The notes under the pieces were generated by a model that saw nothing but the letters and a program-made list of their open reading frames with translations, had not been told where the DNA came from and did no database searches. From positions 13,323 through 77,322 of the forward strand of contig JBBQYS010000002.1 of the NCBI GenBank assembly GCA_038208485.1: a DNA stretch of 64,000 nt, written 5' to 3'. Positions 1-64,000 of the stretch are shown piece after piece (within the stretch, counting starts at the first letter, position 1; each line of letters begins with the position of its first letter). Source of the stretch: Chitinophagales bacterium (lineage in GTDB: Bacteria > Bacteroidota > Bacteroidia > Chitinophagales > Chitinophagaceae). A program made the translations under genes and the position numbers.

Positions 1-585
1 TCCCCAGGATGGAAAATCATTTACACAAAAAAAGGAGACCTTAATAATGACACGCTGAAGGATGCTGCTATTATTATGGAAAAAGACCTGCCTGCAGGGG
101 GAGATTCTTTGTCACAGTTGCCAAGAATCATCATTGTACTGTTCAAAAAACCTGATGGATTTTATTATCCGGTAGCACGAAACATCTTTATAGTGCCGCC
201 TGCTTATGATTCTTTATCCACGTGCCTCTCTGATCCGCTAAGCGAAACTGAACCACTTGAGATTCAAAATGGTAAACTTTATTTCAATTCACATTATTGG
301 TATTCCTGTGGTTCTTATGAGGTGATTAACCACAAATTGACCTTTCGCTTTCAGCAAAATAATTTTTACCTGATTGGTTATGATTGGGATAGTTTTAGTC
401 GCTCCTCTGGCGAAATGAATAGTTATAGTCTTAATCTCATCACTGGCAAACTGGTGAAAATAAATGGTGGAAATATGTTTGACGTTAAAAAGGATAAGCC
501 AAAAACGCTGACGACAAAAAAGTCTAAAACCTCCCTGATAAGCTTAGAAGATCTTAGAGAAAAAGATTTTGAGGCGTGGTTCTAA
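1..585 (+). CDS. hypothetical protein, 5' end lies outside the window
   Basis: Frame 1 is open from nt 1 (SPGWKIIYTKKGDLNNDTLKDAAII precedes Met76 of the listed ORF). TAA at 583-585 is followed by a hairpin plus T-run. No family motif recognised. Confidence 0.5.
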   Translation, partial: SPGWKIIYTKKGDLNNDTLKDAAIIMEKDLPAGGDSLSQLPRIIIVLFKKPDGFYYPVARNIFIVPPAYDSLSTCLSDPLSETEPLEIQNGKLYFNSHYWYSCGSYEVINHKLTFRFQQNNFYLIGYDWDSFSRSSGEMNSYSLNLITGKLVKINGGNMFDVKKDKPKTLTTKKSKTSLISLEDLREKDFEAWF

Positions 586-591
586 ATTAAT

Positions 592-656
592 TTACGCCCT
601 TATTCACAGAACGTGGGCGTTTTTTTCGATTTTTCGCCCACGTTTTGAAAACGTGT
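592..656. terminator. overlapping hairpins between convergent genes (bidirectional terminator region)
   Basis: ACGCCC(594-599)/GGGCGT(615-620) followed by T6 (621-626); AACGTGGGCG(610-619)/CGCCCACGTT(635-644); palindrome CACGTTTTGAAAACGTG (639-655). Confidence 0.55.
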
Positions 657-708
657 AACTTTTTTTGCTTTTTTACGCCCATGATATTTCTTACAAATCA
701 GGCCAGAT

Positions 709-1620
709 CTATTTCAACCATTTATCAAACCATTTGATAAATTCCCTTTTCTCTACTTCATTGTTTTTCCAGCCATGGCCACCGCCCGGGTGTAACAGGA
801 ATTCATTTTTTACCCCGGCTTCCTGTAGCTTTTTTAAGATCATTTCAGATTGCTGTATAGGTACTACCGCATCTGCATCACCGTGTGTGATAAAAATCGG
901 TGGATCATCAGATGAAACCTGGTAAATTGGTGAAACTCTACGGGCCATCGTTGTAATAGCTGCCAGGTCCCTGATATGTTCATATAGTCCTGTACTGTCT
1001 GAAAGTTCTTTAAAATCAAAAGCTCCTGCTACACCAAATCTTTTCAAATTAGGATTCATAATTGGGGTATTTGCTACTCCCCAATTTAAAAAATCGGTAG
1101 GTGGAAAAAAAACAGCCGCAGCCTGTACCCTGCTACTAACCCTATCTACAGGATCAGCAGCTTTCATGTTTATTGTATCAGAAGTTAAAGCTGTGAGCAA
1201 AGATAGATGTCCACCGGAAGAGGAGCCCGTAATACCAATATGTGCGGAATCTATTCCCAATTCCTTTGCATGAAACCTTACATAACGTACTGCTCTTTTT
1301 ATATCTTCAGCTTCATCCGCTATAGAATAGCGTGGCTGCGATCCATGCATTACCATAAAAACAGTATAGCCATTATCAGCATAAATCTGTGCCCCCTCAG
1401 CATATCTTTCAAGCATTCCATAACTGGAAATCCAGTTGCCACTTACCAGGCTTAGGATTGCTTTATGTTTGTCTTTTGTTGTAGGTGGGAGTTTTACCAT
1501 CGTGAGTGCCATTCCATCTTTGTGGCCATAGCTAATCTCCTGGTTGGCGTATTTTCCTGTGGTTTGTGCAAAGCCAATACCTGTGGCTAATACAGCAATA
1601 AATAGCAATGTAAGTTTCAT
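709..1620 (-). CDS. secreted alpha/beta-hydrolase (esterase / S9-like serine hydrolase)
   Basis: Signal peptide MKLTLLFIAVLATGIGFA; nucleophile elbow GSSSGGH; C-terminal HGDADAVVP and GGGHGW typical of the dienelactone-hydrolase/prolyl-oligopeptidase fold. Confidence 0.75.
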   Translation of the reverse strand: MKLTLLFIAVLATGIGFAQTTGKYANQEISYGHKDGMALTMVKLPPTTKDKHKAILSLVSGNWISSYGMLERYAEGAQIYADNGYTVFMVMHGSQPRYSIADEAEDIKRAVRYVRFHAKELGIDSAHIGITGSSSGGHLSLLTALTSDTINMKAADPVDRVSSRVQAAAVFFPPTDFLNWGVANTPIMNPNLKRFGVAGAFDFKELSDSTGLYEHIRDLAAITTMARRVSPIYQVSSDDPPIFITHGDADAVVPIQQSEMILKKLQEAGVKNEFLLHPGGGHGWKNNEVEKREFIKWFDKWLK

Positions 1621-1784
1621 AATACTTATTAAAATTGTTTGGATAAAATGTATTCATTTAAAAATAAGAACAATAATTGTATATTTTCCCGCAGAAATTA
1701 AATTAGCAGGCTAAAAACCATAATATAATATACCATAGAACGAGGATATTCTTAAGGTTAATTTCAAATGATAAAATACAACAA

Positions 1785-2225
1785 ATGAATTTCGTAACCA
1801 TTACCCCCGCATCCGGCGAACACAAAGTTTTTACCTATGATGAAGTTGCCAACTTCCTGGTAAAACATTTGGAACAATACGGAGACAAAAAAGAGGATAT
1901 TTTAAAATGTATACAATACGCCATGGATCCTGAGAAGGGCGGATTTATTCAACTATGCATTATCAATAATGAAATTGCCGGTGCGGTTATCATTAACAAA
2001 ACAGGAATGGATGGCTACATACCTTCGAACATACTTGTATATATTGCGGTGGATGGCGCCCACAGAGGGCAAGGTCTCGGTAAAAAACTAATGCGGGAAG
2101 TAATGTCTACAACCAGCGGTGGAATAGCATTGCATGTGGAACCTGATAATCCTGCAAAATTTTTATATGAAAAACTTGGCTTTACGAATAAATACCTTGA
2201 GATGAGGTACATACACAACTCCTGA
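1785..2225 (+). CDS. GNAT family N-acetyltransferase
   Basis: 146 aa; acetyl-CoA binding motif RGQGLGKKLM. Its TGA directly abuts the next ATG. Confidence 0.75.
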   Translation: MNFVTITPASGEHKVFTYDEVANFLVKHLEQYGDKKEDILKCIQYAMDPEKGGFIQLCIINNEIAGAVIINKTGMDGYIPSNILVYIAVDGAHRGQGLGKKLMREVMSTTSGGIALHVEPDNPAKFLYEKLGFTNKYLEMRYIHNS

Positions 2226-3371
2226 ATGATGAACATAAACACTGAAGAACTAATTGCTTTTCGCAGAGACCTGCACAAACATCCAGAATTAAGCGGGATG
2301 GAAGAAAAAACTGCTGAAAAAATCTATACTTTCCTGATAGATCAGCAACCGTCGCATATCATTAAAAATATTGGCGGCTATGGCATTATAGCTACCTGGG
2401 AAGGAAAAGAAGCCGGTAAACACATTATGATCCGTGCAGATTTTGATGCCTTACCAATTTTTGAGATCAATGATTTTTCTCATCGATCGGTGCAGGAAAA
2501 TGTTTCTCATAAATGCGGACATGATGGGCATGCAACTATACTTTGTGGTGTAGCAGCACAGCTGCATAAAAAAGGTTTGGAGTCAGGGAAAGTAAGCCTG
2601 CTTTTTCAGCCGGCAGAAGAAACCGGAGAAGGAGCAAAGGCCATGCTGGCAGATAAACATTTTCCTAAAGACAAATATGATTTTGTATTTGCCCTGCACA
2701 ATCTTCCAGGTTTACCATTGCATGAGATTATAGTAAAGGAACAAAGTTTTACTCCCTCAGTAACTAGTATTATTATTTCCCTGAAAGGTAAAACTTCGCA
2801 TGCGGCGGAGCCGGAACATGGAACAAATCCCTGCCTGGCCATTGCTGACATTATGCAAAAAGTAATGAAGCTCCAATATAATTTTCCGGCAGAGGATGAC
2901 ATGATCGTGATAGCACCTGTGCACATAGAAGCAGGTGAAAAAGCTTACGGGGTTAGCGCTGGTGCCGGAAGTGTTCATTTTACCATAAGATGTTGGACAC
3001 AGAATAAACTGGAATCACTTCAAGCAAATATTGAGGAGATAAGCAGAAGGGTGGCAGAAAGATATCAGCTGGAAATAAGTTTTGAGTACACAGATTCTTT
3101 TGTAGCCAACTTCAACAACAGCAGAGCACTCAGTTTTGTAAAAGAAGCAGCACTACAAAAAGAACTTTCATTAACCGAAATTAAAACAGGCTTTAAGTGG
3201 GGAGAAGATTTCGGGCTTTTCTCTCATAAATACAGGGGCTGTATGTTTGGTATCGGCAGCGGAGAAAATTGTCCTGCGTTACACAATCCCGATTATGATT
3301 TTCCTGATGAGGTCATAGATACAGGGGTAAAAATATTTTTCGGTATAATAGAAGAAAGTGTAAAGAGCTGA
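2226..3371 (+). CDS. M20D family amidohydrolase (N-acyl-amino-acid deacylase / hippurate hydrolase type)
   Basis: HKCGHDGH metal-ligand motif, QPAEETGEGA, 381 aa. Starts immediately after the GNAT stop. Confidence 0.8.
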   Translation: MMNINTEELIAFRRDLHKHPELSGMEEKTAEKIYTFLIDQQPSHIIKNIGGYGIIATWEGKEAGKHIMIRADFDALPIFEINDFSHRSVQENVSHKCGHDGHATILCGVAAQLHKKGLESGKVSLLFQPAEETGEGAKAMLADKHFPKDKYDFVFALHNLPGLPLHEIIVKEQSFTPSVTSIIISLKGKTSHAAEPEHGTNPCLAIADIMQKVMKLQYNFPAEDDMIVIAPVHIEAGEKAYGVSAGAGSVHFTIRCWTQNKLESLQANIEEISRRVAERYQLEISFEYTDSFVANFNNSRALSFVKEAALQKELSLTEIKTGFKWGEDFGLFSHKYRGCMFGIGSGENCPALHNPDYDFPDEVIDTGVKIFFGIIEESVKS

Positions 3372-3377
3372 AAAATT

Positions 3378-4532
3378 ATGTTTGAATCGAGCCAAATACA
3401 GTTAAGCAAAAAAGCGTTACAACATAACCTGCAATTCATAAAAAAATTACTGCATCCCGGAGTACGGTTTTGTTCTGTAGTAAAAGGAAATGCTTATGGG
3501 CATGGGCTTGTAGAGTTTGTGCGTATTGCAATGGCTGAGGGTGTCGATTATTTTGGCGTACATGCCGCAGAAGAAGCATTTACTATCAAACAACATATTT
3601 CTCCGGCCCCGGATATTTTTATCATGGGCAATGTAGATGATGAGGCTGTGAGTTGGGCAGTAAATGAAGAAGTAGAATTTGCAGTGTTTGATTTGCAGAG
3701 GCTGGAAGTTGCGCTTCATGTAGCAACATTGTTTGGTAAGCCGGCAAAAATTCATATTGAATTAGAAACTGGCATGCACCGTACAGGTTTTCCGCTGGAA
3801 CAGTTGACGGCTCTTGCAGGTATATTAAAATTGCATACAGGTAAATTTATTTTGCAGGGTCTGTTCACACATTTTGCCGGTGCAGAATCAGTGATCAATC
3901 ATTACCGGGTGATGGAACAGGAAAAAATTTACAGAGAGGCGCTATCGTTTTTTGAAGCCCGGGAATTGTTTCCTGTGTATAAACATATGGCTTGTTCTGC
4001 GGCGTTGTTGAATTATCCACATACTCAAAGCAATATGGTAAGAATAGGAATCTTACAATATGGCTTTTGGCCAAACCAGGAATCACATACACGGTTTATT
4101 GATGCTCATCATATAGACAGGGATAATTTGTTGCTTCGTGTCATCAGTTGGCAAACAAAAGTGATGGCTATCGCAAAAGTAGAAAAGGGGAAATTTATTG
4201 GATACGGGACAAGTTTCGTTGCAGATCAACACATGACTCTTGCCACTATCCCGGTAGGATATTCACATGGTTATAGCCGCAGCCTTAGCAATATTGGCTT
4301 TGTGCTTATCAATGGAAAAAAAGCAAATGTTATTGGCACTATTAATATGAACAGCCTTACCGTTGATGTTACTCATTGTGGTACTGTAGCTAAAGGAGAT
4401 GAAGTGATCCTGATAGGAAAACAAAAAAACAGGGCCATCACTGTAAATTCATTTAGTGAGCAAAGCCAGTTATTGAATTATGAAATGCTTACCAGGCTGC
4501 CGGCAGATATACCAAGAAAGGTGATCAAATAA
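3378..4532 (+). CDS. alr: alanine racemase
   Basis: PLP-lysine motif VVKGNAYGHG near the N-terminus; 384 aa two-domain layout; 6 nt after the M20D stop. Confidence 0.85.
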   Translation: MFESSQIQLSKKALQHNLQFIKKLLHPGVRFCSVVKGNAYGHGLVEFVRIAMAEGVDYFGVHAAEEAFTIKQHISPAPDIFIMGNVDDEAVSWAVNEEVEFAVFDLQRLEVALHVATLFGKPAKIHIELETGMHRTGFPLEQLTALAGILKLHTGKFILQGLFTHFAGAESVINHYRVMEQEKIYREALSFFEARELFPVYKHMACSAALLNYPHTQSNMVRIGILQYGFWPNQESHTRFIDAHHIDRDNLLLRVISWQTKVMAIAKVEKGKFIGYGTSFVADQHMTLATIPVGYSHGYSRSLSNIGFVLINGKKANVIGTINMNSLTVDVTHCGTVAKGDEVILIGKQKNRAITVNSFSEQSQLLNYEMLTRLPADIPRKVIK

Positions 4533-4622
4533 AACCCAGTAATGACAGTAGTTTAAATCTTCCAAAAAAGTGTTTATTTTTTTATTGGGAACTTTATACC
4601 TAGTCTTCATAAGGAGCATACA

Positions 4623-5693
4623 ATGGCAATATTAAAATTACATAGAGATAAACTGCACCACAATTTCACTTACCTGAAAGACCTGTTTCAAAAAAACGAT
4701 ATAGAATGGGGTGTTGTTAGCAAGTTACTTTGTGGTACCAAGCTATACATCCAGGAGCTGATCAATATGGGCATTACAGAAATGCATGATACCAGGATCA
4801 GTAATTTAAAAATGATCAAAGCACTAGGACCTCATGTGCAAACGGTGTATATAAAACCGCCGGCCCGCCGCAGCATTCCTAATGTGATCAAATATGCTGA
4901 TGTCAGTTTTAATACCAGCCTTTCTACTATCAGCCTGCTGAGTGAAGAAGCCGTACTCCAAAACAAATTACATAAGATCATCATCATGATAGAAATGGGT
5001 GATCTGCGTGAAGGAGTAATGGGAAAAGAATTAGTGGATTTTTATGGACAGGTTTTTTCTCTTCCCAATATTATGGTAGTTGGTATTGGCACCAACCTTA
5101 ATTGTCTGAATGGCATTATGCCCAATGAAGATAAACTCATTCAGCTCTGCCTGTATAAGCAACTAATAGAAGAAAAATTCAATCACCAAATTCCCTGGGT
5201 AAGTGGTGGTACAAGTGTCACTTTATCCCTTTTACTCAAAAATCATATTCCGAAAGAAGTGAACCACTTTAGAATTGGTGAAGCTTTATTTTTTGCCAAC
5301 GACCTCTTTACCGGCGAGACTTTTGAAGACATGCAATCAGGTATATTTAAGCTGGAAGCAGAGATCATAGAACTCCGGGAAAAGCCCGTAATACCTAGCG
5401 GTGAGCAGATGGAAAACGTGGCAGGTCATATACCTGAATACGATCCGGCGGATATCGATAAAACTTCTGTTCGTGCAATTATTGACGTGGGACTATTGGA
5501 TATAAATCCAACATTTCTGAGCCCGGAAGATAAAAGCTTGAAAGTAATAGAAGCCAGTAGTGATATGCTTGTAATAGACCTTGGCCAGAATGAAGGTGGC
5601 TACAAAACAGGCGGAATTATTAGTTTTGATCTGCGCTATATGGGAGCGTTGGGTTTATTAAACTCAATATATGTAGAGAAGATAATCGTATAA
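4623..5693 (+). CDS. alanine/ornithine racemase-family (fold-type III) PLP enzyme, YhfX-like
   Basis: N-terminal barrel with candidate PLP-lysine VSKLLCG; 356 aa; same strand 90 nt after alr. Confidence 0.6.
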   Translation: MAILKLHRDKLHHNFTYLKDLFQKNDIEWGVVSKLLCGTKLYIQELINMGITEMHDTRISNLKMIKALGPHVQTVYIKPPARRSIPNVIKYADVSFNTSLSTISLLSEEAVLQNKLHKIIIMIEMGDLREGVMGKELVDFYGQVFSLPNIMVVGIGTNLNCLNGIMPNEDKLIQLCLYKQLIEEKFNHQIPWVSGGTSVTLSLLLKNHIPKEVNHFRIGEALFFANDLFTGETFEDMQSGIFKLEAEIIELREKPVIPSGEQMENVAGHIPEYDPADIDKTSVRAIIDVGLLDINPTFLSPEDKSLKVIEASSDMLVIDLGQNEGGYKTGGIISFDLRYMGALGLLNSIYVEKIIV

Positions 5694-5764
5694 TCTTACG
5701 ACACAACGAACAGCATGGCTTGTATTTTGTTTATTAAAGTCTACATTAAAAATTACAGTCAATC

Positions 5765-6682
5765 ATGGATGAAGCCCTAATAGATTTTTTAAAAAACCCG
5801 ATAGTGGGCAGGGCTGTAATTATTATTGTTGGGATTTTGCTGATTTGGATACTGGTAAAGTTTTTACAGAAAAAACTTTTTAGAAAGATAGAAAGCAATC
5901 AGAGCAGGTACAAGGCTATAAAAATCAGCAGTTTTGCAGGTTACATTCTCACTATCATACTCATCATTTTTGTTTTTAGTGATAAGCTCACAGGCCTGAG
6001 TACAGCACTTGGTGTAGCTGGAGCAGGAATAGCTTTTGCCTTACAGGAAGTAATTGTTTCATTTGCAGGCTGGTTATCTATCGTTTTTGGTGCATTCTAC
6101 AAAACAGGTGATCGCATTAAACTTGGTGGTATCACCGGGGATGTAATGGACATTGGTGTACTGCGAACTACTATTATGGAAACCGGGGAGTGGGTGGATG
6201 GTGACTTATATAATGGACGAATTGTTTTTATTGCAAACAGTTTTGTTTTTAAAGAACCCGTCTTTAATTACAGCGGCGATTTTCCTTTCTTATGGGATGA
6301 AATAAAAATTGCTATTGCTTTTGGTAGTGATTATCAATTAGCCAGTGACATTATTTTAAACGCAGGAAAAACTGTAGCAGGTGATCTTTCTAAGCGTTCG
6401 TTTGATGGATGGAAAAAATTACAAAGGTATTACAGGCTGGAAGATGCAAAAACACATTCCATGGTTTCTGTAGCTACTAATGATAGTTTTGTGGAGTACA
6501 CATTACGTTATGTGGTAGACTACCAAAGAAGAAGGATTACAAAATCAGAATTATACAATAAAATTCTACAAGATATTGAAGCAACTAAAGGGAAAGTATA
6601 TTTCAATTACCCTTCGCTTCAGCTAGTTGGTGTACCAGACCTTAAAGTAAAAATGGATGAAAAAGCCAACAGGGAAAAATAA
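5765..6682 (+). CDS. mechanosensitive ion channel (MscS family)
   Basis: Three N-terminal TM helices followed by the MscS beta-domain signature GDRIKLGGITGDVMDIGVLRTTIME. Confidence 0.8.
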   Translation: MDEALIDFLKNPIVGRAVIIIVGILLIWILVKFLQKKLFRKIESNQSRYKAIKISSFAGYILTIILIIFVFSDKLTGLSTALGVAGAGIAFALQEVIVSFAGWLSIVFGAFYKTGDRIKLGGITGDVMDIGVLRTTIMETGEWVDGDLYNGRIVFIANSFVFKEPVFNYSGDFPFLWDEIKIAIAFGSDYQLASDIILNAGKTVAGDLSKRSFDGWKKLQRYYRLEDAKTHSMVSVATNDSFVEYTLRYVVDYQRRRITKSELYNKILQDIEATKGKVYFNYPSLQLVGVPDLKVKMDEKANREK

Positions 6683-6754
6683 TTTTTTTCTGGCAGCAAC
6701 TTTTAATACCTTGACCCGATAAAATAATAAATTAAGTCCTTAAAATAGATTGTA

Positions 6755-6937
6755 ATGGAAGAAGATAAAATAAAAAACTGGCCGGAAATAAAACCTAAAC
6801 TTGTACAGGAGTTTCCTGAACTTAAAGAAGAAGAATTAGATGATGACGGCAATGAAGAAAAAGTACTGGAGACCCTGCAGGAAAAATTAAAGCAGGACAA
6901 GAAAGATATTCGCAGATGGTTAAGGTTGATGGGGTAA
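6755..6937 (+). CDS. small acidic hypothetical protein (loosely CsbD-like pattern)
   Basis: 60-aa ORF, charged and helical. The antisense ORF 6703..6900 is low complexity and looks like a shadow. Confidence 0.4.
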   Translation: MEEDKIKNWPEIKPKLVQEFPELKEEELDDDGNEEKVLETLQEKLKQDKKDIRRWLRLMG

Positions 6938-6940
6938 TTG

Positions 6941-7236
6941 GTTCGTAGTTCATGGATGATGGGTTATAGTTCATGGTTCATAGTTCATGGTTTATGGAAA
7001 GGCATACCCAAGTGATTTGTCTTCAGTTTAAAGGTCTGGAGTCTATCGTCTTTTCGTGGTTCATAGTTCATAGAATGGCGGACCCTGGTGTTTTGTCTTC
7101 AGTCTAAAGGTCTGGAGTCTATCGTCTTTTCGTGGTTCATGGTTTATAGTTCATGGTTCATGGAAAGACGGACCAAGGTGAATTGTCTTCAGTCTAAAGG
7201 TCTCAAGTCTATCGTCTATAGTCTATCGTTTATCGT
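6941..7236. repeat. composite tandem repeat: three ~76-115-bp units built from period-7 sub-repeats
   Basis: Units start near 6941, 7059 and 7135. Each has a run of GTTCATG-type heptamers, then the conserved core TTGTCTTCAGTCTAAAGGTCTGGAGTCTATCGTCTTTTCGTG. The array ends in GTCTATC x4 (7207-7234). Confidence 0.9.
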
Positions 7237-7269
7237 CTTTTTTTACCTTCAAAGCTATATCTGGCAGGC

Positions 7270-8679
7270 ATGGCATTAATGAATAAAATCTTCATTTTTT
7301 TTCAAAAAAAATTTGATTCGTTCTCTAACGAGCGGATAAAGCATAATTTTTTAAATGCTGTTCCTTTCTGGATTGGTTCTCTTATTACCGGCGTAGTAGC
7401 TGTGGTATACGCCCGGATATTTGCCTGGGCAGAATTCACCACTGAATATATTTATCATCACCAGGGTTGGATGTTGTTTTTACTTACGCCGCTTTGTTTT
7501 GTGTTAGGCTGGTACATTGTCCATCGTTGGGCTCCATATGCGAGAGGAAGCGGCATACCACAGGTTACTGCAGCCATTGAGCTAAGCAACCCCAAACATA
7601 ATTTCATGGTGGAAAAGCTGCTTGGTCTTCGTATAGCAGTGATAAAAATAATTTCCAGTACCATAACTATTTTTGGTGGTGGCGCCATCGGCCGTGAGGG
7701 ACCCACCATACAGATTTCTGCTTCTATCTTTAAAAAAATAAATGACTGGCTTCCTTCCTGGTACCCTAAAGTGAGTAAGCAAAACATGATCGTTACTGGT
7801 GCAGCTGCCGGCCTTGCCTCTGCATTTAATACGCCGCTTGGAGGAATTGTTTTTGCCATAGAAGAACTGACAAAAACACATTTCAATTTCTTTAAATCTG
7901 CATTGCTTACCGGCGTTATTGTGGCAGGTCTTACTGCACTTACTTTGCTTGGACCTTACCTCTACCTTGGTTATCCGCAGACAGCAAATCCGGGAAGGTG
8001 GATCATACTTGCAGTAATACCAGTAGCATTAATCACCGGTGTGGCAGGAAGTGGTATGGGCACATTGATTCTTTTTTTAATGAAAAAGAAAAAAGCATTG
8101 AAAGGCATTTTTCGTACGGCCATCTATTGTGTGATCTGCGGACTTATTCTTGCTTCCTGTGCTTATTTTTTTGATGTGAGAACGCTCGGCAGTGGTAAAG
8201 AACTTATGGAGACAACATTATTTACTGCAAATAAAAATGTGGCCTGGTATGTTCCTATTCTGCGGATAGTAGGACCCGTATTGTCTTTTTCTACCGGAGC
8301 AGCAGGTGGAATATTTGCACCATCACTAAGTGCTGGTGCCAGCATAGGCGCTGTGATATCTGGCTGGCTTCAGCTTACTCCATCAGGAACAAATATTATG
8401 ATACTCTGCGGAATGGCAGGTTTTCTTACCGGCATCACCCGCAGTCCGTTTACTTCTTCTATACTCGTGATAGAAATGACCAATGATCATAATGTGATTT
8501 TTCACCTGATGCTGACAGCTCTGCTGGCAAACATGATAGCAACTGCCTGGAGCAAACATGCTTTTTATGACCACCTGAAGAACCAGTATATACACGAAAT
8601 TCTACAAGTAGAAACTGCTGAAGCTGATGCGAAAAAAGAAAAAGAAATGTTGAAAACGGAAACTGGTAAAACTGAATAA
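7270..8679 (+). CDS. CLC family chloride channel / H+-Cl- antiporter
   Basis: GSGIPQV, GREGP and GGIFAPSL selectivity-filter motifs; many TM helices; 469 aa. Confidence 0.9.
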   Translation: MALMNKIFIFFQKKFDSFSNERIKHNFLNAVPFWIGSLITGVVAVVYARIFAWAEFTTEYIYHHQGWMLFLLTPLCFVLGWYIVHRWAPYARGSGIPQVTAAIELSNPKHNFMVEKLLGLRIAVIKIISSTITIFGGGAIGREGPTIQISASIFKKINDWLPSWYPKVSKQNMIVTGAAAGLASAFNTPLGGIVFAIEELTKTHFNFFKSALLTGVIVAGLTALTLLGPYLYLGYPQTANPGRWIILAVIPVALITGVAGSGMGTLILFLMKKKKALKGIFRTAIYCVICGLILASCAYFFDVRTLGSGKELMETTLFTANKNVAWYVPILRIVGPVLSFSTGAAGGIFAPSLSAGASIGAVISGWLQLTPSGTNIMILCGMAGFLTGITRSPFTSSILVIEMTNDHNVIFHLMLTALLANMIATAWSKHAFYDHLKNQYIHEILQVETAEADAKKEKEMLKTETGKTE

Positions 8680-8683
8680 CAAA

Positions 8684-8896
8684 ATGTTTATAGCTCCCGC
8701 AATGCTGCAAAAGCTGAATAGCTACGAGGTGGAAGCGGCATACCTGCAGCGAAGCGAAAGGGATATTACGGACGACCCAAACTTCCGCCGTCTGGCCTCC
8801 CGGCCAAGGGAATATTACAACCAGCTAAGTGACCTGGTATTGGCAGAAAATGCGAGTAGTAAAGAGGGTGATAAGAAAACGAATTTCATTTCTTAA
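8684..8896 (+). CDS. possible small hypothetical protein
   Basis: 70-aa ORF 5 nt after the ClC stop; no motif. Confidence 0.25.
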   Translation: MFIAPAMLQKLNSYEVEAAYLQRSERDITDDPNFRRLASRPREYYNQLSDLVLAENASSKEGDKKTNFIS

Positions 8897-8910
8897 ATAA
8901 CTACTTTAGA

Positions 8911-8918
8911 GGGGGGGG
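8911..8918. repeat. G8 homopolymer in promoter region
   Basis: ggggggggta read directly, 81 nt upstream of ATG 8999. Confidence 0.9.
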
Positions 8919-8998
8919 TAGATTATCTTCAGGAAAGATGTGTAAACTTTTGTCAACAGTTTGTATATTACTGAGGACTGAACCTATTGAGTCCCAAT

Positions 8999-10462
8999 AT
9001 GAAATCTTACGCATTTTACCTTTCCATTTGTTTAGTACTTCTTCGTACTACAACCCTCTTTGCACAGCCAAAGACCTTTACCGTTAATGGGAAAACTGAT
9101 CAGTCAGAAAAGTTCCTCTTAATCTTAAGAAATAACGGGCCACTTGAGTATAATAATTACTATGACAGTTTGCCCATTAGCTCTGCGGGCAAGTTTAATA
9201 TGAAAATAAAAATGGAGGATTATGAAGTTGTACGGCTTTTAAATAATGGAAAAGCTTACAATCTTTTCGTGCAGCCAGGTTCGTCTCTTAGATTAAATAT
9301 TAAAGACAGTGTAGTATCATTTGCAGGACCTATGGGGAAATATGCAAATTACTATCTTGACCAGAGAATAAATGATGCGGCTATTTTTGAAAAGTATAGT
9401 GAAAATAACGCTGGCATGTCAGCTTTGCTAAATTATAACCCCAAAAAATATTTTCTAATTCAGGATAGTATACTCGCAGAACAAAATACTTTTCTAGACC
9501 ATTACTTTGCAAATATATCGGAGCCCTCCAAAGTAGAATTTATAAGGAGAGAAAAATCGTTGGCGCTTTACAGTGATTTATATTATAAAATACAAAGCAG
9601 TAATACAGCATACAAAGAATTTGCATTTTTCCAACGAGAATTAAATTTGCCACCTGTCCCCTGTTTCGATTTTTCAGATGAGGTTACCTTTGATGATAAA
9701 AAATTATTTGCCCTCTGGTCCTATAAAAGTTTTGTTCAGAGCGCCTTGCCACCAATAAGCAAAAAAATACTACTTGACCGACAATCAACATTTGAATTCG
9801 GAGCCTGGATAGATATACAGATGGAACTTATTGACAAGTGGTCAAAAGACCCTTATTGCAATTTTTACAATAAAGCCATCATCCTTGATTTCTGGGTAAC
9901 CCAAATTAAACATAATGGAATTCTTGCGTGGTCAGATAAACTGTACGCCTTAACTAAGGAGTTACAGCCAATGGATAATGAAATGGTGCTGGAAGACATC
10001 AAAAAAAATTTAGACAAAATTGTTCTCTCAACAAAATTCAAAAAGGGTGCAGCCGCTCCTGGATTCACATTCATAGATTCTTCAGGGAAAAAGTATGACC
10101 TGGAAGATTTCAGGGGCAAAAAGATTTACATTGATATTTGGGCTACCTGGTGTGCACCATGTATAGCCTTGCAGCCAGAGTTGGAAAAAAGAATAGCAGA
10201 ATATGCTGACAATGAAAAAGTGATTTTTATCTCTGTTGCGATTGATGACAAACCAGATGCCTGGGTAAAGTTTCTAAGAAAAAGCAAATTAAACGGATTG
10301 CAATTATACTCAGGTGAAGGTCTGTGGAAAAGCCAGTTTGCGAAAGATTACGAAATTTTCAGCCTGCCGTGGTTTATTATCATTGATGAGAGCGGCAATA
10401 TTGCTTCTTACCCTGCACCAAGACCTGACAATCCAACAGAGCTGGAGATGCTTTTACAATAA
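8999..10462 (+). CDS. TlpA-like thiol:disulfide oxidoreductase with large N-terminal domain
   Basis: Signal peptide; C-terminal thioredoxin fold with WATWCAPC active site. ATG 8999 is preferred over the TTG at 8987 used by the track. Confidence 0.8.
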   Translation: MKSYAFYLSICLVLLRTTTLFAQPKTFTVNGKTDQSEKFLLILRNNGPLEYNNYYDSLPISSAGKFNMKIKMEDYEVVRLLNNGKAYNLFVQPGSSLRLNIKDSVVSFAGPMGKYANYYLDQRINDAAIFEKYSENNAGMSALLNYNPKKYFLIQDSILAEQNTFLDHYFANISEPSKVEFIRREKSLALYSDLYYKIQSSNTAYKEFAFFQRELNLPPVPCFDFSDEVTFDDKKLFALWSYKSFVQSALPPISKKILLDRQSTFEFGAWIDIQMELIDKWSKDPYCNFYNKAIILDFWVTQIKHNGILAWSDKLYALTKELQPMDNEMVLEDIKKNLDKIVLSTKFKKGAAAPGFTFIDSSGKKYDLEDFRGKKIYIDIWATWCAPCIALQPELEKRIAEYADNEKVIFISVAIDDKPDAWVKFLRKSKLNGLQLYSGEGLWKSQFAKDYEIFSLPWFIIIDESGNIASYPAPRPDNPTELEMLLQ

Positions 10463-10629
10463 ATAGGTTATGGTGTCCGACATGCCTAACAATTACTTTT
10501 TATAAGTCTGTAATAAGCTGATTCATGTACCAAACCTGCCGGCCCCAAAATAAAAAACTTCACCACTTTTATTTATGATTTTTTTACAGGCTATTGTTTA
10601 TAACTTAGTCTCTTTGTTTTCTCCAATTT

Positions 10630-12117
10630 ATGATCAGAGTTTTCCTTTTCCTTTTTGTGGCAGTTTTTTTTTGCAGTTGTGCGGTGAATAAAAATTATTC
10701 GCCTGCCCGGAAATATGCCCCCGAAAAACTAAAAAAAGATTTTACGTTATTACAAACAATCCTGGAAAAAAAACATCCTTCGCTTTATTGGTACACGCCA
10801 AAAGACAGTATTGATGCCGCTTTTCGGAGTTACTATTCGTCAATAAAAGATAGTATGACTGAGCAGCAATTTGCCTGGAGGGTGCTTGCTCCTATGGTGG
10901 CTAAGATCCATTGCGGACATACCAGTATTCTATACAGCAAGGATTATTCCCGCTGGGCGAAAGGGAAAAAGTTTTCCTCTTTTCCTTTGTATGTAAAAGT
11001 TTGGAACGATACAATGGCGGTGACCGGCAACCTGAACCGGAAGGATTCTTTGTTTAAATGGGGCACGCTGATTACTTCTGTGAATGGCGTGAAGAACCGG
11101 GATATCATCAGCAAAATATTTACTTATTTACCCATGGATGGCTATGCTGAAAATGTAAATTATATCAGGATGAGCAGTTCTTTTCCCCGCTATCATGGTA
11201 ATATTTATGGGCTGAGCAAAACTTACACGGTCGGTTATATAGACAGCGCCAGCGGACAAGAAAAGTTTGCAAAGGTTCCGCTTTTTGAAATAAAAAAAGA
11301 CACGACAAAAAAAGATTCTATAAAACCTGCACCAAAAGAAAAAACAAAAAAACTTACTCCGGTACAACGCAGGGAAAAATACAGAACGTTTGAGATTGAT
11401 AGCTCAGGCCGCTTTGCTACTATGACATTGAATAGTTTTACGAAAGGAAATATCAGGGCTTTCTTCCGGCAGAGTTTTAAGAAAATGGATAAAAATAATA
11501 TCCCAAACCTGATCATAGACCTGCGTGTGAATGGTGGCGGAAGGGTTGGTCTTTCTACTTTGCTTACAAAATATATAAGCCGGGAGAGATTTAAACTGGC
11601 AGATACTGTGTACAGCCAGAATAAGTTTTTGGGTAAATACAGGCGGTATATTTCTGGTGGTATATTTAATGACGTGGCTTTATTTTTTATGACTAAAAAA
11701 CAAAAAGACGGCAATTACCACATTGGCAGAATGGAGCGAAAACTTTTTCACCAGAAGAATAATAATCATTATGATGGTAAAGTGTATGTGCTTACCAACG
11801 GAGCTACTTTTTCTGCCTCTACAGTTTTTTCTAATGCAGTAAAAGGACAGGAAGGAATTAAACTTGTGGGGGAAGAAACCGGTGGTGGCTGGTACGGAAA
11901 TAATGGTATTATTATTCCGAACATTAGTTTACCAAACACAGGACTGAGGGTAAGGTTACCTCTTTTCCGATTAGTACAATGGAACCATACCGATGAAAAA
12001 GGCGCTGGGATTCCTCCTGATATTTCTATACCACCATCCTACAAAGCACTACTAGAAAAAAAAGATAATAAAATGGAAAGGGTGAAGGAAATGATCTTTT
12101 CTGATATTAATGAGTAA
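10630..12117 (+). CDS. S41 family peptidase (lipoprotein)
   Basis: Lipobox-like FFCSCA; S41 core motifs DLRVNGGGR and LTNGATFSAS. Confidence 0.75.
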   Translation: MIRVFLFLFVAVFFCSCAVNKNYSPARKYAPEKLKKDFTLLQTILEKKHPSLYWYTPKDSIDAAFRSYYSSIKDSMTEQQFAWRVLAPMVAKIHCGHTSILYSKDYSRWAKGKKFSSFPLYVKVWNDTMAVTGNLNRKDSLFKWGTLITSVNGVKNRDIISKIFTYLPMDGYAENVNYIRMSSSFPRYHGNIYGLSKTYTVGYIDSASGQEKFAKVPLFEIKKDTTKKDSIKPAPKEKTKKLTPVQRREKYRTFEIDSSGRFATMTLNSFTKGNIRAFFRQSFKKMDKNNIPNLIIDLRVNGGGRVGLSTLLTKYISRERFKLADTVYSQNKFLGKYRRYISGGIFNDVALFFMTKKQKDGNYHIGRMERKLFHQKNNNHYDGKVYVLTNGATFSASTVFSNAVKGQEGIKLVGEETGGGWYGNNGIIIPNISLPNTGLRVRLPLFRLVQWNHTDEKGAGIPPDISIPPSYKALLEKKDNKMERVKEMIFSDINE

Positions 12118-12268
12118 GCATTCTTACTGCTTAGTTACAAGTAAAAATAAATTTGTACCATTAAGAAAGCGTGAAGAAACTCAGCTGATCAATGACTTTA
12201 ATAATGTCTTGTTCTACTTAATAAATTATTGACTTTAATGATAAATCCAATATATAGCGGATAGTAAT

Positions 12269-13063
12269 CTACTCAATATTTATTTTATCCCTGTCTTTAA
12301 GAAAAGCAAATTTGCTGCGAACGGCCTCCAGGTCTTCTTTGCGTAATGTAGCCGTATATGTTTCCTCCCTGTCTTCGCAGTTATACATTATTTCTCCGAG
12401 CGGATCTATGAGCATGCTATCACCACTATAGCTGATCCCTTTTCCATCTTCACCTACCCGGTTTACACCAATCACATAGCATTGATTCTCTATGGCTCTT
12501 GCTACAAGTAATGACTTCCAGGCATAGCTTCTTTTTGCCGGCCAGTTGGCCACATATACAAGAATATCATATTCTGGTTCATTGGCATTTTCTCCATGTT
12601 GCTGTCTTGCCCAACATGGGAATCTAAGGTCATAGCAAACCTGCATATTTATTTTCCAGCCTTTTAGGGATGTGATTAATCTTTTACTCCCCGCAGCGTA
12701 GTGCTCATCTTCTCCCGCAAAACTGAATAAGTGTCTTTTATCGTAAATGCCTGTGTGTCCGTTAGGAAGTGCATATATCAGCCTGTTGTAATATTTTCCA
12801 TCTTCAGCAGCAATATAACTTCCAGCAAGGGCAATGTTTTTTTTTGCAGCCTGCTCTTTCATCCATTGTACGGTTGGCCCATCCAGGGGTTCGGCTAGTT
12901 TTTCAGGATTCATAGAAAAGCCGGTAGTGAACATTTCGGGCAGGAGTACGAGTTCTGCGCCTGCAGGCAGGGCATCTGTTTTTTCCTGAAAGTTCTCCAG
13001 GTTAGCAGTTTTATTTTCCCAGGAAAGCTGCGTTTGGATGAAGGAAACGGTAAGAGAAGACAT
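12269..13063 (-). CDS. carbon-nitrogen hydrolase, YafV-type omega-amidase
   Basis: Nitrilase-superfamily Glu/Cys contexts LLPEMF and VCYDLRFP; 264 aa. Confidence 0.8.
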   Translation of the reverse strand: MSSLTVSFIQTQLSWENKTANLENFQEKTDALPAGAELVLLPEMFTTGFSMNPEKLAEPLDGPTVQWMKEQAAKKNIALAGSYIAAEDGKYYNRLIYALPNGHTGIYDKRHLFSFAGEDEHYAAGSKRLITSLKGWKINMQVCYDLRFPCWARQQHGENANEPEYDILVYVANWPAKRSYAWKSLLVARAIENQCYVIGVNRVGEDGKGISYSGDSMLIDPLGEIMYNCEDREETYTATLRKEDLEAVRSKFAFLKDRDKINIE

Positions 13064-13125
13064 GTAAAAGAATTTTTAATTAAAGGTAAAGAATAGAAAC
13101 TTGCTTTATATTTATCGTTGCTAAT

Positions 13126-13812
13126 ATGATCTCAATTATAATACCGGCTCACAATGAGTCAGCACATTTACAGAACTTACTACCTTATCTCCGGCAACAT
13201 ACCAAAGAAATTGTTTCAGAAATAATTGTAGTGAGTGCACTTAGCACAGACGACACGCCTGGGGTATGCAATCGCCATGGTGTAACTGTGCTGGAGTGTG
13301 GCACCAAGAACCGTGCAGTACAAATGAACCTCGGTGCCGCCGCTGCCTCTTACGATATTTTATACTTTCTACATGCAGATACCAAGCCACCGGGAAACTT
13401 TGTGCAGCAAATAAATGATGCGTTTATTTCTGGTTACAATATTGGCAGATACAAAACAAAATTTGAAGGCGATAGCTTTCTCTTAAAACTTAATGCTTTT
13501 TTTACTAGGTTCGATATTTTGATGTGTTATGGTGGAGATCAAACACTGTTTATAACAAAAGAATTGTTTAATAAAGTTGGTGGTTTTACAGAAACGCTGG
13601 CCATTATGGAGGACTATGATATAACGGAAAGAGCCCGTGAAAATGGCCGCTATATTATAATGGATGATCATGTGCTGGTAAGCACCCGCAAGTACAATAA
13701 AAATTCCTGGTTACAGGTGCAAAAAGCAAATTACAAAGCAGTAAAAATGTACAGAAAGGGAGTCGACAGTAAAGAGATAGCCCGCTGCTACACGGAGAAA
13801 ATTAATCGGTGA
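13126..13812 (+). CDS. family 2 glycosyltransferase (TIGR04283-like)
   Basis: N-terminal IIIPAHNE GT-A signature; 228 aa. Confidence 0.7.
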   Translation: MISIIIPAHNESAHLQNLLPYLRQHTKEIVSEIIVVSALSTDDTPGVCNRHGVTVLECGTKNRAVQMNLGAAAASYDILYFLHADTKPPGNFVQQINDAFISGYNIGRYKTKFEGDSFLLKLNAFFTRFDILMCYGGDQTLFITKELFNKVGGFTETLAIMEDYDITERARENGRYIIMDDHVLVSTRKYNKNSWLQVQKANYKAVKMYRKGVDSKEIARCYTEKINR

Positions 13813-13854
13813 CAATTAAATTATTGCAACGCTTATAATATTTATATTTAATTC

Positions 13855-14889
13855 ATGGAGGGATATATTACTGGCATCCAGCAATGTGGAATAGGGGTGA
13901 CTGATGCTTTGGTTGCTGCGAAATATTATGACCGGCTTTTTGGTTTTAATGCCTTGGTTTTTGATGATACAGCCGAAGCTTCCCTGATGACAAAGTATAC
14001 AGGCGATAAAGTTTTCCGCCGCAGGGCCATGCTGACTATGAATATGCAGGGTGGCGGTGGACTTGAGCTCTGGCAGTTCCTGGATCGAAAACCACAAAAA
14101 GCTCCGTCTGTTTATCCCGGTGATCTTGGTATAAATGCTATCAAAATTAAATGCCGGAATATCAACCTCGCTCATGCTTATTTTCAAGATCAACCCTTGA
14201 AAGAATCTAGTAATATTTTATTAGATTCTTACGGCAGAAAACAATTTACACTCACTGATGATTTTGGAAATAATTTTCAGCTCATAGAACAGGATAACTT
14301 TTTTGCCCAGGGAAAACAATTAAATGCTGGTGTATGTGGTGCTGTAATCGGAGTCTCCGATATGGAAAAGTCTTTGGCGTTTTACTGCTTTCTGTTAGGA
14401 ATAGATAAAAAAGGGATTGAGGAAAAACAGGTTGAAGAAAATGGCAAAAAATTTCGAAAACTGATTCTAAAAAAATCATCTTGTTGCCATGGTGCTTTCA
14501 GTCGTTTATTAGGCGGAATAGAATTAGAACTTGTACAGGCTCTGGATAGGGTTCCCAATAAAATATTTGACAATCGTTTTTGGGGTGATCAGGGATTTAT
14601 ACACCTTTGTTTTGATGTGATTGGAATGACTGGATTAAAAGAACGCTCAGGAAATTCGGGCTATCCTTTTACTGTGGATAGTAATCGTTTTTTTGAAATG
14701 GAAAACTCCGGAGGGCGATTCTGCTATGTAGAAGATCCTGATGGAACTTTGATAGAGTTAGTAGAAACCCATAAGGTTCCAATTCTGAAAAAGATTGGAT
14801 GGCATTTGAATCTGCAAAAAAGAAGAACAGAAAAACCTTTACCGGACTTTATGGTAAAAATGTTGGGTTTCAATAAACTTCCCCGTTGA
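13855..14889 (+). CDS. two-domain VOC (glyoxalase/dioxygenase) family protein
   Basis: Duplicated beta-alpha-beta-beta-beta modules (GIGVTDALVAAKYYDRLFGF; GVSDMEKSLAFYCFLLG). Confidence 0.6.
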   Translation: MEGYITGIQQCGIGVTDALVAAKYYDRLFGFNALVFDDTAEASLMTKYTGDKVFRRRAMLTMNMQGGGGLELWQFLDRKPQKAPSVYPGDLGINAIKIKCRNINLAHAYFQDQPLKESSNILLDSYGRKQFTLTDDFGNNFQLIEQDNFFAQGKQLNAGVCGAVIGVSDMEKSLAFYCFLLGIDKKGIEEKQVEENGKKFRKLILKKSSCCHGAFSRLLGGIELELVQALDRVPNKIFDNRFWGDQGFIHLCFDVIGMTGLKERSGNSGYPFTVDSNRFFEMENSGGRFCYVEDPDGTLIELVETHKVPILKKIGWHLNLQKRRTEKPLPDFMVKMLGFNKLPR

Positions 14890-15498
14890 TCAGTAGCTAA
14901 ATTTTACATCCGCTTCCACATCTACATCCGAGAGAGTGGGCAACAGTACCACCTGTAGATTTTTTGATTTGCATATTTCGAAAGTGTCAGAAGCTACACT
15001 AGGAGTACTCCATTCTGGTATTTTAAAAATTTCAGGATCAAATTTATTCATACCAAGAAGATAATAACCACCATCAGTTGCCGGACCAATCACTATGTCA
15101 TTGTATTTCAAAGCCGCAACAGCATTTTCTATGTGCTTTGCCCTTAACTCGAAACAGTCGGAACCTATAATGATAACAGATTTGAAGTCTTTGTTGAAAA
15201 TCTGTTCAAAGGCCGAGGACATTCTTGAACCAAGATCAGATCCATTTTGCTTTTCCTTAAAAAATTCTTCATTGTCCCACATGTCATCCTTCTCTACAAA
15301 ATCTGAATAAAAAATATATTTAGCACAAGGTAGGTCCTGTATAATTTCATGCGTATGATCAAGTAATTTTTCGTAGATCTTAAATGCTTTTTCTTCACCA
15401 AGCGTATCTGCTATCCTGGTCTTTACCTTCCCTTTCTCAGGATTTTTTACAAATACAATCAACGCACTATTTATCATATTAATCTCTAAGTTTGTCAC
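14890..15498 (-). CDS. DUF2064 / TIGR04282-like nucleotidyltransferase-fold protein
   Basis: ALIVFVKNPEKGKVKTRI and PATDGGYYLLG motifs. Its stop codon directly abuts the VOC gene stop. Confidence 0.65.
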   Translation of the reverse strand: MTNLEINMINSALIVFVKNPEKGKVKTRIADTLGEEKAFKIYEKLLDHTHEIIQDLPCAKYIFYSDFVEKDDMWDNEEFFKEKQNGSDLGSRMSSAFEQIFNKDFKSVIIIGSDCFELRAKHIENAVAALKYNDIVIGPATDGGYYLLGMNKFDPEIFKIPEWSTPSVASDTFEICKSKNLQVVLLPTLSDVDVEADVKFSY

Positions 15499-16104
15499 CC
15501 TCTGTTTTCTTGGGAAAAAGAGTTGTGTCTTTATTTAAATTCAATTTTTTCTGTGCTTCATTTGAGGAATTAGCAGGAGTTATACCCAACCTTAGCTTGA
15601 ATGAACGAATCCCTGTTTTTATCTCATTCTAAAAATGCGAAGGGGGCTGGAAGCCATAGGCTCTGTATTTGTTGGTTTGTACTTTTCCCTTTTCGTGAAC
15701 AAAGGTAGAAAATAGTTCCATCCAATTATCAAAACCCGACATAAAATCTTCATTCTTTAACACATCTTCACTCTGGTTGTAGGTAGGGCTGCGTTTTTGT
15801 CGTTTGGTTTCATGTTTGATAGACCTCACTATATTGTAACTTGATTTTTATGATTTTATTGTGCTTTCTAACAAATATTTTTTTTACTCCTGTATTTACC
15901 TGAAAAAATAGTGCTCTCCTCAAGAATAATCATGAAAAAATTACAACAAGGTTTTTTTAGAAATTAATGATTGAACTTTTTTCTATAAACAAAAACTACC
16001 CTGCTTAAAAATTATTTCAGTGAACCAATCTCATTATTTCAAATATTTGTTATTACAACTTTTTCAGTAGAAAGAAGGTTGTATTTTTTAATAACTTTAT
16101 ACAA

Positions 16105-18141
16105 ATGGGTTTTAATATACAGTCTCCATATACACCTGCCGGCGATCAGCCACAGGCCATTAGTGAACTTACCAAAGGGTTACGGGAGGGTGAGCGTTAT
16201 CAAACCTTACTTGGGGTAACCGGAAGTGGTAAAACATTTACCATGGCCAATGTGATACAAAATGTACAAAGGCCCACCTTGGTGATTACCCACAACAAAA
16301 CCCTGGTAGCACAGCTTTACGGAGAATTCAAACAATTTTTTCCTGACAATGCTGTTGGGTATTTTGTGAGTTATTACGATTATTATCAACCGGAAGCTTA
16401 TATGCCGGTAAGCAATACCTATATAGAAAAAGACCTGAGTATCAATGAAGAATTAGATAAACTGCGCCTGCAGGCAACAGCTCAATTACTAAGTGGACGA
16501 AGAGATATTGTCATTGTAGCGAGTGTGAGTTGTATTTATGGTATGGGTAATCCTACTGAATATGAAAATGGCATTATCCGCATACACAAAAACCAGGTGA
16601 TCTCACGCCAGGGTTTCCTGCATGCTTTGGTAAATTCTCTTTACCACCGCAGCCAGGGAGATTTTACCCGTGGCACTTTCAGGGTAAAAGGAGACACGAT
16701 AGATATCAATCTTCCTTATGTGGATTTTGGCTACCGCATCAGTTTTTTTGGCGATGAAATAGAATCCATAGAAACGCTGGAACTCAGTACAGGCAAGCGG
16801 ATTGGCTCGGTAGAAAACGCAGCGATCTTTCCCGCAAACCTTTACCTGGCGCCAAAAGATATGCTCACAAGAGTGATACACGAAATACAGGATGAGTGCC
16901 TGCAACAGGAAGAATATTTTAAAAAAGACAATAAATATATAGAAGCGCAGCGGATTAGTGAGCGGGTGAATTACGACCTGGAAATGATACGTGAGCTTGG
17001 TTACTGTAATGGGATAGAAAACTATTCACGCTTCTTCGACCGTCGGGCTCCAGGCTCCAGGCCATTCTGTTTACTGGATTATTTTCCAAAAGATTTCCTT
17101 TGTATTATAGACGAAAGCCACCAAACTGTACCACAGGTTAGTGGTATGTACGGTGGTGACAGAAGCCGCAAACTGGTTTTGGTAGATTATGGTTTTCGTC
17201 TTCCTTCAGCGATGGATAACCGGCCATTGAATTTTCATGAATTTGAAAATATGATAGGGCAGACGGTTTTTGTTAGCGCAACTCCCGGAGATTATGAGCT
17301 GGATAAAAGTGGTGGTGTAGTGGTAGAACAGGTCGTACGTCCTACAGGACTTTTAGATCCTCCTATAGAAATAAGACCAAGTGTAAACCAGATAGATGAC
17401 CTGCTCGAAGAAATAGATAACCGGATAAAAAAAGGGGGCCGTATTCTCGTGACCACTCTCACTAAAAGGATGGCAGAAGAAATGGATAAATACCTGCACC
17501 GAATTAATATAAAAAGTAAATACATACACAGTGAAGTGCAGACATTGGAGCGGGTGGAAATTCTCCGGGAACTGAGGCTTGGAATTATAGACGTATTGGT
17601 TGGTGTAAATCTTTTGCGTGAAGGACTAGATTTACCGGAGGTTACACTGGTGGCTATTTTGGATGCTGACAAAGAAGGTTTTCTGCGAAACGAACGCAGC
17701 CTTACCCAAACTGCAGGCCGTGCTGCAAGAAATGTAGATGGACTCGTGATTTTTTATGCAGACACCACAACAGTAAGCATGCAGAAAACAATTGATGAAA
17801 CTACCCGACGCCGTGAAAAACAGATCGAACACAATATTGCCAATAACATTACACCAACTACGATTGTTAAAACAAAAGACCAGGTGTTTGCACAAGGCAG
17901 CGTGCTCGACGTAAAAGGATATGACCCTTCTAACCCTTATGCATTGGATGAAAACGGGCTCACAAACAATATTGCTGCAGAAACAGAGGTTGAATACAAA
18001 ACCATTCCGCAGATGGAGAAGGCAATAGCGCAGGTAAAAAAGCTAATGGAGAAAGCTGCAAAAGATCTGGATTTTATGGAGGCTGCCAGGCTAAGGGACA
18101 GTATGTTTAAGATGAAGAAAGAGCTGGAGGAGATGAAGTGA
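16105..18141 (+). CDS. uvrB: excinuclease ABC subunit B
   Basis: GVTGSGKTFTMA Walker A, helicase motifs, C-terminal UVR domain (MEAARLRD); 678 aa. Confidence 0.97.
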   Translation: MGFNIQSPYTPAGDQPQAISELTKGLREGERYQTLLGVTGSGKTFTMANVIQNVQRPTLVITHNKTLVAQLYGEFKQFFPDNAVGYFVSYYDYYQPEAYMPVSNTYIEKDLSINEELDKLRLQATAQLLSGRRDIVIVASVSCIYGMGNPTEYENGIIRIHKNQVISRQGFLHALVNSLYHRSQGDFTRGTFRVKGDTIDINLPYVDFGYRISFFGDEIESIETLELSTGKRIGSVENAAIFPANLYLAPKDMLTRVIHEIQDECLQQEEYFKKDNKYIEAQRISERVNYDLEMIRELGYCNGIENYSRFFDRRAPGSRPFCLLDYFPKDFLCIIDESHQTVPQVSGMYGGDRSRKLVLVDYGFRLPSAMDNRPLNFHEFENMIGQTVFVSATPGDYELDKSGGVVVEQVVRPTGLLDPPIEIRPSVNQIDDLLEEIDNRIKKGGRILVTTLTKRMAEEMDKYLHRINIKSKYIHSEVQTLERVEILRELRLGIIDVLVGVNLLREGLDLPEVTLVAILDADKEGFLRNERSLTQTAGRAARNVDGLVIFYADTTTVSMQKTIDETTRRREKQIEHNIANNITPTTIVKTKDQVFAQGSVLDVKGYDPSNPYALDENGLTNNIAAETEVEYKTIPQMEKAIAQVKKLMEKAAKDLDFMEAARLRDSMFKMKKELEEMK

Positions 18142-18145
18142 AAAA

Positions 18146-18173
18146 TACTTAGTATTTAGTATTTAGTACATAG
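18146..18173 (+). repeat. period-7 tandem repeat (TAYWTAG x4) just 3' of the uvrB stop
   Basis: tacttag tatttag tatttag tacatag, starting 5 nt after TGA 18139-18141. Confidence 0.85.
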
Positions 18174-18204
18174 ACAGGAAATGAACAAGATGTACTAATA
18201 ATTA

Positions 18205-19164
18205 ATGATTCAATTTGTACAAAAGAATCAGACAATAAGAAAAATGCCCACTACAGATTTTGATAGTTTTTATGATGAACAATTACTTCCATCGCTGCAA
18301 CAGTTGAGGGATCAAAGTCGTGCATCCCGCAGGTGGTTATATATGGTGATTGCTTCTGCGGTTTTACTTGTAATATATATCTATATACGCTCCGGCGATT
18401 ACAGGGAAGACACACTCATTGATACACCGATCGTTATTTTTTTTATTTTATTGATCGTGTCACTTGGTTTTCATATCAATTCCAGAAATGAATTCCAGGT
18501 AAATTTTAAGGAAAGCATTATTAAAAAAATCCTTGATTTTATTTACCCAAATATTAATTACGAACCGGAGAAATACATCAGCAGTAAATTTTACAAAAAC
18601 AGTTCTCTCTACCGTTATAAATATGACAGCATCAATGGCGACGATCTTTTCAAAGGCGTTTACAAAAATGTACCATTTTCCTGTTCGGAACTTTCGACTA
18701 AAATAGATGATGAAACAATTTTTTCAGGTTTATTTTTTGCCGCAAGGATAAATAATTATTACAGCAGTGGCACTTATGTATGGAGTAAAGAAAACAGCCA
18801 GTATGCAGATAGCATATCTACAGAAAGGTACAGGTATTATCCTATGCCGAAGGTTACAGGGCTGAAACTTCAGCATGAGGCGTTTGATAAATATTTTACT
18901 GCCTGCAGTACTTATCCTGCACAGGCCAGGGAAATACTTACCGAAGAACGCATACAACAAATGATCAATTTTTGCATCAAAATAAACAGGGACATTTCCT
19001 TCTCTTTTGTAGGAGGACATTGTTATGTAGCCGTGCCATCTTCTAGTAGTTTGTTTGAGGCTGCAAAAGATCCGGGTGATAAAGAGCGGATCAAAAACTA
19101 CTTTCTGAATATTATTTTGTTCCTTTCACTTATTGATAAATTAAGACTGGATGAAATGCAGTAG
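18205..19164 (+). CDS. hypothetical membrane protein (DUF3137-like by recollection)
   Basis: Two TM helices after an N-terminal segment. The start could instead be Met at 18244. Confidence 0.5.
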   Translation: MIQFVQKNQTIRKMPTTDFDSFYDEQLLPSLQQLRDQSRASRRWLYMVIASAVLLVIYIYIRSGDYREDTLIDTPIVIFFILLIVSLGFHINSRNEFQVNFKESIIKKILDFIYPNINYEPEKYISSKFYKNSSLYRYKYDSINGDDLFKGVYKNVPFSCSELSTKIDDETIFSGLFFAARINNYYSSGTYVWSKENSQYADSISTERYRYYPMPKVTGLKLQHEAFDKYFTACSTYPAQAREILTEERIQQMINFCIKINRDISFSFVGGHCYVAVPSSSSLFEAAKDPGDKERIKNYFLNIILFLSLIDKLRLDEMQ

Positions 19165-19200
19165 ACGTATTTATAGTCAGTAATATGTTTAATAATAACA

Positions 19201-19725
19201 ATGATAGACCCTCCTTATAAAATTTTTGAAACCGAAAGATTGTTTCTCCGGCCGGTAGAAGAAAAAGATGCTGCCTTCCTGATTAAAATTTTGAACAGTG
19301 AAAAATGGCTGCTAAATATTGGGGACAGAAATGTGCATACAATAGAAGTAGCCAAAAAATATATTGAAGAGCGCATCACTACGCAGTACCAAAAATTAGG
19401 TTTTGGGAATTACCTGGTATCAGCAAAAGAAACTGGTGCAGAAATGGGTGTTTGTGGATTGTATGCCCGGCCCGGTCTTGACACAATTGATATTGGTTTT
19501 GCCTTTTTTCCTGAGTACGAAAATCAGGGATTTGGTTTTGAAGCCGCTTCAATACTGATACAAGCAGCGAAGGAGGATTTTCATCTACAAAAACTTTGTG
19601 CCATTACTATCCCTTCTAATATTGCTTCGCAGAAATTAATAAACAAACTTGGGCTGGAATATTTAAAGACAATTAAAATAGATGGAGATAATGAAGAGCT
19701 GATGTATTATGAAATTGATTTGTAG
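19201..19725 (+). CDS. GNAT N-acetyltransferase, RimJ/RimL-like
   Basis: 174 aa; N-terminal ETERLFLRP and QGFGFEAA acetyl-CoA motif region. Confidence 0.75.
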   Translation: MIDPPYKIFETERLFLRPVEEKDAAFLIKILNSEKWLLNIGDRNVHTIEVAKKYIEERITTQYQKLGFGNYLVSAKETGAEMGVCGLYARPGLDTIDIGFAFFPEYENQGFGFEAASILIQAAKEDFHLQKLCAITIPSNIASQKLINKLGLEYLKTIKIDGDNEELMYYEIDL

Positions 19726-19757
19726 ATTAGTTTAAATATAGAAGTGTTGATTTTTAT

Positions 19758-20945
19758 TTAAAAAATACTCCCCGTCTTCAAAATAACTTTTTCCAGTTTT
19801 CCGTTTCTCAAGATCAGCATTTCATATAACTGATCCGGCACCTGCAGGTCTGAGCGATAAGATTCAATATTTAGTGAAACATTTTTTCCTACAGATAAAA
19901 CCTGGTCTCCAAGCCTTATTCCAGCAAGCGCTGCCGGAGAATTTTTAATAAGTTCATCTACCACTATTTTATCATCTTCATAAGCAATGTTCATCCCTGT
20001 ATATCCATAATCGAACGTATCATAAAAATGCGTATTGGGTTGTATATGTATCTCCTGCGTACCGTAATTTATGATCAGGTTAAACCTTCTGAAATTCTCA
20101 CTTCCCAATAATCCGCCAGTGCGTGGATAGGAGGTTACATTGTGTGTGTCTTCATACAAATACACAGGCACTTTCTTAAACCTATATCTTCCTAGCTTAA
20201 GCCTGTTAATTATTGTGATTCTTACCGGTGTTCTGCCCAATATACCCTGTACGCCAATAGGCAGTAGTTTCCTGCTTTTTTTAATAATACCACTATCATT
20301 TTCAAAGCGGTTATTCAGCAATAAAGCCAGTCCTGCTCCGGTGTCAAAATAGAAAGGAAAATCAAGTTTTCGTTCATCTTCTATAGTTACTATTTGTGTT
20401 GCCAGTTTGGTAAATCGTGGTGAAAGAAGGGTTCCTTTTCGGGGATACTTCATTTCGCCTTTTGAAAATACCTCTATCTCTTTTTTGTCGTAATTGATCT
20501 TTACGATGTACCGGCTGAAAAAACTATAGCCGATAATGCCATCCACTTTTACCCCGTAAATTTTAGTAAAATAGGAATAGTCGCTGATATGGAAATTCAG
20601 GCTGTCCATCCGCAGACCGTTTATATCCAACACCTGGTTAAAAAGAAAACGAACTTTTTTAATCCCACCTATACCGGAGAGTGTAGTATCTGTTTTTGTT
20701 GTTGGGATATTAAATTCTGCACAGGTGCTGCTATCTAGCGAAATTCCTCCGCTACCGGTGTCAAGGATAAAGTTTATTGGGGTAGAGATGGTATCAAGCT
20801 TTCCCTGTACCAGTATCACTCCACCCAGGAATTGCCGGAAAGGAAACCTACCTACCAGACTGGCTTTTTGTTGTGCGCTGACAGTGGTGAATATCAGCGA
20901 TAAAACAACACATAATAAAAATATGACAACATTTACCTTTCTCAT
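19758..20945 (-). CDS. secreted two-lobed retropepsin-like aspartyl protease with C-terminal PDZ domain
   Basis: Signal peptide; two D-T-G motifs (LDTGSGGISLD, FDTGAGLALL); PDZ-like IKNSPAALAGIRLGDQVLSVGK. Confidence 0.7.
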   Translation of the reverse strand: MRKVNVVIFLLCVVLSLIFTTVSAQQKASLVGRFPFRQFLGGVILVQGKLDTISTPINFILDTGSGGISLDSSTCAEFNIPTTKTDTTLSGIGGIKKVRFLFNQVLDINGLRMDSLNFHISDYSYFTKIYGVKVDGIIGYSFFSRYIVKINYDKKEIEVFSKGEMKYPRKGTLLSPRFTKLATQIVTIEDERKLDFPFYFDTGAGLALLLNNRFENDSGIIKKSRKLLPIGVQGILGRTPVRITIINRLKLGRYRFKKVPVYLYEDTHNVTSYPRTGGLLGSENFRRFNLIINYGTQEIHIQPNTHFYDTFDYGYTGMNIAYEDDKIVVDELIKNSPAALAGIRLGDQVLSVGKNVSLNIESYRSDLQVPDQLYEMLILRNGKLEKVILKTGSIF

Positions 20946-21036
20946 AAGTGATCATCACTAATATACAACCAAACGAACGTAATTTTGTTGATACCATTAA
21001 AGAACAAAAGATAGCAACAGTCTATCAACATTGATT

Positions 21037-22158
21037 ATGGACATAAACGAACTTTTAAAAAAAGCCCTGGCTTTCGAATTTCTTAGTATAGAAGAAGGCA
21101 TGTATTTATATGAAAACGCTGCGCTCACAGAATTGATGTATGTGGCCAACGAACTTAGAAAAATACAGGTTCCTCATGGTAAAGTTACCTGGCAAATAGA
21201 CAGGAATGTAAATACAACTAACGTTTGTATTGCAAATTGTAAGTTTTGCAATTTTTACCGCATACCGGGTCATGCAGATGCTTACATTACCGACATTGAA
21301 ACTTATAAAAAGAAAATAGAAGAAACCATTAAGTTTGGTGGAGATCAGTTATTGCTGCAGGGCGGTCATCATCCAGGGCTGGGTTTATCTTTTTATGTAG
21401 ACTTGTTTAAAGAACTAAAAAGTCTTTATCCAAATATAAAATTGCACACCCTCGGTCCCCCGGAAATTGCTCACATTACCAAGCTGGAAAAAAGCACACA
21501 CCGTGAAGTTTTGCAGGCGTTGAAAGATGCCGGTATGGATAGCCTTCCGGGTGCTGGCGCAGAAATACTTACTGATCGTGTGCGTCGCCTCATCAGTAAA
21601 GGTAAATGTGGTTCACAGGAATGGCTGGATATTATGCATGAAGCCCACAAGCTGGATATCACTACATCTGCCACTATGATGTTTGGCCATGTGGAAACAC
21701 TGAGAGAAAGGTTTGAGCATTTTGAAAAACTGCGTGAAGTGCAGAGCCGCAAGCCGGCAGATGCCAATGGCTTCCTTGCATTTATTCCCTGGACTTTCCA
21801 GGATGCAGATACTTTGCTGGCCCGTATTCGTGGAGTACATAACCTAACGACACCGCAGGAATATATTCGCATGATTGCTATCAGCCGAATTATGCTGCCT
21901 AATATTATAAACATACAAGCAAGCTGGCTTACTGTTGGGAAGCAAGTAGCACAGATTTGTCTGCAAGCAGGTGCCAATGATTTTGGTAGCATTATGATAG
22001 AAGAAAATGTAGTGAGTGCAGCCGGTGCTCCCCACAGATTCACCAGCACCACCATACAGGATAGTATCCGTGAAGCAGGCTTTGAGCCGCAGCTGCGCAA
22101 CCAGAAGTATGGCTGGAGAGAGTTACCGGTGATGGAAGAACAGGTGATAGATTATTGA
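21037..22158 (+). CDS. radical SAM enzyme of the futalosine menaquinone pathway (MqnC/MqnE family)
   Basis: CIANCKFCNF CxxxCxxC cluster motif and CofH/MqnC-like layout. ATG 21037 is preferred to the TTG at 21031. Confidence 0.7.
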   Translation: MDINELLKKALAFEFLSIEEGMYLYENAALTELMYVANELRKIQVPHGKVTWQIDRNVNTTNVCIANCKFCNFYRIPGHADAYITDIETYKKKIEETIKFGGDQLLLQGGHHPGLGLSFYVDLFKELKSLYPNIKLHTLGPPEIAHITKLEKSTHREVLQALKDAGMDSLPGAGAEILTDRVRRLISKGKCGSQEWLDIMHEAHKLDITTSATMMFGHVETLRERFEHFEKLREVQSRKPADANGFLAFIPWTFQDADTLLARIRGVHNLTTPQEYIRMIAISRIMLPNIINIQASWLTVGKQVAQICLQAGANDFGSIMIEENVVSAAGAPHRFTSTTIQDSIREAGFEPQLRNQKYGWRELPVMEEQVIDY

Positions 22159-22211
22159 TTTTTGCCACTGATGGCACAGATTCTCACAGATCATATAAGT
22201 TAGCATAATGG

Positions 22212-22241
22212 AAAAACCGGCTGAATTTCAGCCGGTTTTTT
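22212..22241. terminator. bidirectional rho-independent terminator
   Basis: AAAAACCGGCTGAAATTTCAGCCGGTTTTTT is a perfect hairpin flanked by an A-run and a T-run, between convergent genes. Confidence 0.85.
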
Positions 22242-22260
22242 GTTTGTTGAATGTTCTTCC

Positions 22261-22300
22261 ATGAACCATGATCTATGAACCATGAACCATAAACCATGAA
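22261..22300 (-). repeat. period-7 tandem repeat (GTTCATG-type x6 on the minus strand) abutting the S46 peptidase stop
   Basis: Plus strand reads atgaacc atgatct atgaacc atgaacc ataaacc atgaac. On the gene strand the array begins with the last nt of TAG. Confidence 0.9.
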
Positions 22301-24463
22301 CTACCTCACCAGTTTCAGTTCATCAATGATATTCTTTGCTCCGCCGAGTTTGTCTATACACCAAAGTACATAGCGAACATCCACACAAATGGTTCTGTTC
22401 AGGTCTTTATCAAATGCAATTTTGTGACTTAGTGCTTCATAGTTACCATCAAAAGCAAGACCAATCAGGTTACCGTAGCCATCCATTACCGGGCTACCGC
22501 TGTTTCCGCCTGTGATATCATTGGTAGTGATAAAACCAACAACAAGGTCATTGCGGGTTTTATCTATGTATTGGCCAAAATCTTTTTTCTTTAGTAATTC
22601 TATTTCTTTTGCCGGCAGGTCAAATTCGTAATCCCCGGCTATATATTTTTCCAGTATGCCTTTGCTTGTAGTCACATAGTCGTACTTCACTGCATCTCTT
22701 GGTGCATAGCTTTTTACATTACCATAACTTACCCTCATGCTGAAGTTTGCATCAGGGTACATTTTTTTTGCGGCCACGGTATCCATTTCCCTGATGCCTT
22801 TCATGTACAACCTTCCCAGCTCATTATTCTTCTCAGAAAAATTATTGTAGATGGAAGCGTATTTACTGTTGTAGCTTTTCAGGAATTCTGCACCATATTG
22901 AAACGCCGGATCAGCTTGTAAGACTACTGCATCAGGATTTTTTACAAATGCATTCCATTTAGCATCATCCAGTATCATTGTTTTGGCAAAGACATCTCTT
23001 GCCCATTTTTTATAAGTAGACTCATCATTTAAAGGACCGTAGGCAGATTTTAAATTTTCATAAAAGCCAATAGGGTGTTGGCTCTTGTCTACATCCTGGT
23101 AGAACTTCATAGCAGTCATTGCCATGATCTGCTCATCACTTGGCAGGTCTTCTCCTTCCAGGAACCTTGTGCGGCGTGCATCTGCTGCATCTACAGCTTT
23201 TTTAATATCAGAGGAAGACATTCCTGGTTTCACCATTGTTGCTTCTACACTAGTAAGGTAGGCAGCAAAGGAAGCTAGCGGAGAACCGAGGATTCCTTCA
23301 TTCAGGTACTGCCGCATTTTGCTGTATGGCATCCAGGTCTCATAGTTTTTTGCGTAATCGCTAAGCACATTTGCATACTCGGGACGGGTAGCCGCCCATT
23401 TGCCGTACATTTTTTCGTAATCCTGCTTTTGCTCATACACCTTATATTTTTTTAACTGCTTGGTTTCGCCGTCAAAAAATTTCCAGTAATTCGCAATACC
23501 TGCATAACTGTTCGCCAGTTTCAATTTTACCGCCGGGTCTTTTATCATTTGTGCATACATCGCTTTCAGCCTCATGTCTCTAAGCCCAACAAGTGCAGGG
23601 TTATCTATTTCATTTTTTAGCTTAATGCCATAGCTTGTTTCATACCGATTAGTGCCGCCCGGATAGCCATAGATCATTGCATAGCTACCATCACTCACAC
23701 CTTTTAGGCTCACTGGTAAAAAATATTTTGGTTTTAGCGGAACGTTTGAAGCGCTATAATCTGCAGGGTTGCCATCTTTATCAGCATATACACGGAATAC
23801 AGAAAAATCCCCGGTATGACGTGGCCACTCCCAGTTGTCAGTATCGCCACCAAACTTGCCTATACTTTCCGGCGGAGCGCCCACCAGCCTGATGTCCCTG
23901 TATGTTTTGTATACATACATGATATATTGGTTTCCTTTAAACATGCTGTAAATTCTTCCTGCAACAGCTTTGTCTTTATTCATCACACGATCGGTAATGG
24001 TTTTGTAGACGTCACTTAATTTTTTTGTTCTGTCTTCGTAGTTCAATCCTTTTACGGCTGCTTCTACTTCATCAGTTACGTCTACAATCTTTTCCAGGAA
24101 CTGTACAGTAAGGTCACTTTTTATTTCCTGGTCTTTATTGAAGGCATAAAAACCATCCCGCAGGTAATTGTTCTGAATAGAACTTGCGCTTGCTATAGCA
24201 CCATATCCACAATGGTGGTTGGTAAAAATAAGACCCTGAGAGCTTACGATCTCGCCCGTGCAACCACCTGCAAAAATGATGATGGCATCTTTGATAGATG
24301 CATTGTTTACGGAGTAAAGTTGTTCCTTACTCAATTTAAGTCCTTTTTTCACCATGTCGTTGTAGACTTGCTGCCCAAGGATCATTGGCAGCCACATGCC
24401 TTCATCAGCACGGGTTTGTAGCACCGAGGCAAAAAGTACAAGCGCTAAGATTAATTTTTTCAT
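22301..24463 (-). CDS. S46 family dipeptidyl-peptidase (DPP7/DPP11 type)
   Basis: Signal peptide then DEGMWLP; catalytic contexts TNHHCG and GGNSGSPV; 720 aa. Confidence 0.9.
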   Translation of the reverse strand: MKKLILALVLFASVLQTRADEGMWLPMILGQQVYNDMVKKGLKLSKEQLYSVNNASIKDAIIIFAGGCTGEIVSSQGLIFTNHHCGYGAIASASSIQNNYLRDGFYAFNKDQEIKSDLTVQFLEKIVDVTDEVEAAVKGLNYEDRTKKLSDVYKTITDRVMNKDKAVAGRIYSMFKGNQYIMYVYKTYRDIRLVGAPPESIGKFGGDTDNWEWPRHTGDFSVFRVYADKDGNPADYSASNVPLKPKYFLPVSLKGVSDGSYAMIYGYPGGTNRYETSYGIKLKNEIDNPALVGLRDMRLKAMYAQMIKDPAVKLKLANSYAGIANYWKFFDGETKQLKKYKVYEQKQDYEKMYGKWAATRPEYANVLSDYAKNYETWMPYSKMRQYLNEGILGSPLASFAAYLTSVEATMVKPGMSSSDIKKAVDAADARRTRFLEGEDLPSDEQIMAMTAMKFYQDVDKSQHPIGFYENLKSAYGPLNDESTYKKWARDVFAKTMILDDAKWNAFVKNPDAVVLQADPAFQYGAEFLKSYNSKYASIYNNFSEKNNELGRLYMKGIREMDTVAAKKMYPDANFSMRVSYGNVKSYAPRDAVKYDYVTTSKGILEKYIAGDYEFDLPAKEIELLKKKDFGQYIDKTRNDLVVGFITTNDITGGNSGSPVMDGYGNLIGLAFDGNYEALSHKIAFDKDLNRTICVDVRYVLWCIDKLGGAKNIIDELKLVR

Positions 24464-24728
24464 GTTGTTTTGTTTGGAATTTGCAGTAAAATATTCTGTT
24501 TTGAAAAGAATGTTTCTTTGTGAATAAATGGCTTTTTAAGAAGATCGAAAATAATTAAATGTTTATTATCGTTTGGCTTAAAGATAATATGTTTTATACA
24601 GAGCAAATTTTAGACCCAGGTTTTTTTCTACGTTTTTTGTATATGATTTCTTGGCGTGGTTTGTTTCTGTCAGCCTAACAACCCTGATCAATTAATAAAT
24701 GTATGGTTTAGATGGTTTGGACAAAATC

Positions 24729-24815
24729 GAACTGTCATCCTGAGCCTCCGCTAAAGCGAGATAAATATCGAAGGCGGTCTTTTTTCCTTAAACTAGTTTC
24801 GACGAACAATTGAAC
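24729..24815. repeat. hairpin repeat copy E0 (long B-type left arm, degenerate right arm)
   Basis: GAACTGTCATCCTGAGCCTCCGCTAAAGCGAGATAAATATCGAAGGCGGTC ... GTTTCGACGAACAATTGAAC. Confidence 0.8.
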
Positions 24816-24849
24816 TTCATCCCAAAAATGGAAGAGTCAATCAATCAAG

Positions 24850-24925
24850 CTGTCAGCCTGAGCTTGTCGAAGGCGGTCCATTTTATTTCACTTACCCGGT
24901 TTCGACAAGCTCAACCTGACAACCC
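24850..24925. repeat. hairpin repeat copy E1 (complete A-type)
   Basis: CTGTCAGCCTGAGCTTGTCGAAGGCGGTCC - loop - ACCCGGTTTCGACAAGCTCAACCTGACAACCC. The 20-bp stem carries a 2-nt internal mismatch. Confidence 0.9.
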
Positions 24926-24985
24926 TAAAAATTTTAAAGAATAAATTCCAATATTGCTTTTTTAATATCAATGAACAAAAAAATT

Positions 24986-25017
24986 GAACTGTCAGCCTGA
25001 GCTTGTCGAAGGCGGTC
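24986..25017. repeat. hairpin repeat copy E2 (left arm only, followed by the GIY-YIG gene)
   Basis: GAACTGTCAGCCTGAGCTTGTCGAAGGCGGTC. No loop or right arm follows. Confidence 0.85.
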
Positions 25018-25030
25018 ATTCAATTTGAAA

Positions 25031-25348
25031 TTATTTCTTTTCATCACCTTCCTTTGGAAACTGGGTATAGTTTTTCGAATGTTGCTTTAGCTGTTCCCAA
25101 TCCGAATTTATTAATGCCTCTTTTTTCTTTCTAGACCAACCTTTAATTTGCTTTTCAAGTGAGATAGCTTGCATTACCTCGTGTAGTTGTTGACTATAAA
25201 CCAGTTGAACTGGTAGCCTTTTAGCGGTGTAACATTTCCTGTCATAAGCAGAGTTGTGTTGTAAAATTCTTGATTCTAAATTATTAGTGATACCCGTATA
25301 ATATGAGTTATCAGAACACAAAAGGATGTAGACATAGTATGATTTCAA
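25031..25348 (-). CDS. GIY-YIG nuclease family protein (small URI-domain protein)
   Basis: YYVYILLCSDNSYYTGITNNLESRILQHN plus KQIKGWSRKKK are the GIY-YIG hallmarks. A TTG at 25348 gives MKSYYVYIL. The track ORF extends to a GTG at 25417, inside a degenerate repeat arm. Confidence 0.8.
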   Translation of the reverse strand: MKSYYVYILLCSDNSYYTGITNNLESRILQHNSAYDRKCYTAKRLPVQLVYSQQLHEVMQAISLEKQIKGWSRKKKEALINSDWEQLKQHSKNYTQFPKEGDEKK

Positions 25349-25464
25349 AGTAAAATATTTTAGCGTTGATAAATATATTTCTTCTTTTTGACAACACAAT
25401 GAGCTTGTGGAAAGCACCCTAAAAATTTTAAATATTCTTCAAAAAAGGAATGAATCAAAATTTT

Positions 25465-25537
25465 AACTGTCAGCCTGAGCCTGTCGAAGGCGGTCCCTTT
25501 TCTTCTTCACCCGGTTTCAACAAGCTCAACCTGACAC
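25465..25537. repeat. hairpin repeat copy E3 (complete A-type)
   Basis: AACTGTCAGCCTGAGCCTGTCGAAGGCGGTCCC - loop - ACCCGGTTTCAACAAGCTCAACCTGACAC. Confidence 0.9.
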
Positions 25538-25599
25538 ACTTACAATTTTTAAAAAAAGTATATCAATATTGCTTTTTTAATATCAATGAACAAAAAATC

Positions 25600-25696
25600 G
25601 AACTGTCAGCCTGAGCTTGTCGAAGGCGGTCCCTTTTCTTCTTCACCCGGTTTCGACCACTCGTCTCGCTTTAGCGGAAGCTAAACCTGACAACCC
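25600..25696. repeat. hairpin repeat copy E4 (A-type left arm, long B-type right arm)
   Basis: GAACTGTCAGCCTGAGCTTGTCGAAGGCGGTCCC ... GGTTTCGACCACTCGTCTCGCTTTAGCGGAAGCTAAACCTGACAACCC. Confidence 0.85.
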
Positions 25697-25728
25697 AAAA
25701 ACTCGGGCAGACTACCAAAAGCAAATCG

Positions 25729-25758
25729 CAAAAAAACCGGCAACTTTCGCTGCCGGTT
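25729..25758 (-). terminator. rho-independent terminator of the glycine-zipper lipoprotein gene
   Basis: Minus strand reads AACCGGCAGCGAAAGTTGCCGGTTTTTTT. Confidence 0.8.
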
Positions 25759-25829
25759 GGGTATGATCAATCTTTAGGTTTTAAGGGTTGGATATTGTAA
25801 CTTTTATGAGCGGTCTTTTCATTTTCATT

Positions 25830-26372
25830 TTATTGTAATTCTATTCTTCCACTTTTTTTATCCTTAGAACGTCCAAGAATATATCCGCCTGCTGCGCCTA
25901 CAACGCCACCTATTACTGCACCTTTTGCATTCTTACCAATTACGGCTCCTGCTATGGCGCCACCTATACCACCTATGGCTGCTCCTTTTGCGGCATCGCT
26001 AATTCCTGTCTTTTTCTTTTCTACCGGTGCTTCTGGTATGGCTACCGGCTCATTTGCTGCTACGTCTGTGCCAGTGCTAACTGGTGCTGGTGCTACTGGT
26101 GCTGCTGTTTCTTCTTGCTGTACAACTGGTGCTGCTTTTTTAACCCTTCTTGGAGCAGGAGCTTGTACATATCTGTCTACATAAACTACCTGTGGTCTTT
26201 GTGGAGCTACTGCTTCAGGAGCCGGAGCTGCTACGTCTGTGCTGGCGTTTGATTGTTGCAGATTTACAGTATCTGTCATTACTATTGCACGTGTTGTTGT
26301 CGTATCGTCTTTTTTCGTGTTGCAGGCTATTAAGAACATTGCGGCAACTATTGGGAGTATAAATTTTTTCAT
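25830..26372 (-). CDS. glycine-zipper lipoprotein with Ala/Pro-rich linker
   Basis: Lipoprotein signal MKKFILPIVAAMFLIAC at the internal ATG 26372; AP-rich spacer; C-terminal GAAIGGIGGAIAGAVIG...GGVVGAAGGYILG. Confidence 0.7.
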   Translation of the reverse strand: MKKFILPIVAAMFLIACNTKKDDTTTTRAIVMTDTVNLQQSNASTDVAAPAPEAVAPQRPQVVYVDRYVQAPAPRRVKKAAPVVQQEETAAPVAPAPVSTGTDVAANEPVAIPEAPVEKKKTGISDAAKGAAIGGIGGAIAGAVIGKNAKGAVIGGVVGAAGGYILGRSKDKKSGRIELQ

Positions 26373-26580
26373 GACTTTTGTTTTTAGTTTTACAAAGTGT
26401 GTGTACAATATAATAGATGCTGAAGGGCTTGCTTTGTTTAAATACAATAAGTGATAGTTGTGTTAATGCTCCACTTCCTAAATACAAATGAACAGAAAGG
26501 ATTAAAGCGGATAAATAGAAAAGAAGAAATACCTTAGTAGATAATAATCAAATAAACAATCTACAATAAATAATAAGCTG

Positions 26581-27009
26581 ATGGCAGGTTTTAACTCAGA
26601 AATAGATGTAGTAGCAGACTTATTAAAAGCTGTAATAGCGGCAAAGCCGGATGATGAGTTTTGCAATAGCTTATGGCAGCAGTACCAGGAACGTGGCGGC
26701 CTTAGTAAAAAACAGTTGGAGGGTCTTTTGGGCAAGGCAACAAAATTTACAGATGTCCCTCCGGGAAAACTAGCTACCCTGGAAGCAATTATTAAAAAGA
26801 AGGCACAGGTACAAAGAACTGCAGGCCCCGAAAAAATAGAAGAAAAGCCAAGGGATGAAAAGCCGCTGGAAGAAATGAATGAGATCCTGGAAAAATATCC
26901 GGAACACAAAAGAATTATTTTTCTGAAAAGTAAATGGGAGAAAGGAGAAGAACTTACTGCTGCGGAAACTGATGATATTAGTCGCTTAAAAAAAGTATTA
27001 AGTAAATAA
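26581..27009 (+). CDS. hypothetical protein
   Basis: 142-aa ORF with ordinary composition. The antisense ORF 26502..26909 is Ser/Phe-rich and looks like a shadow. Confidence 0.5.
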   Translation: MAGFNSEIDVVADLLKAVIAAKPDDEFCNSLWQQYQERGGLSKKQLEGLLGKATKFTDVPPGKLATLEAIIKKKAQVQRTAGPEKIEEKPRDEKPLEEMNEILEKYPEHKRIIFLKSKWEKGEELTAAETDDISRLKKVLSK

Positions 27010-27216
27010 TCTCCTCATAATATTCTACTAAAATTGAAGATAGATTGTGCGGTAAAGGCTGAATAAAGATTTGCGGCCGAAAGGATGGGGGATAGCAGCG
27101 GCAGGCCGGAGCGAAGCGGAGGACTACAGCGGATAGCCCCTGCAGAAGCTGAAGAAAGAAAAATGGCTTATAGCCCATAAAAAACAAATTCTATATTTTC
27201 CTGTTACCCATTTCAT

Positions 27217-28158
27217 ATGGATTCTACGAAAAAAGGCTTTACTACTATTCCTCGTTTTCCTATTGCTTTTGATCCTGCTTATGTGCAGCCTTTGCCGGAA
27301 GGGCACCGTTTTCCAATGCTGAAATACGACCTCATTCCCGGACAGCTTTTGCATGAAGGAACCATCACCGAAGCTGATATTTTTTCTCCCTCTCTTTGCC
27401 CGGATGGCATTGTATTACTCACGCATGAAGCGACCTACCTGGAAAAACTGAAGGACCAAACGCTAAGTGCAAGAGAGCAAAGGGTGATTGGTTTTCCGCA
27501 ATCTGAAGCGCTGACAAAAAGAGAACTGATGATAGCGCAGGGTACAATTGACGGAATGCTGTTTGCCTGGCACACCGGCGTGGCTATGAATATTGCCGGG
27601 GGTACGCACCATGCTTTTGCTGACAGGGGAGAAGGTTTTTGTATGCTGAATGACCAGGCCATAGCGGCTAATTATTTCTTAGAACAAGGTTGTGCAGATA
27701 AAATTCTGATTGTGGACCTGGATGTCCACCAGGGAAATGGCACAGCAAAACTCTTTGAGCATGAGCCCCGTGTTTTTACATTCAGTATGCATGGTGCAAC
27801 AAATTATCCTTTCAGAAAAGAAAAGAGCGACCTGGATATTGGATTGCCGGATGGAACCGGGGATGCTGCCTACTTAGAAATTTTAGCAGAAAAAATTGAT
27901 TTTTTATTGGATAAAGTAAATCCCGGCATTGTATTTTTCCTGGCCGGTGTGGATGTTCTTTCTACAGATCGTTATGGTAAGCTGGCGCTTACCATTGATG
28001 GGTGCAGGCTCAGGGATGAAATGGTGTTTACAAAACTTAAAGAACGGGGGATTCCCTGCCAGGTAAGTATGGGCGGGGGTTACAGCGAAGATATCAAGAT
28101 TATAACAGAAGCGCATTGCAACACTTTCAGGGCTGCTGCAGGTATTTATCAATTGTAA
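27217..28158 (+). CDS. histone deacetylase-family (class I/II HDAC, AcuC/Aph-like) deacetylase
   Basis: HHAFADRGEGFCMLND and DLDVHQGNG active-site and zinc motifs. Confidence 0.85.
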   Translation: MDSTKKGFTTIPRFPIAFDPAYVQPLPEGHRFPMLKYDLIPGQLLHEGTITEADIFSPSLCPDGIVLLTHEATYLEKLKDQTLSAREQRVIGFPQSEALTKRELMIAQGTIDGMLFAWHTGVAMNIAGGTHHAFADRGEGFCMLNDQAIAANYFLEQGCADKILIVDLDVHQGNGTAKLFEHEPRVFTFSMHGATNYPFRKEKSDLDIGLPDGTGDAAYLEILAEKIDFLLDKVNPGIVFFLAGVDVLSTDRYGKLALTIDGCRLRDEMVFTKLKERGIPCQVSMGGGYSEDIKIITEAHCNTFRAAAGIYQL

Positions 28159-28233
28159 GTACGTCAATTTCATTTTCGGAATAGTGTTTGTATTTGAAAT
28201 GGTATTGTTTCACCATTTAAAAAAATTGATAAA

Positions 28234-28809
28234 ATGACTTCGTTAAAAGATAAAAAAGTAGCCATTCTTACTGAGAATGGATTTGAAGAAATAGAACTAA
28301 CCAGCCCTAAAAAAGCACTTGAAGATGCTGGCGCAACTGTACATATAGTTTCAAAGCAAAAGAAAGTAAAAGCCTGGGATACGGATCACTGGAGTATAGA
28401 ACTGGATGTGGATGCCGACCTGAATAACACTTCTCCGGAAGATTACAATGCGCTGATGATACCAGGTGGTGTAATAAACCCGGATAAAATGCGGGCTGAT
28501 AAAGATTATGTAGCATTTGCCCAACATTTCCTGGAGACAGGAAAGCCGCTGGCTTCAATCTGCCATGGTCCGCAACTATTGATAGAAACAGGAATGATTA
28601 GTGGTAGGGAGATGACTTCTTACCCATCAGTGAAAACTGATATCCAAAATGCAGGCGCAACCTGGTATGATAGAGAAGTAGTCTGTGATAATGGCCTGGT
28701 GACAAGCCGAAGCCCGGAAGACCTGGATGCATTTAATGATAAAATGATAGAAGAAATCGCCGAAGGAAGGCATGCAACAACTGGTGCTTTTTCGCCACAA
28801 GAGGCGTAG
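28234..28809 (+). CDS. DJ-1/PfpI family protein
   Basis: Nucleophile elbow ASICHGPQLL; 191 aa. Confidence 0.85.
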   Translation: MTSLKDKKVAILTENGFEEIELTSPKKALEDAGATVHIVSKQKKVKAWDTDHWSIELDVDADLNNTSPEDYNALMIPGGVINPDKMRADKDYVAFAQHFLETGKPLASICHGPQLLIETGMISGREMTSYPSVKTDIQNAGATWYDREVVCDNGLVTSRSPEDLDAFNDKMIEEIAEGRHATTGAFSPQEA

Positions 28810-28811
28810 GA

Positions 28812-28839
28812 GGGCAAAGTAAAAAGTAAAAAGTAAGAA
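28812..28839 (+). repeat. period-7 tandem repeat (GTAAAAA-type) between stop codon and terminator
   Basis: gggcaaa gtaaaaa gtaaaaa gtaagaa, starting 3 nt after TAG 28807-28809. Confidence 0.8.
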
Positions 28840-28840
28840 A

Positions 28841-28876
28841 AGGCTGTCTCAAAATTCTGAGGCAGCCTCTTTTTAT
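28841..28876 (+). terminator. rho-independent terminator
   Basis: AGGCTGTCTCA-AAATTC-TGAGGCAGCCT followed by CTTTTTATT; one G-U wobble in the stem. Confidence 0.85.
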
Positions 28877-28957
28877 TAGTATCCCTGATGGAGACATGTA
28901 GCCATTAATCCGATTTTCTGAAAGCAGAGTTTTGTTTTGAGTCATCCTCTTTTCACC

Positions 28958-29497
28958 TTAATTAGTAAAGGATTTTACATTAGGTATTTTTAAAATTTTT
29001 TCTGTTAAGTCAGTTTTTTCAGAAAGAATTTCTACGAATTTTGGAAATCCAATCATGAAAAGATGAATTTTTATTTTTGTACCATTCTTGTTTTTTAAAA
29101 CCAACATCCAGCTCATTGAGTTAAACTTTCCACTTTCAATTTCATTCCAGTTCACCGTAATTTCTTTGCTATATGCTTTGAAGACTTGTATTTTATTTTC
29201 ATCGAATACTACTTTATGAAAACGATATTCATTAATATAATAAATTCCAAACACTCCGAAAAATCCAAACATTATTGCGATTATTATATAAGCAGCTGCA
29301 TCCATACCATCTGCAAAAAAGCAGATCGAGGCTATCGTTACTCCAAGTAGAAATGAAACTACTCCTGTAATTAAATAAAATCGGTGCATAAGCAAGACAT
29401 ACTTTCCGTCTTTATCTATCTCCGGGTTTTTATTGGTAGCAATAGATAACGTGACAAGGACTAAAAGTATAAGTATGAAAATTAATGCCTGATCCAT
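28958..29497 (-). CDS. hypothetical membrane protein
   Basis: Three predicted TM helices, then a soluble ~80-aa C-terminal domain. Confidence 0.55.
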   Translation of the reverse strand: MDQALIFILILLVLVTLSIATNKNPEIDKDGKYVLLMHRFYLITGVVSFLLGVTIASICFFADGMDAAAYIIIAIMFGFFGVFGIYYINEYRFHKVVFDENKIQVFKAYSKEITVNWNEIESGKFNSMSWMLVLKNKNGTKIKIHLFMIGFPKFVEILSEKTDLTEKILKIPNVKSFTN

Positions 29498-29521
29498 AAA
29501 ATTTTTATTGTTGTTTAAAAT

Positions 29522-29896
29522 TTATTCCTCCTTTCTCCTCACCACTAAATACCAATCATTCTCCAATGGCAGGTATCCATGATCGTAACAGAAATAATAT
29601 ACCTGTCCTTTTTTGTTGGTGTAGCTGTGTGTACCATACTTAAACATAAATCCTTTTTGCAAAAGTTTTTCATGGTTTATTTTGCCCATTTCTTCTCCGG
29701 AAGGAATTACTGATTCCAGTATTCTCCTGTTCTTTCCCAAAGCATTATTTATGTTCCTTACCATGTTAGTGGTAGAGGCTTTCAGGCTATTGTTGTAATT
29801 ATTCCTGCAATAATCATCACAGAATTTTTTGTCGGATCTGCCTTTTACAGGTTTGCTGCAACTGAGGCAAAGTGTTGGGGTAATAAGCGTAGACAT
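29522..29896 (-). CDS. zinc-ribbon protein of unknown function
   Basis: Internal ATG 29896 gives MSTLITPTLCLSCSKPVKGRSDKKFCDDYCRNNYNN (CxxC...CxxxC). The upstream 40 codons of the track ORF read through repeat-rich promoter DNA. Confidence 0.6.
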   Translation of the reverse strand: MSTLITPTLCLSCSKPVKGRSDKKFCDDYCRNNYNNSLKASTTNMVRNINNALGKNRRILESVIPSGEEMGKINHEKLLQKGFMFKYGTHSYTNKKGQVYYFCYDHGYLPLENDWYLVVRRKEE

Positions 29897-30114
29897 AAGC
29901 TGGTTAAGGTTTACAGACGACAATATACAACTATTTATCAATGTACAACCGTTTACAAACGGATATATACAACTATAAACGAATAAGATACGAGTACCGC
30001 TTTTCGGCAGGGCCATCTTTGCATTGTCAATCGGTTGAAACGGCTGATGACTGAAATAAAGAAATCTTAACCGGCGAAATTCTTAAAACACGAATCAGCC
30101 ACAAAACGAAAATT

Positions 30115-30459
30115 ATGTACGCATTAAAAAACAAAGTTCAATTGATTGGTAACCTGGGCAGCGCACCAGAAGTAAGGACAACAGAAAATGGAAAAAAACT
30201 TGTTAGGTTTTCTGTAGCCACAAATGAAGTGTACAAAAACGCCTCAGGTGAAAAAGTAAAAGAGACCCAATGGCATAATATCATTGCCTGGGGTTCACTG
30301 GCAGACATTGCAGAAAAATACCTGACCAAGGGAAGTGAGATAGCCCTCGAAGGAAAATTGATGAACAGAAACTATACAGACAAGGAAGGGAACAAAAAAT
30401 ACATTACCGAGATACAAGCCAGTGAGTTATTGATGCTGGGTGCAAAATCTGTAGCCTGA
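30115..30459 (+). CDS. ssb: single-stranded DNA-binding protein, short form without acidic C-terminal tip (copy 1)
   Basis: OB-fold pattern NKVQLIGNLG..PEVR....G...VRFSVAT....WHNIIAWG..AE...KYLTKGS.IALEGKL..R.Y.DKEG. Ends ...LMLGAKSVA with no DDDIPF-type tail. Confidence 0.9.
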   Translation: MYALKNKVQLIGNLGSAPEVRTTENGKKLVRFSVATNEVYKNASGEKVKETQWHNIIAWGSLADIAEKYLTKGSEIALEGKLMNRNYTDKEGNKKYITEIQASELLMLGAKSVA

Positions 30460-30467
30460 TGAAGTCT

Positions 30468-30502
30468 CCGGAAATTGGAGGAGATATACTTTGCAATTTC
30501 CG
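30468..30502 (+). terminator. hairpin after ssb copy 1 (weak or partial terminator)
   Basis: CCGGAAATTG - 15 nt - CAATTTCCGG; no clean T-run. Confidence 0.4.
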
Positions 30503-30604
30503 GAATTCTACTAATTAAAAAAAAGCCGTTGCTTAAAAAACCACCTTTAAAAATATATTAATCGGCGAAATTCTTAAACACGAATCAGCCACAAAACGAA
30601 AATC

Positions 30605-30949
30605 ATGTACGCATTAAAAAACAAAGTTCAATTGATTGGTAACCTGGGCAGCGCACCAGAAGTAAGGACAACAGAAAATGGAAAAAAGCTGGTGAGGTTT
30701 TCTGTAGCCACAAATGAAGTGTACAAAAACGCCTCAGGCGAAAAAGTAAAAGAAACGCAATGGCACAATATCATTGCCTGGGGTTCACTGGCTGACATTG
30801 CAGAAAAATACCTGACTAAGGGAAGTGAGATAGCTCTTGAAGGAAAATTGATGAACAGAAACTATACAGACAAGGAAGGGAACAAAAAATACATAACCGA
30901 GATACAAGCAAGCGAGTTATTGATGCTTGGTGCAAAATCTGTAGCCTGA
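30605..30949 (+). CDS. ssb: single-stranded DNA-binding protein (copy 2, identical protein)
   Basis: The 114-aa product is identical to copy 1. The DNA differs at 15 third-codon positions. Confidence 0.9.
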   Translation: MYALKNKVQLIGNLGSAPEVRTTENGKKLVRFSVATNEVYKNASGEKVKETQWHNIIAWGSLADIAEKYLTKGSEIALEGKLMNRNYTDKEGNKKYITEIQASELLMLGAKSVA

Positions 30950-30962
30950 CACAACACTACGA

Positions 30963-30996
30963 AAAAACCGTTCCAAAACTATGGCGGTTTTTTCTT
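30963..30996 (+). terminator. rho-independent terminator after ssb copy 2
   Basis: AAAAACCGTTCCA-AAACTA-TGGCGGTTTTTTC (stem with a TT bulge, then a T-run). Confidence 0.6.
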
Positions 30997-31101
30997 TTCT
31001 TGTTCAATTACCGGTTCGGAAAATAATATGAACTTACCTTTATTGTAAAGCTTAATGATAATTGTAAATAGCTTTGACTTTAGCGAAAAAACTAGCATAC
31101 T

Positions 31102-33585
31102 ATGAGTGAAATGATGGCGATAGAGAGAAATGAAATGTTTGACCTTGCCTTTAAATTTGTTACAGAAACAAATGAAAATATTTTTCTGACTGGTAAAGCG
31201 GGTACAGGTAAAACGACTTTTCTAAAATACCTGCAAAATAATTGCGCCAAGAACATGATCATAGCTGCTCCTACGGGTGTCGCAGCCATAAATGCCGGCG
31301 GTGTAACGCTACATAGTTTGTTTCACCTGCCTTTTCATCCTTTTATTCCGAGTCAAAACGGAAAAAATGAATTGTTGGCTAAGCTGAGGTATAACAAACA
31401 GAAACAGGACCTGCTTCGCAAAATGGAAATCCTGGTAATAGATGAGATAAGTATGGTAAGGGCAGACGTGATGGATGAGATTGATACGATTCTGCGTAGT
31501 GTAAGGCGAAATCATGCTGAACCATTTGGTGGAGTACAATTATTATGTATTGGCGACCTGCATCAGCTGCCACCAGTTGCACAACATCATGAGTGGAGTA
31601 TTTTACAGGATTATTACAGCACACCTTTCTTCTTTGATAGCCTTGCGGTAAAAGAACAAATACCGTTGCTTATAGAACTTGACAAGATCTACAGACAAAA
31701 AGAGGATGTTTTTATCCGGCTCCTAAACAAAGTCAGGAACAACCAGATGGATCAAGACGATCTCGAGGATTTGAACATGCGTTTTGATCCATCATTCATA
31801 CCTGGCATAAATGAGGGTTATATCACGCTGACTTCTCATAATAAGCAAGCAGACCTCATTAACCAGGTTGAGCTGAATAAACTAACGGACGTTAGTTTTA
31901 TATATAAAGCAGAAATAGATGGCGATTTCCCCGAATCTGCATTTCCTGCTGAAAAAGAGCTGGAATTAAAAGCGGGTTCGCAGGTCATGTTCCTAAAGAA
32001 TGACGTAGTTCAAAAAAGGTATTTTAATGGGAAGATAGGAACAGTGAAATCACTAAATGATACGACCATTATAGTAACCTGTAATGGAACAGATATAACA
32101 GTAGCCAAAGAAACCTGGGAAAACAGCAGGTATAAACTGAATAGGGAAGATGGCAAACTGGAACAGGAAAACCTGGGTAATTTTATACAATACCCGCTTA
32201 GGCTTGCCTGGGCTATCACCATACACAAAAGTCAGGGCCTCACATTTGACCACTTGATGATAGATGCGAGTTCTTCGTTCAGCAGCGGACAGGTATATGT
32301 AGCGCTAAGCAGATGCACGAGCCTGGAGGGAATTAAATTGTTGACAAAAATTCCATCAACAGCCATAAAAAGCAATGACCTGATAGTGAAAGGTCAGCAG
32401 AACTTAAAACATAAAGGTTCCCTTGCAGAGCGATTTGAAGGTGCAAGACAATTATTTACCCAACAAATCATAGAACAGGTATTTGTGGCTGTACCAACTG
32501 TACAATCTTTACAAAACCTGGTCGCATTAATAAATTTTCATTTACCTAAGCTCAACCCAGCAGCTGCAGACTTTATCCGGGATCTTTCGCCTGCAATAAG
32601 TAAACTACAGGGAGTTGGAAAGAAATTTTATAACTCCATCTGTCTCTTATTAAAAGAGAATCCTTTGATCGAACAAAATACAGTCACTCAGCAAAGGATT
32701 AAGGATGCTGCAGTATGGTTTCTTCCAAATTGGCTAGAGGTTAATAAAATGATAGAGCAGAATCAAATCTCTACTGAGCTTCGTGAAACAGCCACGCCAA
32801 TAAATGAAGCGCTTGTTGAGCTGTATTTGATTGTTCACCAGCTTATTTACCAATTAGAATATTGTAAATCGGGCTTTGGGTTAAGTTCATTTCTCCACCA
32901 TAAGATACAATATGCTACGCCAAAAACTTCCTTAAACATATACGCTTCAGCCAAAAACAGGCAAGGGAATTCCTTGGAAGAAAATGAGTTATTGGATACT
33001 TTGTTCCGTTGGAGAGACCATGAAGTTCAGGATACCGGTCTGCCTATCTATATGGTTTGCAACCAGACTACATTAAAGGAGATCAGCGAATTCAGGCCTC
33101 TAAATAAAAAAGACCTTTTGAAGATAAAAGGCTTTGGTGGCGGAAAAGTAGCCAAGTATGGCGATGAGATACTGGAAATGGTGAGTGATTACTGCGAGAG
33201 AACGGGTTTGGAGACAAATATGAAAGCAATTGGGAAATCTAAGCAAGAAACTGTGAAAAGGGCAACAAAAGTCAAAACGCCAACTCATGTTATCAGTTAC
33301 CAGCTTTTCCAGGAAGGAAGATCTATCGATGAAATTGCCTTAGAAAGAAGTTTTGCTGCATCTACTATAGAAGGTCACTTGTTTAAATATGTTCAATTAG
33401 GTGAAATGAAGCTTGAGGACTTAATTGACCCGAAAAAAATAGAACTCGTGAAAACAGATTTCGAGAAATTTGGCCTCGAAGGTGGTTTTGTAAGTGCAAA
33501 AGACAGACTAGGTGAGGCTGTAAGTTTCAACGACCTTAGAATGGTAGTTACTTACCTGAAAGACAAAACAAAGCAAGACCAATAA
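31102..33585 (+). CDS. Pif1/RecD-like SF1B DNA helicase with C-terminal HRDC-like and HTH-like domains
   Basis: Walker A GKAGTGKTT, Walker B VIDEISMV, IHKSQGLTFD and VALSRC motifs. HRDC-like LKEISEFRPLNKKDLLKIKGFGGGKV; C-terminal HTH-like SIDEIALERSFAASTIEGHL. Confidence 0.8.
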   Translation: MSEMMAIERNEMFDLAFKFVTETNENIFLTGKAGTGKTTFLKYLQNNCAKNMIIAAPTGVAAINAGGVTLHSLFHLPFHPFIPSQNGKNELLAKLRYNKQKQDLLRKMEILVIDEISMVRADVMDEIDTILRSVRRNHAEPFGGVQLLCIGDLHQLPPVAQHHEWSILQDYYSTPFFFDSLAVKEQIPLLIELDKIYRQKEDVFIRLLNKVRNNQMDQDDLEDLNMRFDPSFIPGINEGYITLTSHNKQADLINQVELNKLTDVSFIYKAEIDGDFPESAFPAEKELELKAGSQVMFLKNDVVQKRYFNGKIGTVKSLNDTTIIVTCNGTDITVAKETWENSRYKLNREDGKLEQENLGNFIQYPLRLAWAITIHKSQGLTFDHLMIDASSSFSSGQVYVALSRCTSLEGIKLLTKIPSTAIKSNDLIVKGQQNLKHKGSLAERFEGARQLFTQQIIEQVFVAVPTVQSLQNLVALINFHLPKLNPAAADFIRDLSPAISKLQGVGKKFYNSICLLLKENPLIEQNTVTQQRIKDAAVWFLPNWLEVNKMIEQNQISTELRETATPINEALVELYLIVHQLIYQLEYCKSGFGLSSFLHHKIQYATPKTSLNIYASAKNRQGNSLEENELLDTLFRWRDHEVQDTGLPIYMVCNQTTLKEISEFRPLNKKDLLKIKGFGGGKVAKYGDEILEMVSDYCERTGLETNMKAIGKSKQETVKRATKVKTPTHVISYQLFQEGRSIDEIALERSFAASTIEGHLFKYVQLGEMKLEDLIDPKKIELVKTDFEKFGLEGGFVSAKDRLGEAVSFNDLRMVVTYLKDKTKQDQ

Positions 33586-33613
33586 ACATATTATATTATT
33601 ATATAGTATGTTT
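33584..33613. terminator. AT-rich hairpin shared by convergent helicase and mnmG genes
   Basis: AAACATATTATAT-TATT-ATATAGTATGTTT. The arms overlap both stop codons. Confidence 0.5.
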
Positions 33614-35477
33614 ATCTTCCCATATACACCATTAAAATCTGTACATCGCTTGGATTAACACCCGAAATTCTGCTTGCCTGGCCCAAGGTTCTGGGTTGGA
33701 TACGGTCAAACTTCTGCCTGGCTTCATTACTGAGTGAAGAAAGCTTTTGGTAATTGAAATCCTTGGGAATTATAAGTTCTTCCAATGATTTCATCTTTTC
33801 TACCAGGCTTTTTTCTTTTTCTATGTATGAATTGTATTTTAATTGAATCTCTGCCTGTTCAATGGCTTGTTTAGAAAATCCTCTAAGTTCCTTTAGAGAA
33901 GGGAGGTTTACAACCATGTCCGGAATAGTTATTCCGGGACGAAGTAGAAGCTGAGCGGCCTTTTGCTTTTCAATTAGCGGTGCTGAATCTAAATTGCTCA
34001 GCCAATCATTTGCTTCTGCTAAACCAATAGACGTGTTTGTAAGTATAACTTTGATCTTTTCAACCTCCTCCAGCTTTATTCTGAGTTTGCTCATGCGCTC
34101 TTGGGAAGCTAATCCAAGGCGATATCCTTTTTCGGTTAAACGGATATCAGCGTTATCCTGTCTGAGTAGAGTTCTATATTCTGCCCTGCTTGTAAACATG
34201 CGATACGGCTCATCTGTTCCTTTATTAATCAGGTCATCTATAAGAACCCCAATGTATGCTTCGCTTCTGCTTAAAATAAACGGATCTTCATTATTTATTT
34301 TTAAATGGGCGTTTATTCCTGCCATTAGTCCCTGGCAGGCAGCTTCTTCATATCCTGTAGTTCCATTGATCTGACCAGCAAAGAACAGGTTCTGTATTTT
34401 CTTTGTCTCTAATGTAGCCGTCAATTGAGTAGGGGGAAAGAAATCGTATTCAATTGCATATCCCGGTCGAAACAGTTTACAATTTTCAAAACCTGGGACC
34501 AACCTCAATGCCTTAATCTGAGTCTCTTCAGAAAGACTGGTCGAAAATCCGTTTACATATATCTCTACAGTGTTAAAACCCTCTGGCTCTACAAACAATT
34601 GGTGTCTCTCTCTATCTGCAAACCTGCTAATCTTATCTTCTATACTTGGACAATATCTTGGCCCCGAGCCCTTAATTCTTCCCTGGTACATTGGACTTTG
34701 TTCAAATCCTGTTCTTAAAAGTTCATGTACTGCAGAATTAGTATAAGTAATCCAGCAACTCTTTTGAGCGGCTGGCTTTATCTTTTCTACATCAAGAAAG
34801 CTAAATCCGACTATCTCTTCATCTCCATCCTGAGCTTCCATTTTACTGTAGTCAAGACTTCTTCCATCTAACCTTGGAGGTGTACCTGTTTTCAACCTTG
34901 CGCTTTCAAATCCTAATTCTACCAATTGCTCAGTAATTCCCGTAGCTGCTTTTTCTGCCACCCTTCCTCCTCCAAAACTCTTTTCTCCTATATGTATTAC
35001 ACCATTAAGGAAAGTTCCATTGGTCAAAACGACTGATTTTGAATGAATCACATTTCCCAATCCAGTAATCACCCCTTTAACTTTCCCATCTTCAATTACA
35101 AGACTGCTTACCATATCCTGGTAGAAATCTACATTTTCTGTTTGTTCAAGCATTTCTCTCCAGGTAATAGCAAATAGCATTCTATCACTTTGTGCCCTGG
35201 GACTCCACATTGCTGGCCCCTTACTTCTATTCAGCATTCTAAACTGCACCATAGACTTATCCGTTACTATTCCACTATATCCACCTATAGCATCTATTTC
35301 TCTTACTATTTGCCCTTTTGCTATGCCTCCCATGGCTGGATTGCAGCTCATTTGCGCAATTGTTTGCATATTCATGGTGATCAATAAGACCTTACTTCCC
35401 ATATTGGCAGCAGAAGCAGCAGCTTCACAACCTGCATGGCCTGCTCCCACTACAATTACATCATACTCTTTAAACAT
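33612..35477 (-). CDS. mnmG: tRNA uridine 5-carboxymethylaminomethyl modification enzyme MnmG (GidA)
   Basis: MFKEYDVIVVGAGHAGCEAA FAD motif and full-length GidA layout. ATG 35477 is preferred over the GTG at 35495. Confidence 0.95.
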   Translation of the reverse strand: MFKEYDVIVVGAGHAGCEAAASAANMGSKVLLITMNMQTIAQMSCNPAMGGIAKGQIVREIDAIGGYSGIVTDKSMVQFRMLNRSKGPAMWSPRAQSDRMLFAITWREMLEQTENVDFYQDMVSSLVIEDGKVKGVITGLGNVIHSKSVVLTNGTFLNGVIHIGEKSFGGGRVAEKAATGITEQLVELGFESARLKTGTPPRLDGRSLDYSKMEAQDGDEEIVGFSFLDVEKIKPAAQKSCWITYTNSAVHELLRTGFEQSPMYQGRIKGSGPRYCPSIEDKISRFADRERHQLFVEPEGFNTVEIYVNGFSTSLSEETQIKALRLVPGFENCKLFRPGYAIEYDFFPPTQLTATLETKKIQNLFFAGQINGTTGYEEAACQGLMAGINAHLKINNEDPFILSRSEAYIGVLIDDLINKGTDEPYRMFTSRAEYRTLLRQDNADIRLTEKGYRLGLASQERMSKLRIKLEEVEKIKVILTNTSIGLAEANDWLSNLDSAPLIEKQKAAQLLLRPGITIPDMVVNLPSLKELRGFSKQAIEQAEIQLKYNSYIEKEKSLVEKMKSLEELIIPKDFNYQKLSSLSNEARQKFDRIQPRTLGQASRISGVNPSDVQILMVYMGR

Positions 35478-35498
35478 AGATGTAAAAATACACACTAA

Positions 35499-35514
35499 TG
35501 TTCCACGTGAAACA
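35499..35514. other. parS: parS site (ParB/Spo0J binding), exact canonical 16-mer
   Basis: TGTTCCACGTGAAACA read directly, 22 nt upstream of the mnmG ATG. Confidence 0.8.
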
Positions 35515-35543
35515 TGAGACCCAAATTAGGAGAAAGTGATTGC

Positions 35544-35559
35544 TATTCCACGTGGAACA
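35544..35559. other. parS: parS-like site (2 deviations from consensus)
   Basis: TATTCCACGTGGAACA (minus strand TGTTCCACGTGGAATA). Confidence 0.6.
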
Positions 35560-35767
35560 TTAAGGTGCTGATATTGATTCTGGAGTAAAGGTGGTTTTAT
35601 GATTGGTTTTATGATTGAAGTTGATAGTAATTGTCTCCTTCAAGGTTAAAAAACAAAATGTCAAATTGGAAAAATTTATTGGAATGGGTTCAACGACTAA
35701 AGATGAATGGCAATCTGTTACTAAAACGTTAGTGTTTCAAATTGAATAGGGAAGCAATCTCTAGTGT

Positions 35768-35783
35768 TGTTCCACGTGGAACA
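35768..35783. other. parS: parS-like site, perfect 16-bp palindrome
   Basis: TGTTCCACGTGGAACA, directly abutting the ybeY stop codon (35784-35786). Confidence 0.7.
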
Positions 35784-36206
35784 TTATTCAGGAAAGTATT
35801 GAGCTAAATAAAAATCTTCTTTTGAACGCATTAATTCAATTTCTTTTGAAGCTTTATCGCCATAGCCGCATAGGTGTAAAACACCATGAAATATTACCCG
35901 ATGAAGTTCTTGGTCAAAAGAAGTTTTATAATGGGCACTATTGGATCGTACAACATCCGTACAAATAAGGATATCACCATCAATAATACTATCATTATCA
36001 CTAAGGTCAAAAGTAATAATGTCAGTCAGGTAGTTGTGAGCTAAATACTGTTTATTCGCATAAAGGATTTCATCAGAAGAACAAAACAAAAAATTCAAAT
36101 CACCAAGAACGTATTTCTCAGTGATGATCATTTCTTTTAGAAAAGATTTTAGTTTATTTCTATTTGATAACTCAAGGGAGGAAATCCCAGAAAAACTTAT
36201 GGCCAT
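35784..36206 (-). CDS. ybeY: rRNA maturation endoribonuclease YbeY
   Basis: Zinc motif HGVLHLCGYGD. The ATG at 36206 gives a typical ~140-aa protein; the track ORF extends to 36257. Confidence 0.85.
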   Translation of the reverse strand: MAISFSGISSLELSNRNKLKSFLKEMIITEKYVLGDLNFLFCSSDEILYANKQYLAHNYLTDIITFDLSDNDSIIDGDILICTDVVRSNSAHYKTSFDQELHRVIFHGVLHLCGYGDKASKEIELMRSKEDFYLAQYFPE

Positions 36207-36277
36207 TTGTTTCTGATTTCGGAATACAAATGTGACAGATTCTTTTAATTTTACCAATACTAATTAAGCAATGGAGT

Positions 36278-36502
36278 ATGTATAAGAAGTTATCAGAAAT
36301 TGAAATTGGTAAAAAGGTAATCATTCGTTCGTTTTTAAATGATGATATTTTTTTGAAATTAATGGAAATGGGCTGTGTACCTGGCGAAGAGATCTTTATA
36401 GAGAAGATTGCACCATTTAAAGACCCTATTTCTATAGTTGTTTCAGGATATAAATTAAGTCTCAGATTAGATGAGGCCGAGCATATTTTAGTAGAAGAAT
36501 AA
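36278..36502 (+). CDS. feoA: FeoA-domain protein
   Basis: 74-aa SH3-like FeoA pattern (IGKKVIIRSF...LMEMGCVPGEEIFIEKIAPFKDPISIVVSGYKLSLRLDEA). No feoB follows. Confidence 0.7.
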   Translation: MYKKLSEIEIGKKVIIRSFLNDDIFLKLMEMGCVPGEEIFIEKIAPFKDPISIVVSGYKLSLRLDEAEHILVEE

Positions 36503-36527
36503 TATATTAGAATTATATATAATATAT

Positions 36528-37100
36528 ATGAAGATTGGTTTGTATTTTGGCTCCTTTAATCCTGTGCATAATGGACACCTGATCATTGCTCAACATGTGC
36601 TTAATTTTTCAGGTGCTGATAAAGTATGGATGATGGTAACACCCCAAAATCCATTAAAAAATAGTAATTCTTTATTAAATGAAAATGACCGGTACCACCT
36701 GGTACAACTGGCTTTAAAAGATCATCCAAATATTATAGCCAACAACCAGGAATTTACACTACCTCGTCCATCTTATACCATAGATACGCTTACTTACCTT
36801 TCCCAGAAATATCCGCAACATGAATTCTCAGTCACAATGGGAAGTGATAGTTTTAGCAATATTCACAGGTGGAAAAACTATGAACAGATATTGAAAAATT
36901 ATTCAATTATTATCTACCAGAGACCGGGTTTTGAAGTAAATGAAAATAATAATAGAATAGAAATACTACAAGCCCCATTATTAGACATAAGCAGTACATT
37001 CATTAGAGAGTTGATCCTACAGCAAAAAAATATACAATTCCTGGTACCCTCATCAGTGAAGGAATATATTGATGAAAATAATTATTACAAGATAAAATAA
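36528..37100 (+). CDS. nadD: nicotinate-nucleotide adenylyltransferase
   Basis: GSFNPVHNGHL (HxGH) motif and ISSTFIRE; 190 aa. Confidence 0.9.
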   Translation: MKIGLYFGSFNPVHNGHLIIAQHVLNFSGADKVWMMVTPQNPLKNSNSLLNENDRYHLVQLALKDHPNIIANNQEFTLPRPSYTIDTLTYLSQKYPQHEFSVTMGSDSFSNIHRWKNYEQILKNYSIIIYQRPGFEVNENNNRIEILQAPLLDISSTFIRELILQQKNIQFLVPSSVKEYIDENNYYKIK

Positions 37101-37102
37101 GT

Positions 37103-38353
37103 TCAAATTATCCAGCCAAGGATCAGGCAAAAAAGAACAATAACCGGGGCGGGTATTCTTGTATAGTTCAAAGTAAGAAAAGTCAAAGCAATTACACAAA
37201 GACTAATGATCATGACCAGACTAAACTGATTATGAGGTATGGTTTTTAGCAGGAAAAAAAATGCTGCCCACATTAGCCCTACAACAACTGCATTTATCCC
37301 TTCCAGCGCACGATAAACAACAACATATTTTTTTAAATATTGCCAGACTGGAAAGAAGAATAATACCAGTAATGCACTGGGCAAAAAAAGCGCAATAGTA
37401 CCGATAACACAACCGAGGAACTGCATCACCTTTCCTTCATCTTTTAGAGCCATTCCACCAATAAAGGTACTAACCGAGAAAACAGGTCCAGGTATAGCCC
37501 TTACCATACCAAAACCGGTTAATAATTGTCCTCTATCTATTTTAATAGCATTAGGATTACTTACTTGTTGCACCTGTAAAGAGGGCCTTTCAACATATTG
37601 ATCTAACATTAATGGAAGAAGAACATCTCCACCACCAAAAACGATACTGCCAAAGCGATAAAAATTCTCAAATAAATTGTAGGCTTTTCTATGTTGCCAT
37701 TCCTGTTTCCTGGCTGTTTCACTCAGGATACCAGCGATAACAAAAACTATAACAAACCACCAGATGTTTCTCCATTTTACAGGTTTCCGGTTTTTCTTCT
37801 CATAGTCTGGTATACGTTTCTTACTGAAATTTGTGGCTATACTTCCGACTACAATCAGGATGGGGAAAACCCAGGGCGTACGGAAAAAAATAAAGCTTAC
37901 AATCATAGATACAAACATGATGATGTAAGTAATAGGACTGTTGACCGATACCCTAAAATATTTTACAGCGGCATACAGTAAAAATCCGATGGCCATTGGT
38001 TCTATAAATTTGAATAACCCGGAAGTAAGTTTTGTATCAGTGAAGGAGGTAAGCAAAAAAGAAAAAGCACCCATTAAAATAGCAGCTGGTAAAATCCAAA
38101 TGATCAGGGTCATTGTAGCAAGAATTACACCTCCACGTTTATACCCAATGAGTGTAAGTGTTTGTGTACTGGAAGCTCCGGGAAGTAATTGGCAAAACGA
38201 ATTGTATTCCACAAGTTCTTCTTCTGTGACATCCCTTCGTTTATTTACAAAGGTTTTCATCATCATACCAAGATGCCCCTGTGGTCCGCCAAAAGCCGTG
38301 ACACTGTACAAAAGAACAGCTTTGAGAAAAGGTATGTGGCGTAGTAATACCAA
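37103..38353 (-). CDS. chrA: chromate transporter (CHR family, fused two-domain)
   Basis: Duplicated CHR motifs [11 protein letters not shown] and [11 protein letters not shown]; ~10 TM helices. Confidence 0.85.
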
Positions 38354-38436
38354 AGAATGATTTACGCACTAAATTATACATTTATCTGCAATAAGATAAT
38401 GGGAATGGAGCTGTGGAAAATAAAAAGGATAACTGG

Positions 38437-39378
38437 TTATTTTTTTAACCCAATCTCTCTCAATCTTTCATCAAGGTATTCACCCGCAGTCGCATCCTCA
38501 TAAACTTTTGGATGAGAATCATCAATTGTTGAAGGAAGACATTCCAGGCTCATACTGCTTTGTGGATGAAGAAAGAATGGAATCGAAAAACGGCTGGTAT
38601 GCCAGAATTCTCTTTTTGGATTTACCACACGGTGGGTTGTACTGCGAAGTTTATTGTTGGTAAGGCGTTGCAGCATGTCACCAACGTTTACCACAATCTG
38701 TTCTGGTAAAGAGGTTACAGCAACCCATTCTCCTTGTTTAGTTTGAATTTCAAGACCGTCGGCAGAAGCACCAATGAGCAATGTGATCAGGTTGATATCT
38801 TCATGCTGTTCTGCACGTATAGCGCTCTTTGGCTCTTCCGTTATTGGCGGGTAGTGTATGGCCCTTAAAATAGAATTTCCATTGTGCACATAGCTGTCAA
38901 AATAATGTTCATCGAGGCCCAGGTAAATGGCAATAGCTTGCAAGATAGCAGTACCACTTTTTTCAAAATTTCGGTAAGCAGTTTCAAAAGTTTGATTAAA
39001 ACCATTTACTTCATCAACAGAAACATTTGGGGGATATTCTTCTTCTTTGTAATTGTCTCTTGGTATTTGTCCGTATTGATAAAATTCTTTCAGATCTGGT
39101 GCTTCGCTGCCCTTGGCATGTTCGGTACCAAAGCTTGTATATCCCCGCTGCCCTGCCAGTTCCGGGTCTTCATATTTTTTCTTTTGGGAAAGAGGAAGAG
39201 AAAAAAATTGTTGTACTTCTTCGTACAAAGATTCAATCAGCTCGTCGCTTAGTCCATGATTTTTTACACCAACAAAACCCACTGTTTCATACGCCTGTCC
39301 TATGGACTGCACAAAATTATTTTTGCGCTCAGCATCGCCGCTAAGAAAATCTGCCAGGTCTACGGTTGGTATTGCCAT
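38437..39378 (-). CDS. 2-oxoglutarate/Fe(II)-dependent oxygenase (isopenicillin N synthase family)
   Basis: N-terminal IPTVDLADF; facial-triad contexts HEDINLITLL and STTHRV. Confidence 0.8.
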   Translation of the reverse strand: MAIPTVDLADFLSGDAERKNNFVQSIGQAYETVGFVGVKNHGLSDELIESLYEEVQQFFSLPLSQKKKYEDPELAGQRGYTSFGTEHAKGSEAPDLKEFYQYGQIPRDNYKEEEYPPNVSVDEVNGFNQTFETAYRNFEKSGTAILQAIAIYLGLDEHYFDSYVHNGNSILRAIHYPPITEEPKSAIRAEQHEDINLITLLIGASADGLEIQTKQGEWVAVTSLPEQIVVNVGDMLQRLTNNKLRSTTHRVVNPKREFWHTSRFSIPFFLHPQSSMSLECLPSTIDDSHPKVYEDATAGEYLDERLREIGLKK

Positions 39379-39417
39379 GTGTGTAAAAAATTATTTTTGG
39401 TTGCCAAAGATAGAATA

Positions 39418-40428
39418 TTAAAGTCCATATTCCGCACTGATTTCTAACATTCTTTGAATTGGTTTTTTTGCCGCAATGATCAGTTCATCACTCATGGTGA
39501 TTTCAGGAGTTTCGTATTTCATACAGAGATAAAGTTTCTCCAAAGTATTCAGTTTCATGTACGGGCAATCATTGCAGGCACAGGTATTTGTTGGAGGTGC
39601 AGGAATAAAAGATTTCTGTGGACTGGTCTTCTGCATCTGGTGAAGAATACCGCTTTCAGTAGCTACAATGAACTGATGCGAAGGATCATTTTCTGTAAAC
39701 TTGAGCAGGGCAGTAGTGCTGCCGATAAAATCTGCCACCCGCAAAACAGCTTCTTCACATTCCGGGTGTGCAATCATTTTAGCTTGCGGATGACGGATCT
39801 TTAACTTGGTTATTTTTTCGAGGCTGAATATCTCATGCACCATACAGGCGCCATTCCACAACACCATGTTGCGGCCTGTTTGTTTGTTGATGTAAGCACC
39901 AAGATTTTTATCAGGAGCAAAAATTATTTTTTGATCAGGAGGTAAGGTCTCCACAATTTTTTGTGCATTGCTGCTGGTGCAAATGATATCACTCAATGCT
40001 TTCATTCCTGCGCTGCAGTTGATGTAGGTAATGACGATATTATCCGGATGCTTGTCCTTGAAAGCTTTGAACAAAGGTGGAGGTGCACTATCACTGAGTG
40101 AACAACCGGCATTGAGATCAGGAAGCAAAACTTTTTTGTGTGGGTTTAATATCTTGGCAGTTTCTGCCATGAAATGAACACCGGCAAAAACAATGATATC
40201 CGCATCTGTGCTTTCAGCTTTTTGCGAAAGACCCAAACTATCCCCAATGTAATCTGCCACGTCCTGGATATCCGGCTCCTGGTAATAGTGGGCCAGTACA
40301 ATTGCATTCTTTTCTTTTTTGAGTTTTTCTATTTCGGCAAACAGATCGAGTTGCGGATCGAGCTCAATATCCAGGAACCCTTTTTCCGAAACTATTTTTT
40401 CCATTTGTGCTTTGTGAATATCTACCAT
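39418..40428 (-). CDS. nadA: quinolinate synthase
   Basis: ILAHYYQ motif, three-repeat NadA architecture with conserved Cys; 336 aa. Confidence 0.92.
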
Positions 40429-40534
40429 AATATGTATTAATACTTATTATTTATATAATCCCTTATTATTACTAGGGCTGTTAATATGTGGGAAAACAAT
40501 TTTCTGCCACTATTGTAAAATTAAATTATTTAGT

Positions 40535-40564
40535 TTATCCACGGTTATTCACCGGAAATCCACA
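40535..40564 (+). promoter_or_regulatory. three tandem DnaA-box-like 9-mers in helical phase
   Basis: TTATCCACG (40535), TTATTCACC (40545) and AAATCCACA (40556), compared with consensus TTATCCACA. Start spacing is 10 and 11 bp. Confidence 0.45.
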
Positions 40565-40703
40565 AAAATTTTCCGGTGAAGCCGATTATTTTTTAAAATA
40601 AATTTGGCTTGTTTAAAACCTGAACTGGACTGAATCTAATTAAATATAAACTCATTTTTTGTTTTGGCTCTTTGAAGCTATTCAAAAAAAACTTTTCCTT
40701 TTC

Positions 40704-40712
40704 TGTGGATTA
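40704..40712 (-). promoter_or_regulatory. DnaA-box-like 9-mer (TAATCCACA)
   Basis: Plus strand TGTGGATTA; one mismatch to consensus. Confidence 0.4.
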
Positions 40713-40825
40713 ATTATACCGTGGAAAGAAATTTCACCGCTCCCGACATTATGGCTGTGGAGAGGAGGACGTAAAAATCGTAGTTAATTACCACTAATAA
40801 TTTTAGCAGGCAGATACTGCTGCAT

Positions 40826-40834
40826 TTATCCTCA
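40826..40834 (+). promoter_or_regulatory. DnaA-box-like 9-mer (TTATCCTCA)
   Basis: One mismatch to TTATCCACA. Confidence 0.35.
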
Positions 40835-41025
40835 AACTACTGACGACAAAAAAAATAGAAAAAGGGCTTGTTAACAGAAAAATGGTGGATGTACACATGG
40901 GGTGTGAATAGCGAAAAAAAATGATTTTTTTGTCTAAAAACAGACTATCTCAAATAGGAAAGATTTTCCATTTATGCTACCAGGCTGATTTTACATGCTT
41001 GTAAAAATATTTAAGACCTTGCATT

Positions 41026-41643
41026 ATGCAGAAGACAACAATAAACCATTGGGAGAGCGTGTATAAAACAAAGGGACCGCTAGAAGTAAGTTGGACACAG
41101 GAAAAATCAGCAACTTCACTAGTCTTCATCCATTCTTTTGGCTTGCCTAAGACTGCAAAAATAATAGACATTGGCGGTGGCCACAGCAAACTTGTGGATT
41201 ATTTGCTTGATGAAGGATTTTAAAATATAACTGTACTTGATATTTCAGCACAGGTCCTCACTAAAGCAAAATTTCGTTTGGGTGAAAGAGCGCAAAAAAT
41301 CACCTGGGTTGTGAGCGATATTACAGAGTTTCACCCTGACATTACATTTGACATCTGGCACGACAGGGCAACATTTCATTTTCTTACTACTGACGACCAG
41401 GTCACAAAATATATGGAGATTGCAAGAAAAGCTATTTCTGGTTTTTTGACCATCGGAACTTTTTCGGATAACCGACCAGAAAGCTGTAGCGGCTTACAGA
41501 TAAAACAATACAATGAGGAAAAATTGACATCAGAACTTCAAAATGGTTTAGACAAAATACGCTGCATAACTGAGGACCATAAAACACCATTCAACACGAC
41601 ACAAAATTTTTTGTTTTGCAGTTTCAAAAGGCAGCAGGATTGA
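41026..41643 (+). pseudogene. class I SAM-dependent methyltransferase interrupted by one in-frame TAA
   Basis: ORFs 41026..41223 and 41278..41643 share a frame. Read-through gives IIDIGGGHSKLVDYLLDEGF*NITVLDISAQVL..., i.e. motif I and post-I separated by a stop at 41221-41223. Confidence 0.75.
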
Positions 41644-41700
41644 TAATACCAGCATTTAAATAAAATACCGTAGCTAAATTGAAAGGTTCCCGGTAATGAC

Positions 41701-41730
41701 AAAAAAATGGCTTGTAAAAATACAAGCCAT
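41701..41730 (-). terminator. rho-independent terminator of the 899-aa T9SS cargo gene
   Basis: ATGGCTTGTA-AAAA-TACAAGCCAT is a perfect 10-bp stem. A T7 run follows on the minus strand. Confidence 0.8.
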
Positions 41731-41758
41731 TTAAAAAACCAGTTATAAAAAACCCAGC

Positions 41759-44458
41759 TTAAAATTTCTGGAATTTAGATTGAATCGTAATACCATTTCC
41801 TGAGATAGTCAGGTAATATAATCCACTATTAAGGGTGCTGGTATTTTGCAGGATATTATTTGTTCCTTTTACTAAAAAAGCACCGGTACGGGAAACCAAT
41901 CTTCCGGCATTGTCAAATATACTGATGGTAACATTTCCCGTCATCGGAGAAATTACAGTTCCTTTAAGTTTATCAGATACAGGGTTTGGTGCTATAGAGA
42001 TCAAACCTTTGGTAGTTGGTAGATTAATGGTTACAATAATTGAATATTTGTATGAACCATCTGTGTCCGTAAGTTTAAGCCTGTAATAAACTGTTAGAGC
42101 ATTTTGATTTTGGGCATCCCTATCAGTATAGGCAAAACTTCCACTAGCTGATGAAGTAGCATTTACACTCCCTATCTGGTAAAAATTAGTTCCATCTACG
42201 CTACGCTCTATACCATAAGCTAAGAGGTTTACCTGGTTTTCGGATTTCCATTGCAAAAGACCTGATAGATCGCTGTTTAACTTACCCGTGAAGCTGATCA
42301 ACTGTACAGGTAAAACTGTATTGCGGGCAGCAAAGTAAAAAGAAGAAAAGCTTGTAACAGAGGTTTGGAGAACATAGCCGGAAGTTCCTTGTGTGATATT
42401 TGCCAGGTTGGTAGTTGTAGCAGAAAGTTCGGTCGTATTTTGTTGAATGGTTGATCCGCATGCATCTCCATTTTTATGAATTCTTAGAAAAGTAATATTG
42501 GAAACCCCGCCTGCATTCGTGTAGTTAGTAAATTCTGTACCCGTTAAATACAATCTTATTTTCACAGGTGTTCCAAAACTATTGTTTGCAGGAGTAATGG
42601 TAATATTTCTGTCGAGATATTTTATTCCAGAATTGGTTCTTACAGCTCCTTCATTTAGATAGTAGCTGGTAGAAACTACCCCAAGGTTTTGCCCCATGGC
42701 ATTTATTTCAGCTACAATATTTCCATCAAGACCAGTTATAGGTACCCATAAATTATTATTAGTTGCATCAATTGTAATTTGGTTTGCCGTGTTACAGGTT
42801 CCCGTACTTCCGGTACTAACTGCTATGTTTTTTGGAATTTTACTAAGACCCGATGCATCGCTATTGTATCCTAAAAAACTATACTTAATCACACAGCCTT
42901 TGCAGGCAGTAACTACGTTTGCACTCCCACTTGGGCCAGAAGTTGCTCCGTTATCCATTATTACATAAATGTCTTTACCGTTAGGCCCAAATGCCAAATC
43001 ACGATACCGATTCGGACTTTGAAAATAGGTAATTGTATCACCTGTATTTCCGGTAGTGCTTCCAATACCACTTGGAAGCGTTTTCGTTCCGGTAGCATCG
43101 AGAGGAAGCCGTATCATCCGGCCCCACTTCAATCCTGCAGCTACAAGAGATCGTTTCCAACCTGGAATCATATTATTGCTATATAATTCTAATCCTGACC
43201 AGCCTTCACTTTCCCAACCAGAGTTGCTCGGATTATTTTGCCAGGTAGATGCAATCAATGCAGGTGTTGATGCATAAGCAGAAAAAATCGGGTTGAGATA
43301 ATCACCGTTACCAGAAGCATTAATAGCAGTGACGTTAGCCGCCTCATTTCCTACAGGGTCTAAAGAAGAATTTCCACAATATGGGCTACCCGAAGAATAT
43401 GCAGGAGGAGGAGTATAACCCGTAATGTTACAATTTGTATATGGGGCTCCTGCAGTTATGCTATTGCTGAATCCCCTGGCAGCGTTTCCGTTGTAATTTC
43501 CATCGGAAGAATAACCTATTACACGTGGGTGTCCGTAATTTCTTCTTCTCTCTATTATATTGATTTCATCATCGCTAAATGGACCATGTGCTGCTCCATA
43601 TAAAGTATTTGTACTCGTATCATAAGCAAACCCCTGGTTATTTCTCATCCCAATGTTCCATACAGCATTTGTAGGACTGCCATATGGATTGTCATTTGGT
43701 ATCCATTTATCATAATAGCTTACATCAGCATCCGGCTCAAGGTTATATCTTAATATTTTTCCTTCGCGGGAGTTGGGATCCTGGGCATTAATTGGCCTGT
43801 ACCTGTTACCAAACTGGCCGCTTCCCATATCGCCGCTTCCCATAAATAAAAAAGGAGTGCCTTCTACAGGAGCAATAATGAGCCTTTGTGAATTGTGATC
43901 ACTGCTTCCTGGTAGGTTCCAGTCCAGTACAGCTGGAGTTTCCAGCCTGCCATTTGTAAAATTATAAGTGAATCTTACAAGTTTGTTTCGATATATTACA
44001 CCCGCCGGGCTAGTTCCTGACATGTATTTCCATATATAGGTAACGTACACAAAATCTTTACTCATCCCTTTACCAAAATCCGGGTGGATAGCCATACCTG
44101 CAAAACCACCTTGCGGCCAGCTTGTCCAGGATGTCATATTCTGAGCATTAAGGGTATCGTCTCCATTCCCTGTATTGCCTAACCAGGTGCTCCCAGTAGA
44201 TATATCCAATACTATTCTCTTACCTCCATTTCCCGGATGTATCTTATATAATTTGTACCCACGTGATTCGGTTACCCACAAACTATCATCGGGACCATAG
44301 GTGATTTCCCATGGATACTGTAAAATATTGTCACCAGAGAGTATTTGCTGAGAAAAAACTTCATTCATACGTGAACTTAATATTTGGCTCTTCAAATGGG
44401 AGGAAATACAAAAAATTACTGCTAAAAGCAAAATCTTTTTAAAGTGAAATTTGCACAT
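41759..44458 (-). CDS. T9SS-secreted glucose/sorbosone-dehydrogenase-like beta-propeller protein
   Basis: Signal peptide; GFAGMAIHPDF, GMRNNQGFAYD and DDEINIIERRRNYGHP motifs; Fn3-like module VLPVQLISFTGK...; T9SS C-terminal domain ISIAPNPVSDKL...GLYYLTISGNGITIQSKFQKF. Confidence 0.8.
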   Translation of the reverse strand: MCKFHFKKILLLAVIFCISSHLKSQILSSRMNEVFSQQILSGDNILQYPWEITYGPDDSLWVTESRGYKLYKIHPGNGGKRIVLDISTGSTWLGNTGNGDDTLNAQNMTSWTSWPQGGFAGMAIHPDFGKGMSKDFVYVTYIWKYMSGTSPAGVIYRNKLVRFTYNFTNGRLETPAVLDWNLPGSSDHNSQRLIIAPVEGTPFLFMGSGDMGSGQFGNRYRPINAQDPNSREGKILRYNLEPDADVSYYDKWIPNDNPYGSPTNAVWNIGMRNNQGFAYDTSTNTLYGAAHGPFSDDEINIIERRRNYGHPRVIGYSSDGNYNGNAARGFSNSITAGAPYTNCNITGYTPPPAYSSGSPYCGNSSLDPVGNEAANVTAINASGNGDYLNPIFSAYASTPALIASTWQNNPSNSGWESEGWSGLELYSNNMIPGWKRSLVAAGLKWGRMIRLPLDATGTKTLPSGIGSTTGNTGDTITYFQSPNRYRDLAFGPNGKDIYVIMDNGATSGPSGSANVVTACKGCVIKYSFLGYNSDASGLSKIPKNIAVSTGSTGTCNTANQITIDATNNNLWVPITGLDGNIVAEINAMGQNLGVVSTSYYLNEGAVRTNSGIKYLDRNITITPANNSFGTPVKIRLYLTGTEFTNYTNAGGVSNITFLRIHKNGDACGSTIQQNTTELSATTTNLANITQGTSGYVLQTSVTSFSSFYFAARNTVLPVQLISFTGKLNSDLSGLLQWKSENQVNLLAYGIERSVDGTNFYQIGSVNATSSASGSFAYTDRDAQNQNALTVYYRLKLTDTDGSYKYSIIVTINLPTTKGLISIAPNPVSDKLKGTVISPMTGNVTISIFDNAGRLVSRTGAFLVKGTNNILQNTSTLNSGLYYLTISGNGITIQSKFQKF

Positions 44459-44722
44459 TTTTTACTTTTTTTTAAATAGAACATTAATGTATTATAGTTT
44501 GATACAGATAATAACCAACAGTTTTCAATTGAAAATACATTTAAATATTGTATCAACTTTTGTAATAACTTATTAACAGAAGGAATATTGTAAACTTCAT
44601 ATTAATTTTTTTTGAGGTGTAAGATGAGTTGAACAATAAAAATTAAATAAATACGTTTTATATCTTAAAAACCTTAATGTAATGATTTTCGTTTTTAAAA
44701 AATAACAACAAAATCCAATCCC

Positions 44723-47700
44723 GTGAATCCAAAATTACCCACCCTGAAAAAGGTATCTATTGCCTTATTTTTATTTTTTTGCTTATCTCCTCAGTCCTGG
44801 GCACAGCCAGCAAACGATCTTTGCTCAGCTGCTATTCTATTGACTAGTTCTGGGGGTTGTACTAGTACAAGTGGAACTTTACTTAATGCGACAAAATCCT
44901 CACCGAATATAAGTAGTTGTGGCCCGAATTCTTCAGCTGATGTGTGGTATAGGTTTGTAGCAAATTCAGAAACACCTACGATAAAATTGAATGGAGTAGG
45001 TTCAAACTTCAGTTCTGCATCACCTAGATTGCAATTATTTACAGATTGCGGTGGAACTGCTCTACTTTGTAGCACAAGCCCTTTAAACCCTTCAAATCTA
45101 ATCATAGGAGACACCTATTATATAAGAGTTACTACAAATTCGAATACCGGGTCGCCAATAACAAGTGGGAACTGGAATTTCACTATTTGTGTCAGTGATT
45201 TGAGTTTAGATTATTCTAAGTCTTATGTAAATATTACAGATGGTACAGTAGGCGGAACCATCAACCCGGGTGATATATTAGAGATCCGATCTACTTTTGT
45301 AGTTCGCGGTGGAGATAGAACTCTTCAGGTGACAAACATCAGGTATTTTGATACCCTTAAAGCGAATGCTGGATTACGATACACAAATCAAATTTCCACC
45401 CGTACCAACGAAGGAAAAGTTGTTAATACTTTTACTGATGCAACCGGCGATGATGCCGGCTGGGCAATTAAACCTGCTGTAGGTGATACTACTATTCAAA
45501 TCAACATAGGACCTGGCGCTACTTCAAATTCACTTACAGGGGGGGGGACTTTGGAGTCTGATTCAAGACCTTCTGTATTTGGAGGAACTTGTATCATTAT
45601 GGCTACATACAGGGTAACTGTAACGGGTGAATATGAAAAGAAAATAAATTTTGGTGGAGGGGCATTTCGATATAATATTAACGGGCAAGATTTCACGATA
45701 ACATTTCCAAGAGACAGCCTAATTGTATATCCTACCCTGGACGCCTGTTCGGATGCAGTATCTCCTGGAAACCTTATAGGATCTGCAAATAACGGAACGT
45801 TTGGTACACTCCCAATGGGAAGCATGCCCACTGCAGCTCTACAAAATGCCGGTCCCGCTTCTTTCAACACAAGTTATATTTATTCGAATTTTAGTACGGG
45901 TGCACCCCAGGATTACTATTACGGCATTACAAATAATACCAGCGGCCTTAACACAATTGATCAAACATTTGCTAAGGGTTCGGGTACAGGAAATCCCCGT
46001 GTGTTTTCCCATTGGGATATTACAGGAGATCATACCGGCGCCACAGACTTGAGTAAAGGGAATCCACCTTGTGACGTAACAAAAGTGGTAAGCGCAACAA
46101 ACCCTTGTGGGTACCTTTTAGCCATCAACTCGGCTTATAGAACAGATAAAGTATTTGAATACACAGCCTCAGGAGTATGTACAGATACATATTATGAGGT
46201 TTCTGCATGGTTTAAAAATATTTGCTATCGTTGTGGTTGCGATTCAGTTGGAAGGGGTTCAGGTGGGGGAAGTTATATTCCCACTGCTCCGGGAGACTCT
46301 TCGGGTGTAAGGCCAAATGTGACCATGCAGATAGATGGCATAAACTATTATAGTACAGGTGAATTGATTTACCAGGGCTTGGGTGGAACTCAAAGTGGTT
46401 CGGACACATTGAACAAATGGATTCGCCGTTCATTTGTTTTTAAAACTAGTCCTACACAAACCAGCTTTACAATAACATTTAAAAACAACGCACCCGGTGG
46501 AGGAGGAAATGACTGGGCTATCGATGATATTGGCCTGAGAACCTGTTATCCCGATATGATTTATGCCCCAACAAACCCCATAGTATTTATAGGCAACTCC
46601 CTTACTATTACCGATACCGTAAGATCTTATTTTAATAACTACACATATTATAAATGGCAAAAAGCGCCTGGTGCAACCCCTACCGTTTTTTCTGATATTC
46701 CAGGAGCTTCCGGTAATGCCATCAATGTGTATAAACCACTTATCAATCAATATGAGTTTGTGATAAGCTATACCATTCCTGGTACAGCAACACAACCTGC
46801 TAACTCGGGAGACGTTTACAGGATGGTAGTAGCCAGCAATATTGCCAACCTAAACAGTGGCTGTAACTTTGTACCTACTATATCATTTACTTTGTTGCCC
46901 GCAGATGCACCATGCGAATTCACTGCTGTAAATTATGCTGTTGCTCCAAAAAACGGGGTAATCAACTGGAATAAATTGAACTGGAGCCTGGGGCATGTGC
47001 CTACCTGTTGCGAAAGTGCTTATATCACTTACCCGGGAGATAATGCAGTAACCGATTCAATCGGAGTTTATATTACAAATGATATTTGCCTTATCAACCT
47101 CACGTTTGTAAATGTGTCAACAAAAGGGAACCAGGTTTTCAGAACTGTTTTGCATCCGGGATACAATATGTTGATGAGGGGAGATGTACGCATGGGCGCA
47201 ACTGCCCCCTTTGCTACAGATAGTACTTTATTTATAGCAAAAGGCGCTAATACAATAACAGTAAATGGTAATACTGTAATTGGTTACAATGGTGATCCCG
47301 GTACGAGTATCATAGGTAGCGCACCAGGCACTAATACATATATAAAGTATATATTAAAAGGAGACAGCCTTACTTTTAATACAAAGGCATTCGTCAATCA
47401 TAAGTTTGCTTCTTTTACCATGGATCCTACTTCCGGTTCTGCTGTTTTGGTAAACAATGTAGATGCAGTAACCTATCCCTTTGCTGTTAGTTTTGATTCT
47501 CTTTATATTGGAAAGACCACGCCTAAAACGGTGACTTTGGCCGGCACGGGTAGTAACTCGTTCCTAAATGATAATAATGGAGCGCTGGTAGTCTCTACAG
47601 GGTCTACATTTATAATGCCCGCAAATTATACATTGAATGCAAAAGATTTTGTGACAGCGGGTGTTTTTAAAAGCCGTGTAGTTCTACAACCCAATTCAAC

Positions 47701-49984
47701 TTTGAGGATTGGTGGGACACTAGGAGGCACAACCGGAAGTAATTTCCCAGCCAATTACCTGGCGTATACTATGGACCCCACCAGTACAGTAATATTTAAT
47801 GGAGCAGCGCAGACAATACCGGGGACTTCTAATAATGTAAACCTCTATGGCCACATAACACTGACAGGAACCGGATTAAAAACAGGCACATCTTCTGACA
47901 TCAACCTGGCTGGAAACCTTTACCGCACAAGTGGAGGGCATACATTTGATGGAAACAGTGGTAGGGTAACTTTTGTTTCTTCTGTAAGGGCGCAACGATA
48001 TTATACAGACGCAGGAGCCACACCAATGAACTTTTATAACCTTACAAATAACAATACATTCTCAGCAGGTTTGTCTATAGATTCTACGATCGGAATAGTA
48101 AATGAGTTGGAATTAAAACCATCTACAACTACTACACTGAATACCGGAAATATAATCATGCGTTCTTCAGCAGCACGCACATCTCATATCACTGACCTTG
48201 GTGTTACTATTCCTACTATAGTGTACAATACCACCTATCGTTTTGTAATAGAAAGGTATTTATATGGTCAAAAATCATGGCGCTTTTTATCTACACCAGT
48301 ACAGCTAAATGCAAGTGATGCTACTACTCCTACCGTGGCAAACGCATGGAGAGAAAGTAGCAGTCCTCTTACTTCAACTGGATATGGAACTGCAATCACT
48401 GGCCCAACCGGTGCTAATGCTGAATTGGATTATTACACCCAGAGAGGTTCTATGAAATATTTTACTGATGCCTCCAATACATTTATTGAACTCTCAAATA
48501 CCACAAGTACCAGGATAGCTAATACACAAGGCTACATGGTGTTTGTGCGTGGCGACAGGGGAGCAGTAAATTCTCCCTCCGGACCAGGGTCAGCAACTAC
48601 ACTGCGTATGAGTGGAAAAATCAGAACAGGAAGTCAGACTTTCCCAGTTTTGGCAACCAAATACCAGTCTATTGGCAATCCTTATGCTTCACAAATTAGC
48701 TTTTCCGGGCTGGTGAGAACTAATGTTCCTACAGCTTTTGTGGTTTGGAACCCAATTTTATCGGGACTTTATGGAGTGGGTGGATATGAGAATTATAGCC
48801 TTGTTAGCGGAAATTACAGATTGAATGGACTTGCGGCAGGGAAAATCCGAAATACAATAGAAAGCGGGGAAGCATTCTTTGTTCAAAATAACTCACCCAC
48901 CCTGGCTGGTTCGGTTGTTATCAACGAATCTTCTAAAGGGCTTTCCAGTAGTTTAGTGAGCAGAAATAGCGATAGCCTGGGTAATGGCCCGGAGTACCCT
49001 ACATTAGATATTAGTCTTTTCGAAAAAGACAATTTGGGAACTTATATATTGGTTGATGGTGTATCTGCCAGCTTTGATGATGCATTTAGCAATGAATTTG
49101 ATAACGATGATGTGACCAAATTCCTGAATTCTTATGATAACCTGTTCATTAAAAGCAATAACAAAAATTTGGTAGTGGAAAAAAGACAAAAACTATCAGC
49201 AACAGATACGATCAGGTTGGGCATCAACGGAACTCGTACGGCTGATTATCGCTTTCATATTGATCCATATATCATTGAAAACAGCGGGTTGGTTGGCTAC
49301 CTGGTAGATAAATTTACTAATACTCAATCTCTAATAAGTTTGAGCGGAAATACTGAATATAATTTTGACATAACCAATGATGCAGCTAGTAGAGTAGATG
49401 ACAGGTTCATGATTGTATTTGCCCCAGCCGTGGTGCTTCCTGTAACCCTTACTTCTATTACAGCCGTACGGAATACAAATAAAACCGTTACCGTAAAGTG
49501 GACGGCAGAAAACGAAAGCGCTTTGCGTGGTTATGAAGTGGAGAACAGTGAAGATGGGATCAACTTCAGCAAAATAGGTAATAGCGATGCACGAAACAGC
49601 GGGCTTTCTGCCAGCTATAGCTTCGTGCACAGCAAAGCTTCTGCTAAAATAAATTACTACCGCATACGCAGCCGTGAACAAAACAATGACAGCAAACTAA
49701 GCAACATTGCCAGGGCAGAAGCCATACAACTTGCAGGAATACTTTCTGTATCACCAAATCCTGTACAGGGAAAACTGATGAATGTAAGCCTCAAAATTGC
49801 GGCAGGAAAATACGATTTGAAAATGTATGACGAAGCCGGTAAATTAGTTTTACGTTCTGCTATAACAACTTCCGGAACTCAAAGCAATCAACCTATCGAC
49901 CTTAAGCACCTGTCAGCAGGTAATTATAAACTGGTGATCTCGGATGGTAAAAATATCTACACTACAAGTGTAGTGGTACAATAG
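44723..49984 (+). CDS. giant (1753 aa) T9SS-secreted surface protein of unknown function
   Basis: GTG start and signal peptide ending SWAQ; NDWAIDDIGL (MAM/choice-of-anchor-J-like); C-terminal Fn3-like module VLPVTLTSITAV... plus T9SS C-terminal domain LSVSPNPVQGKL...GNYKLVISDGKNIYTTSVVVQ. Confidence 0.8.
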   Translation: MNPKLPTLKKVSIALFLFFCLSPQSWAQPANDLCSAAILLTSSGGCTSTSGTLLNATKSSPNISSCGPNSSADVWYRFVANSETPTIKLNGVGSNFSSASPRLQLFTDCGGTALLCSTSPLNPSNLIIGDTYYIRVTTNSNTGSPITSGNWNFTICVSDLSLDYSKSYVNITDGTVGGTINPGDILEIRSTFVVRGGDRTLQVTNIRYFDTLKANAGLRYTNQISTRTNEGKVVNTFTDATGDDAGWAIKPAVGDTTIQINIGPGATSNSLTGGGTLESDSRPSVFGGTCIIMATYRVTVTGEYEKKINFGGGAFRYNINGQDFTITFPRDSLIVYPTLDACSDAVSPGNLIGSANNGTFGTLPMGSMPTAALQNAGPASFNTSYIYSNFSTGAPQDYYYGITNNTSGLNTIDQTFAKGSGTGNPRVFSHWDITGDHTGATDLSKGNPPCDVTKVVSATNPCGYLLAINSAYRTDKVFEYTASGVCTDTYYEVSAWFKNICYRCGCDSVGRGSGGGSYIPTAPGDSSGVRPNVTMQIDGINYYSTGELIYQGLGGTQSGSDTLNKWIRRSFVFKTSPTQTSFTITFKNNAPGGGGNDWAIDDIGLRTCYPDMIYAPTNPIVFIGNSLTITDTVRSYFNNYTYYKWQKAPGATPTVFSDIPGASGNAINVYKPLINQYEFVISYTIPGTATQPANSGDVYRMVVASNIANLNSGCNFVPTISFTLLPADAPCEFTAVNYAVAPKNGVINWNKLNWSLGHVPTCCESAYITYPGDNAVTDSIGVYITNDICLINLTFVNVSTKGNQVFRTVLHPGYNMLMRGDVRMGATAPFATDSTLFIAKGANTITVNGNTVIGYNGDPGTSIIGSAPGTNTYIKYILKGDSLTFNTKAFVNHKFASFTMDPTSGSAVLVNNVDAVTYPFAVSFDSLYIGKTTPKTVTLAGTGSNSFLNDNNGALVVSTGSTFIMPANYTLNAKDFVTAGVFKSRVVLQPNSTLRIGGTLGGTTGSNFPANYLAYTMDPTSTVIFNGAAQTIPGTSNNVNLYGHITLTGTGLKTGTSSDINLAGNLYRTSGGHTFDGNSGRVTFVSSVRAQRYYTDAGATPMNFYNLTNNNTFSAGLSIDSTIGIVNELELKPSTTTTLNTGNIIMRSSAARTSHITDLGVTIPTIVYNTTYRFVIERYLYGQKSWRFLSTPVQLNASDATTPTVANAWRESSSPLTSTGYGTAITGPTGANAELDYYTQRGSMKYFTDASNTFIELSNTTSTRIANTQGYMVFVRGDRGAVNSPSGPGSATTLRMSGKIRTGSQTFPVLATKYQSIGNPYASQISFSGLVRTNVPTAFVVWNPILSGLYGVGGYENYSLVSGNYRLNGLAAGKIRNTIESGEAFFVQNNSPTLAGSVVINESSKGLSSSLVSRNSDSLGNGPEYPTLDISLFEKDNLGTYILVDGVSASFDDAFSNEFDNDDVTKFLNSYDNLFIKSNNKNLVVEKRQKLSATDTIRLGINGTRTADYRFHIDPYIIENSGLVGYLVDKFTNTQSLISLSGNTEYNFDITNDAASRVDDRFMIVFAPAVVLPVTLTSITAVRNTNKTVTVKWTAENESALRGYEVENSEDGINFSKIGNSDARNSGLSASYSFVHSKASAKINYYRIRSREQNNDSKLSNIARAEAIQLAGILSVSPNPVQGKLMNVSLKIAAGKYDLKMYDEAGKLVLRSAITTSGTQSNQPIDLKHLSAGNYKLVISDGKNIYTTSVVVQ
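45539..45547 (+). repeat. G9 homopolymer inside the giant T9SS gene
   Basis: aca ggg ggg ggg act, encoding TGGGT at about codon 273. Confidence 0.9.
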
Positions 49985-50006
49985 CTTTTAGAACAAAACC
50001 TTATTT

Positions 50007-50035
50007 TTTTTAAAAGGCTGTCTCAAAACGAGGCA
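50007..50035 (+). terminator. rho-independent terminator
   Basis: GCTGTCTC-AAAAC-GAGGCAGC followed by TTTTTTTAT. Same stem family as 28841-28876, with the same G-U wobble. Confidence 0.8.
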
Positions 50036-50135
50036 GCTTTTTTTATCTCTACTTTATTCACTTTTCTCATTTGCATTTTTTTAAAGATGGAAACAGCTTA
50101 AATAACATCTGTTTCCTTACCATACATTTGCAAAA

Positions 50136-51569
50136 GTGAAAAGAAATAAGAAAAGAGTAATTATAGAAAACCTGCTGGTAACTGATTATGCAGCTGAAGG
50201 TAAGGCACTGGCAAGGGTCGATGGAAAAGTGATCTTCATCAGTGGTGCAGTACCGGGAGATGTGGTCAATGTATTTCTTACCAAAAACAAGGCTGACTGG
50301 GCAGAAGCCAGAGTATCTGAAATAGTTACTTACTCAGAAAACAGGGTCGAACCTTTTTGCCAACATTTTGGCGTTTGTGGTGGATGCAAATGGCAAATGC
50401 TGCCCTACGAAACCCAATTAAAATACAAACAACAGGAAGCAGAACAAAACCTTCGCAGGATCGGCCGGCTGGGAGATGAGGTAATTTTTCTGCCAATACA
50501 AGGTTCAGAAAAAACCCGGGAATACCGCAACAAACTTGAGTTTACTGCCAGTAATAAAAGGTTCCTGGAAAAGCTACCCGAACCTGTGGAAGAAATTTCA
50601 GCTCCTCCTGAACCAATTCCCTGGCAAAGTGCACTTGGTTATCATGCACCAAGGATATTTGATAAAATCATAGATATTTATGAATGCCATCTGCTGGATG
50701 ATGTGAACAACAGCATCCGAAATTCTACCAGGGAGTTTATGCTGGAAAACAACCTGGAATTTTATGATATTAGAAATCATACCGGCTGGCTGAGGAATAT
50801 TATTATACGCTATACCACACTGGGAGAGCTGATGGTGAATGTGTGTATCAATCACGAAGACGAAAGCAATCGTGTAAAACTGTTGGAACATCTGTTGAAA
50901 GTTGTACCGGGCATCAGTACATTATTGTATACCATTAATCCAAAATGGAATGACAGTATTTACGACCTGGAACCGCAGGTATATACCGGTCCCGGCTACG
51001 TCACAGAAAAACTGGGCAATTATAGTTTCCTCATCAGCCCAAAATCATTTTTTCAAACCAATACGAAACAGGCAGAAAAGCTTTACGATATCACTAAAGA
51101 TTTTGCCGGGCTTACAGGAAAAGAAACAGTGTATGATCTTTATTGCGGCACAGGAAGCATTGGAATTTATTGCAGCGAATCTGCAGCAAAAATTGTCGGG
51201 GTTGAATTAATTGATGATGCTATCAGGGATGCTAAAAAGAATGCAGAGCTTAACAACATTTCACATGCGCATTTCTTTGCAGGGGATGTTATCAAGATTT
51301 GTAATGATGCGTTTTTTGAAACACATGGTTTCCCAGATGTGATCATTACAGATCCGCCACGTGCCGGCATGCATGACAAACTGGTAAAAAAGCTATTGGA
51401 AATAGCTGCGCCCAAAATTGTTTATGTAAGTTGCAATACAGCCACCCAGGCCAGGGACATTGCTTTGCTCAGTGAGAAATATACTGTTGAAAAAGTTCAG
51501 CCGGTAGATATGTTTCCTCATACCCATCACATAGAATGTGTGGCTTTGCTTATCTTGAAAACAAATTAG
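50136..51569 (+). CDS. rlmD: 23S rRNA (uracil-C5)-methyltransferase RlmD/RumA
   Basis: TRAM-like N-terminus, Fe-S Cys cluster CQHFGVCGGCKWQ, SAM motif DLYCGTGSIG, DPPRAG. Confidence 0.85.
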   Translation: MKRNKKRVIIENLLVTDYAAEGKALARVDGKVIFISGAVPGDVVNVFLTKNKADWAEARVSEIVTYSENRVEPFCQHFGVCGGCKWQMLPYETQLKYKQQEAEQNLRRIGRLGDEVIFLPIQGSEKTREYRNKLEFTASNKRFLEKLPEPVEEISAPPEPIPWQSALGYHAPRIFDKIIDIYECHLLDDVNNSIRNSTREFMLENNLEFYDIRNHTGWLRNIIIRYTTLGELMVNVCINHEDESNRVKLLEHLLKVVPGISTLLYTINPKWNDSIYDLEPQVYTGPGYVTEKLGNYSFLISPKSFFQTNTKQAEKLYDITKDFAGLTGKETVYDLYCGTGSIGIYCSESAAKIVGVELIDDAIRDAKKNAELNNISHAHFFAGDVIKICNDAFFETHGFPDVIITDPPRAGMHDKLVKKLLEIAAPKIVYVSCNTATQARDIALLSEKYTVEKVQPVDMFPHTHHIECVALLILKTN

Positions 51570-51706
51570 CTACATCGCTGACGCAGTATAATATTTTGCT
51601 AAGCGTTGTATAACGATGAGCAAACATTTTTTAGAGATTTTGGTTATAAGCATATACCAATCCCTATTAACATTACTCTAATTATTTTAAAAACTAATTT
51701 AGCGGC

Positions 51707-52321
51707 ATGTCGAATTATAATAAAGGATTGAGTTTTGGAAAAACAACGCCGGTAGTAATGAACTTACTGATCATAAACGGCCTGGTTTTTCTGGCGCAAA
51801 ACATCTTTGACGGAGAAAATAGGGTACTAACGTCATGGTTGGCATTGTGGCCATGGAACAGCGGGTTATTTAGACCCTGGCAGCTCATTACACACATGTT
51901 TACGCATGGAGGCATAGGACATATTTTGTTCAATATGTTTGCGTTATGGAGTTTTGGTAGCTGGCTGGAAAGAGACTGGGGGGCAAAAAAATTCTTGTTC
52001 TTTTATTTTACCTGTGGTGTAGCAGCTGCGTTGGCGCAAATGTTCCTGACCAGTTCGCCGGCAGTAGGAGCTTCAGGTGCTATTATGGGATGCCTCGGTG
52101 CATTCGCCTGGTTGTACCCAAACTCAGAATTATTTATGTTTCCAATTCCTTTCCCGGTAAAGGCTAAATATGCAATCGCAGTTATTGCAGCTATTGATAT
52201 TTTTGGGGGTGTCTATCCAACTGGCGATAACATAGCGCATTTTGCTCACTTGGGTGGCTTGATTATGGGTATAATACTTGTAATATATTTTAAAAAAAAC
52301 CAGCAAAGTCGCTGGCAATAG
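51707..52321 (+). CDS. rhomboid intramembrane serine protease
   Basis: GHILFNM (HxxxN), catalytic GASGAIMG and AHLGG. Confidence 0.85.
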   Translation: MSNYNKGLSFGKTTPVVMNLLIINGLVFLAQNIFDGENRVLTSWLALWPWNSGLFRPWQLITHMFTHGGIGHILFNMFALWSFGSWLERDWGAKKFLFFYFTCGVAAALAQMFLTSSPAVGASGAIMGCLGAFAWLYPNSELFMFPIPFPVKAKYAIAVIAAIDIFGGVYPTGDNIAHFAHLGGLIMGIILVIYFKKNQQSRWQ

Positions 52322-52388
52322 CAGAAAAAATTTACCTTAGTTGGTACGTTCATAAACTGTTTTCTTATTAACATAAAAATATTCTTTC

Positions 52389-53330
52389 ATGGGAGAGGCA
52401 GACAGGTTTAAGGAATACAGACTTCCAAAAAAGCGCTTTTTTAAATCAGTAACAGAAGGTGCTGTCCCGTCATTGATCACCATCAATGTTATTGGTTTTG
52501 TGTTGCTTTTATTCCTGCAGGTATCTTTTTTATTTGGAGATAAAACCCTTGCTGATTTTTACAGCACTATAATTGGCGCACTCGCCCTACCCGGAGATTT
52601 TACTACTTTCTTACATAAGCCCTGGACCATTCTCAGCTTTATGTTTACCGAAATTGGCGCAGAGTATTGGCGTATCATCACCAATATGGTATGGCTCTAT
52701 GCATTTGGCTCGCTGTTGGTTCAATATACAAGCAATGATAAGGTGATACCAATTTATATTTATGGCGGCTTTGTAGGGGCTATAGTTTTTTTAATAGCAG
52801 TGAACCTGGTACCTCAAATGAAAATGTATGGTTCTGGCTTAAGCCTGCTTGGTGCCAATGCAGGAGTAATGGCTATTGCAATGGCTATTACTACACTGGC
52901 CCCCGGCCACAGGTTTTTTACCCAGATCAGAGGTGGAATTCCATTGTGGGTGTTAATGATCATTTATATTTTCATTGATATTGCCGGGGCCGGAAGCTTC
53001 TTCAACCCTTATGTTTTAGCTCACCTCGGCGGAGCGCTGGCAGGGTTTTTATTTGTTTATGCATTAAAAAAAGACATAGACTTAGGCACCTGGATGGTGA
53101 AGATCTATCATTATTTTACAACCGCCCTTACCCCTTTACCAACAGTTAAGCAACCAAAAGAAAAGGTTTTCTACAATACAGGAAATCGTAAACCTTACCA
53201 GAAATATGCTATAGTGACCCAGGAAAGAATAGATGAAATTTTGGATAAGATATCTGTAAAAGGATATGGCTCCCTTAGCAGGGAAGAAAAAGCAATCCTG
53301 AAAAAAGCATCTGATGAAGATGGCATTTGA
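52389..53330 (+). CDS. rhomboid-fold paralogue lacking the catalytic serine (putative pseudoprotease) with cytoplasmic C-terminal extension
   Basis: The equivalent motifs read WRIITNM (no His), GANAGVMA (Ser replaced by Asn; codons gcc aat gca gga) and AHLGG (His kept). Confidence 0.7.
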   Translation: MGEADRFKEYRLPKKRFFKSVTEGAVPSLITINVIGFVLLLFLQVSFLFGDKTLADFYSTIIGALALPGDFTTFLHKPWTILSFMFTEIGAEYWRIITNMVWLYAFGSLLVQYTSNDKVIPIYIYGGFVGAIVFLIAVNLVPQMKMYGSGLSLLGANAGVMAIAMAITTLAPGHRFFTQIRGGIPLWVLMIIYIFIDIAGAGSFFNPYVLAHLGGALAGFLFVYALKKDIDLGTWMVKIYHYFTTALTPLPTVKQPKEKVFYNTGNRKPYQKYAIVTQERIDEILDKISVKGYGSLSREEKAILKKASDEDGI

Positions 53331-53394
53331 AAAGATTTACAAAATAGAAATACTGCCTTCCGGTATCCGGCTCAATATTATATATCTTTAAACT

Positions 53395-54531
53395 ATGGCA
53401 GGTAGTTTTTTCCGTCGGTTTACCAGGCGAGTCTTTGTTGGATTAAATGTTTTCACAGCGCTATTATTCATATTTTCATGCTATGGGTGGTGGTTCGATC
53501 CGCTGCATTTTTGGTGGATGGGAATACTTACACTTGGTTCTCTATATTTGTTTTTGGGGTTGGTTATCTTTATGGTTTTCTGGTTATTTTTTAAGCCCAG
53601 GTACATGCTCATAGGTGTACTCACATTGCTACTATGTATAAACCCACTGCGTCATTTGTTGGGCTTTAATTTAAACAAAAAATTTACACTAGAAAAAAAA
53701 GCAGGAGACCTTCGTGTTATGAGTTGGAATGTGGAACATTTTGAGATTCTGAAACATAAAACCCAGCCAGGCATAAAAAGTGAAATGCTGGATATTATCG
53801 CAACATACAATCCGGATGTGGCCTGCTTCCAGGAAATGGTGGGTAGTGAAGACAAAACAGACGCTATCAATTACCTTCCTCCCATAATGCAGAAAATAGG
53901 GATGCCTTACATGCATTATGCTTACAACAAAAGGCTAGACTTTGATGACCATCACCATTTTGGTATCATCATACTTAGTAAATACCCGATAGTCAGCCAG
54001 CACATGCTTAGCTATGCGCCAAATGATTATAATTCTATTTTTCAATACGTGGACATTGCAAAAAATTCGGACACTATTCGTGTTTTCAATATTCATTTAC
54101 AGTCATTAAAATTTGACAAGGAGACCCTGCAATACCTGAAGGAGCCTGCTGCGGAGGAAAAAGAGAACCTGAAAAAATCGCTGGGTATTGTTTCAAAATT
54201 TAAAGCTGGATTCATCAAAAGAAAATGGCAGAGTGACCGAATTAGGGAGAATGTGGCGTTGAGCCCTTACCCTGTTATACTTGCCGGAGACTTTAATGAT
54301 GTGCCTAACAGTTACGCCTATCATACCATTGGCCAGGACCTGAATAATGGCTTTGCAAAAAAGGGAGCAGGCATTAGCCGTACTTTCGTAAACATTTCTC
54401 CTACCTTAAGGATTGATAATATTTTTGCCTCTGACAGGTTTACATTTTCCCAGTATACCCGAATCAAAAAAGAACTCAGCGATCATTTCCCTATTATTGC
54501 GGATTTAAGGTTTCAGACTGCGGCTCAATAA
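53395..54531 (+). CDS. membrane-anchored endonuclease/exonuclease/phosphatase (EEP) family protein
   Basis: N-terminal TM helices; LRVMSWNV, VACFQE and SDHFPIIADL motifs. Confidence 0.8.
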   Translation: MAGSFFRRFTRRVFVGLNVFTALLFIFSCYGWWFDPLHFWWMGILTLGSLYLFLGLVIFMVFWLFFKPRYMLIGVLTLLLCINPLRHLLGFNLNKKFTLEKKAGDLRVMSWNVEHFEILKHKTQPGIKSEMLDIIATYNPDVACFQEMVGSEDKTDAINYLPPIMQKIGMPYMHYAYNKRLDFDDHHHFGIIILSKYPIVSQHMLSYAPNDYNSIFQYVDIAKNSDTIRVFNIHLQSLKFDKETLQYLKEPAAEEKENLKKSLGIVSKFKAGFIKRKWQSDRIRENVALSPYPVILAGDFNDVPNSYAYHTIGQDLNNGFAKKGAGISRTFVNISPTLRIDNIFASDRFTFSQYTRIKKELSDHFPIIADLRFQTAAQ

Positions 54532-54697
54532 ACCCCTTCTATTTCAGGGCTTTGCTAATAAAAAGCTTATAATGTGGATAACCTGTTATTAAGCAGAAAA
54601 AACAGTATTTTTGGAAAACGCCTTTTTCCTATTGATATATTATATCCGGAGAAAAGCGAAATTCAATATATAGACCGTTATTTAAATCAAAGATATT

Positions 54698-56095
54698 ATG
54701 AGTTGTGGAAGTTGTGGTACCGGAAAAGATGGTGCACCGGGTGGCTGTCAAAGTCATGGAAACTGTGCAAGTGGCGGATGCAATCGGATGAACGTACACG
54801 ATTGGCTTTCTAACTTGCCTTTCAGTGATCCCGAAAGCAGTTGCCGGATTGTAGAAATAAGTTTCAACAATGGCAGTCGCAAAGACTATTTCAAAAATAC
54901 CACTTTACATTATTACGAAAAAGGAGATATGGTAGCGCTGGAAGGCGTGAATGGTTTTGATGTGGGTATGGTAAACCTAACAGGCGAACTTGTTCGTCTT
55001 CAGCTGAAAAAAAATAAGCTGGATGAAAAAAGCCCTGATATTAAAAAGATACTTCGCCGGGCTACAGAAACTGATATTGCCAAAATGGTGGAAAGCAAAG
55101 CAAAAGAAGCAAATATGCTTATTCGTAGCCGTGCAATGGCCAGGGTGCTGAACCTGAACCTGAAAATGGCGGAGATAGAATTACAGGCAGATGGAAGAAA
55201 AGCAACATTTTTTTATATAGCAGACGAACGGGTAGATTTTCGTGAACTGATCAAACAGTATGCTGGAGAATTTAAAGTAAAAGTGGAAATGCGCCAGATA
55301 GGTGCAAGGCAGGAAGCCGGAAAAGTAGGTGGTATAGGCAGTTGTGGCAGAGAACTTTGTTGCAGTACCTGGCTCACAGATTTTAAAAGTGTAAATACAA
55401 ATGCTGCACGTTATCAAAACCTGAGCATAAATCAAACCAAGCTAAGCGGACAGTGCGGCAGGCTAAAGTGTTGCCTGAATTATGAACTGGATACTTACAT
55501 GGATGCACTGCAGTTTTTCCCAGGGGATGCAGATGTATTGGAAACGCAGAAAGGCAGGGCCTTCCTGGTAAAAAAAGATATTTTCCGTTTTCTGATGTGG
55601 TATAGCATGGCAGATTCATCCCGTCATTATCCGCTTACCATAGAATCAGTAAAAAAGATAAAAAAACAAAACCGTGAGGGTATAAAACCTGCGGAGCTGG
55701 AAGTTACTGAAGTACAGGTGGGCAAGCCAAAGGAAGTAGAACCTGAGTATGCAGATCTTGTAGGCCAGATAAGCCTGAAGAGCCTGGAAAAAACAACCCG
55801 GAAAAGAAGGGATAAAGAAAATAGCAGAAGTCAGAATAATCCACAGGGAGGAGACAATCCAAAAGGTCAGAACCCACAGGGAAGAGGCAGCCGCAACAAA
55901 GGGCAACAACCCGGCGGAAAACCAAGACAACCCAATGTACAGGCAAATGCAGGTAATAATCCTACGAATGACAACCAGCAACAAAATAAAGGGCCAAGAC
56001 CTAAGCAACAGGGAACTGGTAATAATCCCAACCGCAACAACCGCAACAGGGGAAACCGTGGTGGCGAAAACAAGGCCCCGGAAAATAAAGCTTAA
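54698..56095 (+). CDS. PSP1 domain protein (RicT/YaaT-like) with long disordered C-terminal tail
   Basis: Cys-rich N-terminus MSCGSCGTGKDGAPGGCQSHGNCASGGC; PSP1 core with GRELCCSTWL and GQCGRLKCCLNYE; ~100-aa N/Q/G/P/R-rich tail. Confidence 0.75.
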   Translation: MSCGSCGTGKDGAPGGCQSHGNCASGGCNRMNVHDWLSNLPFSDPESSCRIVEISFNNGSRKDYFKNTTLHYYEKGDMVALEGVNGFDVGMVNLTGELVRLQLKKNKLDEKSPDIKKILRRATETDIAKMVESKAKEANMLIRSRAMARVLNLNLKMAEIELQADGRKATFFYIADERVDFRELIKQYAGEFKVKVEMRQIGARQEAGKVGGIGSCGRELCCSTWLTDFKSVNTNAARYQNLSINQTKLSGQCGRLKCCLNYELDTYMDALQFFPGDADVLETQKGRAFLVKKDIFRFLMWYSMADSSRHYPLTIESVKKIKKQNREGIKPAELEVTEVQVGKPKEVEPEYADLVGQISLKSLEKTTRKRRDKENSRSQNNPQGGDNPKGQNPQGRGSRNKGQQPGGKPRQPNVQANAGNNPTNDNQQQNKGPRPKQQGTGNNPNRNNRNRGNRGGENKAPENKA

Positions 56096-56123
56096 GAACT
56101 CTGTGATCAAGCAATTTTAGCAT

Positions 56124-57062
56124 ATGTCTATCTCAGTACAACATCTTACCAAAAGATATGGTGCACAAACAGCCGTGAATGATATTTCTTTTACTGCAAA
56201 CAGTGGAGAGATACTTGGTTTTCTTGGTCCAAACGGTGCCGGTAAAAGCACCACTATGAAAATAATCACAGGATACCTGGCCGCAGATGCAGGTGATATT
56301 GCTGTGTGCGGAGAAGCAGTAAGCAGCGGGACAAAAAACACCAAGAAACATATTGGCTATTTACCGGAATCTAACCCTTTGTACACTGATATGTACATAA
56401 AAGAATACCTGCATTTTGTAGCAGGTGTTCACGGGATAAAAAATAAAAAAGAAGCAGTAGAAAAAGTAATTGCTAAAACAGGATTGAAACCTGAAGCAGG
56501 AAAAAAGATCGGGCAGCTGAGTAAAGGATACCGCCAAAGGGTGGGCCTTGCAGCAGCAATCATTCACGATCCCGAAGTGCTTATTTTGGATGAGCCGACG
56601 ACAGGTCTTGATCCAAACCAGATCCTGGAGATCAGACAAGTAATCCGTGAGCTGGGGAAAAACAAAACGGTTTTACTTTCTTCTCACATCATGCAGGAAG
56701 TGGAAGCACTTTGTGACAGGGTGATCATCATCAACAAAGGAAATATTGTAGCCAACGATAGCATGAAGGACCTGAAGCAACAAAAAGCCGGTCAGGAATT
56801 TGTTGTAGTTGTTTTTAATGAAACTGTTAATACTTCAGATCTTGAAAAATTACCTGGTGCTGCCGGAGTATCAGTTCAGGGAAAAGAATATAAAATCATT
56901 ACAAAAAATGCGGATCAGTTTCGCCGGGCATTGCTGGAATACAGCGTGCAGAAAAATATCAATATTGTGAGTATGCAACAGGCTTCCAACAGTATGGAAG
57001 AAATTTTCAGAAAGCTTACCGGGGAAGAAAACAAACCAAATTCAGAACCACAAAAACCATAA
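56124..57062 (+). CDS. gldA: ABC transporter ATP-binding protein, GldA-like (gliding-motility associated)
   Basis: Walker A GPNGAGKST, signature LSKGYRQR, Walker B LILDEP. The N-terminus closely resembles Flavobacterium GldA as I recall it. Confidence 0.6.
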   Translation: MSISVQHLTKRYGAQTAVNDISFTANSGEILGFLGPNGAGKSTTMKIITGYLAADAGDIAVCGEAVSSGTKNTKKHIGYLPESNPLYTDMYIKEYLHFVAGVHGIKNKKEAVEKVIAKTGLKPEAGKKIGQLSKGYRQRVGLAAAIIHDPEVLILDEPTTGLDPNQILEIRQVIRELGKNKTVLLSSHIMQEVEALCDRVIIINKGNIVANDSMKDLKQQKAGQEFVVVVFNETVNTSDLEKLPGAAGVSVQGKEYKIITKNADQFRRALLEYSVQKNINIVSMQQASNSMEEIFRKLTGEENKPNSEPQKP

Positions 57063-57066
57063 GAAA

Positions 57067-57471
57067 ATGCTGGAAGGAAAAAGACAAAAACAGGTGGCCT
57101 CGGTGCTGGAACATGAATTGAATAACATATTTCAAAAGCTCGGCCTGTCCATGGTAAATGGGGGAATGGTTTCCATTGCCGGGGTAAAAATAACGCCCGA
57201 CCTATTTGATGCAAGGGTTTACCTCAGCTTTTTTCAAGTAGAAGATCCTACAACTGCATTGAATATTATCAAAGACCGTGACTGGGAAATAAAAAGAGAA
57301 TTGACCGCACAGGTAAGGCATCAGCTCCGCAGTATGCCACAGCTCAGCTTTTATATAGACGATACCCTGGAGTACGTAGATAAGATGGAAAAGCTTTTTA
57401 AAGACATCAAAAAAAATGATGATGCCATCACAAAAGATGTAACTGAGGAGAAAGATAAAAACACTGATTGA
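57067..57471 (+). CDS. rbfA: ribosome-binding factor A
   Basis: KRQKQVASVLEHELNNIF ... VKITPDLFDARVYLSFF is the typical RbfA KH-like pattern. Confidence 0.85.
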   Translation: MLEGKRQKQVASVLEHELNNIFQKLGLSMVNGGMVSIAGVKITPDLFDARVYLSFFQVEDPTTALNIIKDRDWEIKRELTAQVRHQLRSMPQLSFYIDDTLEYVDKMEKLFKDIKKNDDAITKDVTEEKDKNTD

Positions 57472-58691
57472 TGTTTTTAAAATTTGCCTGGCGATATTTT
57501 AGAGCAAAGAAATCTGCAAATGCCATCAATATTATTGCATGGGTAACTACCTGTGTCATTGCATTTGCTACTTGCTGCCAGGTATTGGTGCTTAGTGTAT
57601 ACAACGGATTTGAAGACCTGGTGAAATCCATGTATTCTTCTTTTTATACCGACCTGAAAATTCTGCCCGCTTCTGGCAAAACTTTTCTTTTAACACCACA
57701 GCAGCAAAATGCAATAAATGCCCTGCCGGGCATTGCTGCTATGAGCATGATAGCTGAAGACAAAGCCATTCTGCAAAATGGCACACAACAAACTTTTGTA
57801 AATGCCAAGGGTGTAGATAATAATTATTACAAAGTAAGCGGACTCCCTTTCAAAGTAGTGAATGGAAATTTTAATGTTGGCATTCTATCCAATCCGGGAA
57901 TTGTAGTGGGTGTAGGTGTTCAAAACGCAGCAGACATAAGTATGAATACTGCTTTTGATAAAGAGTTGATTACACTTACACTGCCCAAAAAAAACGTGGA
58001 ATCCTCTGATCCGTTGGCTTCACTCAGTGAAGGAAACGTGGTGGCGAATGGAGTCTTTGCCATACAGCAGGACTTTGATAATAACTATGCCATTACCAAT
58101 ATAGATTTTTTAAAAAGGCAGATGAATTTTGCACCCGAAGAATTTTCAGCGGCAGAAATAAAAATAAAACCAACAGTAAAGCCTACCGAAGCTCAGAGAC
58201 AGGTAGAGGATCTGCTGGGAGAAAATTTCCAGGTACAAACACTTTATCAGCAAAACAGTAACCTCTATAACACCATCCGCCTGGAAAAATGGGCCATCTA
58301 TGCAGTTCTGACTTTAATTCTGATTGTAGCTGCGTTTAATATGGTAAGTGCCCTGAGTATGTTAGTCATAGAAAAGGAAAAAGATATCAGCATTTTGCAG
58401 AGTATGGGTAGCCCACGCTCTATGATCAGAAAAATATTTTTGGCAGAAGGCATGTTGCTGGGGTTTGTTGGAGCGGTGATAGGAATTGCACTTGCTACGA
58501 TCATCTGCCTGATCCAATTAAAATTTCACCTCATCAAAATGGGCGGTGGCTCATTCCTAATCGATTATTTCCCGGTAAAATTACTGGTGTCAGATTTTTT
58601 ACTGGTAAGCGCAACCATATTTTGCATTAGCCTCCTTGCTTCATGGGTGCCGGCATATAAGGCATCCAAACAAATGATCGTCCTGAAATAA
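57471..58691 (+). CDS. FtsX-like ABC transporter permease (LolC/E family)
   Basis: TM1, a large periplasmic domain and three C-terminal FtsX TM helices. ATG 57471 shares one nt with the rbfA TGA (TGATG). Confidence 0.8.
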   Translation: MFLKFAWRYFRAKKSANAINIIAWVTTCVIAFATCCQVLVLSVYNGFEDLVKSMYSSFYTDLKILPASGKTFLLTPQQQNAINALPGIAAMSMIAEDKAILQNGTQQTFVNAKGVDNNYYKVSGLPFKVVNGNFNVGILSNPGIVVGVGVQNAADISMNTAFDKELITLTLPKKNVESSDPLASLSEGNVVANGVFAIQQDFDNNYAITNIDFLKRQMNFAPEEFSAAEIKIKPTVKPTEAQRQVEDLLGENFQVQTLYQQNSNLYNTIRLEKWAIYAVLTLILIVAAFNMVSALSMLVIEKEKDISILQSMGSPRSMIRKIFLAEGMLLGFVGAVIGIALATIICLIQLKFHLIKMGGGSFLIDYFPVKLLVSDFLLVSATIFCISLLASWVPAYKASKQMIVLK

Positions 58692-58701
58692 GTATGAAAA
58701 T

Positions 58702-59535
58702 TTAATAATCACCCAAAGTGGCAGGAAGCTCATCTAATGCTTCTTTCAATTGCTCAGCATTTGGTGCATTTCCATGCCATTCATGGTTATTCTCCATAAA
58801 TGGAACCCCTTTACCCATAACCGTATGCATTACTATACCTACAGGTTTTCCTTTTCCAAGTTTCTTTTTTGCTTTCTTTAGAGTGGATAAGACTTCGTCC
58901 ATATCATTTCCGTCCATTTCCATTACATCCCAACCAAATACAGCAAGCTTCTTTCCTACATCCCCAAGTTCCATCACCTTCTCCGTAGTGCCATCTATTT
59001 GCTGTCCGTTGCGGTCTATTGTGCAAATCATATTGTCTACGCCTTTAGACCCGGCAAACATGATGGCCTCCCAGTTCTGTCCTTCGTTCAACTCACCATC
59101 CCCGTGTAATGAATAAACAATATGCTCATCCTTATTTAATTTTTTGGCCATCGCAGCACCAATAGCTACACTCATACCCTGGCCCAGCGATCCACTGGCG
59201 ATACGTATACCCGGAAGGTGCTCATGAGTGGTCGGATGTCCCTGCAGCCGACTGTTCAGTTGGCGAAATGTACCGAGTTCTTTTAAAGGGAAATAATTAC
59301 TACGTGCAAGCGCACTGTAGAAAACCGGGGAAATATGTCCATTACTTAGGAAAAACAGGTCTTCATTTTTCCCATCCATTTTAAAATCAGGATTATGGTC
59401 CATGATGTCAAAATATAATGCTGTTAAAAAATCAGCACAGCCAAGGGAACCGCCCGGATGACCGCTTTGTGCATCATAGACCATTCTCATTATGTCTCTT
59501 CTTATTTGTGCAGCTATTTCCTTTAAATCACTCAT
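58702..59535 (-). CDS. transketolase, N-terminal (TPP-binding) subunit of a split enzyme
   Basis: SGHPGGSLG and GDGELNEGQ motifs; 277 aa only. Confidence 0.85.
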   Translation of the reverse strand: MSDLKEIAAQIRRDIMRMVYDAQSGHPGGSLGCADFLTALYFDIMDHNPDFKMDGKNEDLFFLSNGHISPVFYSALARSNYFPLKELGTFRQLNSRLQGHPTTHEHLPGIRIASGSLGQGMSVAIGAAMAKKLNKDEHIVYSLHGDGELNEGQNWEAIMFAGSKGVDNMICTIDRNGQQIDGTTEKVMELGDVGKKLAVFGWDVMEMDGNDMDEVLSTLKKAKKKLGKGKPVGIVMHTVMGKGVPFMENNHEWHGNAPNAEQLKEALDELPATLGDY

Positions 59536-59784
59536 ATTTTTTATAATTTATTTTTTTTGGTAGGATTATGGATACAAACCTAATAGAAAAACAAAGCACC
59601 ACAAAGAAAAAATCTGAAACGCACAATATAGTTTCCTTTCAGCCGTATTCTTAAATGGTGTTTCTGATTTCCAATAATAAGAAATGGTTATTTCCCTCCA
59701 AATAGGGGGGTTAATAATTTTATCTACTAAACAATTTATCTACATTTGTACACATCGAAATGTTAATAACAATTTAAAACCTGC

Positions 59785-60906
59785 ATGGACAACATACTAC
59801 TTAGTGCGGCACTGGCATTTCTCATTACATTTTTTTCAATTCCCATTATTATAGAAGTGGCGAAAGCAAAAAAATTATATGATGAACCAGACGAAAGAAA
59901 GGTTCACAAAAATGTGATACCTACTTTAGGAGGCATGGGTATATTCGCCGGCTTTATCATTGCTATTTTAATGGGTATCCCTGCCGGGGTTAATCCGGAA
60001 GTACAATATTTTGTAGCCGCTAGTCTTGTAATTTTCTTCCTGGGTTTAAAAGATGACATCATGATCCTTAGTGCCAGCAAAAAATTTGTCGGCCAATTGG
60101 TTTGTGCAGGTATTTTAATAAAATTCGGTGGTATACAAATTAATAACATGCATGGTTTCCTTGGGTTAGATGTAATACCGCCTGTAGCTAGTTATGTACT
60201 ATCTGTTTTCACAATCATTGTTATCACCAATGCTTTTAACCTGATTGATGGTGTAGATGGACTTGCAGGAACACTTGGATTGATCACAACCTTTACATTT
60301 GGCGCCTATTTCTTTTATATAGGATACATTTCTTATGCTGTAATTGCTTTTTCATTATCAGCAGCCATTATCGGTTTCCTGATCTACAATTTTTCTCCTG
60401 CCAAAATATTTATGGGAGATACAGGGTCTCTGCTTCTTGGAACGATAAATTCTATTCTTGTAATTAAGTTTATCAGCGTAGCACCTTTACCAAATCATGC
60501 ATTTACTATTACTTCAGCGCCAGCTATAGGATTTGCTATTTTAATGGTTCCATTATTTGATACTTTGAGGGTATTTGCTATAAGAATATTTAAGCGCCGC
60601 TCCCCTTTCAATCCGGACCGCAACCACATCCATCATTTTTTACTGGACCTTGGTTTCTCTCATCGGAAAATTACACTAAGCATTGGAGCAGTAGCTATAT
60701 TATTTATTTTAGCAGGTTTCATGATGCATAACTTAGATACCACACTTATTATAGCAGTTCTTCTTGTAGCAGCTTCAGCTATTACTGCCGGGGTGTATCA
60801 CCTGCGTAGAAAGCTTACAAATGGTTTTGTTGCCACTACCCAAAAGCAAGATATCATCAAAACCCACAAGATCATTTACACACCGGAAATGGTGGAAATG
60901 AAATAA
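59785..60906 (+). CDS. polyprenyl-phosphate sugar-1-phosphate transferase (MraY/WecA family)
   Basis: NAFNLIDGVDGLAG motif and ~10 TM helices. Confidence 0.8.
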   Translation: MDNILLSAALAFLITFFSIPIIIEVAKAKKLYDEPDERKVHKNVIPTLGGMGIFAGFIIAILMGIPAGVNPEVQYFVAASLVIFFLGLKDDIMILSASKKFVGQLVCAGILIKFGGIQINNMHGFLGLDVIPPVASYVLSVFTIIVITNAFNLIDGVDGLAGTLGLITTFTFGAYFFYIGYISYAVIAFSLSAAIIGFLIYNFSPAKIFMGDTGSLLLGTINSILVIKFISVAPLPNHAFTITSAPAIGFAILMVPLFDTLRVFAIRIFKRRSPFNPDRNHIHHFLLDLGFSHRKITLSIGAVAILFILAGFMMHNLDTTLIIAVLLVAASAITAGVYHLRRKLTNGFVATTQKQDIIKTHKIIYTPEMVEMK

Positions 60907-61036
60907 TAGCTTCTTGTTTATTATGCGGATTTTACCGGTCCCTTCTATCCTATTGCAATACTGCGGTTTATTATTATTTAAAAAATTTTAAAAAGGTTTT
61001 TAAGTAAATTTGCCCGTACACAAAAACAACTTCAGT

Positions 61037-61600
61037 ATGACAGAACAACTTACACATACCATAGAAGATACAAGTAGCAAAATGGCTAAAGCAATCAGTC
61101 ACCTGGAAGCAGAACTGGTGAAGATTCGTGCAGGTAAAGCAAACCCTTCTATGCTGCATGGCATATTTGCAGAATATTATGGCAACCCCACTCCGATAGA
61201 CCAGGTAGCAAATGTGAGTGTTCTGGATGCAAGAACCATCTCTATACAGCCTTGGGAAAAGTCAATGCTGGCAACTATTGAACGTGCTATTATATCAGCG
61301 AATATTGGTATCAATCCGCAAAATGATGGAAATATCATCAGGCTGTTTCTACCTGCACTTACCGAAGAGCGTCGTAAGGAACTGGTGAAAAGGTGTAATG
61401 CAGAAGGAGAAAACGGAAAAGTGACAATAAGGAATATCCGCCGTGACTCTATTGAAGAAATAAAGAAGCTGGAAAAAGAAGGACTTAGCGAAGATGAAAC
61501 CCGTGACGGAGAAGCTTCTGTACAAGACCTTACAGACAAATACATAGTCCTGGTAGATAAACATCTTCAGGCCAAAGAGGAAGAGATTATGGCTGTATAA
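61037..61600 (+). CDS. frr: ribosome recycling factor
   Basis: KIRAGKANPSMLHGI ... ISANIGINPQNDG ... PALTEERRKELVK. ATG 61037 is preferred to the upstream TTG. Confidence 0.93.
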   Translation: MTEQLTHTIEDTSSKMAKAISHLEAELVKIRAGKANPSMLHGIFAEYYGNPTPIDQVANVSVLDARTISIQPWEKSMLATIERAIISANIGINPQNDGNIIRLFLPALTEERRKELVKRCNAEGENGKVTIRNIRRDSIEEIKKLEKEGLSEDETRDGEASVQDLTDKYIVLVDKHLQAKEEEIMAV

Positions 61601-61620
61601 AATCATTGAATTTTTTACTG

Positions 61621-62520
61621 ATGGAAGCTAGCAGGGAAACATGGTTTTTATTATTATCTGTACCGCTATATATTGTTTTAATAGGGGTGGAAATAGTAAT
61701 GAGCAACTGGCAGGCAAGAAAACTCTATTCTTTTAAAGCAGTCATTCAAAACATATACCTCAGCCTTGCCAATGGCTCCATTGATCTTTTACTCCGCTGG
61801 GCATTTTATGTAAGTGTACTCATGTGGTGCTACGCACACAGGATCTTTGTTGTAGAAAATGTATATGCTTACTGGCTCCTGCTTTTCTTCCTGGAAGACC
61901 TTGCGTTTTATATAGAGCATCGGGTTGATCATTATTCCCGCATTTTCTGGGCTGTACATGTAACACACCATTCTTCTGAAGAATTTAACCTCACCACCGG
62001 GTTTCGTTCCTCAGTTTTTCAGCCCGTTTATCGGTTCATTTATTTTATTCCTATTGCTTTAATGGGTTTTCATCCCCTGGATATTGTGTTTATGTACAGC
62101 ATCACCCAAACTTATGGCATACTGGTACATACCCAATACATCAATAAAATGCCTCGGTGGTTCGAGGCTGTTTTTGTGAGCCCAAGCCATCACCGGGTAC
62201 ATCACGCCAGCAATATTTTGTACCTGGATAAGAACATGGGTATGTGCCTGATCATTTGGGACAAAATGTTTGGCACCTTCCAGGAGGAGCTTCCCGAAGA
62301 GCCGGTAAAATATGGATTGACCAAAAGCCTGGACAAACCATTCCACCCGACACAGATCGTTTTTCATGAGTGGAAAGCCCTTTCAGCAGACATGAAGAAA
62401 AAGTTACCACTTTCTACCAAGCTCAAATACATATTTAATGCCCCGGGCTGGAGCCACGATGGCAGTACCAAAACTGCAAAAGAACTCCGGGAAGAAATCT
62501 CTGTTTCCGCAACTGTGTAA
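61621..62520 (+). CDS. fatty acid hydroxylase / sterol desaturase superfamily membrane protein
   Basis: Histidine boxes HRVDH, HVTHHSS and HHRVHH. Confidence 0.8.
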   Translation: MEASRETWFLLLSVPLYIVLIGVEIVMSNWQARKLYSFKAVIQNIYLSLANGSIDLLLRWAFYVSVLMWCYAHRIFVVENVYAYWLLLFFLEDLAFYIEHRVDHYSRIFWAVHVTHHSSEEFNLTTGFRSSVFQPVYRFIYFIPIALMGFHPLDIVFMYSITQTYGILVHTQYINKMPRWFEAVFVSPSHHRVHHASNILYLDKNMGMCLIIWDKMFGTFQEELPEEPVKYGLTKSLDKPFHPTQIVFHEWKALSADMKKKLPLSTKLKYIFNAPGWSHDGSTKTAKELREEISVSATV

Positions 62521-62578
62521 TTTCATTTATTTAATACCTTCCCTGCCCAACCAATTCATTTACACAAAACAAAAAAAG

Positions 62579-64000
62579 GTGTATAGTATAGAAGACGTAA
62601 AAAGCTACGAGCAGCAAACCAAAGAGTTTTTAAAATATTCTTCTGCAACGGAGATAAATGATGCCGAAGCTTTGCGGAATGTGCTTCGTTTTCATGAGTA
62701 TAGATACTATGTAATTAGTGAGCCTTTGCTGACAGATTATGATTATGATATGCTGTACAAGTTGCTGCAAGAATGGGAGAAAGCGCATCCGGAAAATATA
62801 CCGGCAGACTCTCCGACACAGCGTGTGGGCAGCAGCCTGAATAAGGATTTTCCTAAAAGACAACACCTGGTTCCTATGCTCTCGCTGGATAATTCTTACA
62901 ATGCTGATGACCTCGTGGAATGGGACCGCAGGGTAAGAGAAAGCACCGGGTTGGATGAAATTATGTACTGCGCCGAACCAAAATTTGATGGTGCTAGTAT
63001 TTCTCTTCAATACGAGGATGATCAGCTGGTAGCTGCTACCACAAGAGGAGACGGGGAAGTAGGAGATGATATTACACTAAATGCAAAACAAATCAGGTCA
63101 GTGCCGCTAAGTGCTTCTTTCAGTAAATATGGAATAGCGCAAATAGAGATCCGCGGAGAAGTGATGATGAATAAGCAATCATTTGCTTCATTTAATGAGG
63201 GCCTGGCTGGAGAAGGGTTGGCTACACTCGCCAACCCGAGAAATGCTGCAGCAGGAAGCCTGAGAATGAAAGACAGCCGGCAGGTAGCCAGGAGAAACCT
63301 GGAAGCATTTTTATACAATGTAAGTTTTGAAAGAGATAAAACAGCTGATAATAAACAGAAGCCCACTACACATTCTGGTATGCTGCAAATGCTGTGGCAG
63401 CTGGGTTTTAAAAGCCCGGTGAAGGAAATGAAAGTACTGAAAGGGATCGGAGAAGTAATTAAATTTATTGGTGAATACGAAGAATCCCGGGACAGCCTGG
63501 CTTATGAAATAGATGGAATGGTGATCAAGGTAGATAGCCTGGAACTGCAGGACAAACTTGGTATGACTTCTCATCACCCTCGTTGGGCAATGGCTTATAA
63601 ATACAAGGCACGGCAAGCAGAATCCGTTTTGATAGGCGTAGAATACCAGGTAGGCAGAACCGGGGCAGTAACCCCGGTGGCCAAAATAAAACCTGTGCAG
63701 GTAAGCGGTGTTACTGTGGGCAGCATCTCCATACACAATGAAGATTATATAAAAGAAAAAGACCTGAAGCTGGGTGATAAGATCATTATAGAAAGAAGTG
63801 GTGATGTGATACCGCAGATCGTAAGATCGGTTACCGAAGACAGAACAGGAAAAGAAACGGAGATCATTTTTCCTACAACCTGTCCGGTGTGTAATGATGC
63901 ATTGTATAAGCCCGAAGGTGAGGCAGTGTGGCGTTGTGTAAATATAAATTGCAAAGCACAGGTGGTAGAACGCATCATACATTTTGTGAGTAAAGATGCG
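62579..64000 (+). CDS. ligA: NAD-dependent DNA ligase, 3' end outside the window
   Basis: My own translation from GTG 62579: ...LRFHEYRYYVISEPLLTDYDYD..., adenylation motif EPKFDGAS, TRGDGEVGDD, Zn finger CPVCNDALYKPEGEAVWRCVNINC. The frame stays open to nt 64000, so the gene is absent from the ORF track. Confidence 0.93.
   Translation, partial: MYSIEDVKSYEQQTKEFLKYSSATEINDAEALRNVLRFHEYRYYVISEPLLTDYDYDMLYKLLQEWEKAHPENIPADSPTQRVGSSLNKDFPKRQHLVPMLSLDNSYNADDLVEWDRRVRESTGLDEIMYCAEPKFDGASISLQYEDDQLVAATTRGDGEVGDDITLNAKQIRSVPLSASFSKYGIAQIEIRGEVMMNKQSFASFNEGLAGEGLATLANPRNAAAGSLRMKDSRQVARRNLEAFLYNVSFERDKTADNKQKPTTHSGMLQMLWQLGFKSPVKEMKVLKGIGEVIKFIGEYEESRDSLAYEIDGMVIKVDSLELQDKLGMTSHHPRWAMAYKYKARQAESVLIGVEYQVGRTGAVTPVAKIKPVQVSGVTVGSISIHNEDYIKEKDLKLGDKIIIERSGDVIPQIVRSVTEDRTGKETEIIFPTTCPVCNDALYKPEGEAVWRCVNINCKAQVVERIIHFVSKDA

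Follow-up and report, generated by a model that had tools for sequence, protein, structure and literature searches.

We found that the GIY-YIG nuclease gene of the window (the whole 64-kb stretch of DNA that was analysed) sits in a cluster of oriented hairpin repeats, and that the gene together with 2.5 hairpins forms an 852-nt block that either entered or was lost from an older hairpin as a whole. The locus is likely to be a nuclease and hairpin-repeat pair of the Ssn type, with a 26-nt unit, TGTCA-nnC-TGAGCYTGTCGAA-Gnn, as the candidate cognate element. The pairing of Ssn nucleases with hairpins was first described in 2025 (Chenal et al., Nat Commun, PMC11893778): Ssn is a 94-aa single-domain GIY-YIG protein that cuts ssDNA exclusively, the cut lying on one strand only and just 5' of a hairpin led by GTCA, and ssn genes are bracketed on both sides by GTCA-led hairpins. 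SsnA does not bind RNA, and the characterised Ssn enzymes do not touch dsDNA (PMC11893778).

Positions 24667-25692 of the window form one intergenic region, which holds the hairpin elements, the gene for a 105-aa GIY-YIG protein and two direct repeats of ~165-180 nt (Table 1). The arm CTGTCAGCCTGAGCTTGTCGAAGGCGG occurs four times at up to 3 mismatches (24850, 24989, 25467 and 25603) and nowhere else in the 64 kb; the chance expectation from 100 shuffles was 0. The direct repeats at 24850-25017 and 25467-25631 that an earlier note on this DNA had described are present. Alignment of blocks 24839-25031 and 25456-25645 gave a mean column identity of 90%, the common stretch being ~24850-25017 versus 25467-25631, and the 34-mer that the note had called identical in both repeats is exact at 24949 and 25564, with 0 copies expected. 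The spacer ACCCTAAAAATTTTAAA follows the right arm of E1 and recurs after a degenerate arm. Folded as ssDNA, E1 reached -22.3 kcal/mol (z=-7.6) and the weaker E3 -12.8 kcal/mol (z=-3.2). The outer arms, 24733-24779 and 25649-25692, are 83% complementary (E0-L versus 25664-25692) with 902 nt between them; this arm pair, E0-L/E4-R, is an older hairpin that encloses the gene block.

Table 1. Features of the hairpin cluster, the nuclease gene and their surroundings (positions in the window).
Feature	Positions	Strand	Description
Collapsed unit	24667-24684	+	CTGTCAGCCTAACAACCC; left-arm start joined to right-arm end over CCTGA microhomology; in both alleles
Outer left arm E0-L	24733-24779	+	TGTCA-TCC-TGAGC[CTCCGCTAAAGCGAGATAAATA]TCGAA-GGC-GGTC; subtype with extra nested palindrome in core
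Block absent from L220	24780-25631		852 nt; pseudo right arm, E1, E2 arm, GIY-YIG gene, decayed unit, E3, E4 left arm
Direct repeat copy A	24850-25017	+	E1, spacer including exact 34-mer (24949-24982), E2 unit
Hairpin E1	24851-24921	+	Left unit TGTCA-GCC-TGAGCTTGTCGAA-GGC (24851-24874), 23-nt loop, right unit GGT-TTCGACAAGCTCA-ACC-TGACA (24898-24921)
E2 unit	24990-25017	+	On the gene strand, canonical downstream unit GCC-TTCGACAAGCTCA-GGC-TGACA; begins 13 nt past stop codon
GIY-YIG gene	25031-25348	-	105 aa; TTG start 25348-25346, stop 25033-25031
Decayed unit	25391-25432	+	Core 25400-25412, TGAGCTTGTGGAA; without stem, without TGTCA; followed by spacer ACCCTAAAAATTTTAAA
Direct repeat copy B	25467-25631	+	E3, spacer with 34-mer (25564-25597), E4 left unit 25604-25627
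Hairpin E3	25468-25536	+	Left unit 25468-25491, right unit 25513-25536
Outer right arm E4-R	25649-25692	+	GGT-TTCGA[CCACTCGTCTCGCTTTAGCGGAA]GCTAA-ACC-TGACA; pairs with 24733-24779
Terminator-like stem	25730-25756	-	CCGGCA/TGCCGG and T-run; just 3' of Gly-zipper lipoprotein gene (by inspection)

Outside this cluster, no units occur in the remaining 63 kb of the window; a unit-like match at 62412-62425 had neither TGACA nor a stem and was dismissed as chance. Searching the locus against Rfam at gathering and at permissive thresholds identified no family, with sub-threshold noise on the hairpins only, and no T-run was seen after the arms in the window by inspection. The stretch 25730-25756 is a conserved edge of the intergenic region (85% over 34 nt in the orthologue L216).

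The earlier note had placed the gene where the loop and right arm of E2 should be, its far end running into a degenerate arm at 25391-25417 with a spacer behind it. Arm and spacer are both there, but the decayed unit has the same polarity as the E2 arm, which is wrong for an upstream partner, and since it is not inverted and has neither flanking stem nor TGTCA, it is no hairpin partner. The placement was likewise not borne out: genes of this family have one unit upstream and another, inverted, downstream. Of the two units beside the window gene, only the one downstream (24990-25013) is intact; its upstream counterpart has decayed and is flipped.

The GIY-YIG match (Pfam PF01541, E=8e-18) spans residues 27-99 of a 128-aa ORF with a GTG start. 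The 105-aa product from the TTG start is identical to the called protein, P0001, and the 128-aa ORF is probably not the true product. P0001 has every family-invariant residue in the family alignment, including Y7, Y17, R27 and E65, and its AF2 model is a single domain with the GIY-YIG fold (pLDDT 88). Neither Pfam nor the AF2 model revealed a separate DNA-binding domain or a transposase domain, and no NCBIfam model matched the protein. BLAST comparison gave 31-38% identity (36-54 bits) to six NTS-flanked Ssn homologues and 31-36% identity (48-63 bits) to UPF0213 proteins; as family means in this unrooted comparison, UPF0213 proteins such as YazA/YhbQ scored 56.5 bits, slightly above the 48.6 bits of NTS-flanked Ssn. 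A profile run against the PDB matched 1ZG2 (E=2.4e-18) and 1YWL (E=2.4e-15). The nearest solved folds are those of UPF0213 and Slx1, with UPF0213 as the top Foldseek matches. Judged by sequence similarity, the P0001 branch sits between Ssn and UPF0213.

The unit is a small stem-loop with a 4-bp covarying stem and a conserved 11-nt loop, and units are often paired as two-arm long hairpins. Stem cells were paired in 94.6% of cases, compared with 64% in shuffles (0 of 500 reached 94.6%) and 34-49% with slid partners; in 117 cells, versus 32 expected, both sides had changed. The 4-bp stem is thus kept by compensatory changes, and its covariation argues for recognition of a folded single strand and not of a duplex. 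Of 322 units compared, 200 fold better as the TGTCA-leading strand and 67 as the complement (p=1e-13). Pairing between arms was rejected as the selected structure: in 77 short hairpins the variable stem triplet was never identical in both arms, and the stem of each arm covaries. The absence of triplets common to both arms identifies the local stem, not arm-to-arm pairing, as the conserved structure.

We examined the association of gene and unit in 80 homologous loci, mostly from Bacteroidota, which together with the window make 81 sequences. The first 100 nt around the gene had 9.3 units per kb, compared with 0.02-0.03 per kb beyond 3 kb, corresponding to an enrichment of more than 300-fold beside the gene; other intergenic regions of the same 10-kb loci showed no enrichment. 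Among the 65 complete loci, a unit was found just upstream of the gene in 43 and an inverted unit just downstream in 53, with 38 flanked on both sides, so the proposal of the earlier note to look for the same flanks at paralogues was answered by units that adjoin the homologous genes. The core of the upstream unit ends at a median of ~25 nt before the ATG in homologues, and that of the inverted downstream unit starts at a median of 6 nt past the stop codon. Among 102 exact units on metagenome contigs that extend at least 600 nt to either side, 2-3 have such a gene within 0.5-1.5 kb, and 97% have no GIY-YIG gene nearby, which would be compatible with a few genes serving many dispersed repeats. 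The protein P0067 is seen on many contigs, and a check for differing contexts showed all of these places to be one locus. Within a genus there are several paralogous pairs of gene and unit, unlike in REP/RAYT systems. By inspection of shared upstream sequence, several paralogous loci in species of Chryseobacterium and Elizabethkingia appear to have the same gene upstream.

Protein subfamily and unit subtype vary together. Proteins with a C-terminal CxNx(2-4)H tail go with a 14-nt core, TGAGCGRAGTCGAA (20 loci versus 0), and tail-less proteins go with a 13-nt core (39 loci versus 2; Fisher p=4e-14 for tail versus core). Both protein-unit pairs are present together in Flavobacterium and in Chryseobacterium. 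At least two orthogonal protein/unit pairs in one genus are ready specificity pairs to test.

The comparison of orthologous sites with and without the gene, which the earlier note had also suggested, could be made with a near-identical strain, L220. This strain has one hairpin at the site, built from the two outermost arms of the cluster (E0-L and E4-R), without the 852-nt block; in more distant relatives, whose S46 peptidase is 79-93% identical, the orthologous site has no hairpin or units. The L220 flanks are 99.25% and 99.59% identical to the window up to the block ends, the boundaries of which are ambiguous within the repeated TCGAAGGCGGTC (24768-24779 and 25620-25631). Away from the contig end, six of the 12 differences between L220 and the window fall within ~75 nt at the two junction units, and the 946 nt that follow 25654 are free of differences. 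Inspection found no direct duplication flanking E1, E3 or the 852-nt block. No donor copy of the block was present in the loci compared, the best match reaching ~65-70% identity in the coding part only. The presence of the block in one strain and its absence from the other within the same older hairpin show gain or loss as a unit; the direction, insertion or deletion, is one that we infer. Strain-level gain or loss of a gene block in a hairpin is new here, mobility having been put forward in the 2025 Ssn paper as a hypothesis only.

By analogy with SsnA of Neisseria (PMC11893778), P0001 would act as a nuclease on the unit. It would bind the unit only in the ssDNA state, which could arise for example in replication, conjugation or transformation; the TGTCA-leading strand alone would be bound, and the nick would fall a few nt 5' of the hairpin. 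The covarying stem and the difference in folding between the strands lend this indirect support. Recombination between units would then mend the breaks. Such repair could duplicate hairpins locally and, through gene conversion akin to homing, copy the gene block to further units. The earlier note's comparison of the nuclease and its hairpins with RAYTs and their REPs is supported by the unit enrichment, by L220 and by the Ssn precedent; the nuclease may mobilise the hairpins, home into them or be domesticated. It is possible, though we regard it as rather doubtful, that gene and units together are an autonomous mobile element of a type that has so far not been demonstrated in prokaryotes. A minimal GIY-YIG nuclease would in that case nick its own dispersed, single-stranded hairpin units and would spread, together with gene-less hairpin derivatives, via break-induced gene conversion into a multi-copy structured repeat; the window would represent a filled site and L220 an unfilled one.

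The presence/absence polymorphism lies exactly within a hairpin, the differences at its junctions are clustered like co-conversion tracts, and the GIY-YIG fold is known from homing endonucleases; a classical free-standing enzyme of that class, making dsDNA breaks at gene-less hairpin repeats and being copied in by break repair, could account for these observations, with the hairpins as a mere target. We consider this improbable. P0001 has 105 aa and one domain, without the DNA-binding domain needed by I-TevI or the Seg enzymes, the covarying stem points to a folded single strand instead of a duplex, and characterised relatives of like gene layout leave dsDNA alone (PMC11893778). The apparent common upstream gene at the paralogous loci of Chryseobacterium and Elizabethkingia, recognised by inspection, further argues against frequent movement. 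The gene could also be passive cargo, with REP/MITE-like hairpins spread by another enzyme or by recombination and GIY-YIG genes accumulating in repeat-rich hotspots. The 97% of exact metagenome units that have no such gene nearby would agree with this, and local tandem duplication could by itself make the 165-nt repeats; we nevertheless give it a low probability, because the more than 300-fold enrichment concerns one gene family and is not matched by other intergenic regions of the same 10-kb loci, because the units hold fixed positions, ~25 nt before the start codon (core end, median) and inverted at the stop, and because subfamily and subtype are matched inside the same genera.

Those same positions are the ones expected of untranslated-region elements, and the long hairpins are very stable, as would suit arms that work as RNA, with 5' and 3' elements pairing to stabilise, terminate or autoregulate the nuclease mRNA. 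This role is very unlikely given that the window arms are not followed by a T-run (inspection) and belong to no Rfam family, that most units are far from any such gene, that the local stem and not arm-to-arm pairing is conserved in the 77 short hairpins, and that SsnA does not bind RNA (PMC11893778). Repeats may also break or collapse short-read assemblies, so that the locus might be an assembly artefact or a chance repeat and the gene-less L220 allele a collapsed assembly. We attach next to no weight to this explanation: the alleles have only 12-16 nt in common at the junction, L220 has its own substitutions there, and the same architecture is seen in 80 independent genomes. The k-mer of Logan assemblies is longer than those 12-16 nt.

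An Ssn-type pair of nuclease and hairpin repeat, our preferred reading, implies that stand-alone GIY-YIG proteins include a large branch, mostly from Bacteroidota, with a different hairpin design, which the published SRM pattern missed. To our knowledge, Ssn enzymes are the sole site-specific nucleases that cut ssDNA exclusively. Ssn nucleases are under development as tools. With two near-identical strains that differ by a gene block in a hairpin, element mobility and the spread of REP-like repeats become experimentally tractable. Literature searches on the motif strings, on GIY-YIG with REP and on YhbQ returned nothing relevant.

The closest solved structures are those of UPF0213 (E. coli YhbQ, B. 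subtilis YazA; 1ZG2, 1YWL) and of Slx1-like domains, and sequence scores are similar. Four UPF0213 genes (yazA, a Listeria homologue, a yhbQ-type gene of Klebsiella and a Salinivibrio homologue) have tightly packed or overlapping neighbours, two of them in the trmNF-yazA-rsmI arrangement, and none leaves intergenic room for flanking units. The window gene, in contrast, is solitary in a repeat cluster, absent from a near-identical strain and in no housekeeping operon. Free-standing GIY-YIG homing endonucleases (Seg, I-TevI) have the nuclease fold in common with P0001, and the presence/absence polymorphism with clustered flank differences recalls them; the window protein differs in having no DNA-binding domain, no intron (Rfam) and no phage context, and in that its target would be a multi-copy structured repeat. 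Inverted arms are also a property of insertion sequences and MITEs, but neither a target-site duplication nor a transposase domain was found here.

REP/REPIN-RAYT systems and BIMEs likewise have one small nuclease gene between inverted copies of a short, structured, oriented repeat. They resemble our locus also in a repeat that forms two-arm (REPIN-like) hairpins and is both clustered and, here probably, dispersed, and in gene positions that are stable across species. The enzyme here is a GIY-YIG protein and not an HUH/Y1 (IS200/IS605-type) transposase, and in its repeat the loop is conserved and the stem varies, whereas in REPs the stem is conserved. The Ssn/NTS system has itself already been likened to REP/RAYT and IS200/IS605 (PMC11893778).

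The likeness to Ssn/NTS-SRM (SsnA, Neisseria meningitidis; cd10448) extends from the protein to the arrangement of the locus. Both have a single-domain GIY-YIG protein of ~95-105 aa, and the catalytic positions correspond (Y7, Y17 and E65 here, Y6, Y17 and E64 in SsnA), although identity between P0001 and NTS-flanked Ssn proteins is only 31-38% and UPF0213 is just as close. In each system an oriented GTCA-led hairpin precedes the start codon by ~10-25 nt, with an inverted copy right after the stop; in the NTS-flanked ssn genes that we recovered, the unit lies ~10-20 nt before the ATG and the inverted unit within ~20 nt past the stop. In both, further repeat copies are clustered nearby and, for the units here probably, dispersed elsewhere, and each protein variant has its own repeat variant. 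The two differ in the repeat itself: the NTS has a GC stem of 7-8 bp and a loop of 3 nt, whereas the stem of the unit here has 4 bp, which covary, and its conserved loop 11 nt; the units here are often two-arm long hairpins. The published SRM search pattern, HGTCWYN(0-2)YYVSBRHN(0-5)WNVSBRGN(0-2)RNCYNB (PMC11893778), had 0 matches in the window, in the 80 loci and in three alphaproteobacterial plasmid loci, and did find a test NTS. Taken together, the architecture of the locus is that published for Ssn/NTS-SRM, with a unit of different design and, in L220, a polymorphism that is new.

The GIY-YIG gene lies in a 1366-nt intergenic region of the window, bounded by an S46 peptidase gene and a Gly-zipper lipoprotein gene and populated by repeat arms and hairpins as listed below. 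The Pfam GIY-YIG domain was matched in the ORF (E=8e-18). When the 64 kb were scanned, the 27-nt arm was found in four copies, all in this intergenic cluster, against 0 expected; no repeat units outside the cluster and no second GIY-YIG gene were found within the window. Alignment of the two blocks flanking the gene gave 90% mean column identity, with a 34-mer exact in both. These data bear out the observation in the earlier note of a GIY-YIG gene placed among hairpin arms and flanked by direct repeats. The best matches of the neighbouring peptidase indicated a Ferruginibacter-like member of the Chitinophagaceae. All family-invariant residues are kept in the window's GIY-YIG copy. It starts with TTG, however, and the unit upstream of it is both decayed and wrongly oriented, so that its expression and autonomy are uncertain.

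Features of the GIY-YIG locus (window positions)
Feature	Position	Strand	Remark
S46 peptidase gene	22301-24463	-	left neighbour
Collapsed unit	24667-24684		leftmost of cluster
Outer left arm	24733-24779
Hairpin E1	24851-24921
Lone arm E2	24990-25017
GIY-YIG gene	25031-25348	-	placed by called product P0001, 105 aa, TTG start
Decayed arm	core 25400-25412
Hairpin E3	25468-25536
E4 left arm	25604-25631
Outer right arm	25649-25692
Gly-zipper lipoprotein gene	25830-26447	-	right neighbour

The 26-nt unit, a single arm, has the logo TGTCA-nnC-TGAGCYTGTCGAA-Gnn. Across 88 distinct units, the four pairs flanking the conserved 11-nt loop were formed in 94.6% of cells, compared with 64% in shuffles (0/500 reached the observed value) and 34-49% with slid partners. 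Both sides had changed in 117 stem cells (32 expected), and the outer two stem pairs use UA, GC, CG and AU freely. The two arms of 77 short two-arm hairpins never carried the same variable triplet, which explains the conserved mismatches of the long hairpins in the window (left GCC/GGC versus right GGT/ACC) and means that it is the stem within each arm that is conserved. The unit is thus a small stem-loop in its own right and not only one half of a long palindrome. Folding of its TGTCA-leading strand has a slight but consistent advantage over that of the complement, possibly because only on this strand could the loop ends (GA versus AG) form tandem G.A pairs.

We fetched 80 genome loci encoding homologues, mostly from Bacteroidota; the main host groups are Chitinophagaceae, Flavobacteriaceae, Weeksellaceae, Sphingobacteriaceae and Cytophagales, and a few loci come from MAGs that bear the label Ignavibacteria, Nitrospinaceae or Nitrospirae. 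These loci show a fixed unit-gene-inverted-unit layout: nnn-TTCGACARGCTCA-n'n'n'-TGACA nearly always follows or overlaps the stop codon, and its reverse complement, TGTCA-nnn-TGAGCYTGTCGAA-n'n'n', precedes the start codon. An upstream unit was present in 43 of the 65 complete loci (core end at a median of 25 nt before the start), a downstream unit in 53 (core start at a median of 6 nt past the stop) and both in 38. Units occur at 9.3 per kb up to 100 nt from the gene and thin out to 0.02-0.03 per kb at distances of more than 3 kb. The C-terminal tails PSTSSG, FDSAQPDN and LRQAQGDN of many homologues are the downstream unit in translation. Around the gene, additional gene-less two-arm hairpins are arranged in tandem, their two cores separated by a median of 31 nt. 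Some loci, such as L007, have the same spacer on either side of the gene, so that direct duplications like those noted beside the window gene recur elsewhere. A Sphingomonas plasmid homologue (54% identical) is flanked by units of the same kind; the motif class is thus not confined to Bacteroidota. Units with a similarly enlarged core flank a Methylobacterium plasmid homologue (L089, 2300-3000), and together with the enlarged cores of the window's outer arms they indicate that such units recur across phyla.

Several further features were seen at these loci. Half-unit micro-expansions, (CTGTCGAAGTC)n and (GTGCTGAGCTTGAC)n, and one array in which 8 units recur in tandem every 73 nt (sites: L008 about 5325-5440; L006 1-140; L018 and L078 flanks; L288 5892-6161) suggest slippage or repeated breakage at units. 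In the L081-L087 loci of one uncultured lineage (about 3542-5038), a block made up of the GIY-YIG gene, about 460 nt on its upstream side and 730 nt on its downstream side separates genes whose Pfam domains, CT_A_B and LamB_YcsF, are typical of pxpC and pxpA. The block looks like an insertion within a presumed pxpBCA-type operon. Two loci carry GIY-YIG paralogue pairs 2-3 kb apart (L001 3192-3517/4994-5338, L023 4995-5297/7566-7898), one L001 copy being apparently frameshifted. By inspection of shared upstream sequence, several paralogous loci in Weeksellaceae (L039, L045, L051, L061, L079; L020, L036, L038, L042; L017, L019, L040) apparently have one and the same upstream neighbour gene in different species and genera; if this holds, these copies would be old and vertically inherited, closer to domesticated RAYTs than to active transposons.

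Protein type and unit type are correlated. Where the homologue has a C-terminal CxNx(2-4)H tail, the flanking units have a 14-nt core, TGAGCGRAGTCGAA (20 loci to 0); tail-less homologues are flanked by the 13-nt core (39 to 2; Fisher p=4e-14 for tail versus core). Both protein/core pairs are present within Flavobacterium and within Chryseobacterium, which argues that the unit is specifically recognised and that common descent of the host DNA is not the cause. The data show the minimal GIY-YIG nuclease and the structured 26-nt unit to be a cognate pair.

In the reverse direction, we searched metagenome contigs for exact copies of the unit. Of 102 copies with 600 nt or more on either side, only 2-3 had a homologous gene no farther than 0.5-1.5 kb away; the units thus also exist as a dispersed repeat. 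A relaxed scan of those contigs, whose GC ranges from 33 to 65%, gave 266 units, 46% of them solo and most others in two-arm hairpins. Where the gene is present, units are expected, but a unit need not have the gene close by, the same pattern as in NTS/SsnA and REP/RAYT.

The orthologous site was found without the block. Three relatives with a 93%, 80% or 79% identical peptidase have the same two neighbour genes 130-280 nt apart, and no units or GIY-YIG gene were found between them. L220, a near-identical strain from another sample (Logan SRR3471615), has a 100% identical peptidase and flanks of 99.25% and 99.59% identity. Its 513-nt intergenic region holds a single hairpin, in which a 12-nt loop joins the outer left and right arms known from the window; the 852 nt of window 24780-25631 are missing, with the junction inside repeated TCGAAGGCGGTC. 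The window and L220 are a filled-site/empty-site pair. An extra nested palindrome, CTCCGCTAAAGCGAG, lies inside the 13-nt core of both outer arms (24745-24766, 25658-25679), a subtype that the inner arms lack, so that the outer arms would have paired in one hairpin at a time when no block separated them. The aligned flanks (3.5 kb) contain 16 differences, four at a contig end; six of the remaining 12 are confined to some 75 nt around the two junction units and none fall in the 946 nt right of 25654, a clustering that resembles co-conversion in recombination between units. The gene block within the hairpin was gained or lost at strain level; since P0001, the called product, is recorded solely on the window's own contig and no donor copy of the 852-nt block was found among the fetched loci, the window may have gained the block or L220 may have lost it.

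Both alleles share the collapsed unit (CTGTCAGCCTAACAACCC), which resembles a hairpin element shrunk by deletion between CCTGA microhomologies of its two arms. The E3 and E4 loops (25500-25512, 25634-25646; CCTTTTCTTCTTC) are similar to the final codons of the GIY-YIG gene as read on the plus strand (25031-25050; TTTCTTTTCATCACC). Gene-less hairpins might conceivably be internal-deletion derivatives, although the similarity lies in a stretch of low complexity and is weak evidence.

The most likely mechanism is suggested by the Ssn family, 94-aa single-domain GIY-YIG proteins (CDD cd10448) encoded by genes with hairpin repeats on both sides, NTS in Neisseria (CGTCATTCCCGCGMAVGCGGGAATCYRG) and SRM as the wider class (Chenal et al., Nat Commun 2025, PMC11893778). 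SsnA binds the hairpin as single-stranded DNA only, and one strand only, and cuts a few nt upstream of it, without acting on duplex DNA or RNA (PMC11893778). By analogy, the protein here would bind the folded TGTCA-leading single strand and nick just 5' of the fold, and recombination between units at such breaks would duplicate hairpins and move the block. Less well supported are a homing endonuclease cutting duplex DNA, a gene that is passive cargo in a repeat hotspot, arms acting as RNA-level elements, and an assembly artefact. The association of GIY-YIG gene and hairpins is real, and its RAYT/REP-like interpretation in the earlier note is supported.

The present system is built the same way as Ssn/NTS, whose NTS-ssnA-NTS arrangement its authors likened to insertion sequences and REP/RAYT (PMC11893778). 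In six NTS-flanked ssn genes that we recovered from viral-collection contigs, a GTCA-led unit lies ~10-20 nt before the ATG and an inverted unit within ~20 nt past the stop, matching the layout here. IMG/VR 'viral' contigs from high-GC bacteria (L092, L142, L163, L165, L178, L198) contain exact Neisseria-type NTS and NTS-flanked ssn genes; the NTS consensus is thus widespread outside Neisseria, as also stated in PMC11893778. However, the published SRM pattern matches 0 units in the window and the 80 loci, and stem and loop proportions are unlike. P0001, a candidate member of cd10448, is 31-38% identical to NTS-flanked Ssn proteins and equally close to UPF0213 (YazA, YhbQ). Its AlphaFold model has one GIY-YIG domain (pLDDT 88), with UPF0213 structures (1ZG2, 1YWL) and then Slx1 as nearest solved folds to the prediction. 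The UPF0213 genes examined are closely hemmed in by neighbouring genes, two in the trmNF-yazA-rsmI arrangement, with no room for flanking repeats. The locus is a distinct variant of the kind published in 2025, to which it contributes a useful pair of sites, one filled and one empty.

What the first reader, a model, noticed from the sequence alone, without database searches (positions are those of the whole stretch)
30067..30949. Duplicated ssb genes: 15 nucleotide differences, all synonymous
Segments 30067-30459 and 30558-30949 each contain a ~48-nt leader plus the 345-nt CDS, separated by a 98-bp unique spacer. The CDSs differ at 15 third-codon positions: aaa/aag, ctt/ctg, gtt/gtg, ggt/ggc, gag/gaa, acc/acg, cat/cac, gca/gct, acc/act, gcc/gct, ctc/ctt, att/ata, gcc/gca, agt/agc and ctg/ctt. 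The proteins are identical. If roughly a quarter of random coding changes are synonymous, 15 out of 15 has a probability near 1e-9. Both copies are therefore under strong purifying selection and have not been homogenised by gene conversion. The leaders are also conserved (2 substitutions and 1 indel), but the 3' flanks and terminators are unrelated.
Basis: seen in the sequence. Interest (0 to 1): 0.6.

Follow-up and report, generated by a model that had tools for sequence, protein, structure and literature searches.

The report
Tandem pair of tail-less ssb genes
Two adjacent genes in a soil Chitinophagaceae genome encode the same short single-stranded-DNA-binding protein and differ only at 15 silent positions; this is a real gene pair under ordinary strong selection, and it was probably kept alike by occasional copying between the two genes.

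Summary
Two 345-nt ssb genes (30115-30459 and 30605-30949) encode identical 114-aa proteins. They differ at 15 third-codon positions (dS 0.24, dN 0). Each has a 47-48-nt conserved leader. A 98-nt spacer, unique in the genome, separates the units, and the 3' flanks are unrelated. Independent contigs from three studies carry both copy types, and one contig bridges copy A, the spacer and copy B, so this is not an assembly artefact.

The protein is a tail-less SSB paralogue. It has a complete OB fold but no linker or acidic tip. It sits between a small zinc-ribbon-like gene and a Pif1/HRDC helicase gene. Two tailed SSBs lie elsewhere in the genome.

The 15:0 pattern rejects neutrality (8e-11). It is still ordinary for this gene: single-copy orthologues evolve at omega 0.004-0.055, so 0.9-3.6 replacements were expected.

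"Not homogenised by gene conversion" is probably wrong over the long term. Of 201 congeners, only three carry head-to-tail pairs. These three form a 100/99 clade in a UvrB tree, yet each genome's copies are sisters and positional orthology is rejected. This fits an ancestral pair under concerted evolution better than three separate duplications.

Earlier scan notes record the tail-less SSB beside a Pif1 helicase in other genomes. Interest is low to moderate.

The parts
29522..29896 (-). Small zinc-ribbon-like gene (CxxC...KKFCDDYCRNNYNN), transcribed divergently from ssb. The 164-aa ORF running to 30016 is probably over-called; orthologues start at the internal Met, giving about 124 aa.
   Evidence: ORF list. 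Orthologues of 123-125 aa lie at the same position in G020, G008 and G005. tblastn gives 49-75% identity in G075, G074, G216 and G198. No Pfam or NCBIfam match.
29909..29976 (.). Conserved intergenic block with 26-nt direct repeats and the palindrome CCGTTTACAAACGG. Candidate operator or promoter region of the divergent gene pair.
   Evidence: Direct repeat family D3. About 44 nt are 89-91% identical to G020 and G008, although other intergenic DNA between these species is unalignable.
30014..30021 (+). Putative Bacteroidota-type -7 promoter box (CATCTTTG) for copy A. It lies upstream of the duplicated unit.
   Evidence: Read from the sequence. The motif xxTCTTTG/CTTTTG is kept at the same relative place in G020, G008, G017 and L048. 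Its function is inferred, not tested.
30067..30114 (+). Leader of copy A (48 nt); start of repeat unit 1.
   Evidence: Differs from leader B by 2 substitutions and 1 indel. This is fewer than expected at the synonymous rate (P = 0.006).
30115..30459 (+). ssb copy A: tail-less SSB, 114 aa.
   Evidence: Pfam PF00436, 1.3e-34. TIGR00621, 128.9 bits against a cut-off of 53.95. Aromatic ssDNA-contact positions and the His55 equivalent are kept when aligned to E. coli SSB 1eyg.
30460..30557 (+). Unique 98-nt spacer. It contains an 11-bp hairpin (30467-30504) with no U-tract and a CTTTGCA motif (30489-30495) resembling the -7 box upstream of copy A.
   Evidence: Unique in the genome. Fold -20.1 kcal/mol, z = -2.3, with no U run after the stem. 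No terminator-like site was scored.
30558..30604 (+). Leader of copy B (47 nt); start of repeat unit 2.
30605..30949 (+). ssb copy B: protein identical to copy A, with 15 synonymous differences.
30961..31000 (+). A-tract, hairpin and U-tract: the likely intrinsic terminator of the ssb transcript or transcripts.
   Evidence: Fold -17.1 kcal/mol; stem AAAAAACCG...CGGUUUUUU followed by CUUUUC. The simple scanner did not score it because the stem is bulged.
31102..33585 (+). Pif1-family SF1B helicase with C-terminal HRDC and HTH_40 domains (827 aa). It is the conserved downstream neighbour.
   Evidence: Pfam PIF1 1.1e-29, HRDC 1e-17, HTH_40 3.4e-20. Synteny is kept in G020, G008, G017, G075, G074 and G216.

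Best explanation
The locus is a genuine head-to-tail pair of functional genes for a tail-less SSB paralogue. The protein is an OB-fold-only, presumably homotetrameric ssDNA binder that cannot recruit partners through an acidic tip. This paralogue is single-copy in most congeners and always sits between a small zinc-ribbon-like gene and a Pif1/HRDC helicase gene.

The second copy most likely serves gene dosage. Both genes give the same subunit for one tetramer pool. Copy A is read from the conserved ancestral promoter. The hairpin after copy A has no U-tract, so transcription probably reads through into copy B and stops at the terminator after B. Copy B may also have a promoter of its own in the spacer.

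The pair is probably old. It appears to be shared by a three-species clade and to have been re-homogenised from time to time by gene conversion or unequal crossing-over, confined to the selected leader plus coding sequence. The last homogenisation in this lineage lies about 0.24 synonymous substitutions per site back. Since then, only silent changes have survived, because the gene evolves at omega of about 0.01-0.05.

Shown: the duplication is real; the proteins are identical; selection is purifying; synteny is conserved; the tandem state is restricted to one clade; the copies within each genome are sisters.

Inferred: the dosage role; co-transcription; gene conversion rather than re-duplication; any functional link with the helicase.
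For: - The sequence facts hold.
- Independent contigs from three studies hold both copy types, and one contig bridges A, the spacer and B.
- The protein is a full SSB domain with the aromatic and His positions kept but no tail. Tailed SSBs lie elsewhere in the genome.
- The tail-less gene is present in 169 of 201 congeners, nearly always as a single copy in the same synteny.
- Background omega is 0.004-0.055, so 15:0 is what is expected.
- Head-to-tail pairs occur only in G000, G020 and G008 among the 201 genomes, plus the G020-like metagenome contig L048.
- These three genomes form a 100/99 clade in a 24-genome UvrB tree.
- They are also mutual nearest relatives in the ssb gene tree, with 90/92 support.
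- The copies of each genome are sisters (100/98, 100/100, 98/92), and positional orthology is rejected.
- Homology ends at the leader start and at the stop codon, although dS is only 0.24. The spacer and flanks are unalignable. That is the expected footprint of conversion confined to the conserved segment.
- The differences are mildly clustered (P = 0.019), and the 5' 131 nt are nearly identical.
- The copies show no codon-usage asymmetry, so the silent differences look like drift.
- There is a hairpin without a U-tract after A and a canonical terminator after B.
Against: - No expression data exist, so dosage and co-transcription are untested.
- In the G020/L048 lineage the two copies have evolved separately for dS 0.6-1.2 without conversion. 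Conversion is therefore not frequent.
- The repeat-unit boundaries and spacer lengths differ between G000, G008 and G020. G008 also carries a third leader remnant. Independent or repeated duplications would explain these differences as well.
- The species clade rests on one marker tree plus a compatible three-marker tree without an outgroup, and on MAGs.
- Spacer homology between species could not be tested, because even orthologous intergenic DNA is saturated.
- The apparent A/B mosaic in run X2 (B-type letters at 30198, 30201 and 30204) may be a k=31 assembly-graph path switch across the 83-nt identical tract. It is not counted as evidence.
Confidence: 0.55

Rival explanations
1. This is a recent, lineage-specific tandem duplication (age about dS 0.24) with no gene conversion. 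G008 and G020 acquired their pairs by separate duplications at a locus prone to duplicate. The unrelated spacer and 3' flank arose from junction filler or from later indels and replacement.
For: - The copies within each genome are sisters.
- Unit boundaries, periods (490, 562 and 465 nt) and flank content differ among the three genomes.
- G008's unit includes 83 nt of 3' flank, whereas G000's does not.
- Other congeners show further dispersed or nearby second copies, so the gene does duplicate repeatedly.
- The G020/L048 copies show no conversion over a long period.
Against: - It needs three independent events in all three sampled members of one 100/99 clade and none in about 198 other congeners.
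- A simple tandem duplication of this age should leave about 80% identity in the duplicated flank. Instead, homology stops exactly at the stop codon and at the leader start.
Confidence: 0.3
2. One copy is a xenologue. A leader-plus-ssb segment from a closely related species (dS about 0.24 away) was inserted next to the resident gene, so the silent differences built up in two separate lineages.
For: Homology is limited to the leader and coding sequence, with unrelated DNA on the far side of each. The 15:0 pattern equals that of orthologue pairs at the same distance.
Against: - No mobile-element genes, integrase or repeats flank the unit.
- No donor-like sequence closer than 87% amino-acid identity was found in 201 genomes or in the metagenome scan.
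- The same tandem layout recurs in sister species.
- Codon usage is equal in the two copies.
Confidence: 0.07
3. This is an assembly artefact: two strain alleles of a single-copy gene were stitched in tandem in a metagenome-assembled genome.
For: The genome is a 250-contig MAG with 4.4% contamination. The 4% divergence is typical of strain variants.
Against: - A unique 98-nt spacer joins the 3' end of A to the leader of B in an error-free contig made by another assembler.
- k-mer-linked contigs tie A to the upstream flank and B to the downstream flank.
- Both copy types occur in runs from three studies.
- Sister species and a separate metagenome contig carry the same layout.
Confidence: 0.03

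Closest known systems
tufA/tufB of Salmonella and E. coli (duplicate EF-Tu genes evolving in concert by RecA-dependent gene conversion; PMC5485169)
   Same: Two near-identical copies of a highly constrained gene differ by a handful of mostly silent nucleotides. Homology ends at the gene borders, and the copies within a genome are more alike than orthologues are. Conversion cannot extend beyond the region of identity (PMC5485169).
   Different: The tuf genes are 1185 nt long, lie 762 kb apart and are inverted. Here the genes are 345 nt long, in direct tandem and 145 nt apart, so unequal crossing-over and deletion are also possible. Conversion is demonstrated experimentally for tuf; here it is only inferred from phylogeny.
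Long-lasting concerted evolution of prokaryotic paralogues (26 genes; PMC6053082)
   Same: The paralogues group by genome rather than by copy across species. Dosage and membership of a homomeric or complex assembly are proposed as the drivers.
   Different: That paper does not list ssb (no occurrence of 'ssb' or 'single-strand'). It notes that independent tandem duplication remains an alternative for tandem pairs, and the same caveat applies here. Here the synonymous sites are moderately diverged (0.24), not near-identical.
SsbB of Bacillus subtilis (113-aa tail-less competence SSB; PMC3384303) and other second SSBs (S. pneumoniae SsbB, PMC3128108; Streptomyces SsbB, PMC3616714; S. aureus SsbB/SsbC, PMC9084298 and PMC5945547)
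   Same: A second SSB paralogue sits beside an essential tailed SSB. It has an OB fold of about 110 aa and, as in B. subtilis SsbB, no acidic tip, which implies an ssDNA-coating role without partner recruitment.
   Different: It is not an orthologue. The NCBIfam equivalog models for short Firmicute-type SSBs score far below their cut-offs (NF005242, 57 against 189; NF005579, 89 against 169). No link to competence regulation is known. The genomic partner here is a Pif1/HRDC helicase, and the gene is tandemly doubled.
Two-OB-fold SSBs of Deinococcus-Thermus (PDB 1se8, 2fxq, 2cwa, 2ihf)
   Same: These proteins derive from a tandem duplication of an ssb OB-fold unit. The query aligns to their second OB fold.
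   Different: In those proteins the two units are fused into one polypeptide and have diverged. Here the two genes are separate, with a stop codon, a 145-nt intergenic gap and identical products.

Membership tests
Bacterial SSB family (Pfam PF00436 / TIGR00621) | OB-fold domain scoring above the curated cut-off | tested here: met
   PF00436 scores 118.8 bits against a cut-off of 26, covering profile positions 2-103 of 104. TIGR00621 scores 128.9 bits against 53.95.
Bacterial SSB family (Pfam PF00436 / TIGR00621) | Aromatic ssDNA-contact residues (E. coli W40, W54, F60, W88) and the tetramer-interface residue His55 | tested here: met
   Aligned to E. coli SSB 1eyg, the equivalent residues are Y40, W53, W59, Y86 and H54. 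Binding and oligomeric state were not measured.
Canonical replicative SSB (tailed) | Disordered linker plus acidic C-terminal tip (D-D-D-I/L-P-F type) | tested here: not met
   The protein ends ...LLMLGAKSVA directly after the OB fold. The genome's tailed SSBs end DEKLPF and DDGLPF.
Firmicute SsbB-type competence SSB | Equivalog-level sequence match | tested here: not met
   NF005242 scores 57.2 against 189, and NF005579 scores 88.7 against 169.
Firmicute SsbB-type competence SSB | Competence-specific expression and a role in transformation | not testable with these tools
   No RNA run holds the locus.
Concertedly evolving paralogues (tuf-like) | Paralogues within a genome are closer to each other than to orthologues, at synonymous sites as well | tested here: met
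   dS within the pair is 0.24, against at least 1.9 to the nearest species. The sister relationship has 100/98 support.
Concertedly evolving paralogues (tuf-like) | The duplication predates the speciation events | tested here: inconclusive
   All three members of a 100/99 UvrB clade, and no other of about 198 congeners, carry the tandem pair. Positional orthology is rejected. However, spacers and flanks are saturated between species and the unit borders differ.
Concertedly evolving paralogues (tuf-like) | Observed conversion tracts between the copies | tested here: inconclusive
   In run X2, the contig attached to the upstream flank shows B-type letters at 30198, 30201 and 30204. A k=31 graph path switch across the 83-nt identical tract explains this equally well.

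The most novel reading that the evidence does not exclude
The tail-less ssb tandem pair is an ancient feature of a Chitinophagaceae clade. It has been kept identical at the protein level by recurrent gene conversion or unequal crossing-over because the two products co-assemble into one homotetramer, so any divergence would create mixed tetramers (paralogue interference). On this reading the pair provides the stoichiometric ssDNA-coating partner for the neighbouring Pif1/HRDC helicase in a Bacteroidota DNA-transaction module that has not been characterised.
Probability: 0.3. Interest if true: 0.45.

Novelty: new member of a known kind. Interest (0 to 1): 0.27.

Why it matters
The pair is a clean natural example of a very short (345-nt) tandem duplicate retained under full purifying selection. 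It may also be an instance of concerted evolution in a gene family (ssb) that the published survey of concertedly evolving prokaryotic genes (PMC6053082) does not mention.

It also marks the tail-less SSB beside the Pif1/HRDC helicase as a dosage-sensitive component. That module is conserved across Chitinophagaceae, and scan notes record it in other Bacteroidota. I found no experimental description of it in the searchable literature.

For annotation, the result shows that this MAG carries four SSB genes of three kinds, and that the duplication should not be collapsed. None of this changes current understanding of SSB biology or of gene duplication.

Tried and rejected
- No RNA holder was listed for the locus, so expression, co-transcription and differential use of the copies could not be examined.
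- Run X2 has no contig cover over 30371-30705, so nothing can be said about its spacer.
- I first read the X2 'mosaic' at 30198-30207 as a conversion tract. I dropped this as evidence because a k=31 contig cannot be phased across the 83-nt identical tract.
- A C/T marker at the start of the leaders (AACCGGC in A, AATCGGC in B) seemed to be shared by position between G000 and G020. It is reversed in L048, so I rejected it.
- At sites informative in both pairs, G000 and G020 give 1 'same-position' site against 2 'cross' sites, so there is no signal.
- Spacer and flank homology between species is not detectable. The best local alignment has p = 0.04 over 19 nt, and known-orthologous 3' flanks are equally unalignable, so the test has no power.
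- The spacer is not a dispersed repeat.
- Rfam gave no family for the leader or spacer; the only hit was sub-threshold (STnc240, E = 0.22).
- The sigma-70-type promoter scan is uninformative for Bacteroidota.
- Codon-usage comparison shows no asymmetry between the copies.
- The difference-free first 27 codons give P = 0.011 if that location is fixed in advance, but P = 0.20 for a run of that length anywhere, so I do not claim it.
- Literature searches for a described tail-less SSB plus Pif1 module, or for tandem ssb in Bacteroidota, found nothing specific.
- The metagenome scan found no relative closer than 85% amino-acid identity, so the duplication could not be dated with nearer relatives.

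Full report
**1. Observation**

The region was read directly and ORFs were listed.
- Two ORFs, 30115-30459 and 30605-30949 (+ strand), encode the same 114-aa protein.
- A script found exactly 15 nucleotide differences, all at third codon positions and all synonymous (8 transitions, 7 transversions).
- Nei-Gojobori counts are S = 72.7 and N = 269.3, giving pS = 0.206, dS (JC) = 0.241 and dN = 0.
- If substitutions fell at random, the chance that 15 of 15 are synonymous is 8e-11.
- The repeat finder gives a period of 490 nt.
- The leaders (30067-30114 and 30558-30604) differ by two substitutions and one single-base indel.
- The 98-nt spacer (30460-30557) occurs nowhere else in the 3.5-Mb assembly.
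- The genome holds only these two copies of the unit.
- The 3' flanks are not alignable (p = 0.35 against shuffles).

**2. Is it an assembly artefact?**

The genome is a 250-contig MAG, 92% complete with 4.4% contamination, so the question is fair. Eight public runs hold part of the stretch, and contigs from four of them were laid on the locus.

In run X1, which may be the source sample, error-free contigs link three junctions:
- the upstream flank to the 5' end of copy A (29500-30137);
- the 3' end of copy A through the unique spacer into the leader and start of copy B (30397-30631);
- the 3' end of copy B to the downstream flank (30839-30995).

In each case copy-specific sites lie within 31 nt of unique sequence, so these junctions are phased.

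Runs X2 (2016) and X3 (2024) come from other studies. Each holds both A-type and B-type internal segments. Sister species and an unrelated metagenome contig show the same layout. The artefact reading is therefore very unlikely.

One caution applies. In X2, the contig attached to the upstream flank carries B-type letters at 30198, 30201 and 30204. These sites follow an 83-nt tract that is identical in both copies, and a k=31 assembler cannot phase across that tract. I do not count this as a conversion tract.

**3. What the gene is**

- The protein matches Pfam SSB over the full domain (1.3e-34) and passes the TIGR00621 cut-off.
- Aligned to E. coli SSB (1eyg), the four aromatic ssDNA-contact positions are aromatic (Y40, W53, W59, Y86) and the His55 equivalent is present.
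- The protein ends right after the OB fold (...LLMLGAKSVA). It has no linker and no acidic tip.
- The genome has two further SSBs. One is a 141-aa protein next to mutY that ends DEKLPF and is presumably the housekeeping SSB. The other is a divergent 142-aa protein that ends DDGLPF.
- NCBIfam equivalog models for short Firmicute SSBs are far below their cut-offs, so this is not an SsbB orthologue.

The neighbourhood is conserved. A small zinc-ribbon-like gene is transcribed divergently upstream, and an 827-aa Pif1-family helicase with HRDC and HTH_40 domains lies downstream. Earlier notes of this scan record the same tail-less SSB beside a Pif1-like helicase in other genomes. An earlier follow-up report places this genome in the Chitinophagaceae.

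**4. Is the 15:0 pattern special?**

The pattern rejects neutrality, but it is what this gene does everywhere. Close pairs of single-copy orthologues show synonymous:replacement counts of 12:2, 16:1 and 38:1. The tandem pair in G008 shows 17:3. Omega therefore ranges from 0.004 to 0.055.

At dS = 0.241 this predicts 0.9-3.6 replacements, and P(0) is 0.40-0.03. The duplicates are constrained like single-copy orthologues, with no relaxation and no excess constraint that can be demonstrated.

The silent differences show no codon-preference direction. The sum of ln RSCU is 1.23 against 0.59, and the whole-gene geometric means are 1.112 against 1.106.

**5. Distribution**

- Of 201 congeneric genomes, 169 carry the tail-less gene at E <= 1e-38, and 13 carry two copies.
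- Head-to-tail pairs with a period under 600 nt occur only in G000 (490), G020 (465) and G008 (562).
- G005 and G122 share an older arrangement with the zinc-ribbon gene between two diverged copies. Their copies pair up as orthologues across the two genomes (dS about 0.68 for each orthologous pair; dN between the two copies within G005 is 0.216).
- The remaining second copies are further apart on the same contig (G193, about 3.3 kb) or dispersed.
- Among 80 metagenome loci, only L048 has a tandem pair. L048 is a relative of G020: its copy a matches A20 (dN 0.011) and its copy b matches B20 (dN 0.022).

**6. History of the pair**

In ssb gene trees the two copies of each genome are sisters:
- G000: 100/98;
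- G008: 100/100;
- the G020/L048 quartet: 98/92, with A-type and B-type subclades inside it.

All tandem copies together form one clade with 90/92 support. Forcing the copies to group by position is rejected (AU p = 1.5e-45, 6e-6 and 0.002).

G020 is the closest sampled species. Amino-acid identity to G000 is 87% for MnmG and 90% for UvrB. G008 ranks third of 200 genomes by UvrB score.

I built a UvrB tree of 24 genomes. These included the nearest genomes by UvrB score, chosen without regard to ssb copy number. In this tree G000, G020 and G008 form a clade with 100/99 support, and none of the other 21 genomes has the tandem pair. A three-marker tree is compatible with this clade.

Two histories fit these facts:
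- (a) One duplication occurred in the ancestor of the clade. The copies were later homogenised within lineages by gene conversion or unequal crossing-over. This happened long ago in the G020 lineage and more recently in G000 (dS 0.24) and G008 (dS 0.26).
- (b) Three separate duplications occurred at the same locus in all three sampled clade members and in none of about 198 other congeners.

History (a) is more parsimonious. It also explains why homology in G000 stops exactly at the start of the leader and at the stop codon, although the synonymous distance is only 0.24. A simple tandem duplication of that age should leave about 80% identity in whatever flank was copied, and none is found.

Minor observations point the same way, but functional constraint could explain them as well:
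- The leader has 3 differences in 48 nt (P = 0.006 against the synonymous rate).
- The differences cluster in adjacent codons (P = 0.019).
- In G008, the 83 nt of shared 3' flank are 96% identical while the synonymous sites are 22% diverged.

Against (a):
- The repeat-unit borders and spacers differ between the three genomes.
- G008 carries a third leader remnant.
- The G020/L048 copies have not exchanged sequence for a long time.
- Intergenic DNA is saturated between species, so shared junctions cannot be sought.

I put (a) at about 0.55 and (b) at about 0.30.

**7. How it probably works**

- A conserved CATCTTTG box (30014-21), resembling the Bacteroidota -7 promoter element, lies upstream of the repeated unit. 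It is kept in relatives.
- Copy A is followed by an 11-bp hairpin without a U-tract.
- Copy B is followed by an A-tract, hairpin and U-tract terminator.

The simplest reading is one transcript covering both genes, which doubles the output of a single subunit species. A CTTTGCA motif in the spacer (30489-95) may add a promoter for copy B. None of this could be tested, because no RNA run holds the locus.

The biochemical role of the tail-less SSB is inferred only from conserved neighbourhood and from the absence of the acidic tip. It may coat ssDNA for the Pif1/HRDC helicase without recruiting other partners.

**8. Comparison with what is known**

- The closest evolutionary analogue is tufA/tufB, where conversion is confined to the homologous coding sequence (PMC5485169).
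- The broader analogue is the set of long-lasting concertedly evolving prokaryotic paralogues (PMC6053082). That paper does not mention ssb, and it notes the same independent-tandem-duplication caveat for tandem pairs.
- Functionally, the nearest described proteins are second SSBs such as B. subtilis SsbB (PMC3384303), but orthology fails the model cut-offs.
- The two-OB-fold SSBs of Deinococcus-Thermus show what a fused descendant of such a pair looks like.

**9. Verdict**

The purifying-selection reading is right, but the constraint is unremarkable for this gene. The claim that there was no gene conversion is probably wrong on the longer time scale. The pair is a new member of a known kind, and its interest is low to moderate.

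Noticed in passing
window 29909-29976: The intergenic block between the zinc-ribbon gene and ssb copy A holds 26-nt direct repeats 42 nt apart and the palindrome CCGTTTACAAACGG. About 44 nt of it are 89-91% identical in G020 and G008 and recognisable in G017 and L048, although all other intergenic DNA between these species is unalignable. It is probably an operator or promoter element of the divergent pair.
   Followed up: partly
window 29522-30016 (-): The 164-aa ORF is probably over-called at its 5' end. Orthologues in G020, G008 and G005 are 123-125 aa and start at the internal Met, which places the gene at 29522-29896. The protein has a CxxC...KKFCDDYCRNNYNN motif and no Pfam or NCBIfam family.
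   Followed up: partly
L004 1498-1926 (G000 contig C46): The same genome has a third kind of SSB: 142 aa, only 32% identical to the tail-less one, with its own acidic tip (...DDGLPF). Its context and origin (for example a mobile element) were not examined.
   Followed up: no
L023 (G005) 1501-1845 and 2891-3235; L030/L028 (G122): Two congeners share an older two-copy arrangement, ssb - zinc-ribbon gene (opposite strand) - ssb. The copies are strongly diverged (dN 0.216 within G005), and each copy has its orthologue in the other genome (dS about 0.68). This is a stable, non-homogenised paralogue pair, in contrast with the G000 pair.
   Followed up: partly
L008 (G008) about 2060-2140, downstream of the second ssb copy: A third copy of the ssb leader (about 74 nt, 89-91% identical to the other two) lies without a coding sequence ahead of the Pif1 helicase gene. 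It may be a remnant of a three-copy array or of unequal crossing-over.
   Followed up: no
L048 566-680 and 1089-1200: In the metagenome contig, each ssb copy is followed directly after its stop codon by a copy of a structured repeat of about 110 nt (GGCACACGGA...TCCGTGTTGC...GTGCC). It looks like a REP/MITE-like element sitting in the terminator position.
   Followed up: no
G144 contig C3 4074578-4074916: A second tail-less ssb copy lies 72 kb from the first and carries an in-frame TAA. It is possibly a decaying duplicate.
   Followed up: no
window 30115-30949 relative to 40429-41025: The ssb pair lies about 10 kb from the stretch that another first-reader note proposes as oriC (not checked here). 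If that is right, the genes also gain replication-associated dosage.
   Followed up: no

What the first reader, a model, noticed from the sequence alone, without database searches (positions are those of the whole stretch)
35499..35783. Three parS (ParB/Spo0J-binding) 16-mers packed into the 306-bp ybeY-mnmG spacer
35499-35514 is TGTTCCACGTGAAACA, identical to the canonical Bacillus subtilis parS and matching the widespread consensus TGTTNCACGTGAAACA. 35768-35783 is TGTTCCACGTGGAACA, a perfect palindrome with one change, and it abuts the ybeY stop. 35544-35559 is TATTCCACGTGGAACA, with two changes. I found no other 16-mer of this type in the 64 kb. mnmG (gidA) is a classical origin-proximal gene. 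No parA or parB lies in the window. Three sites within 285 bp would make a strong ParB nucleation centre and would mark this window as origin-proximal.
Basis: partly seen in the sequence, partly recalled or inferred. Interest (0 to 1): 0.7.

Follow-up and report, generated by a model that had tools for sequence, protein, structure and literature searches.

The report
Chromosomal parS cluster upstream of mnmG
Three textbook ParB-binding (parS) sites lie between ybeY and mnmG in a Chitinophagaceae (Bacteroidota) chromosome, at a position shared by many relatives and about 4.6 kb from a likely replication origin, so this is an ordinary centromere-like element.

Summary
TGTTCCACGTGAAACA (35499-35514), TATTCCACGTGGAACA (35544-35559) and TGTTCCACGTGGAACA (35768-35783) are the only matches to the parS consensus in the 64 kb. 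They fill the 306-bp ybeY-mnmG spacer.

The window comes from a Chitinophagaceae bacterium close to Ferruginibacter. In 48 of 80 Bacteroidota mnmG loci, at least one parS lies within 150 bp upstream of the mnmG start. That is about 170 times the density in the flanks. The site often abuts the ybeY stop codon, and sites often come in pairs 33-50 bp apart.

The window has no parA, parB or dnaA. The non-coding stretch 40429-41025, next to nadA, has the joint-highest DnaA-box score in the window. It also has a conserved layout of DnaA boxes, a GC cluster, TAG/TAA trios and an AT-rich tract. It is a candidate oriC 4.6 kb from the parS cluster. Most related loci that carry nadA also have DnaA boxes upstream of it. 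Cytophagales relatives have a DnaA-box cluster with a clear GC-skew switch about 4.5 kb from their parS sites. GC skew in the window itself is inconclusive.

Verdict: a real, canonical, origin-proximal ParB loading centre and a new member of a known kind. ParB binding and genome-wide rarity are untested.

The parts
35499..35514 (.). parS site 1, TGTTCCACGTGAAACA. It lies 21 nt upstream of the mnmG ATG and covers the spacer/-33 region of the putative mnmG promoter.
   Evidence: Exact match to the consensus. Same 16-mer as the B. subtilis / H. pylori parS used in experiments. A parS lies 8-100 nt from the mnmG ATG in 48 of 80 related loci.
35544..35559 (.). parS site 2, TATTCCACGTGGAACA. It has one mismatch to the degenerate consensus (G2 to A) and starts 45 bp from site 1.
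   Evidence: Paired sites 33-50 bp apart are the common layout in relatives.
35768..35783 (.). parS site 3, TGTTCCACGTGGAACA, a perfect palindrome that directly abuts the ybeY stop codon.
   Evidence: Same 16-mer as the P. aeruginosa / P. putida parS. A parS abutting the ybeY stop recurs in relatives such as L004, L031, L041, L045 and L049.
33612..35477 (-). mnmG (gidA), the gene whose 5' end carries the parS cluster.
   Evidence: TIGR00136, E 9e-256. 63-79% identical to MnmG of 80 Bacteroidota loci.
35784..36257 (-). ybeY, the upstream neighbour, on the same strand as mnmG.
   Evidence: TIGR00043, E 3e-25. ybeY-mnmG synteny holds in most of the 80 loci.
35483..35490 (-). TATTTTTA, an imperfect Bacteroidota-type -7 promoter box (consensus TAnnTTTG). 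It ends 5 nt before the mnmG ATG, which implies a leaderless or near-leaderless mRNA.
   Evidence: 37 of 80 loci have TAnnTTTG starting within 30 nt of the mnmG ATG. The promoter consensus is from my own knowledge of Bacteroides promoters. Function is inferred.
40429..41025 (.). Candidate oriC: a 597-bp non-coding region next to the nadA start, 4.6 kb from parS site 3.
   Evidence: Joint-highest DnaA-box score of any 500-bp stretch in the window, 11 against mean 2.4 and sd 1.9. The stretch from 38201 also scores 11. Boxes at 40535, 40704 and 40826 have 1 mismatch; 40487, 40545, 40556, 40756 and 40903 have 2. 17 of 21 Chitinophagaceae-like loci have a 1-mismatch box within 400 bp upstream of nadA.
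40535..40564 (-). Three closely spaced DnaA-box-like 9-mers. On the minus strand they read TGTGGATTT, GGTGAATAA and CGTGGATAA. They align with the conserved TGTGGATnAnTGTGGATAA block of relatives.
   Evidence: Alignment A1 with six Ferruginibacter-like loci.
40429..40495 (-). Unwinding-module-like stretch. On the minus strand it reads TTTCCCACA TATTAACAG (box-like pair, 40478-40495), CCC (40475-40477), TAG TAA TAA TAA (DnaA-trio-like, 40463-40474), then an AT-rich tract up to the nadA ATG.
   Evidence: Conserved in alignment A1. It fits the published basal unwinding system: tandem DnaA boxes within 16 bp of at least 3 trios of consensus 3'-GAT-5' (PMC8287927). Function is inferred.
39418..40428 (-). 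nadA, the gene flanking the candidate oriC. The nadA-DnaA-box linkage is shared with relatives.
   Evidence: NF006878, E 2e-139.

Best explanation
The three 16-bp palindromes are chromosomal parS sites, the loading sites for the ParB (Spo0J) CTPase clamp of a Chitinophagaceae chromosome. By analogy with studied systems, a ParB dimer recognises each palindrome through its helix-turn-helix domain. It then binds CTP, closes into a clamp and slides onto flanking DNA. Three loading sites within 285 bp should build a dense ParB-DNA complex covering several kb on each side. That zone would include the candidate replication origin 4.6 kb away, next to nadA. The complex would be the handle by which ParA, and whatever condensin the organism has, separate the newly replicated origin regions. 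What is shown here: the sequences, their rarity in the window, their shared position in relatives, and the nearby DnaA-box cluster. What is inferred: ParB binding, spreading, the segregation role and origin activity.
For: (1) Two exact matches and one 1-off match to TGTTNCACGTGNAACA, with no other match in 64 kb. (2) The 16-mers are identical to parS sites used experimentally in B. subtilis / H. pylori and in Pseudomonas. (3) 48 of 80 Bacteroidota mnmG loci carry at least one parS (up to 1 mismatch) within 150 bp upstream of the mnmG ATG. Density there is 5.7/kb against 0.034/kb elsewhere, and the remaining sites still concentrate within about 3 kb of mnmG. (4) Across 90 sites the 14 fixed positions are nearly invariant and positions 5/12 vary only Y/R, while spacing and distance to the ATG vary. 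This is a DNA-binding-site pattern. (5) A candidate oriC lies at 40429-41025, with a conserved layout of boxes, GC cluster, trios and AT-rich tract. (6) In Cytophagales relatives a DnaA-box cluster of up to 14 boxes sits 4.3-4.9 kb from the mnmG ATG and coincides with a GC3-skew switch of +0.082 +/- 0.012, t = 6.9, which weakens when the breakpoint is shifted 3-6 kb towards mnmG. (7) ParABS homologues and parS clusters at ori have been reported in two other Bacteroidota by Hi-C (PMC10197239). (8) The window holds housekeeping genes (uvrB, alr, frr, rbfA, mnmG, ybeY), so it is chromosomal, not plasmid.
Against: No parB or parA lies in the window or within 10 kb of mnmG in any of the 80 loci. 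The source genome could not be found, so a cognate ParB is assumed from the phylum, not shown. Genome-wide copy number is unknown. Inside the window the GC3-skew term for a breakpoint at 40.7 kb is -0.031 +/- 0.019, which is not significant and has the wrong sign. 61% of coding bases left of it are on the plus strand, which would be head-on to replication. The pooled skew switch for the Chitinophagaceae nadA-type clusters is not significant (+0.014 +/- 0.010). About 40% of the loci, mainly Saprospiraceae by record title, have no parS at mnmG.
Confidence: 0.85

Rival explanations
1. The sites are real ParB targets, but their conserved placement at the mnmG 5' end exists mainly for transcription control. 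ParB bound at site 1 would occlude the spacer/-33 region of the mnmG promoter and tie mnmG expression to ParB occupancy or the cell cycle.
For: Site 1 ends 8 nt upstream of a -7-like box that itself ends 5 nt before the ATG. The nearest parS lies 8-100 nt from the mnmG ATG in 48 loci. In P. aeruginosa, ParB bound at intergenic parS3 and parS4 represses the adjacent genes PA0011 and PA0013 (PMC7022226).
Against: The geometry is not conserved. Among loci with both elements, the TAnnTTTG box lies downstream of all parS in 22 and upstream of all parS in 10, and distances vary from 8 to about 100 nt. In B. subtilis, loss of Spo0J does not change expression of genes next to parS (PMC7022226). The window's -7 box is imperfect and its use is unproven.
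Confidence: 0.1
2. The palindromes are operators of an unrelated transcription factor that recognises a CACGTG-centred inverted repeat and regulates ybeY or mnmG, and ParB is not involved.
For: They are intergenic, promoter-proximal and palindromic. No ParB gene could be tied to this genome.
Against: All 14 fixed positions match the parS consensus, not only the core, in the window and in 90 sites from distant relatives. The same 16-mers are proven ParB sites in other phyla. Multiple copies with variable spacing near a DnaA-box cluster is the typical parS pattern.
Confidence: 0.04
3. The elements act at the RNA level. Site 3 would be a terminator hairpin for ybeY, or sites 1 and 2 would pair into a long stem that terminates or processes read-through transcripts.
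For: Sites 1 and 2 can form a stem of about 20 bp (-33.3 kcal/mol, z = -6.3) and site 3 a 6-bp hairpin just after the ybeY stop.
Against: The site 3 hairpin is weak (-8.4 kcal/mol, z = -1.4) and has no U tract. No terminator-like site was found in 35300-36000. The long stem is an automatic result of two copies of one palindrome. Relatives keep the sequence itself and show no compensatory variation, and many have a single site. Rfam finds nothing.
Confidence: 0.02
4. The sites are a chance occurrence or copies of a dispersed repeat (REP or MITE-like).
For: One of 100 shuffles reached 3 hits at up to 2 mismatches.
Against: Two sites are exact, with about 3e-4 expected per window by my estimate. 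All three lie within 285 bp and there are no other copies in 64 kb. The position is shared across genera.
Confidence: 0.01

Closest known systems
Chromosomal parS sites of the ParABS system (B. subtilis Spo0J-parS; P. aeruginosa parS1-4 cluster near oriC)
   Same: The same 16-bp palindromes: site 1 is the B. subtilis spo0J parS sequence and site 3 is the Pseudomonas perfect palindrome. They are few, clustered, intergenic and close to a DnaA-box cluster.
   Different: The host phylum is Bacteroidota, which is absent from the table of studied chromosomal ParB systems in the 2020 review (the word Bacteroidetes does not occur in it). parAB is not adjacent: none within the 64 kb or within 10 kb of mnmG in 80 relatives. 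ParB binding is not demonstrated.
The gidA-gidB-parA-parB origin-region gene cluster of Proteobacteria (for example Pseudomonas gidAB-parAB, with DnaA boxes upstream of gidA) and E. coli oriC next to gidA
   Same: mnmG/gidA is linked to the origin region and to partition elements. DnaA-box clusters lie within a few kb of mnmG in relatives (PMC13438810 listed).
   Different: Only the cis site stays at mnmG here, and the par genes are elsewhere. The partner gene is ybeY, not gidB. The ybeY-mnmG spacer has no DnaA boxes. The candidate oriC flanks nadA, 4.6 kb away.
Basal unwinding system (BUS) of bacterial oriC (DnaA-box pair + DnaA-trios + AT-rich region; Pelliciari et al. 2021)
   Same: The nadA-proximal end of 40429-41025 has a box-like pair, a GC cluster, four TAG/TAA trios and an AT-rich tract in the published order. 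These are conserved in six relatives.
   Different: The trio-proximal boxes are degenerate (2 or more mismatches). There is no dnaA or dnaN nearby, no skew switch in the window and no functional test.

Membership tests
Chromosomal parS (ParABS centromere-like site) | 16-bp palindrome matching TGTTNCACGTGAAACA with few mismatches | tested here: met
   Sites have 0, 1 and 0 mismatches to TGTTNCACGTGNAACA. They are identical to published parS 16-mers.
Chromosomal parS (ParABS centromere-like site) | Low copy number, not dispersed | tested here: inconclusive
   Only 3 hits in 64 kb, all within 285 bp. Background in 1.46 Mb of relatives' flanks is 0.034/kb. The whole source genome was not available.
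Chromosomal parS (ParABS centromere-like site) | Located in the origin-proximal part of the chromosome | tested here: inconclusive
   A candidate oriC lies 4.6 kb away by DnaA boxes and a BUS-like layout. Window GC skew and gene orientation do not confirm it. The feature is met in Cytophagales relatives: a DnaA-box cluster with a skew switch, t = 6.9.
Chromosomal parS (ParABS centromere-like site) | Conservation of sites at the orthologous position in related genomes | tested here: met
   48 of 80 mnmG loci have a site within 150 bp upstream of the ATG, about 170-fold enrichment.
Chromosomal parS (ParABS centromere-like site) | Cognate ParB (HTH + CTP-binding N-terminal domain) encoded in the same genome | not testable with these tools
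   None in the window and the rest of the genome is unavailable. ParABS homologues are reported for other Bacteroidota (PMC10197239).
Chromosomal parS (ParABS centromere-like site) | Specific ParB binding and spreading (ChIP-seq, EMSA, CTP-dependent loading) | not testable with these tools
   Needs experiments.
DnaA-dependent oriC (candidate at 40429-41025) | Cluster of DnaA boxes in a non-coding region | tested here: met
   Three 1-mismatch and five 2-mismatch boxes lie in 40487-40911. The DnaA-box score is the joint-highest in the window, 11 against 2.4 +/- 1.9. Boxes at about 3/kb against 0.35/kb background lie upstream of nadA in 21 relatives.
DnaA-dependent oriC (candidate at 40429-41025) | DnaA-trios within 16 bp of a DnaA box, followed by an AT-rich unwinding region | tested here: met
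   TTTCCCACA TATTAACAG CCC TAG TAA TAA TAA followed by an AT-rich tract, on the minus strand at 40429-40495. Conserved in alignment A1. Criteria from PMC8287927. Judged by eye, not with the published program.
DnaA-dependent oriC (candidate at 40429-41025) | GC-skew sign change and a switch of gene orientation at the site | tested here: not met
   Side term -0.031 +/- 0.019 (not significant). 61% of coding bases on the left would be head-on. Pooled Chitinophagaceae loci give +0.014 +/- 0.010, also not significant. Power in a 64-kb window is low.
Intrinsic terminator (rival for site 3) | GC-rich hairpin followed by a U tract | tested here: not met
   No terminator-like site in 35300-36000. The hairpin is -8.4 kcal/mol, z = -1.4, with no U tract.

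The most novel reading that the evidence does not exclude
The parS-mnmG 5' coupling, kept across Chitinophagales, Cytophagales and some Flavobacteriales even though parAB and dnaA lie elsewhere, is not only a positional relic of an ancestral oriC-gidA-par neighbourhood. Instead, ParB loaded at sites that overlap or sit just upstream of the leaderless mnmG promoter would control mnmG (tRNA U34 modification) as a function of origin replication and segregation status. Conversely, mnmG transcription away from the origin would shape ParB sliding.
Probability: 0.12. Interest if true: 0.5.

Novelty: new member of a known kind. Interest (0 to 1): 0.3.

Why it matters
The finding gives a practical landmark. 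In many Bacteroidota, where dnaA does not mark the origin, the ybeY-parS-mnmG junction can anchor the origin region in draft genomes and MAGs. It can be used together with the nearby DnaA-box cluster, which sits next to nadA in Chitinophagaceae and about 2.5 kb beyond mnmG in Cytophagales. It also identifies the sites to use for ParB ChIP-seq, for fluorescent origin tagging or for plasmid stabilisation in this phylum. The 2020 review I consulted lists no Bacteroidetes entry among studied chromosomal ParB systems. It does not reveal a new mechanism.

Tried and rejected
(1) Finding the source genome. Exact-product look-ups of MnmG, UvrB, SSB and NadA all returned nothing. The genome-wide parS count and the positions of parAB and dnaA could therefore not be obtained. 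The single genome-contig scan went on MnmG relatives.

(2) oriC inside the ybeY-mnmG spacer, as in E. coli gidA-oriC. Rejected, because the spacer has no DnaA box at up to 1 mismatch.

(3) parA, parB or dnaA near mnmG in relatives.

(4) GC-skew confirmation of the candidate oriC in the window. Not significant and of the wrong sign for GC3.

(5) A fixed promoter-parS geometry. Rejected.

(6) Terminator or RNA-structure reading. Weak. Rfam found no family in the window.

(7) Literature. Livny et al. 2007, the survey most likely to list Bacteroidetes parS sites, is not held. One broad search and one paper look-up gave nothing useful. I found no paper describing parS at mnmG in Bacteroidota, but the library is incomplete.

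(8) I ran no further search on ParB, because its output carries no taxonomy and could not show that this lineage has ParB.

Full report
OBSERVATION. They are the only matches in the 64 kb to TGTTNCACGTGNAACA at up to 2 mismatches, against 0.16 expected from shuffles. Allowing 3 mismatches adds only three scattered hits, which is the chance level. mnmG is 33612..35477 on the minus strand and ybeY is 35784..36257 on the minus strand. The spacer is therefore 306 bp, and site 3 touches the ybeY stop codon.

SOURCE ORGANISM. Two large proteins carry type IX secretion sorting tails (41759-44458 and 44723-49984). MnmG is at most 79% identical to any representative genome, and the best hits are Chitinophagaceae, mostly Ferruginibacter. 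The gene order nadA, 2OG-dioxygenase, chrA, nadD, ybeY, mnmG, helicase, ssb is shared with Ferruginibacter loci L002, L004 and L007. The window holds housekeeping genes such as uvrB, alanine racemase, frr and rbfA, so it is chromosomal. The exact genome is not in the protein collection.

COMPARATIVE EVIDENCE.
- I scanned 80 Bacteroidota mnmG loci with up to 10 kb on each side. In 48 of them at least one parS (up to 1 mismatch) lies within 150 bp upstream of the mnmG start codon.
- Density there is 5.7 sites/kb, against 0.034/kb in the other 1.46 Mb. Most remaining sites still lie within about 3 kb of mnmG.
- By record title, the loci with sites include Chitinophaga, Ferruginibacter, Terrimonas, Rufibacter, Emticicia, Aquirufa, Roseivirga and Lunatimonas, plus MAGs labelled Flavobacteriales. 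Saprospiraceae loci mostly lack sites.
- ybeY is the upstream neighbour in most loci. A parS often abuts its stop codon, and in the shortest spacers a single parS nearly fills the ybeY-mnmG gap.
- Over 90 sites the motif is T G T T Y C A C G T G R A A C A with almost no other variation. Pair spacing (mostly 24-50 bp) and distance to the ATG (8-100 nt) both vary.
- Invariant sequence with variable geometry is the signature of a protein-binding DNA site. It is not the signature of an RNA stem or of an operator locked to a promoter.
- The same 16-mers are proven ParB sites in Bacillus / Helicobacter and in Pseudomonas.

ORIGIN PROXIMITY. The window has no ParA, ParB, DnaA or DnaN, and the spacer itself has no DnaA boxes.
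- The 597-bp non-coding region 40429-41025, directly upstream of nadA, has the joint-highest DnaA-box score in the window: 11 against a mean of 2.4 and sd of 1.9. A stretch starting at 38201 ties it, and a stretch around 36.5 kb scores 10, so the whole 36-41 kb region is box-rich.
- An alignment with six Ferruginibacter-like loci shows a conserved tandem TGTGGATnAnTGTGGATAA block. Next to the nadA ATG it shows a box-like pair, a CCC cluster, TAG TAA TAA TAA and an AT-rich tract.
- That order matches the published basal unwinding system of bacterial origins (PMC8287927).
- Of the 21 related loci that carry nadA, 17 have a 1-mismatch DnaA box within 400 bp upstream of nadA. Box density there is about 3/kb, against 0.35/kb background.
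- In Cytophagales loci a separate, stronger cluster of up to 14 boxes in 420 bp sits 4.3-4.9 kb from the mnmG ATG. It coincides with a GC3-skew switch of +0.082 +/- 0.012 (t = 6.9). The switch vanishes when the breakpoint is shifted 3-6 kb towards mnmG and stays positive but weaker when it is shifted the other way.
- In this phylum, then, the mnmG parS cluster typically lies within 3-9 kb of a DnaA-box cluster.

EVIDENCE AGAINST THE CANDIDATE oriC. Inside the window the GC3-skew term for a breakpoint at 40.7 kb is -0.031 +/- 0.019. Gene orientation left of it is 61% head-on. The pooled Chitinophagaceae skew switch is not significant. I therefore rate the candidate oriC at roughly 0.6, and origin proximity in the broader sense at roughly 0.7.

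MECHANISM. This part is inferred from the studied ParABS systems. ParB dimers load at each palindrome, close on CTP and slide outwards. Three loading sites in 285 bp should give a dense partition complex spanning mnmG, ybeY, nadD, chrA, nadA and the candidate origin. ParA, and possibly a condensin, would use this complex to separate sister origins. A Hi-C study reports ParABS homologues and ori-linked parS clusters in two gut Bacteroidota, and notes that the origin does not always coincide with dnaA (PMC10197239).

PROMOTER CONTEXT. On the mnmG strand an imperfect Bacteroidota -7 box (TATTTTTA, 35483-35490) ends 5 nt before the ATG. Chitinophagaceae relatives have TAcCTTTG or TAtCTTTG in the same place, which implies a leaderless mRNA. 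Site 1 ends 8 nt upstream of that box and would overlap the -33 region, so ParB could hinder RNA polymerase. A precedent exists in P. aeruginosa (PMC7022226). However, the box lies downstream of all parS in 22 loci and upstream of all parS in 10, so a conserved regulatory design is unlikely. I keep it as a minority reading.

RIVALS. An unrelated transcription factor is unlikely, because all 14 fixed positions follow the parS consensus. The RNA-level reading is weak. The site 3 hairpin is -8.4 kcal/mol (z = -1.4) with no U tract, no terminator-like site was found, and the long stem between sites 1 and 2 is an automatic result of two copies of one palindrome. Chance and dispersed repeats are excluded within the window.

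COMPARISON AND NOVELTY. This is a canonical chromosomal parS cluster. It differs from the textbook cases in three ways. The phylum does not appear in the 2020 review of chromosomal ParB. The par genes are absent from the neighbourhood. The anchor gene pair is ybeY-mnmG. The link to mnmG recalls the proteobacterial oriC-gidA-gidB-parA-parB region. I could not check whether the 2007 survey by Livny et al. already lists these sites, because that paper is not held. I rate it a new member of a known kind, with interest 0.3. Its value is as an origin-region landmark for Bacteroidota genomes and MAGs, and as a guide for ParB experiments.

Noticed in passing
window 30086-30949: Tandem duplication with a 490-bp period. 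It carries two copies of a short (114-aa) ssb gene (30115-30459 and 30605-30949). The DNA copies are 96% identical over 300 nt and the proteins give identical family scores. Relatives L002, L010, L013, L021 and L034 show one ssb at this position.
   Followed up: partly
window 40429-41025: Candidate oriC next to nadA: DnaA-box cluster, conserved tandem boxes, TAG/TAA trios and an AT-rich tract. GC skew and gene orientation in the window do not confirm it.
   Followed up: yes
L045:14348-14764 (also L036, L047, L049, L051, L066, L069-L078 at +4.3 to +4.9 kb from the mnmG ATG): Dense DnaA-box clusters (14 boxes in 420 bp in L045) in an intergenic gap about 2.5 kb beyond the 3' end of mnmG in Cytophagales-type loci. 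Pooled GC3 skew switches sign there (t = 6.9). This is a likely oriC that is not next to dnaA.
   Followed up: partly
L005:6795-7352: Ten DnaA-box-like 9-mers (TTATNCACA) spaced regularly every 61-62 bp between nadA and ybeY in Chitinophaga sp. Hz27, in addition to the nadA-upstream cluster. This could be a tandem-repeat DnaA-titration-like array or a second origin module.
   Followed up: no
L012, L018, L009, L022, L023 at mnmG +381 (L014 with 1 mismatch; L056 at +372): An exact parS (TGTTTCACGTGGAACA in L012, L018, L009, L022 and L056; TGTTTCACGTGAAACA in L023) sits inside the mnmG coding sequence at the same codon position in several Chitinophagaceae. The window has 7 mismatches at the equivalent place (about 35082-35097).
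   Followed up: partly
window 41026-41643: Two adjacent ORFs (41026-41223 and 41278-41643) separated by a stop at 41221. The first contains a DIGGG motif typical of SAM-dependent methyltransferases. Neither ORF has a Pfam hit at E 1e-6. This may be a disrupted methyltransferase gene bordering the candidate oriC.
   Followed up: partly
window 35593-35616: A perfect 12-bp tandem repeat, GGTTTTATGATT x2, lies in the roughly 200 bp between parS sites 2 and 3. The closest relatives, with spacers of about 130 bp, lack this extra stretch. Its origin is unknown.
   Followed up: no
window 35478-35490 and the 20 nt before the mnmG ATG in L002-L031: A Bacteroidota -7 promoter box (TAnnTTTG) sits 4-5 nt before the mnmG start codon in many Chitinophagaceae, which implies a leaderless mnmG mRNA. 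In Cytophagales a similar box lies inside the 3' end of ybeY, upstream of the parS sites.
   Followed up: partly
window 36278-36502: A stand-alone FeoA-domain ORF (74 aa) lies between ybeY and nadD, with no feoB next to it.
   Followed up: no
window 36451-37050 and 38201-38700: Two further stretches score nearly as high for DnaA-box-like 9-mers (10-11) as the candidate oriC. As a result, 7 of the 31 boxes with up to 1 mismatch in the window fall in 36.5-41.2 kb.
   Followed up: no
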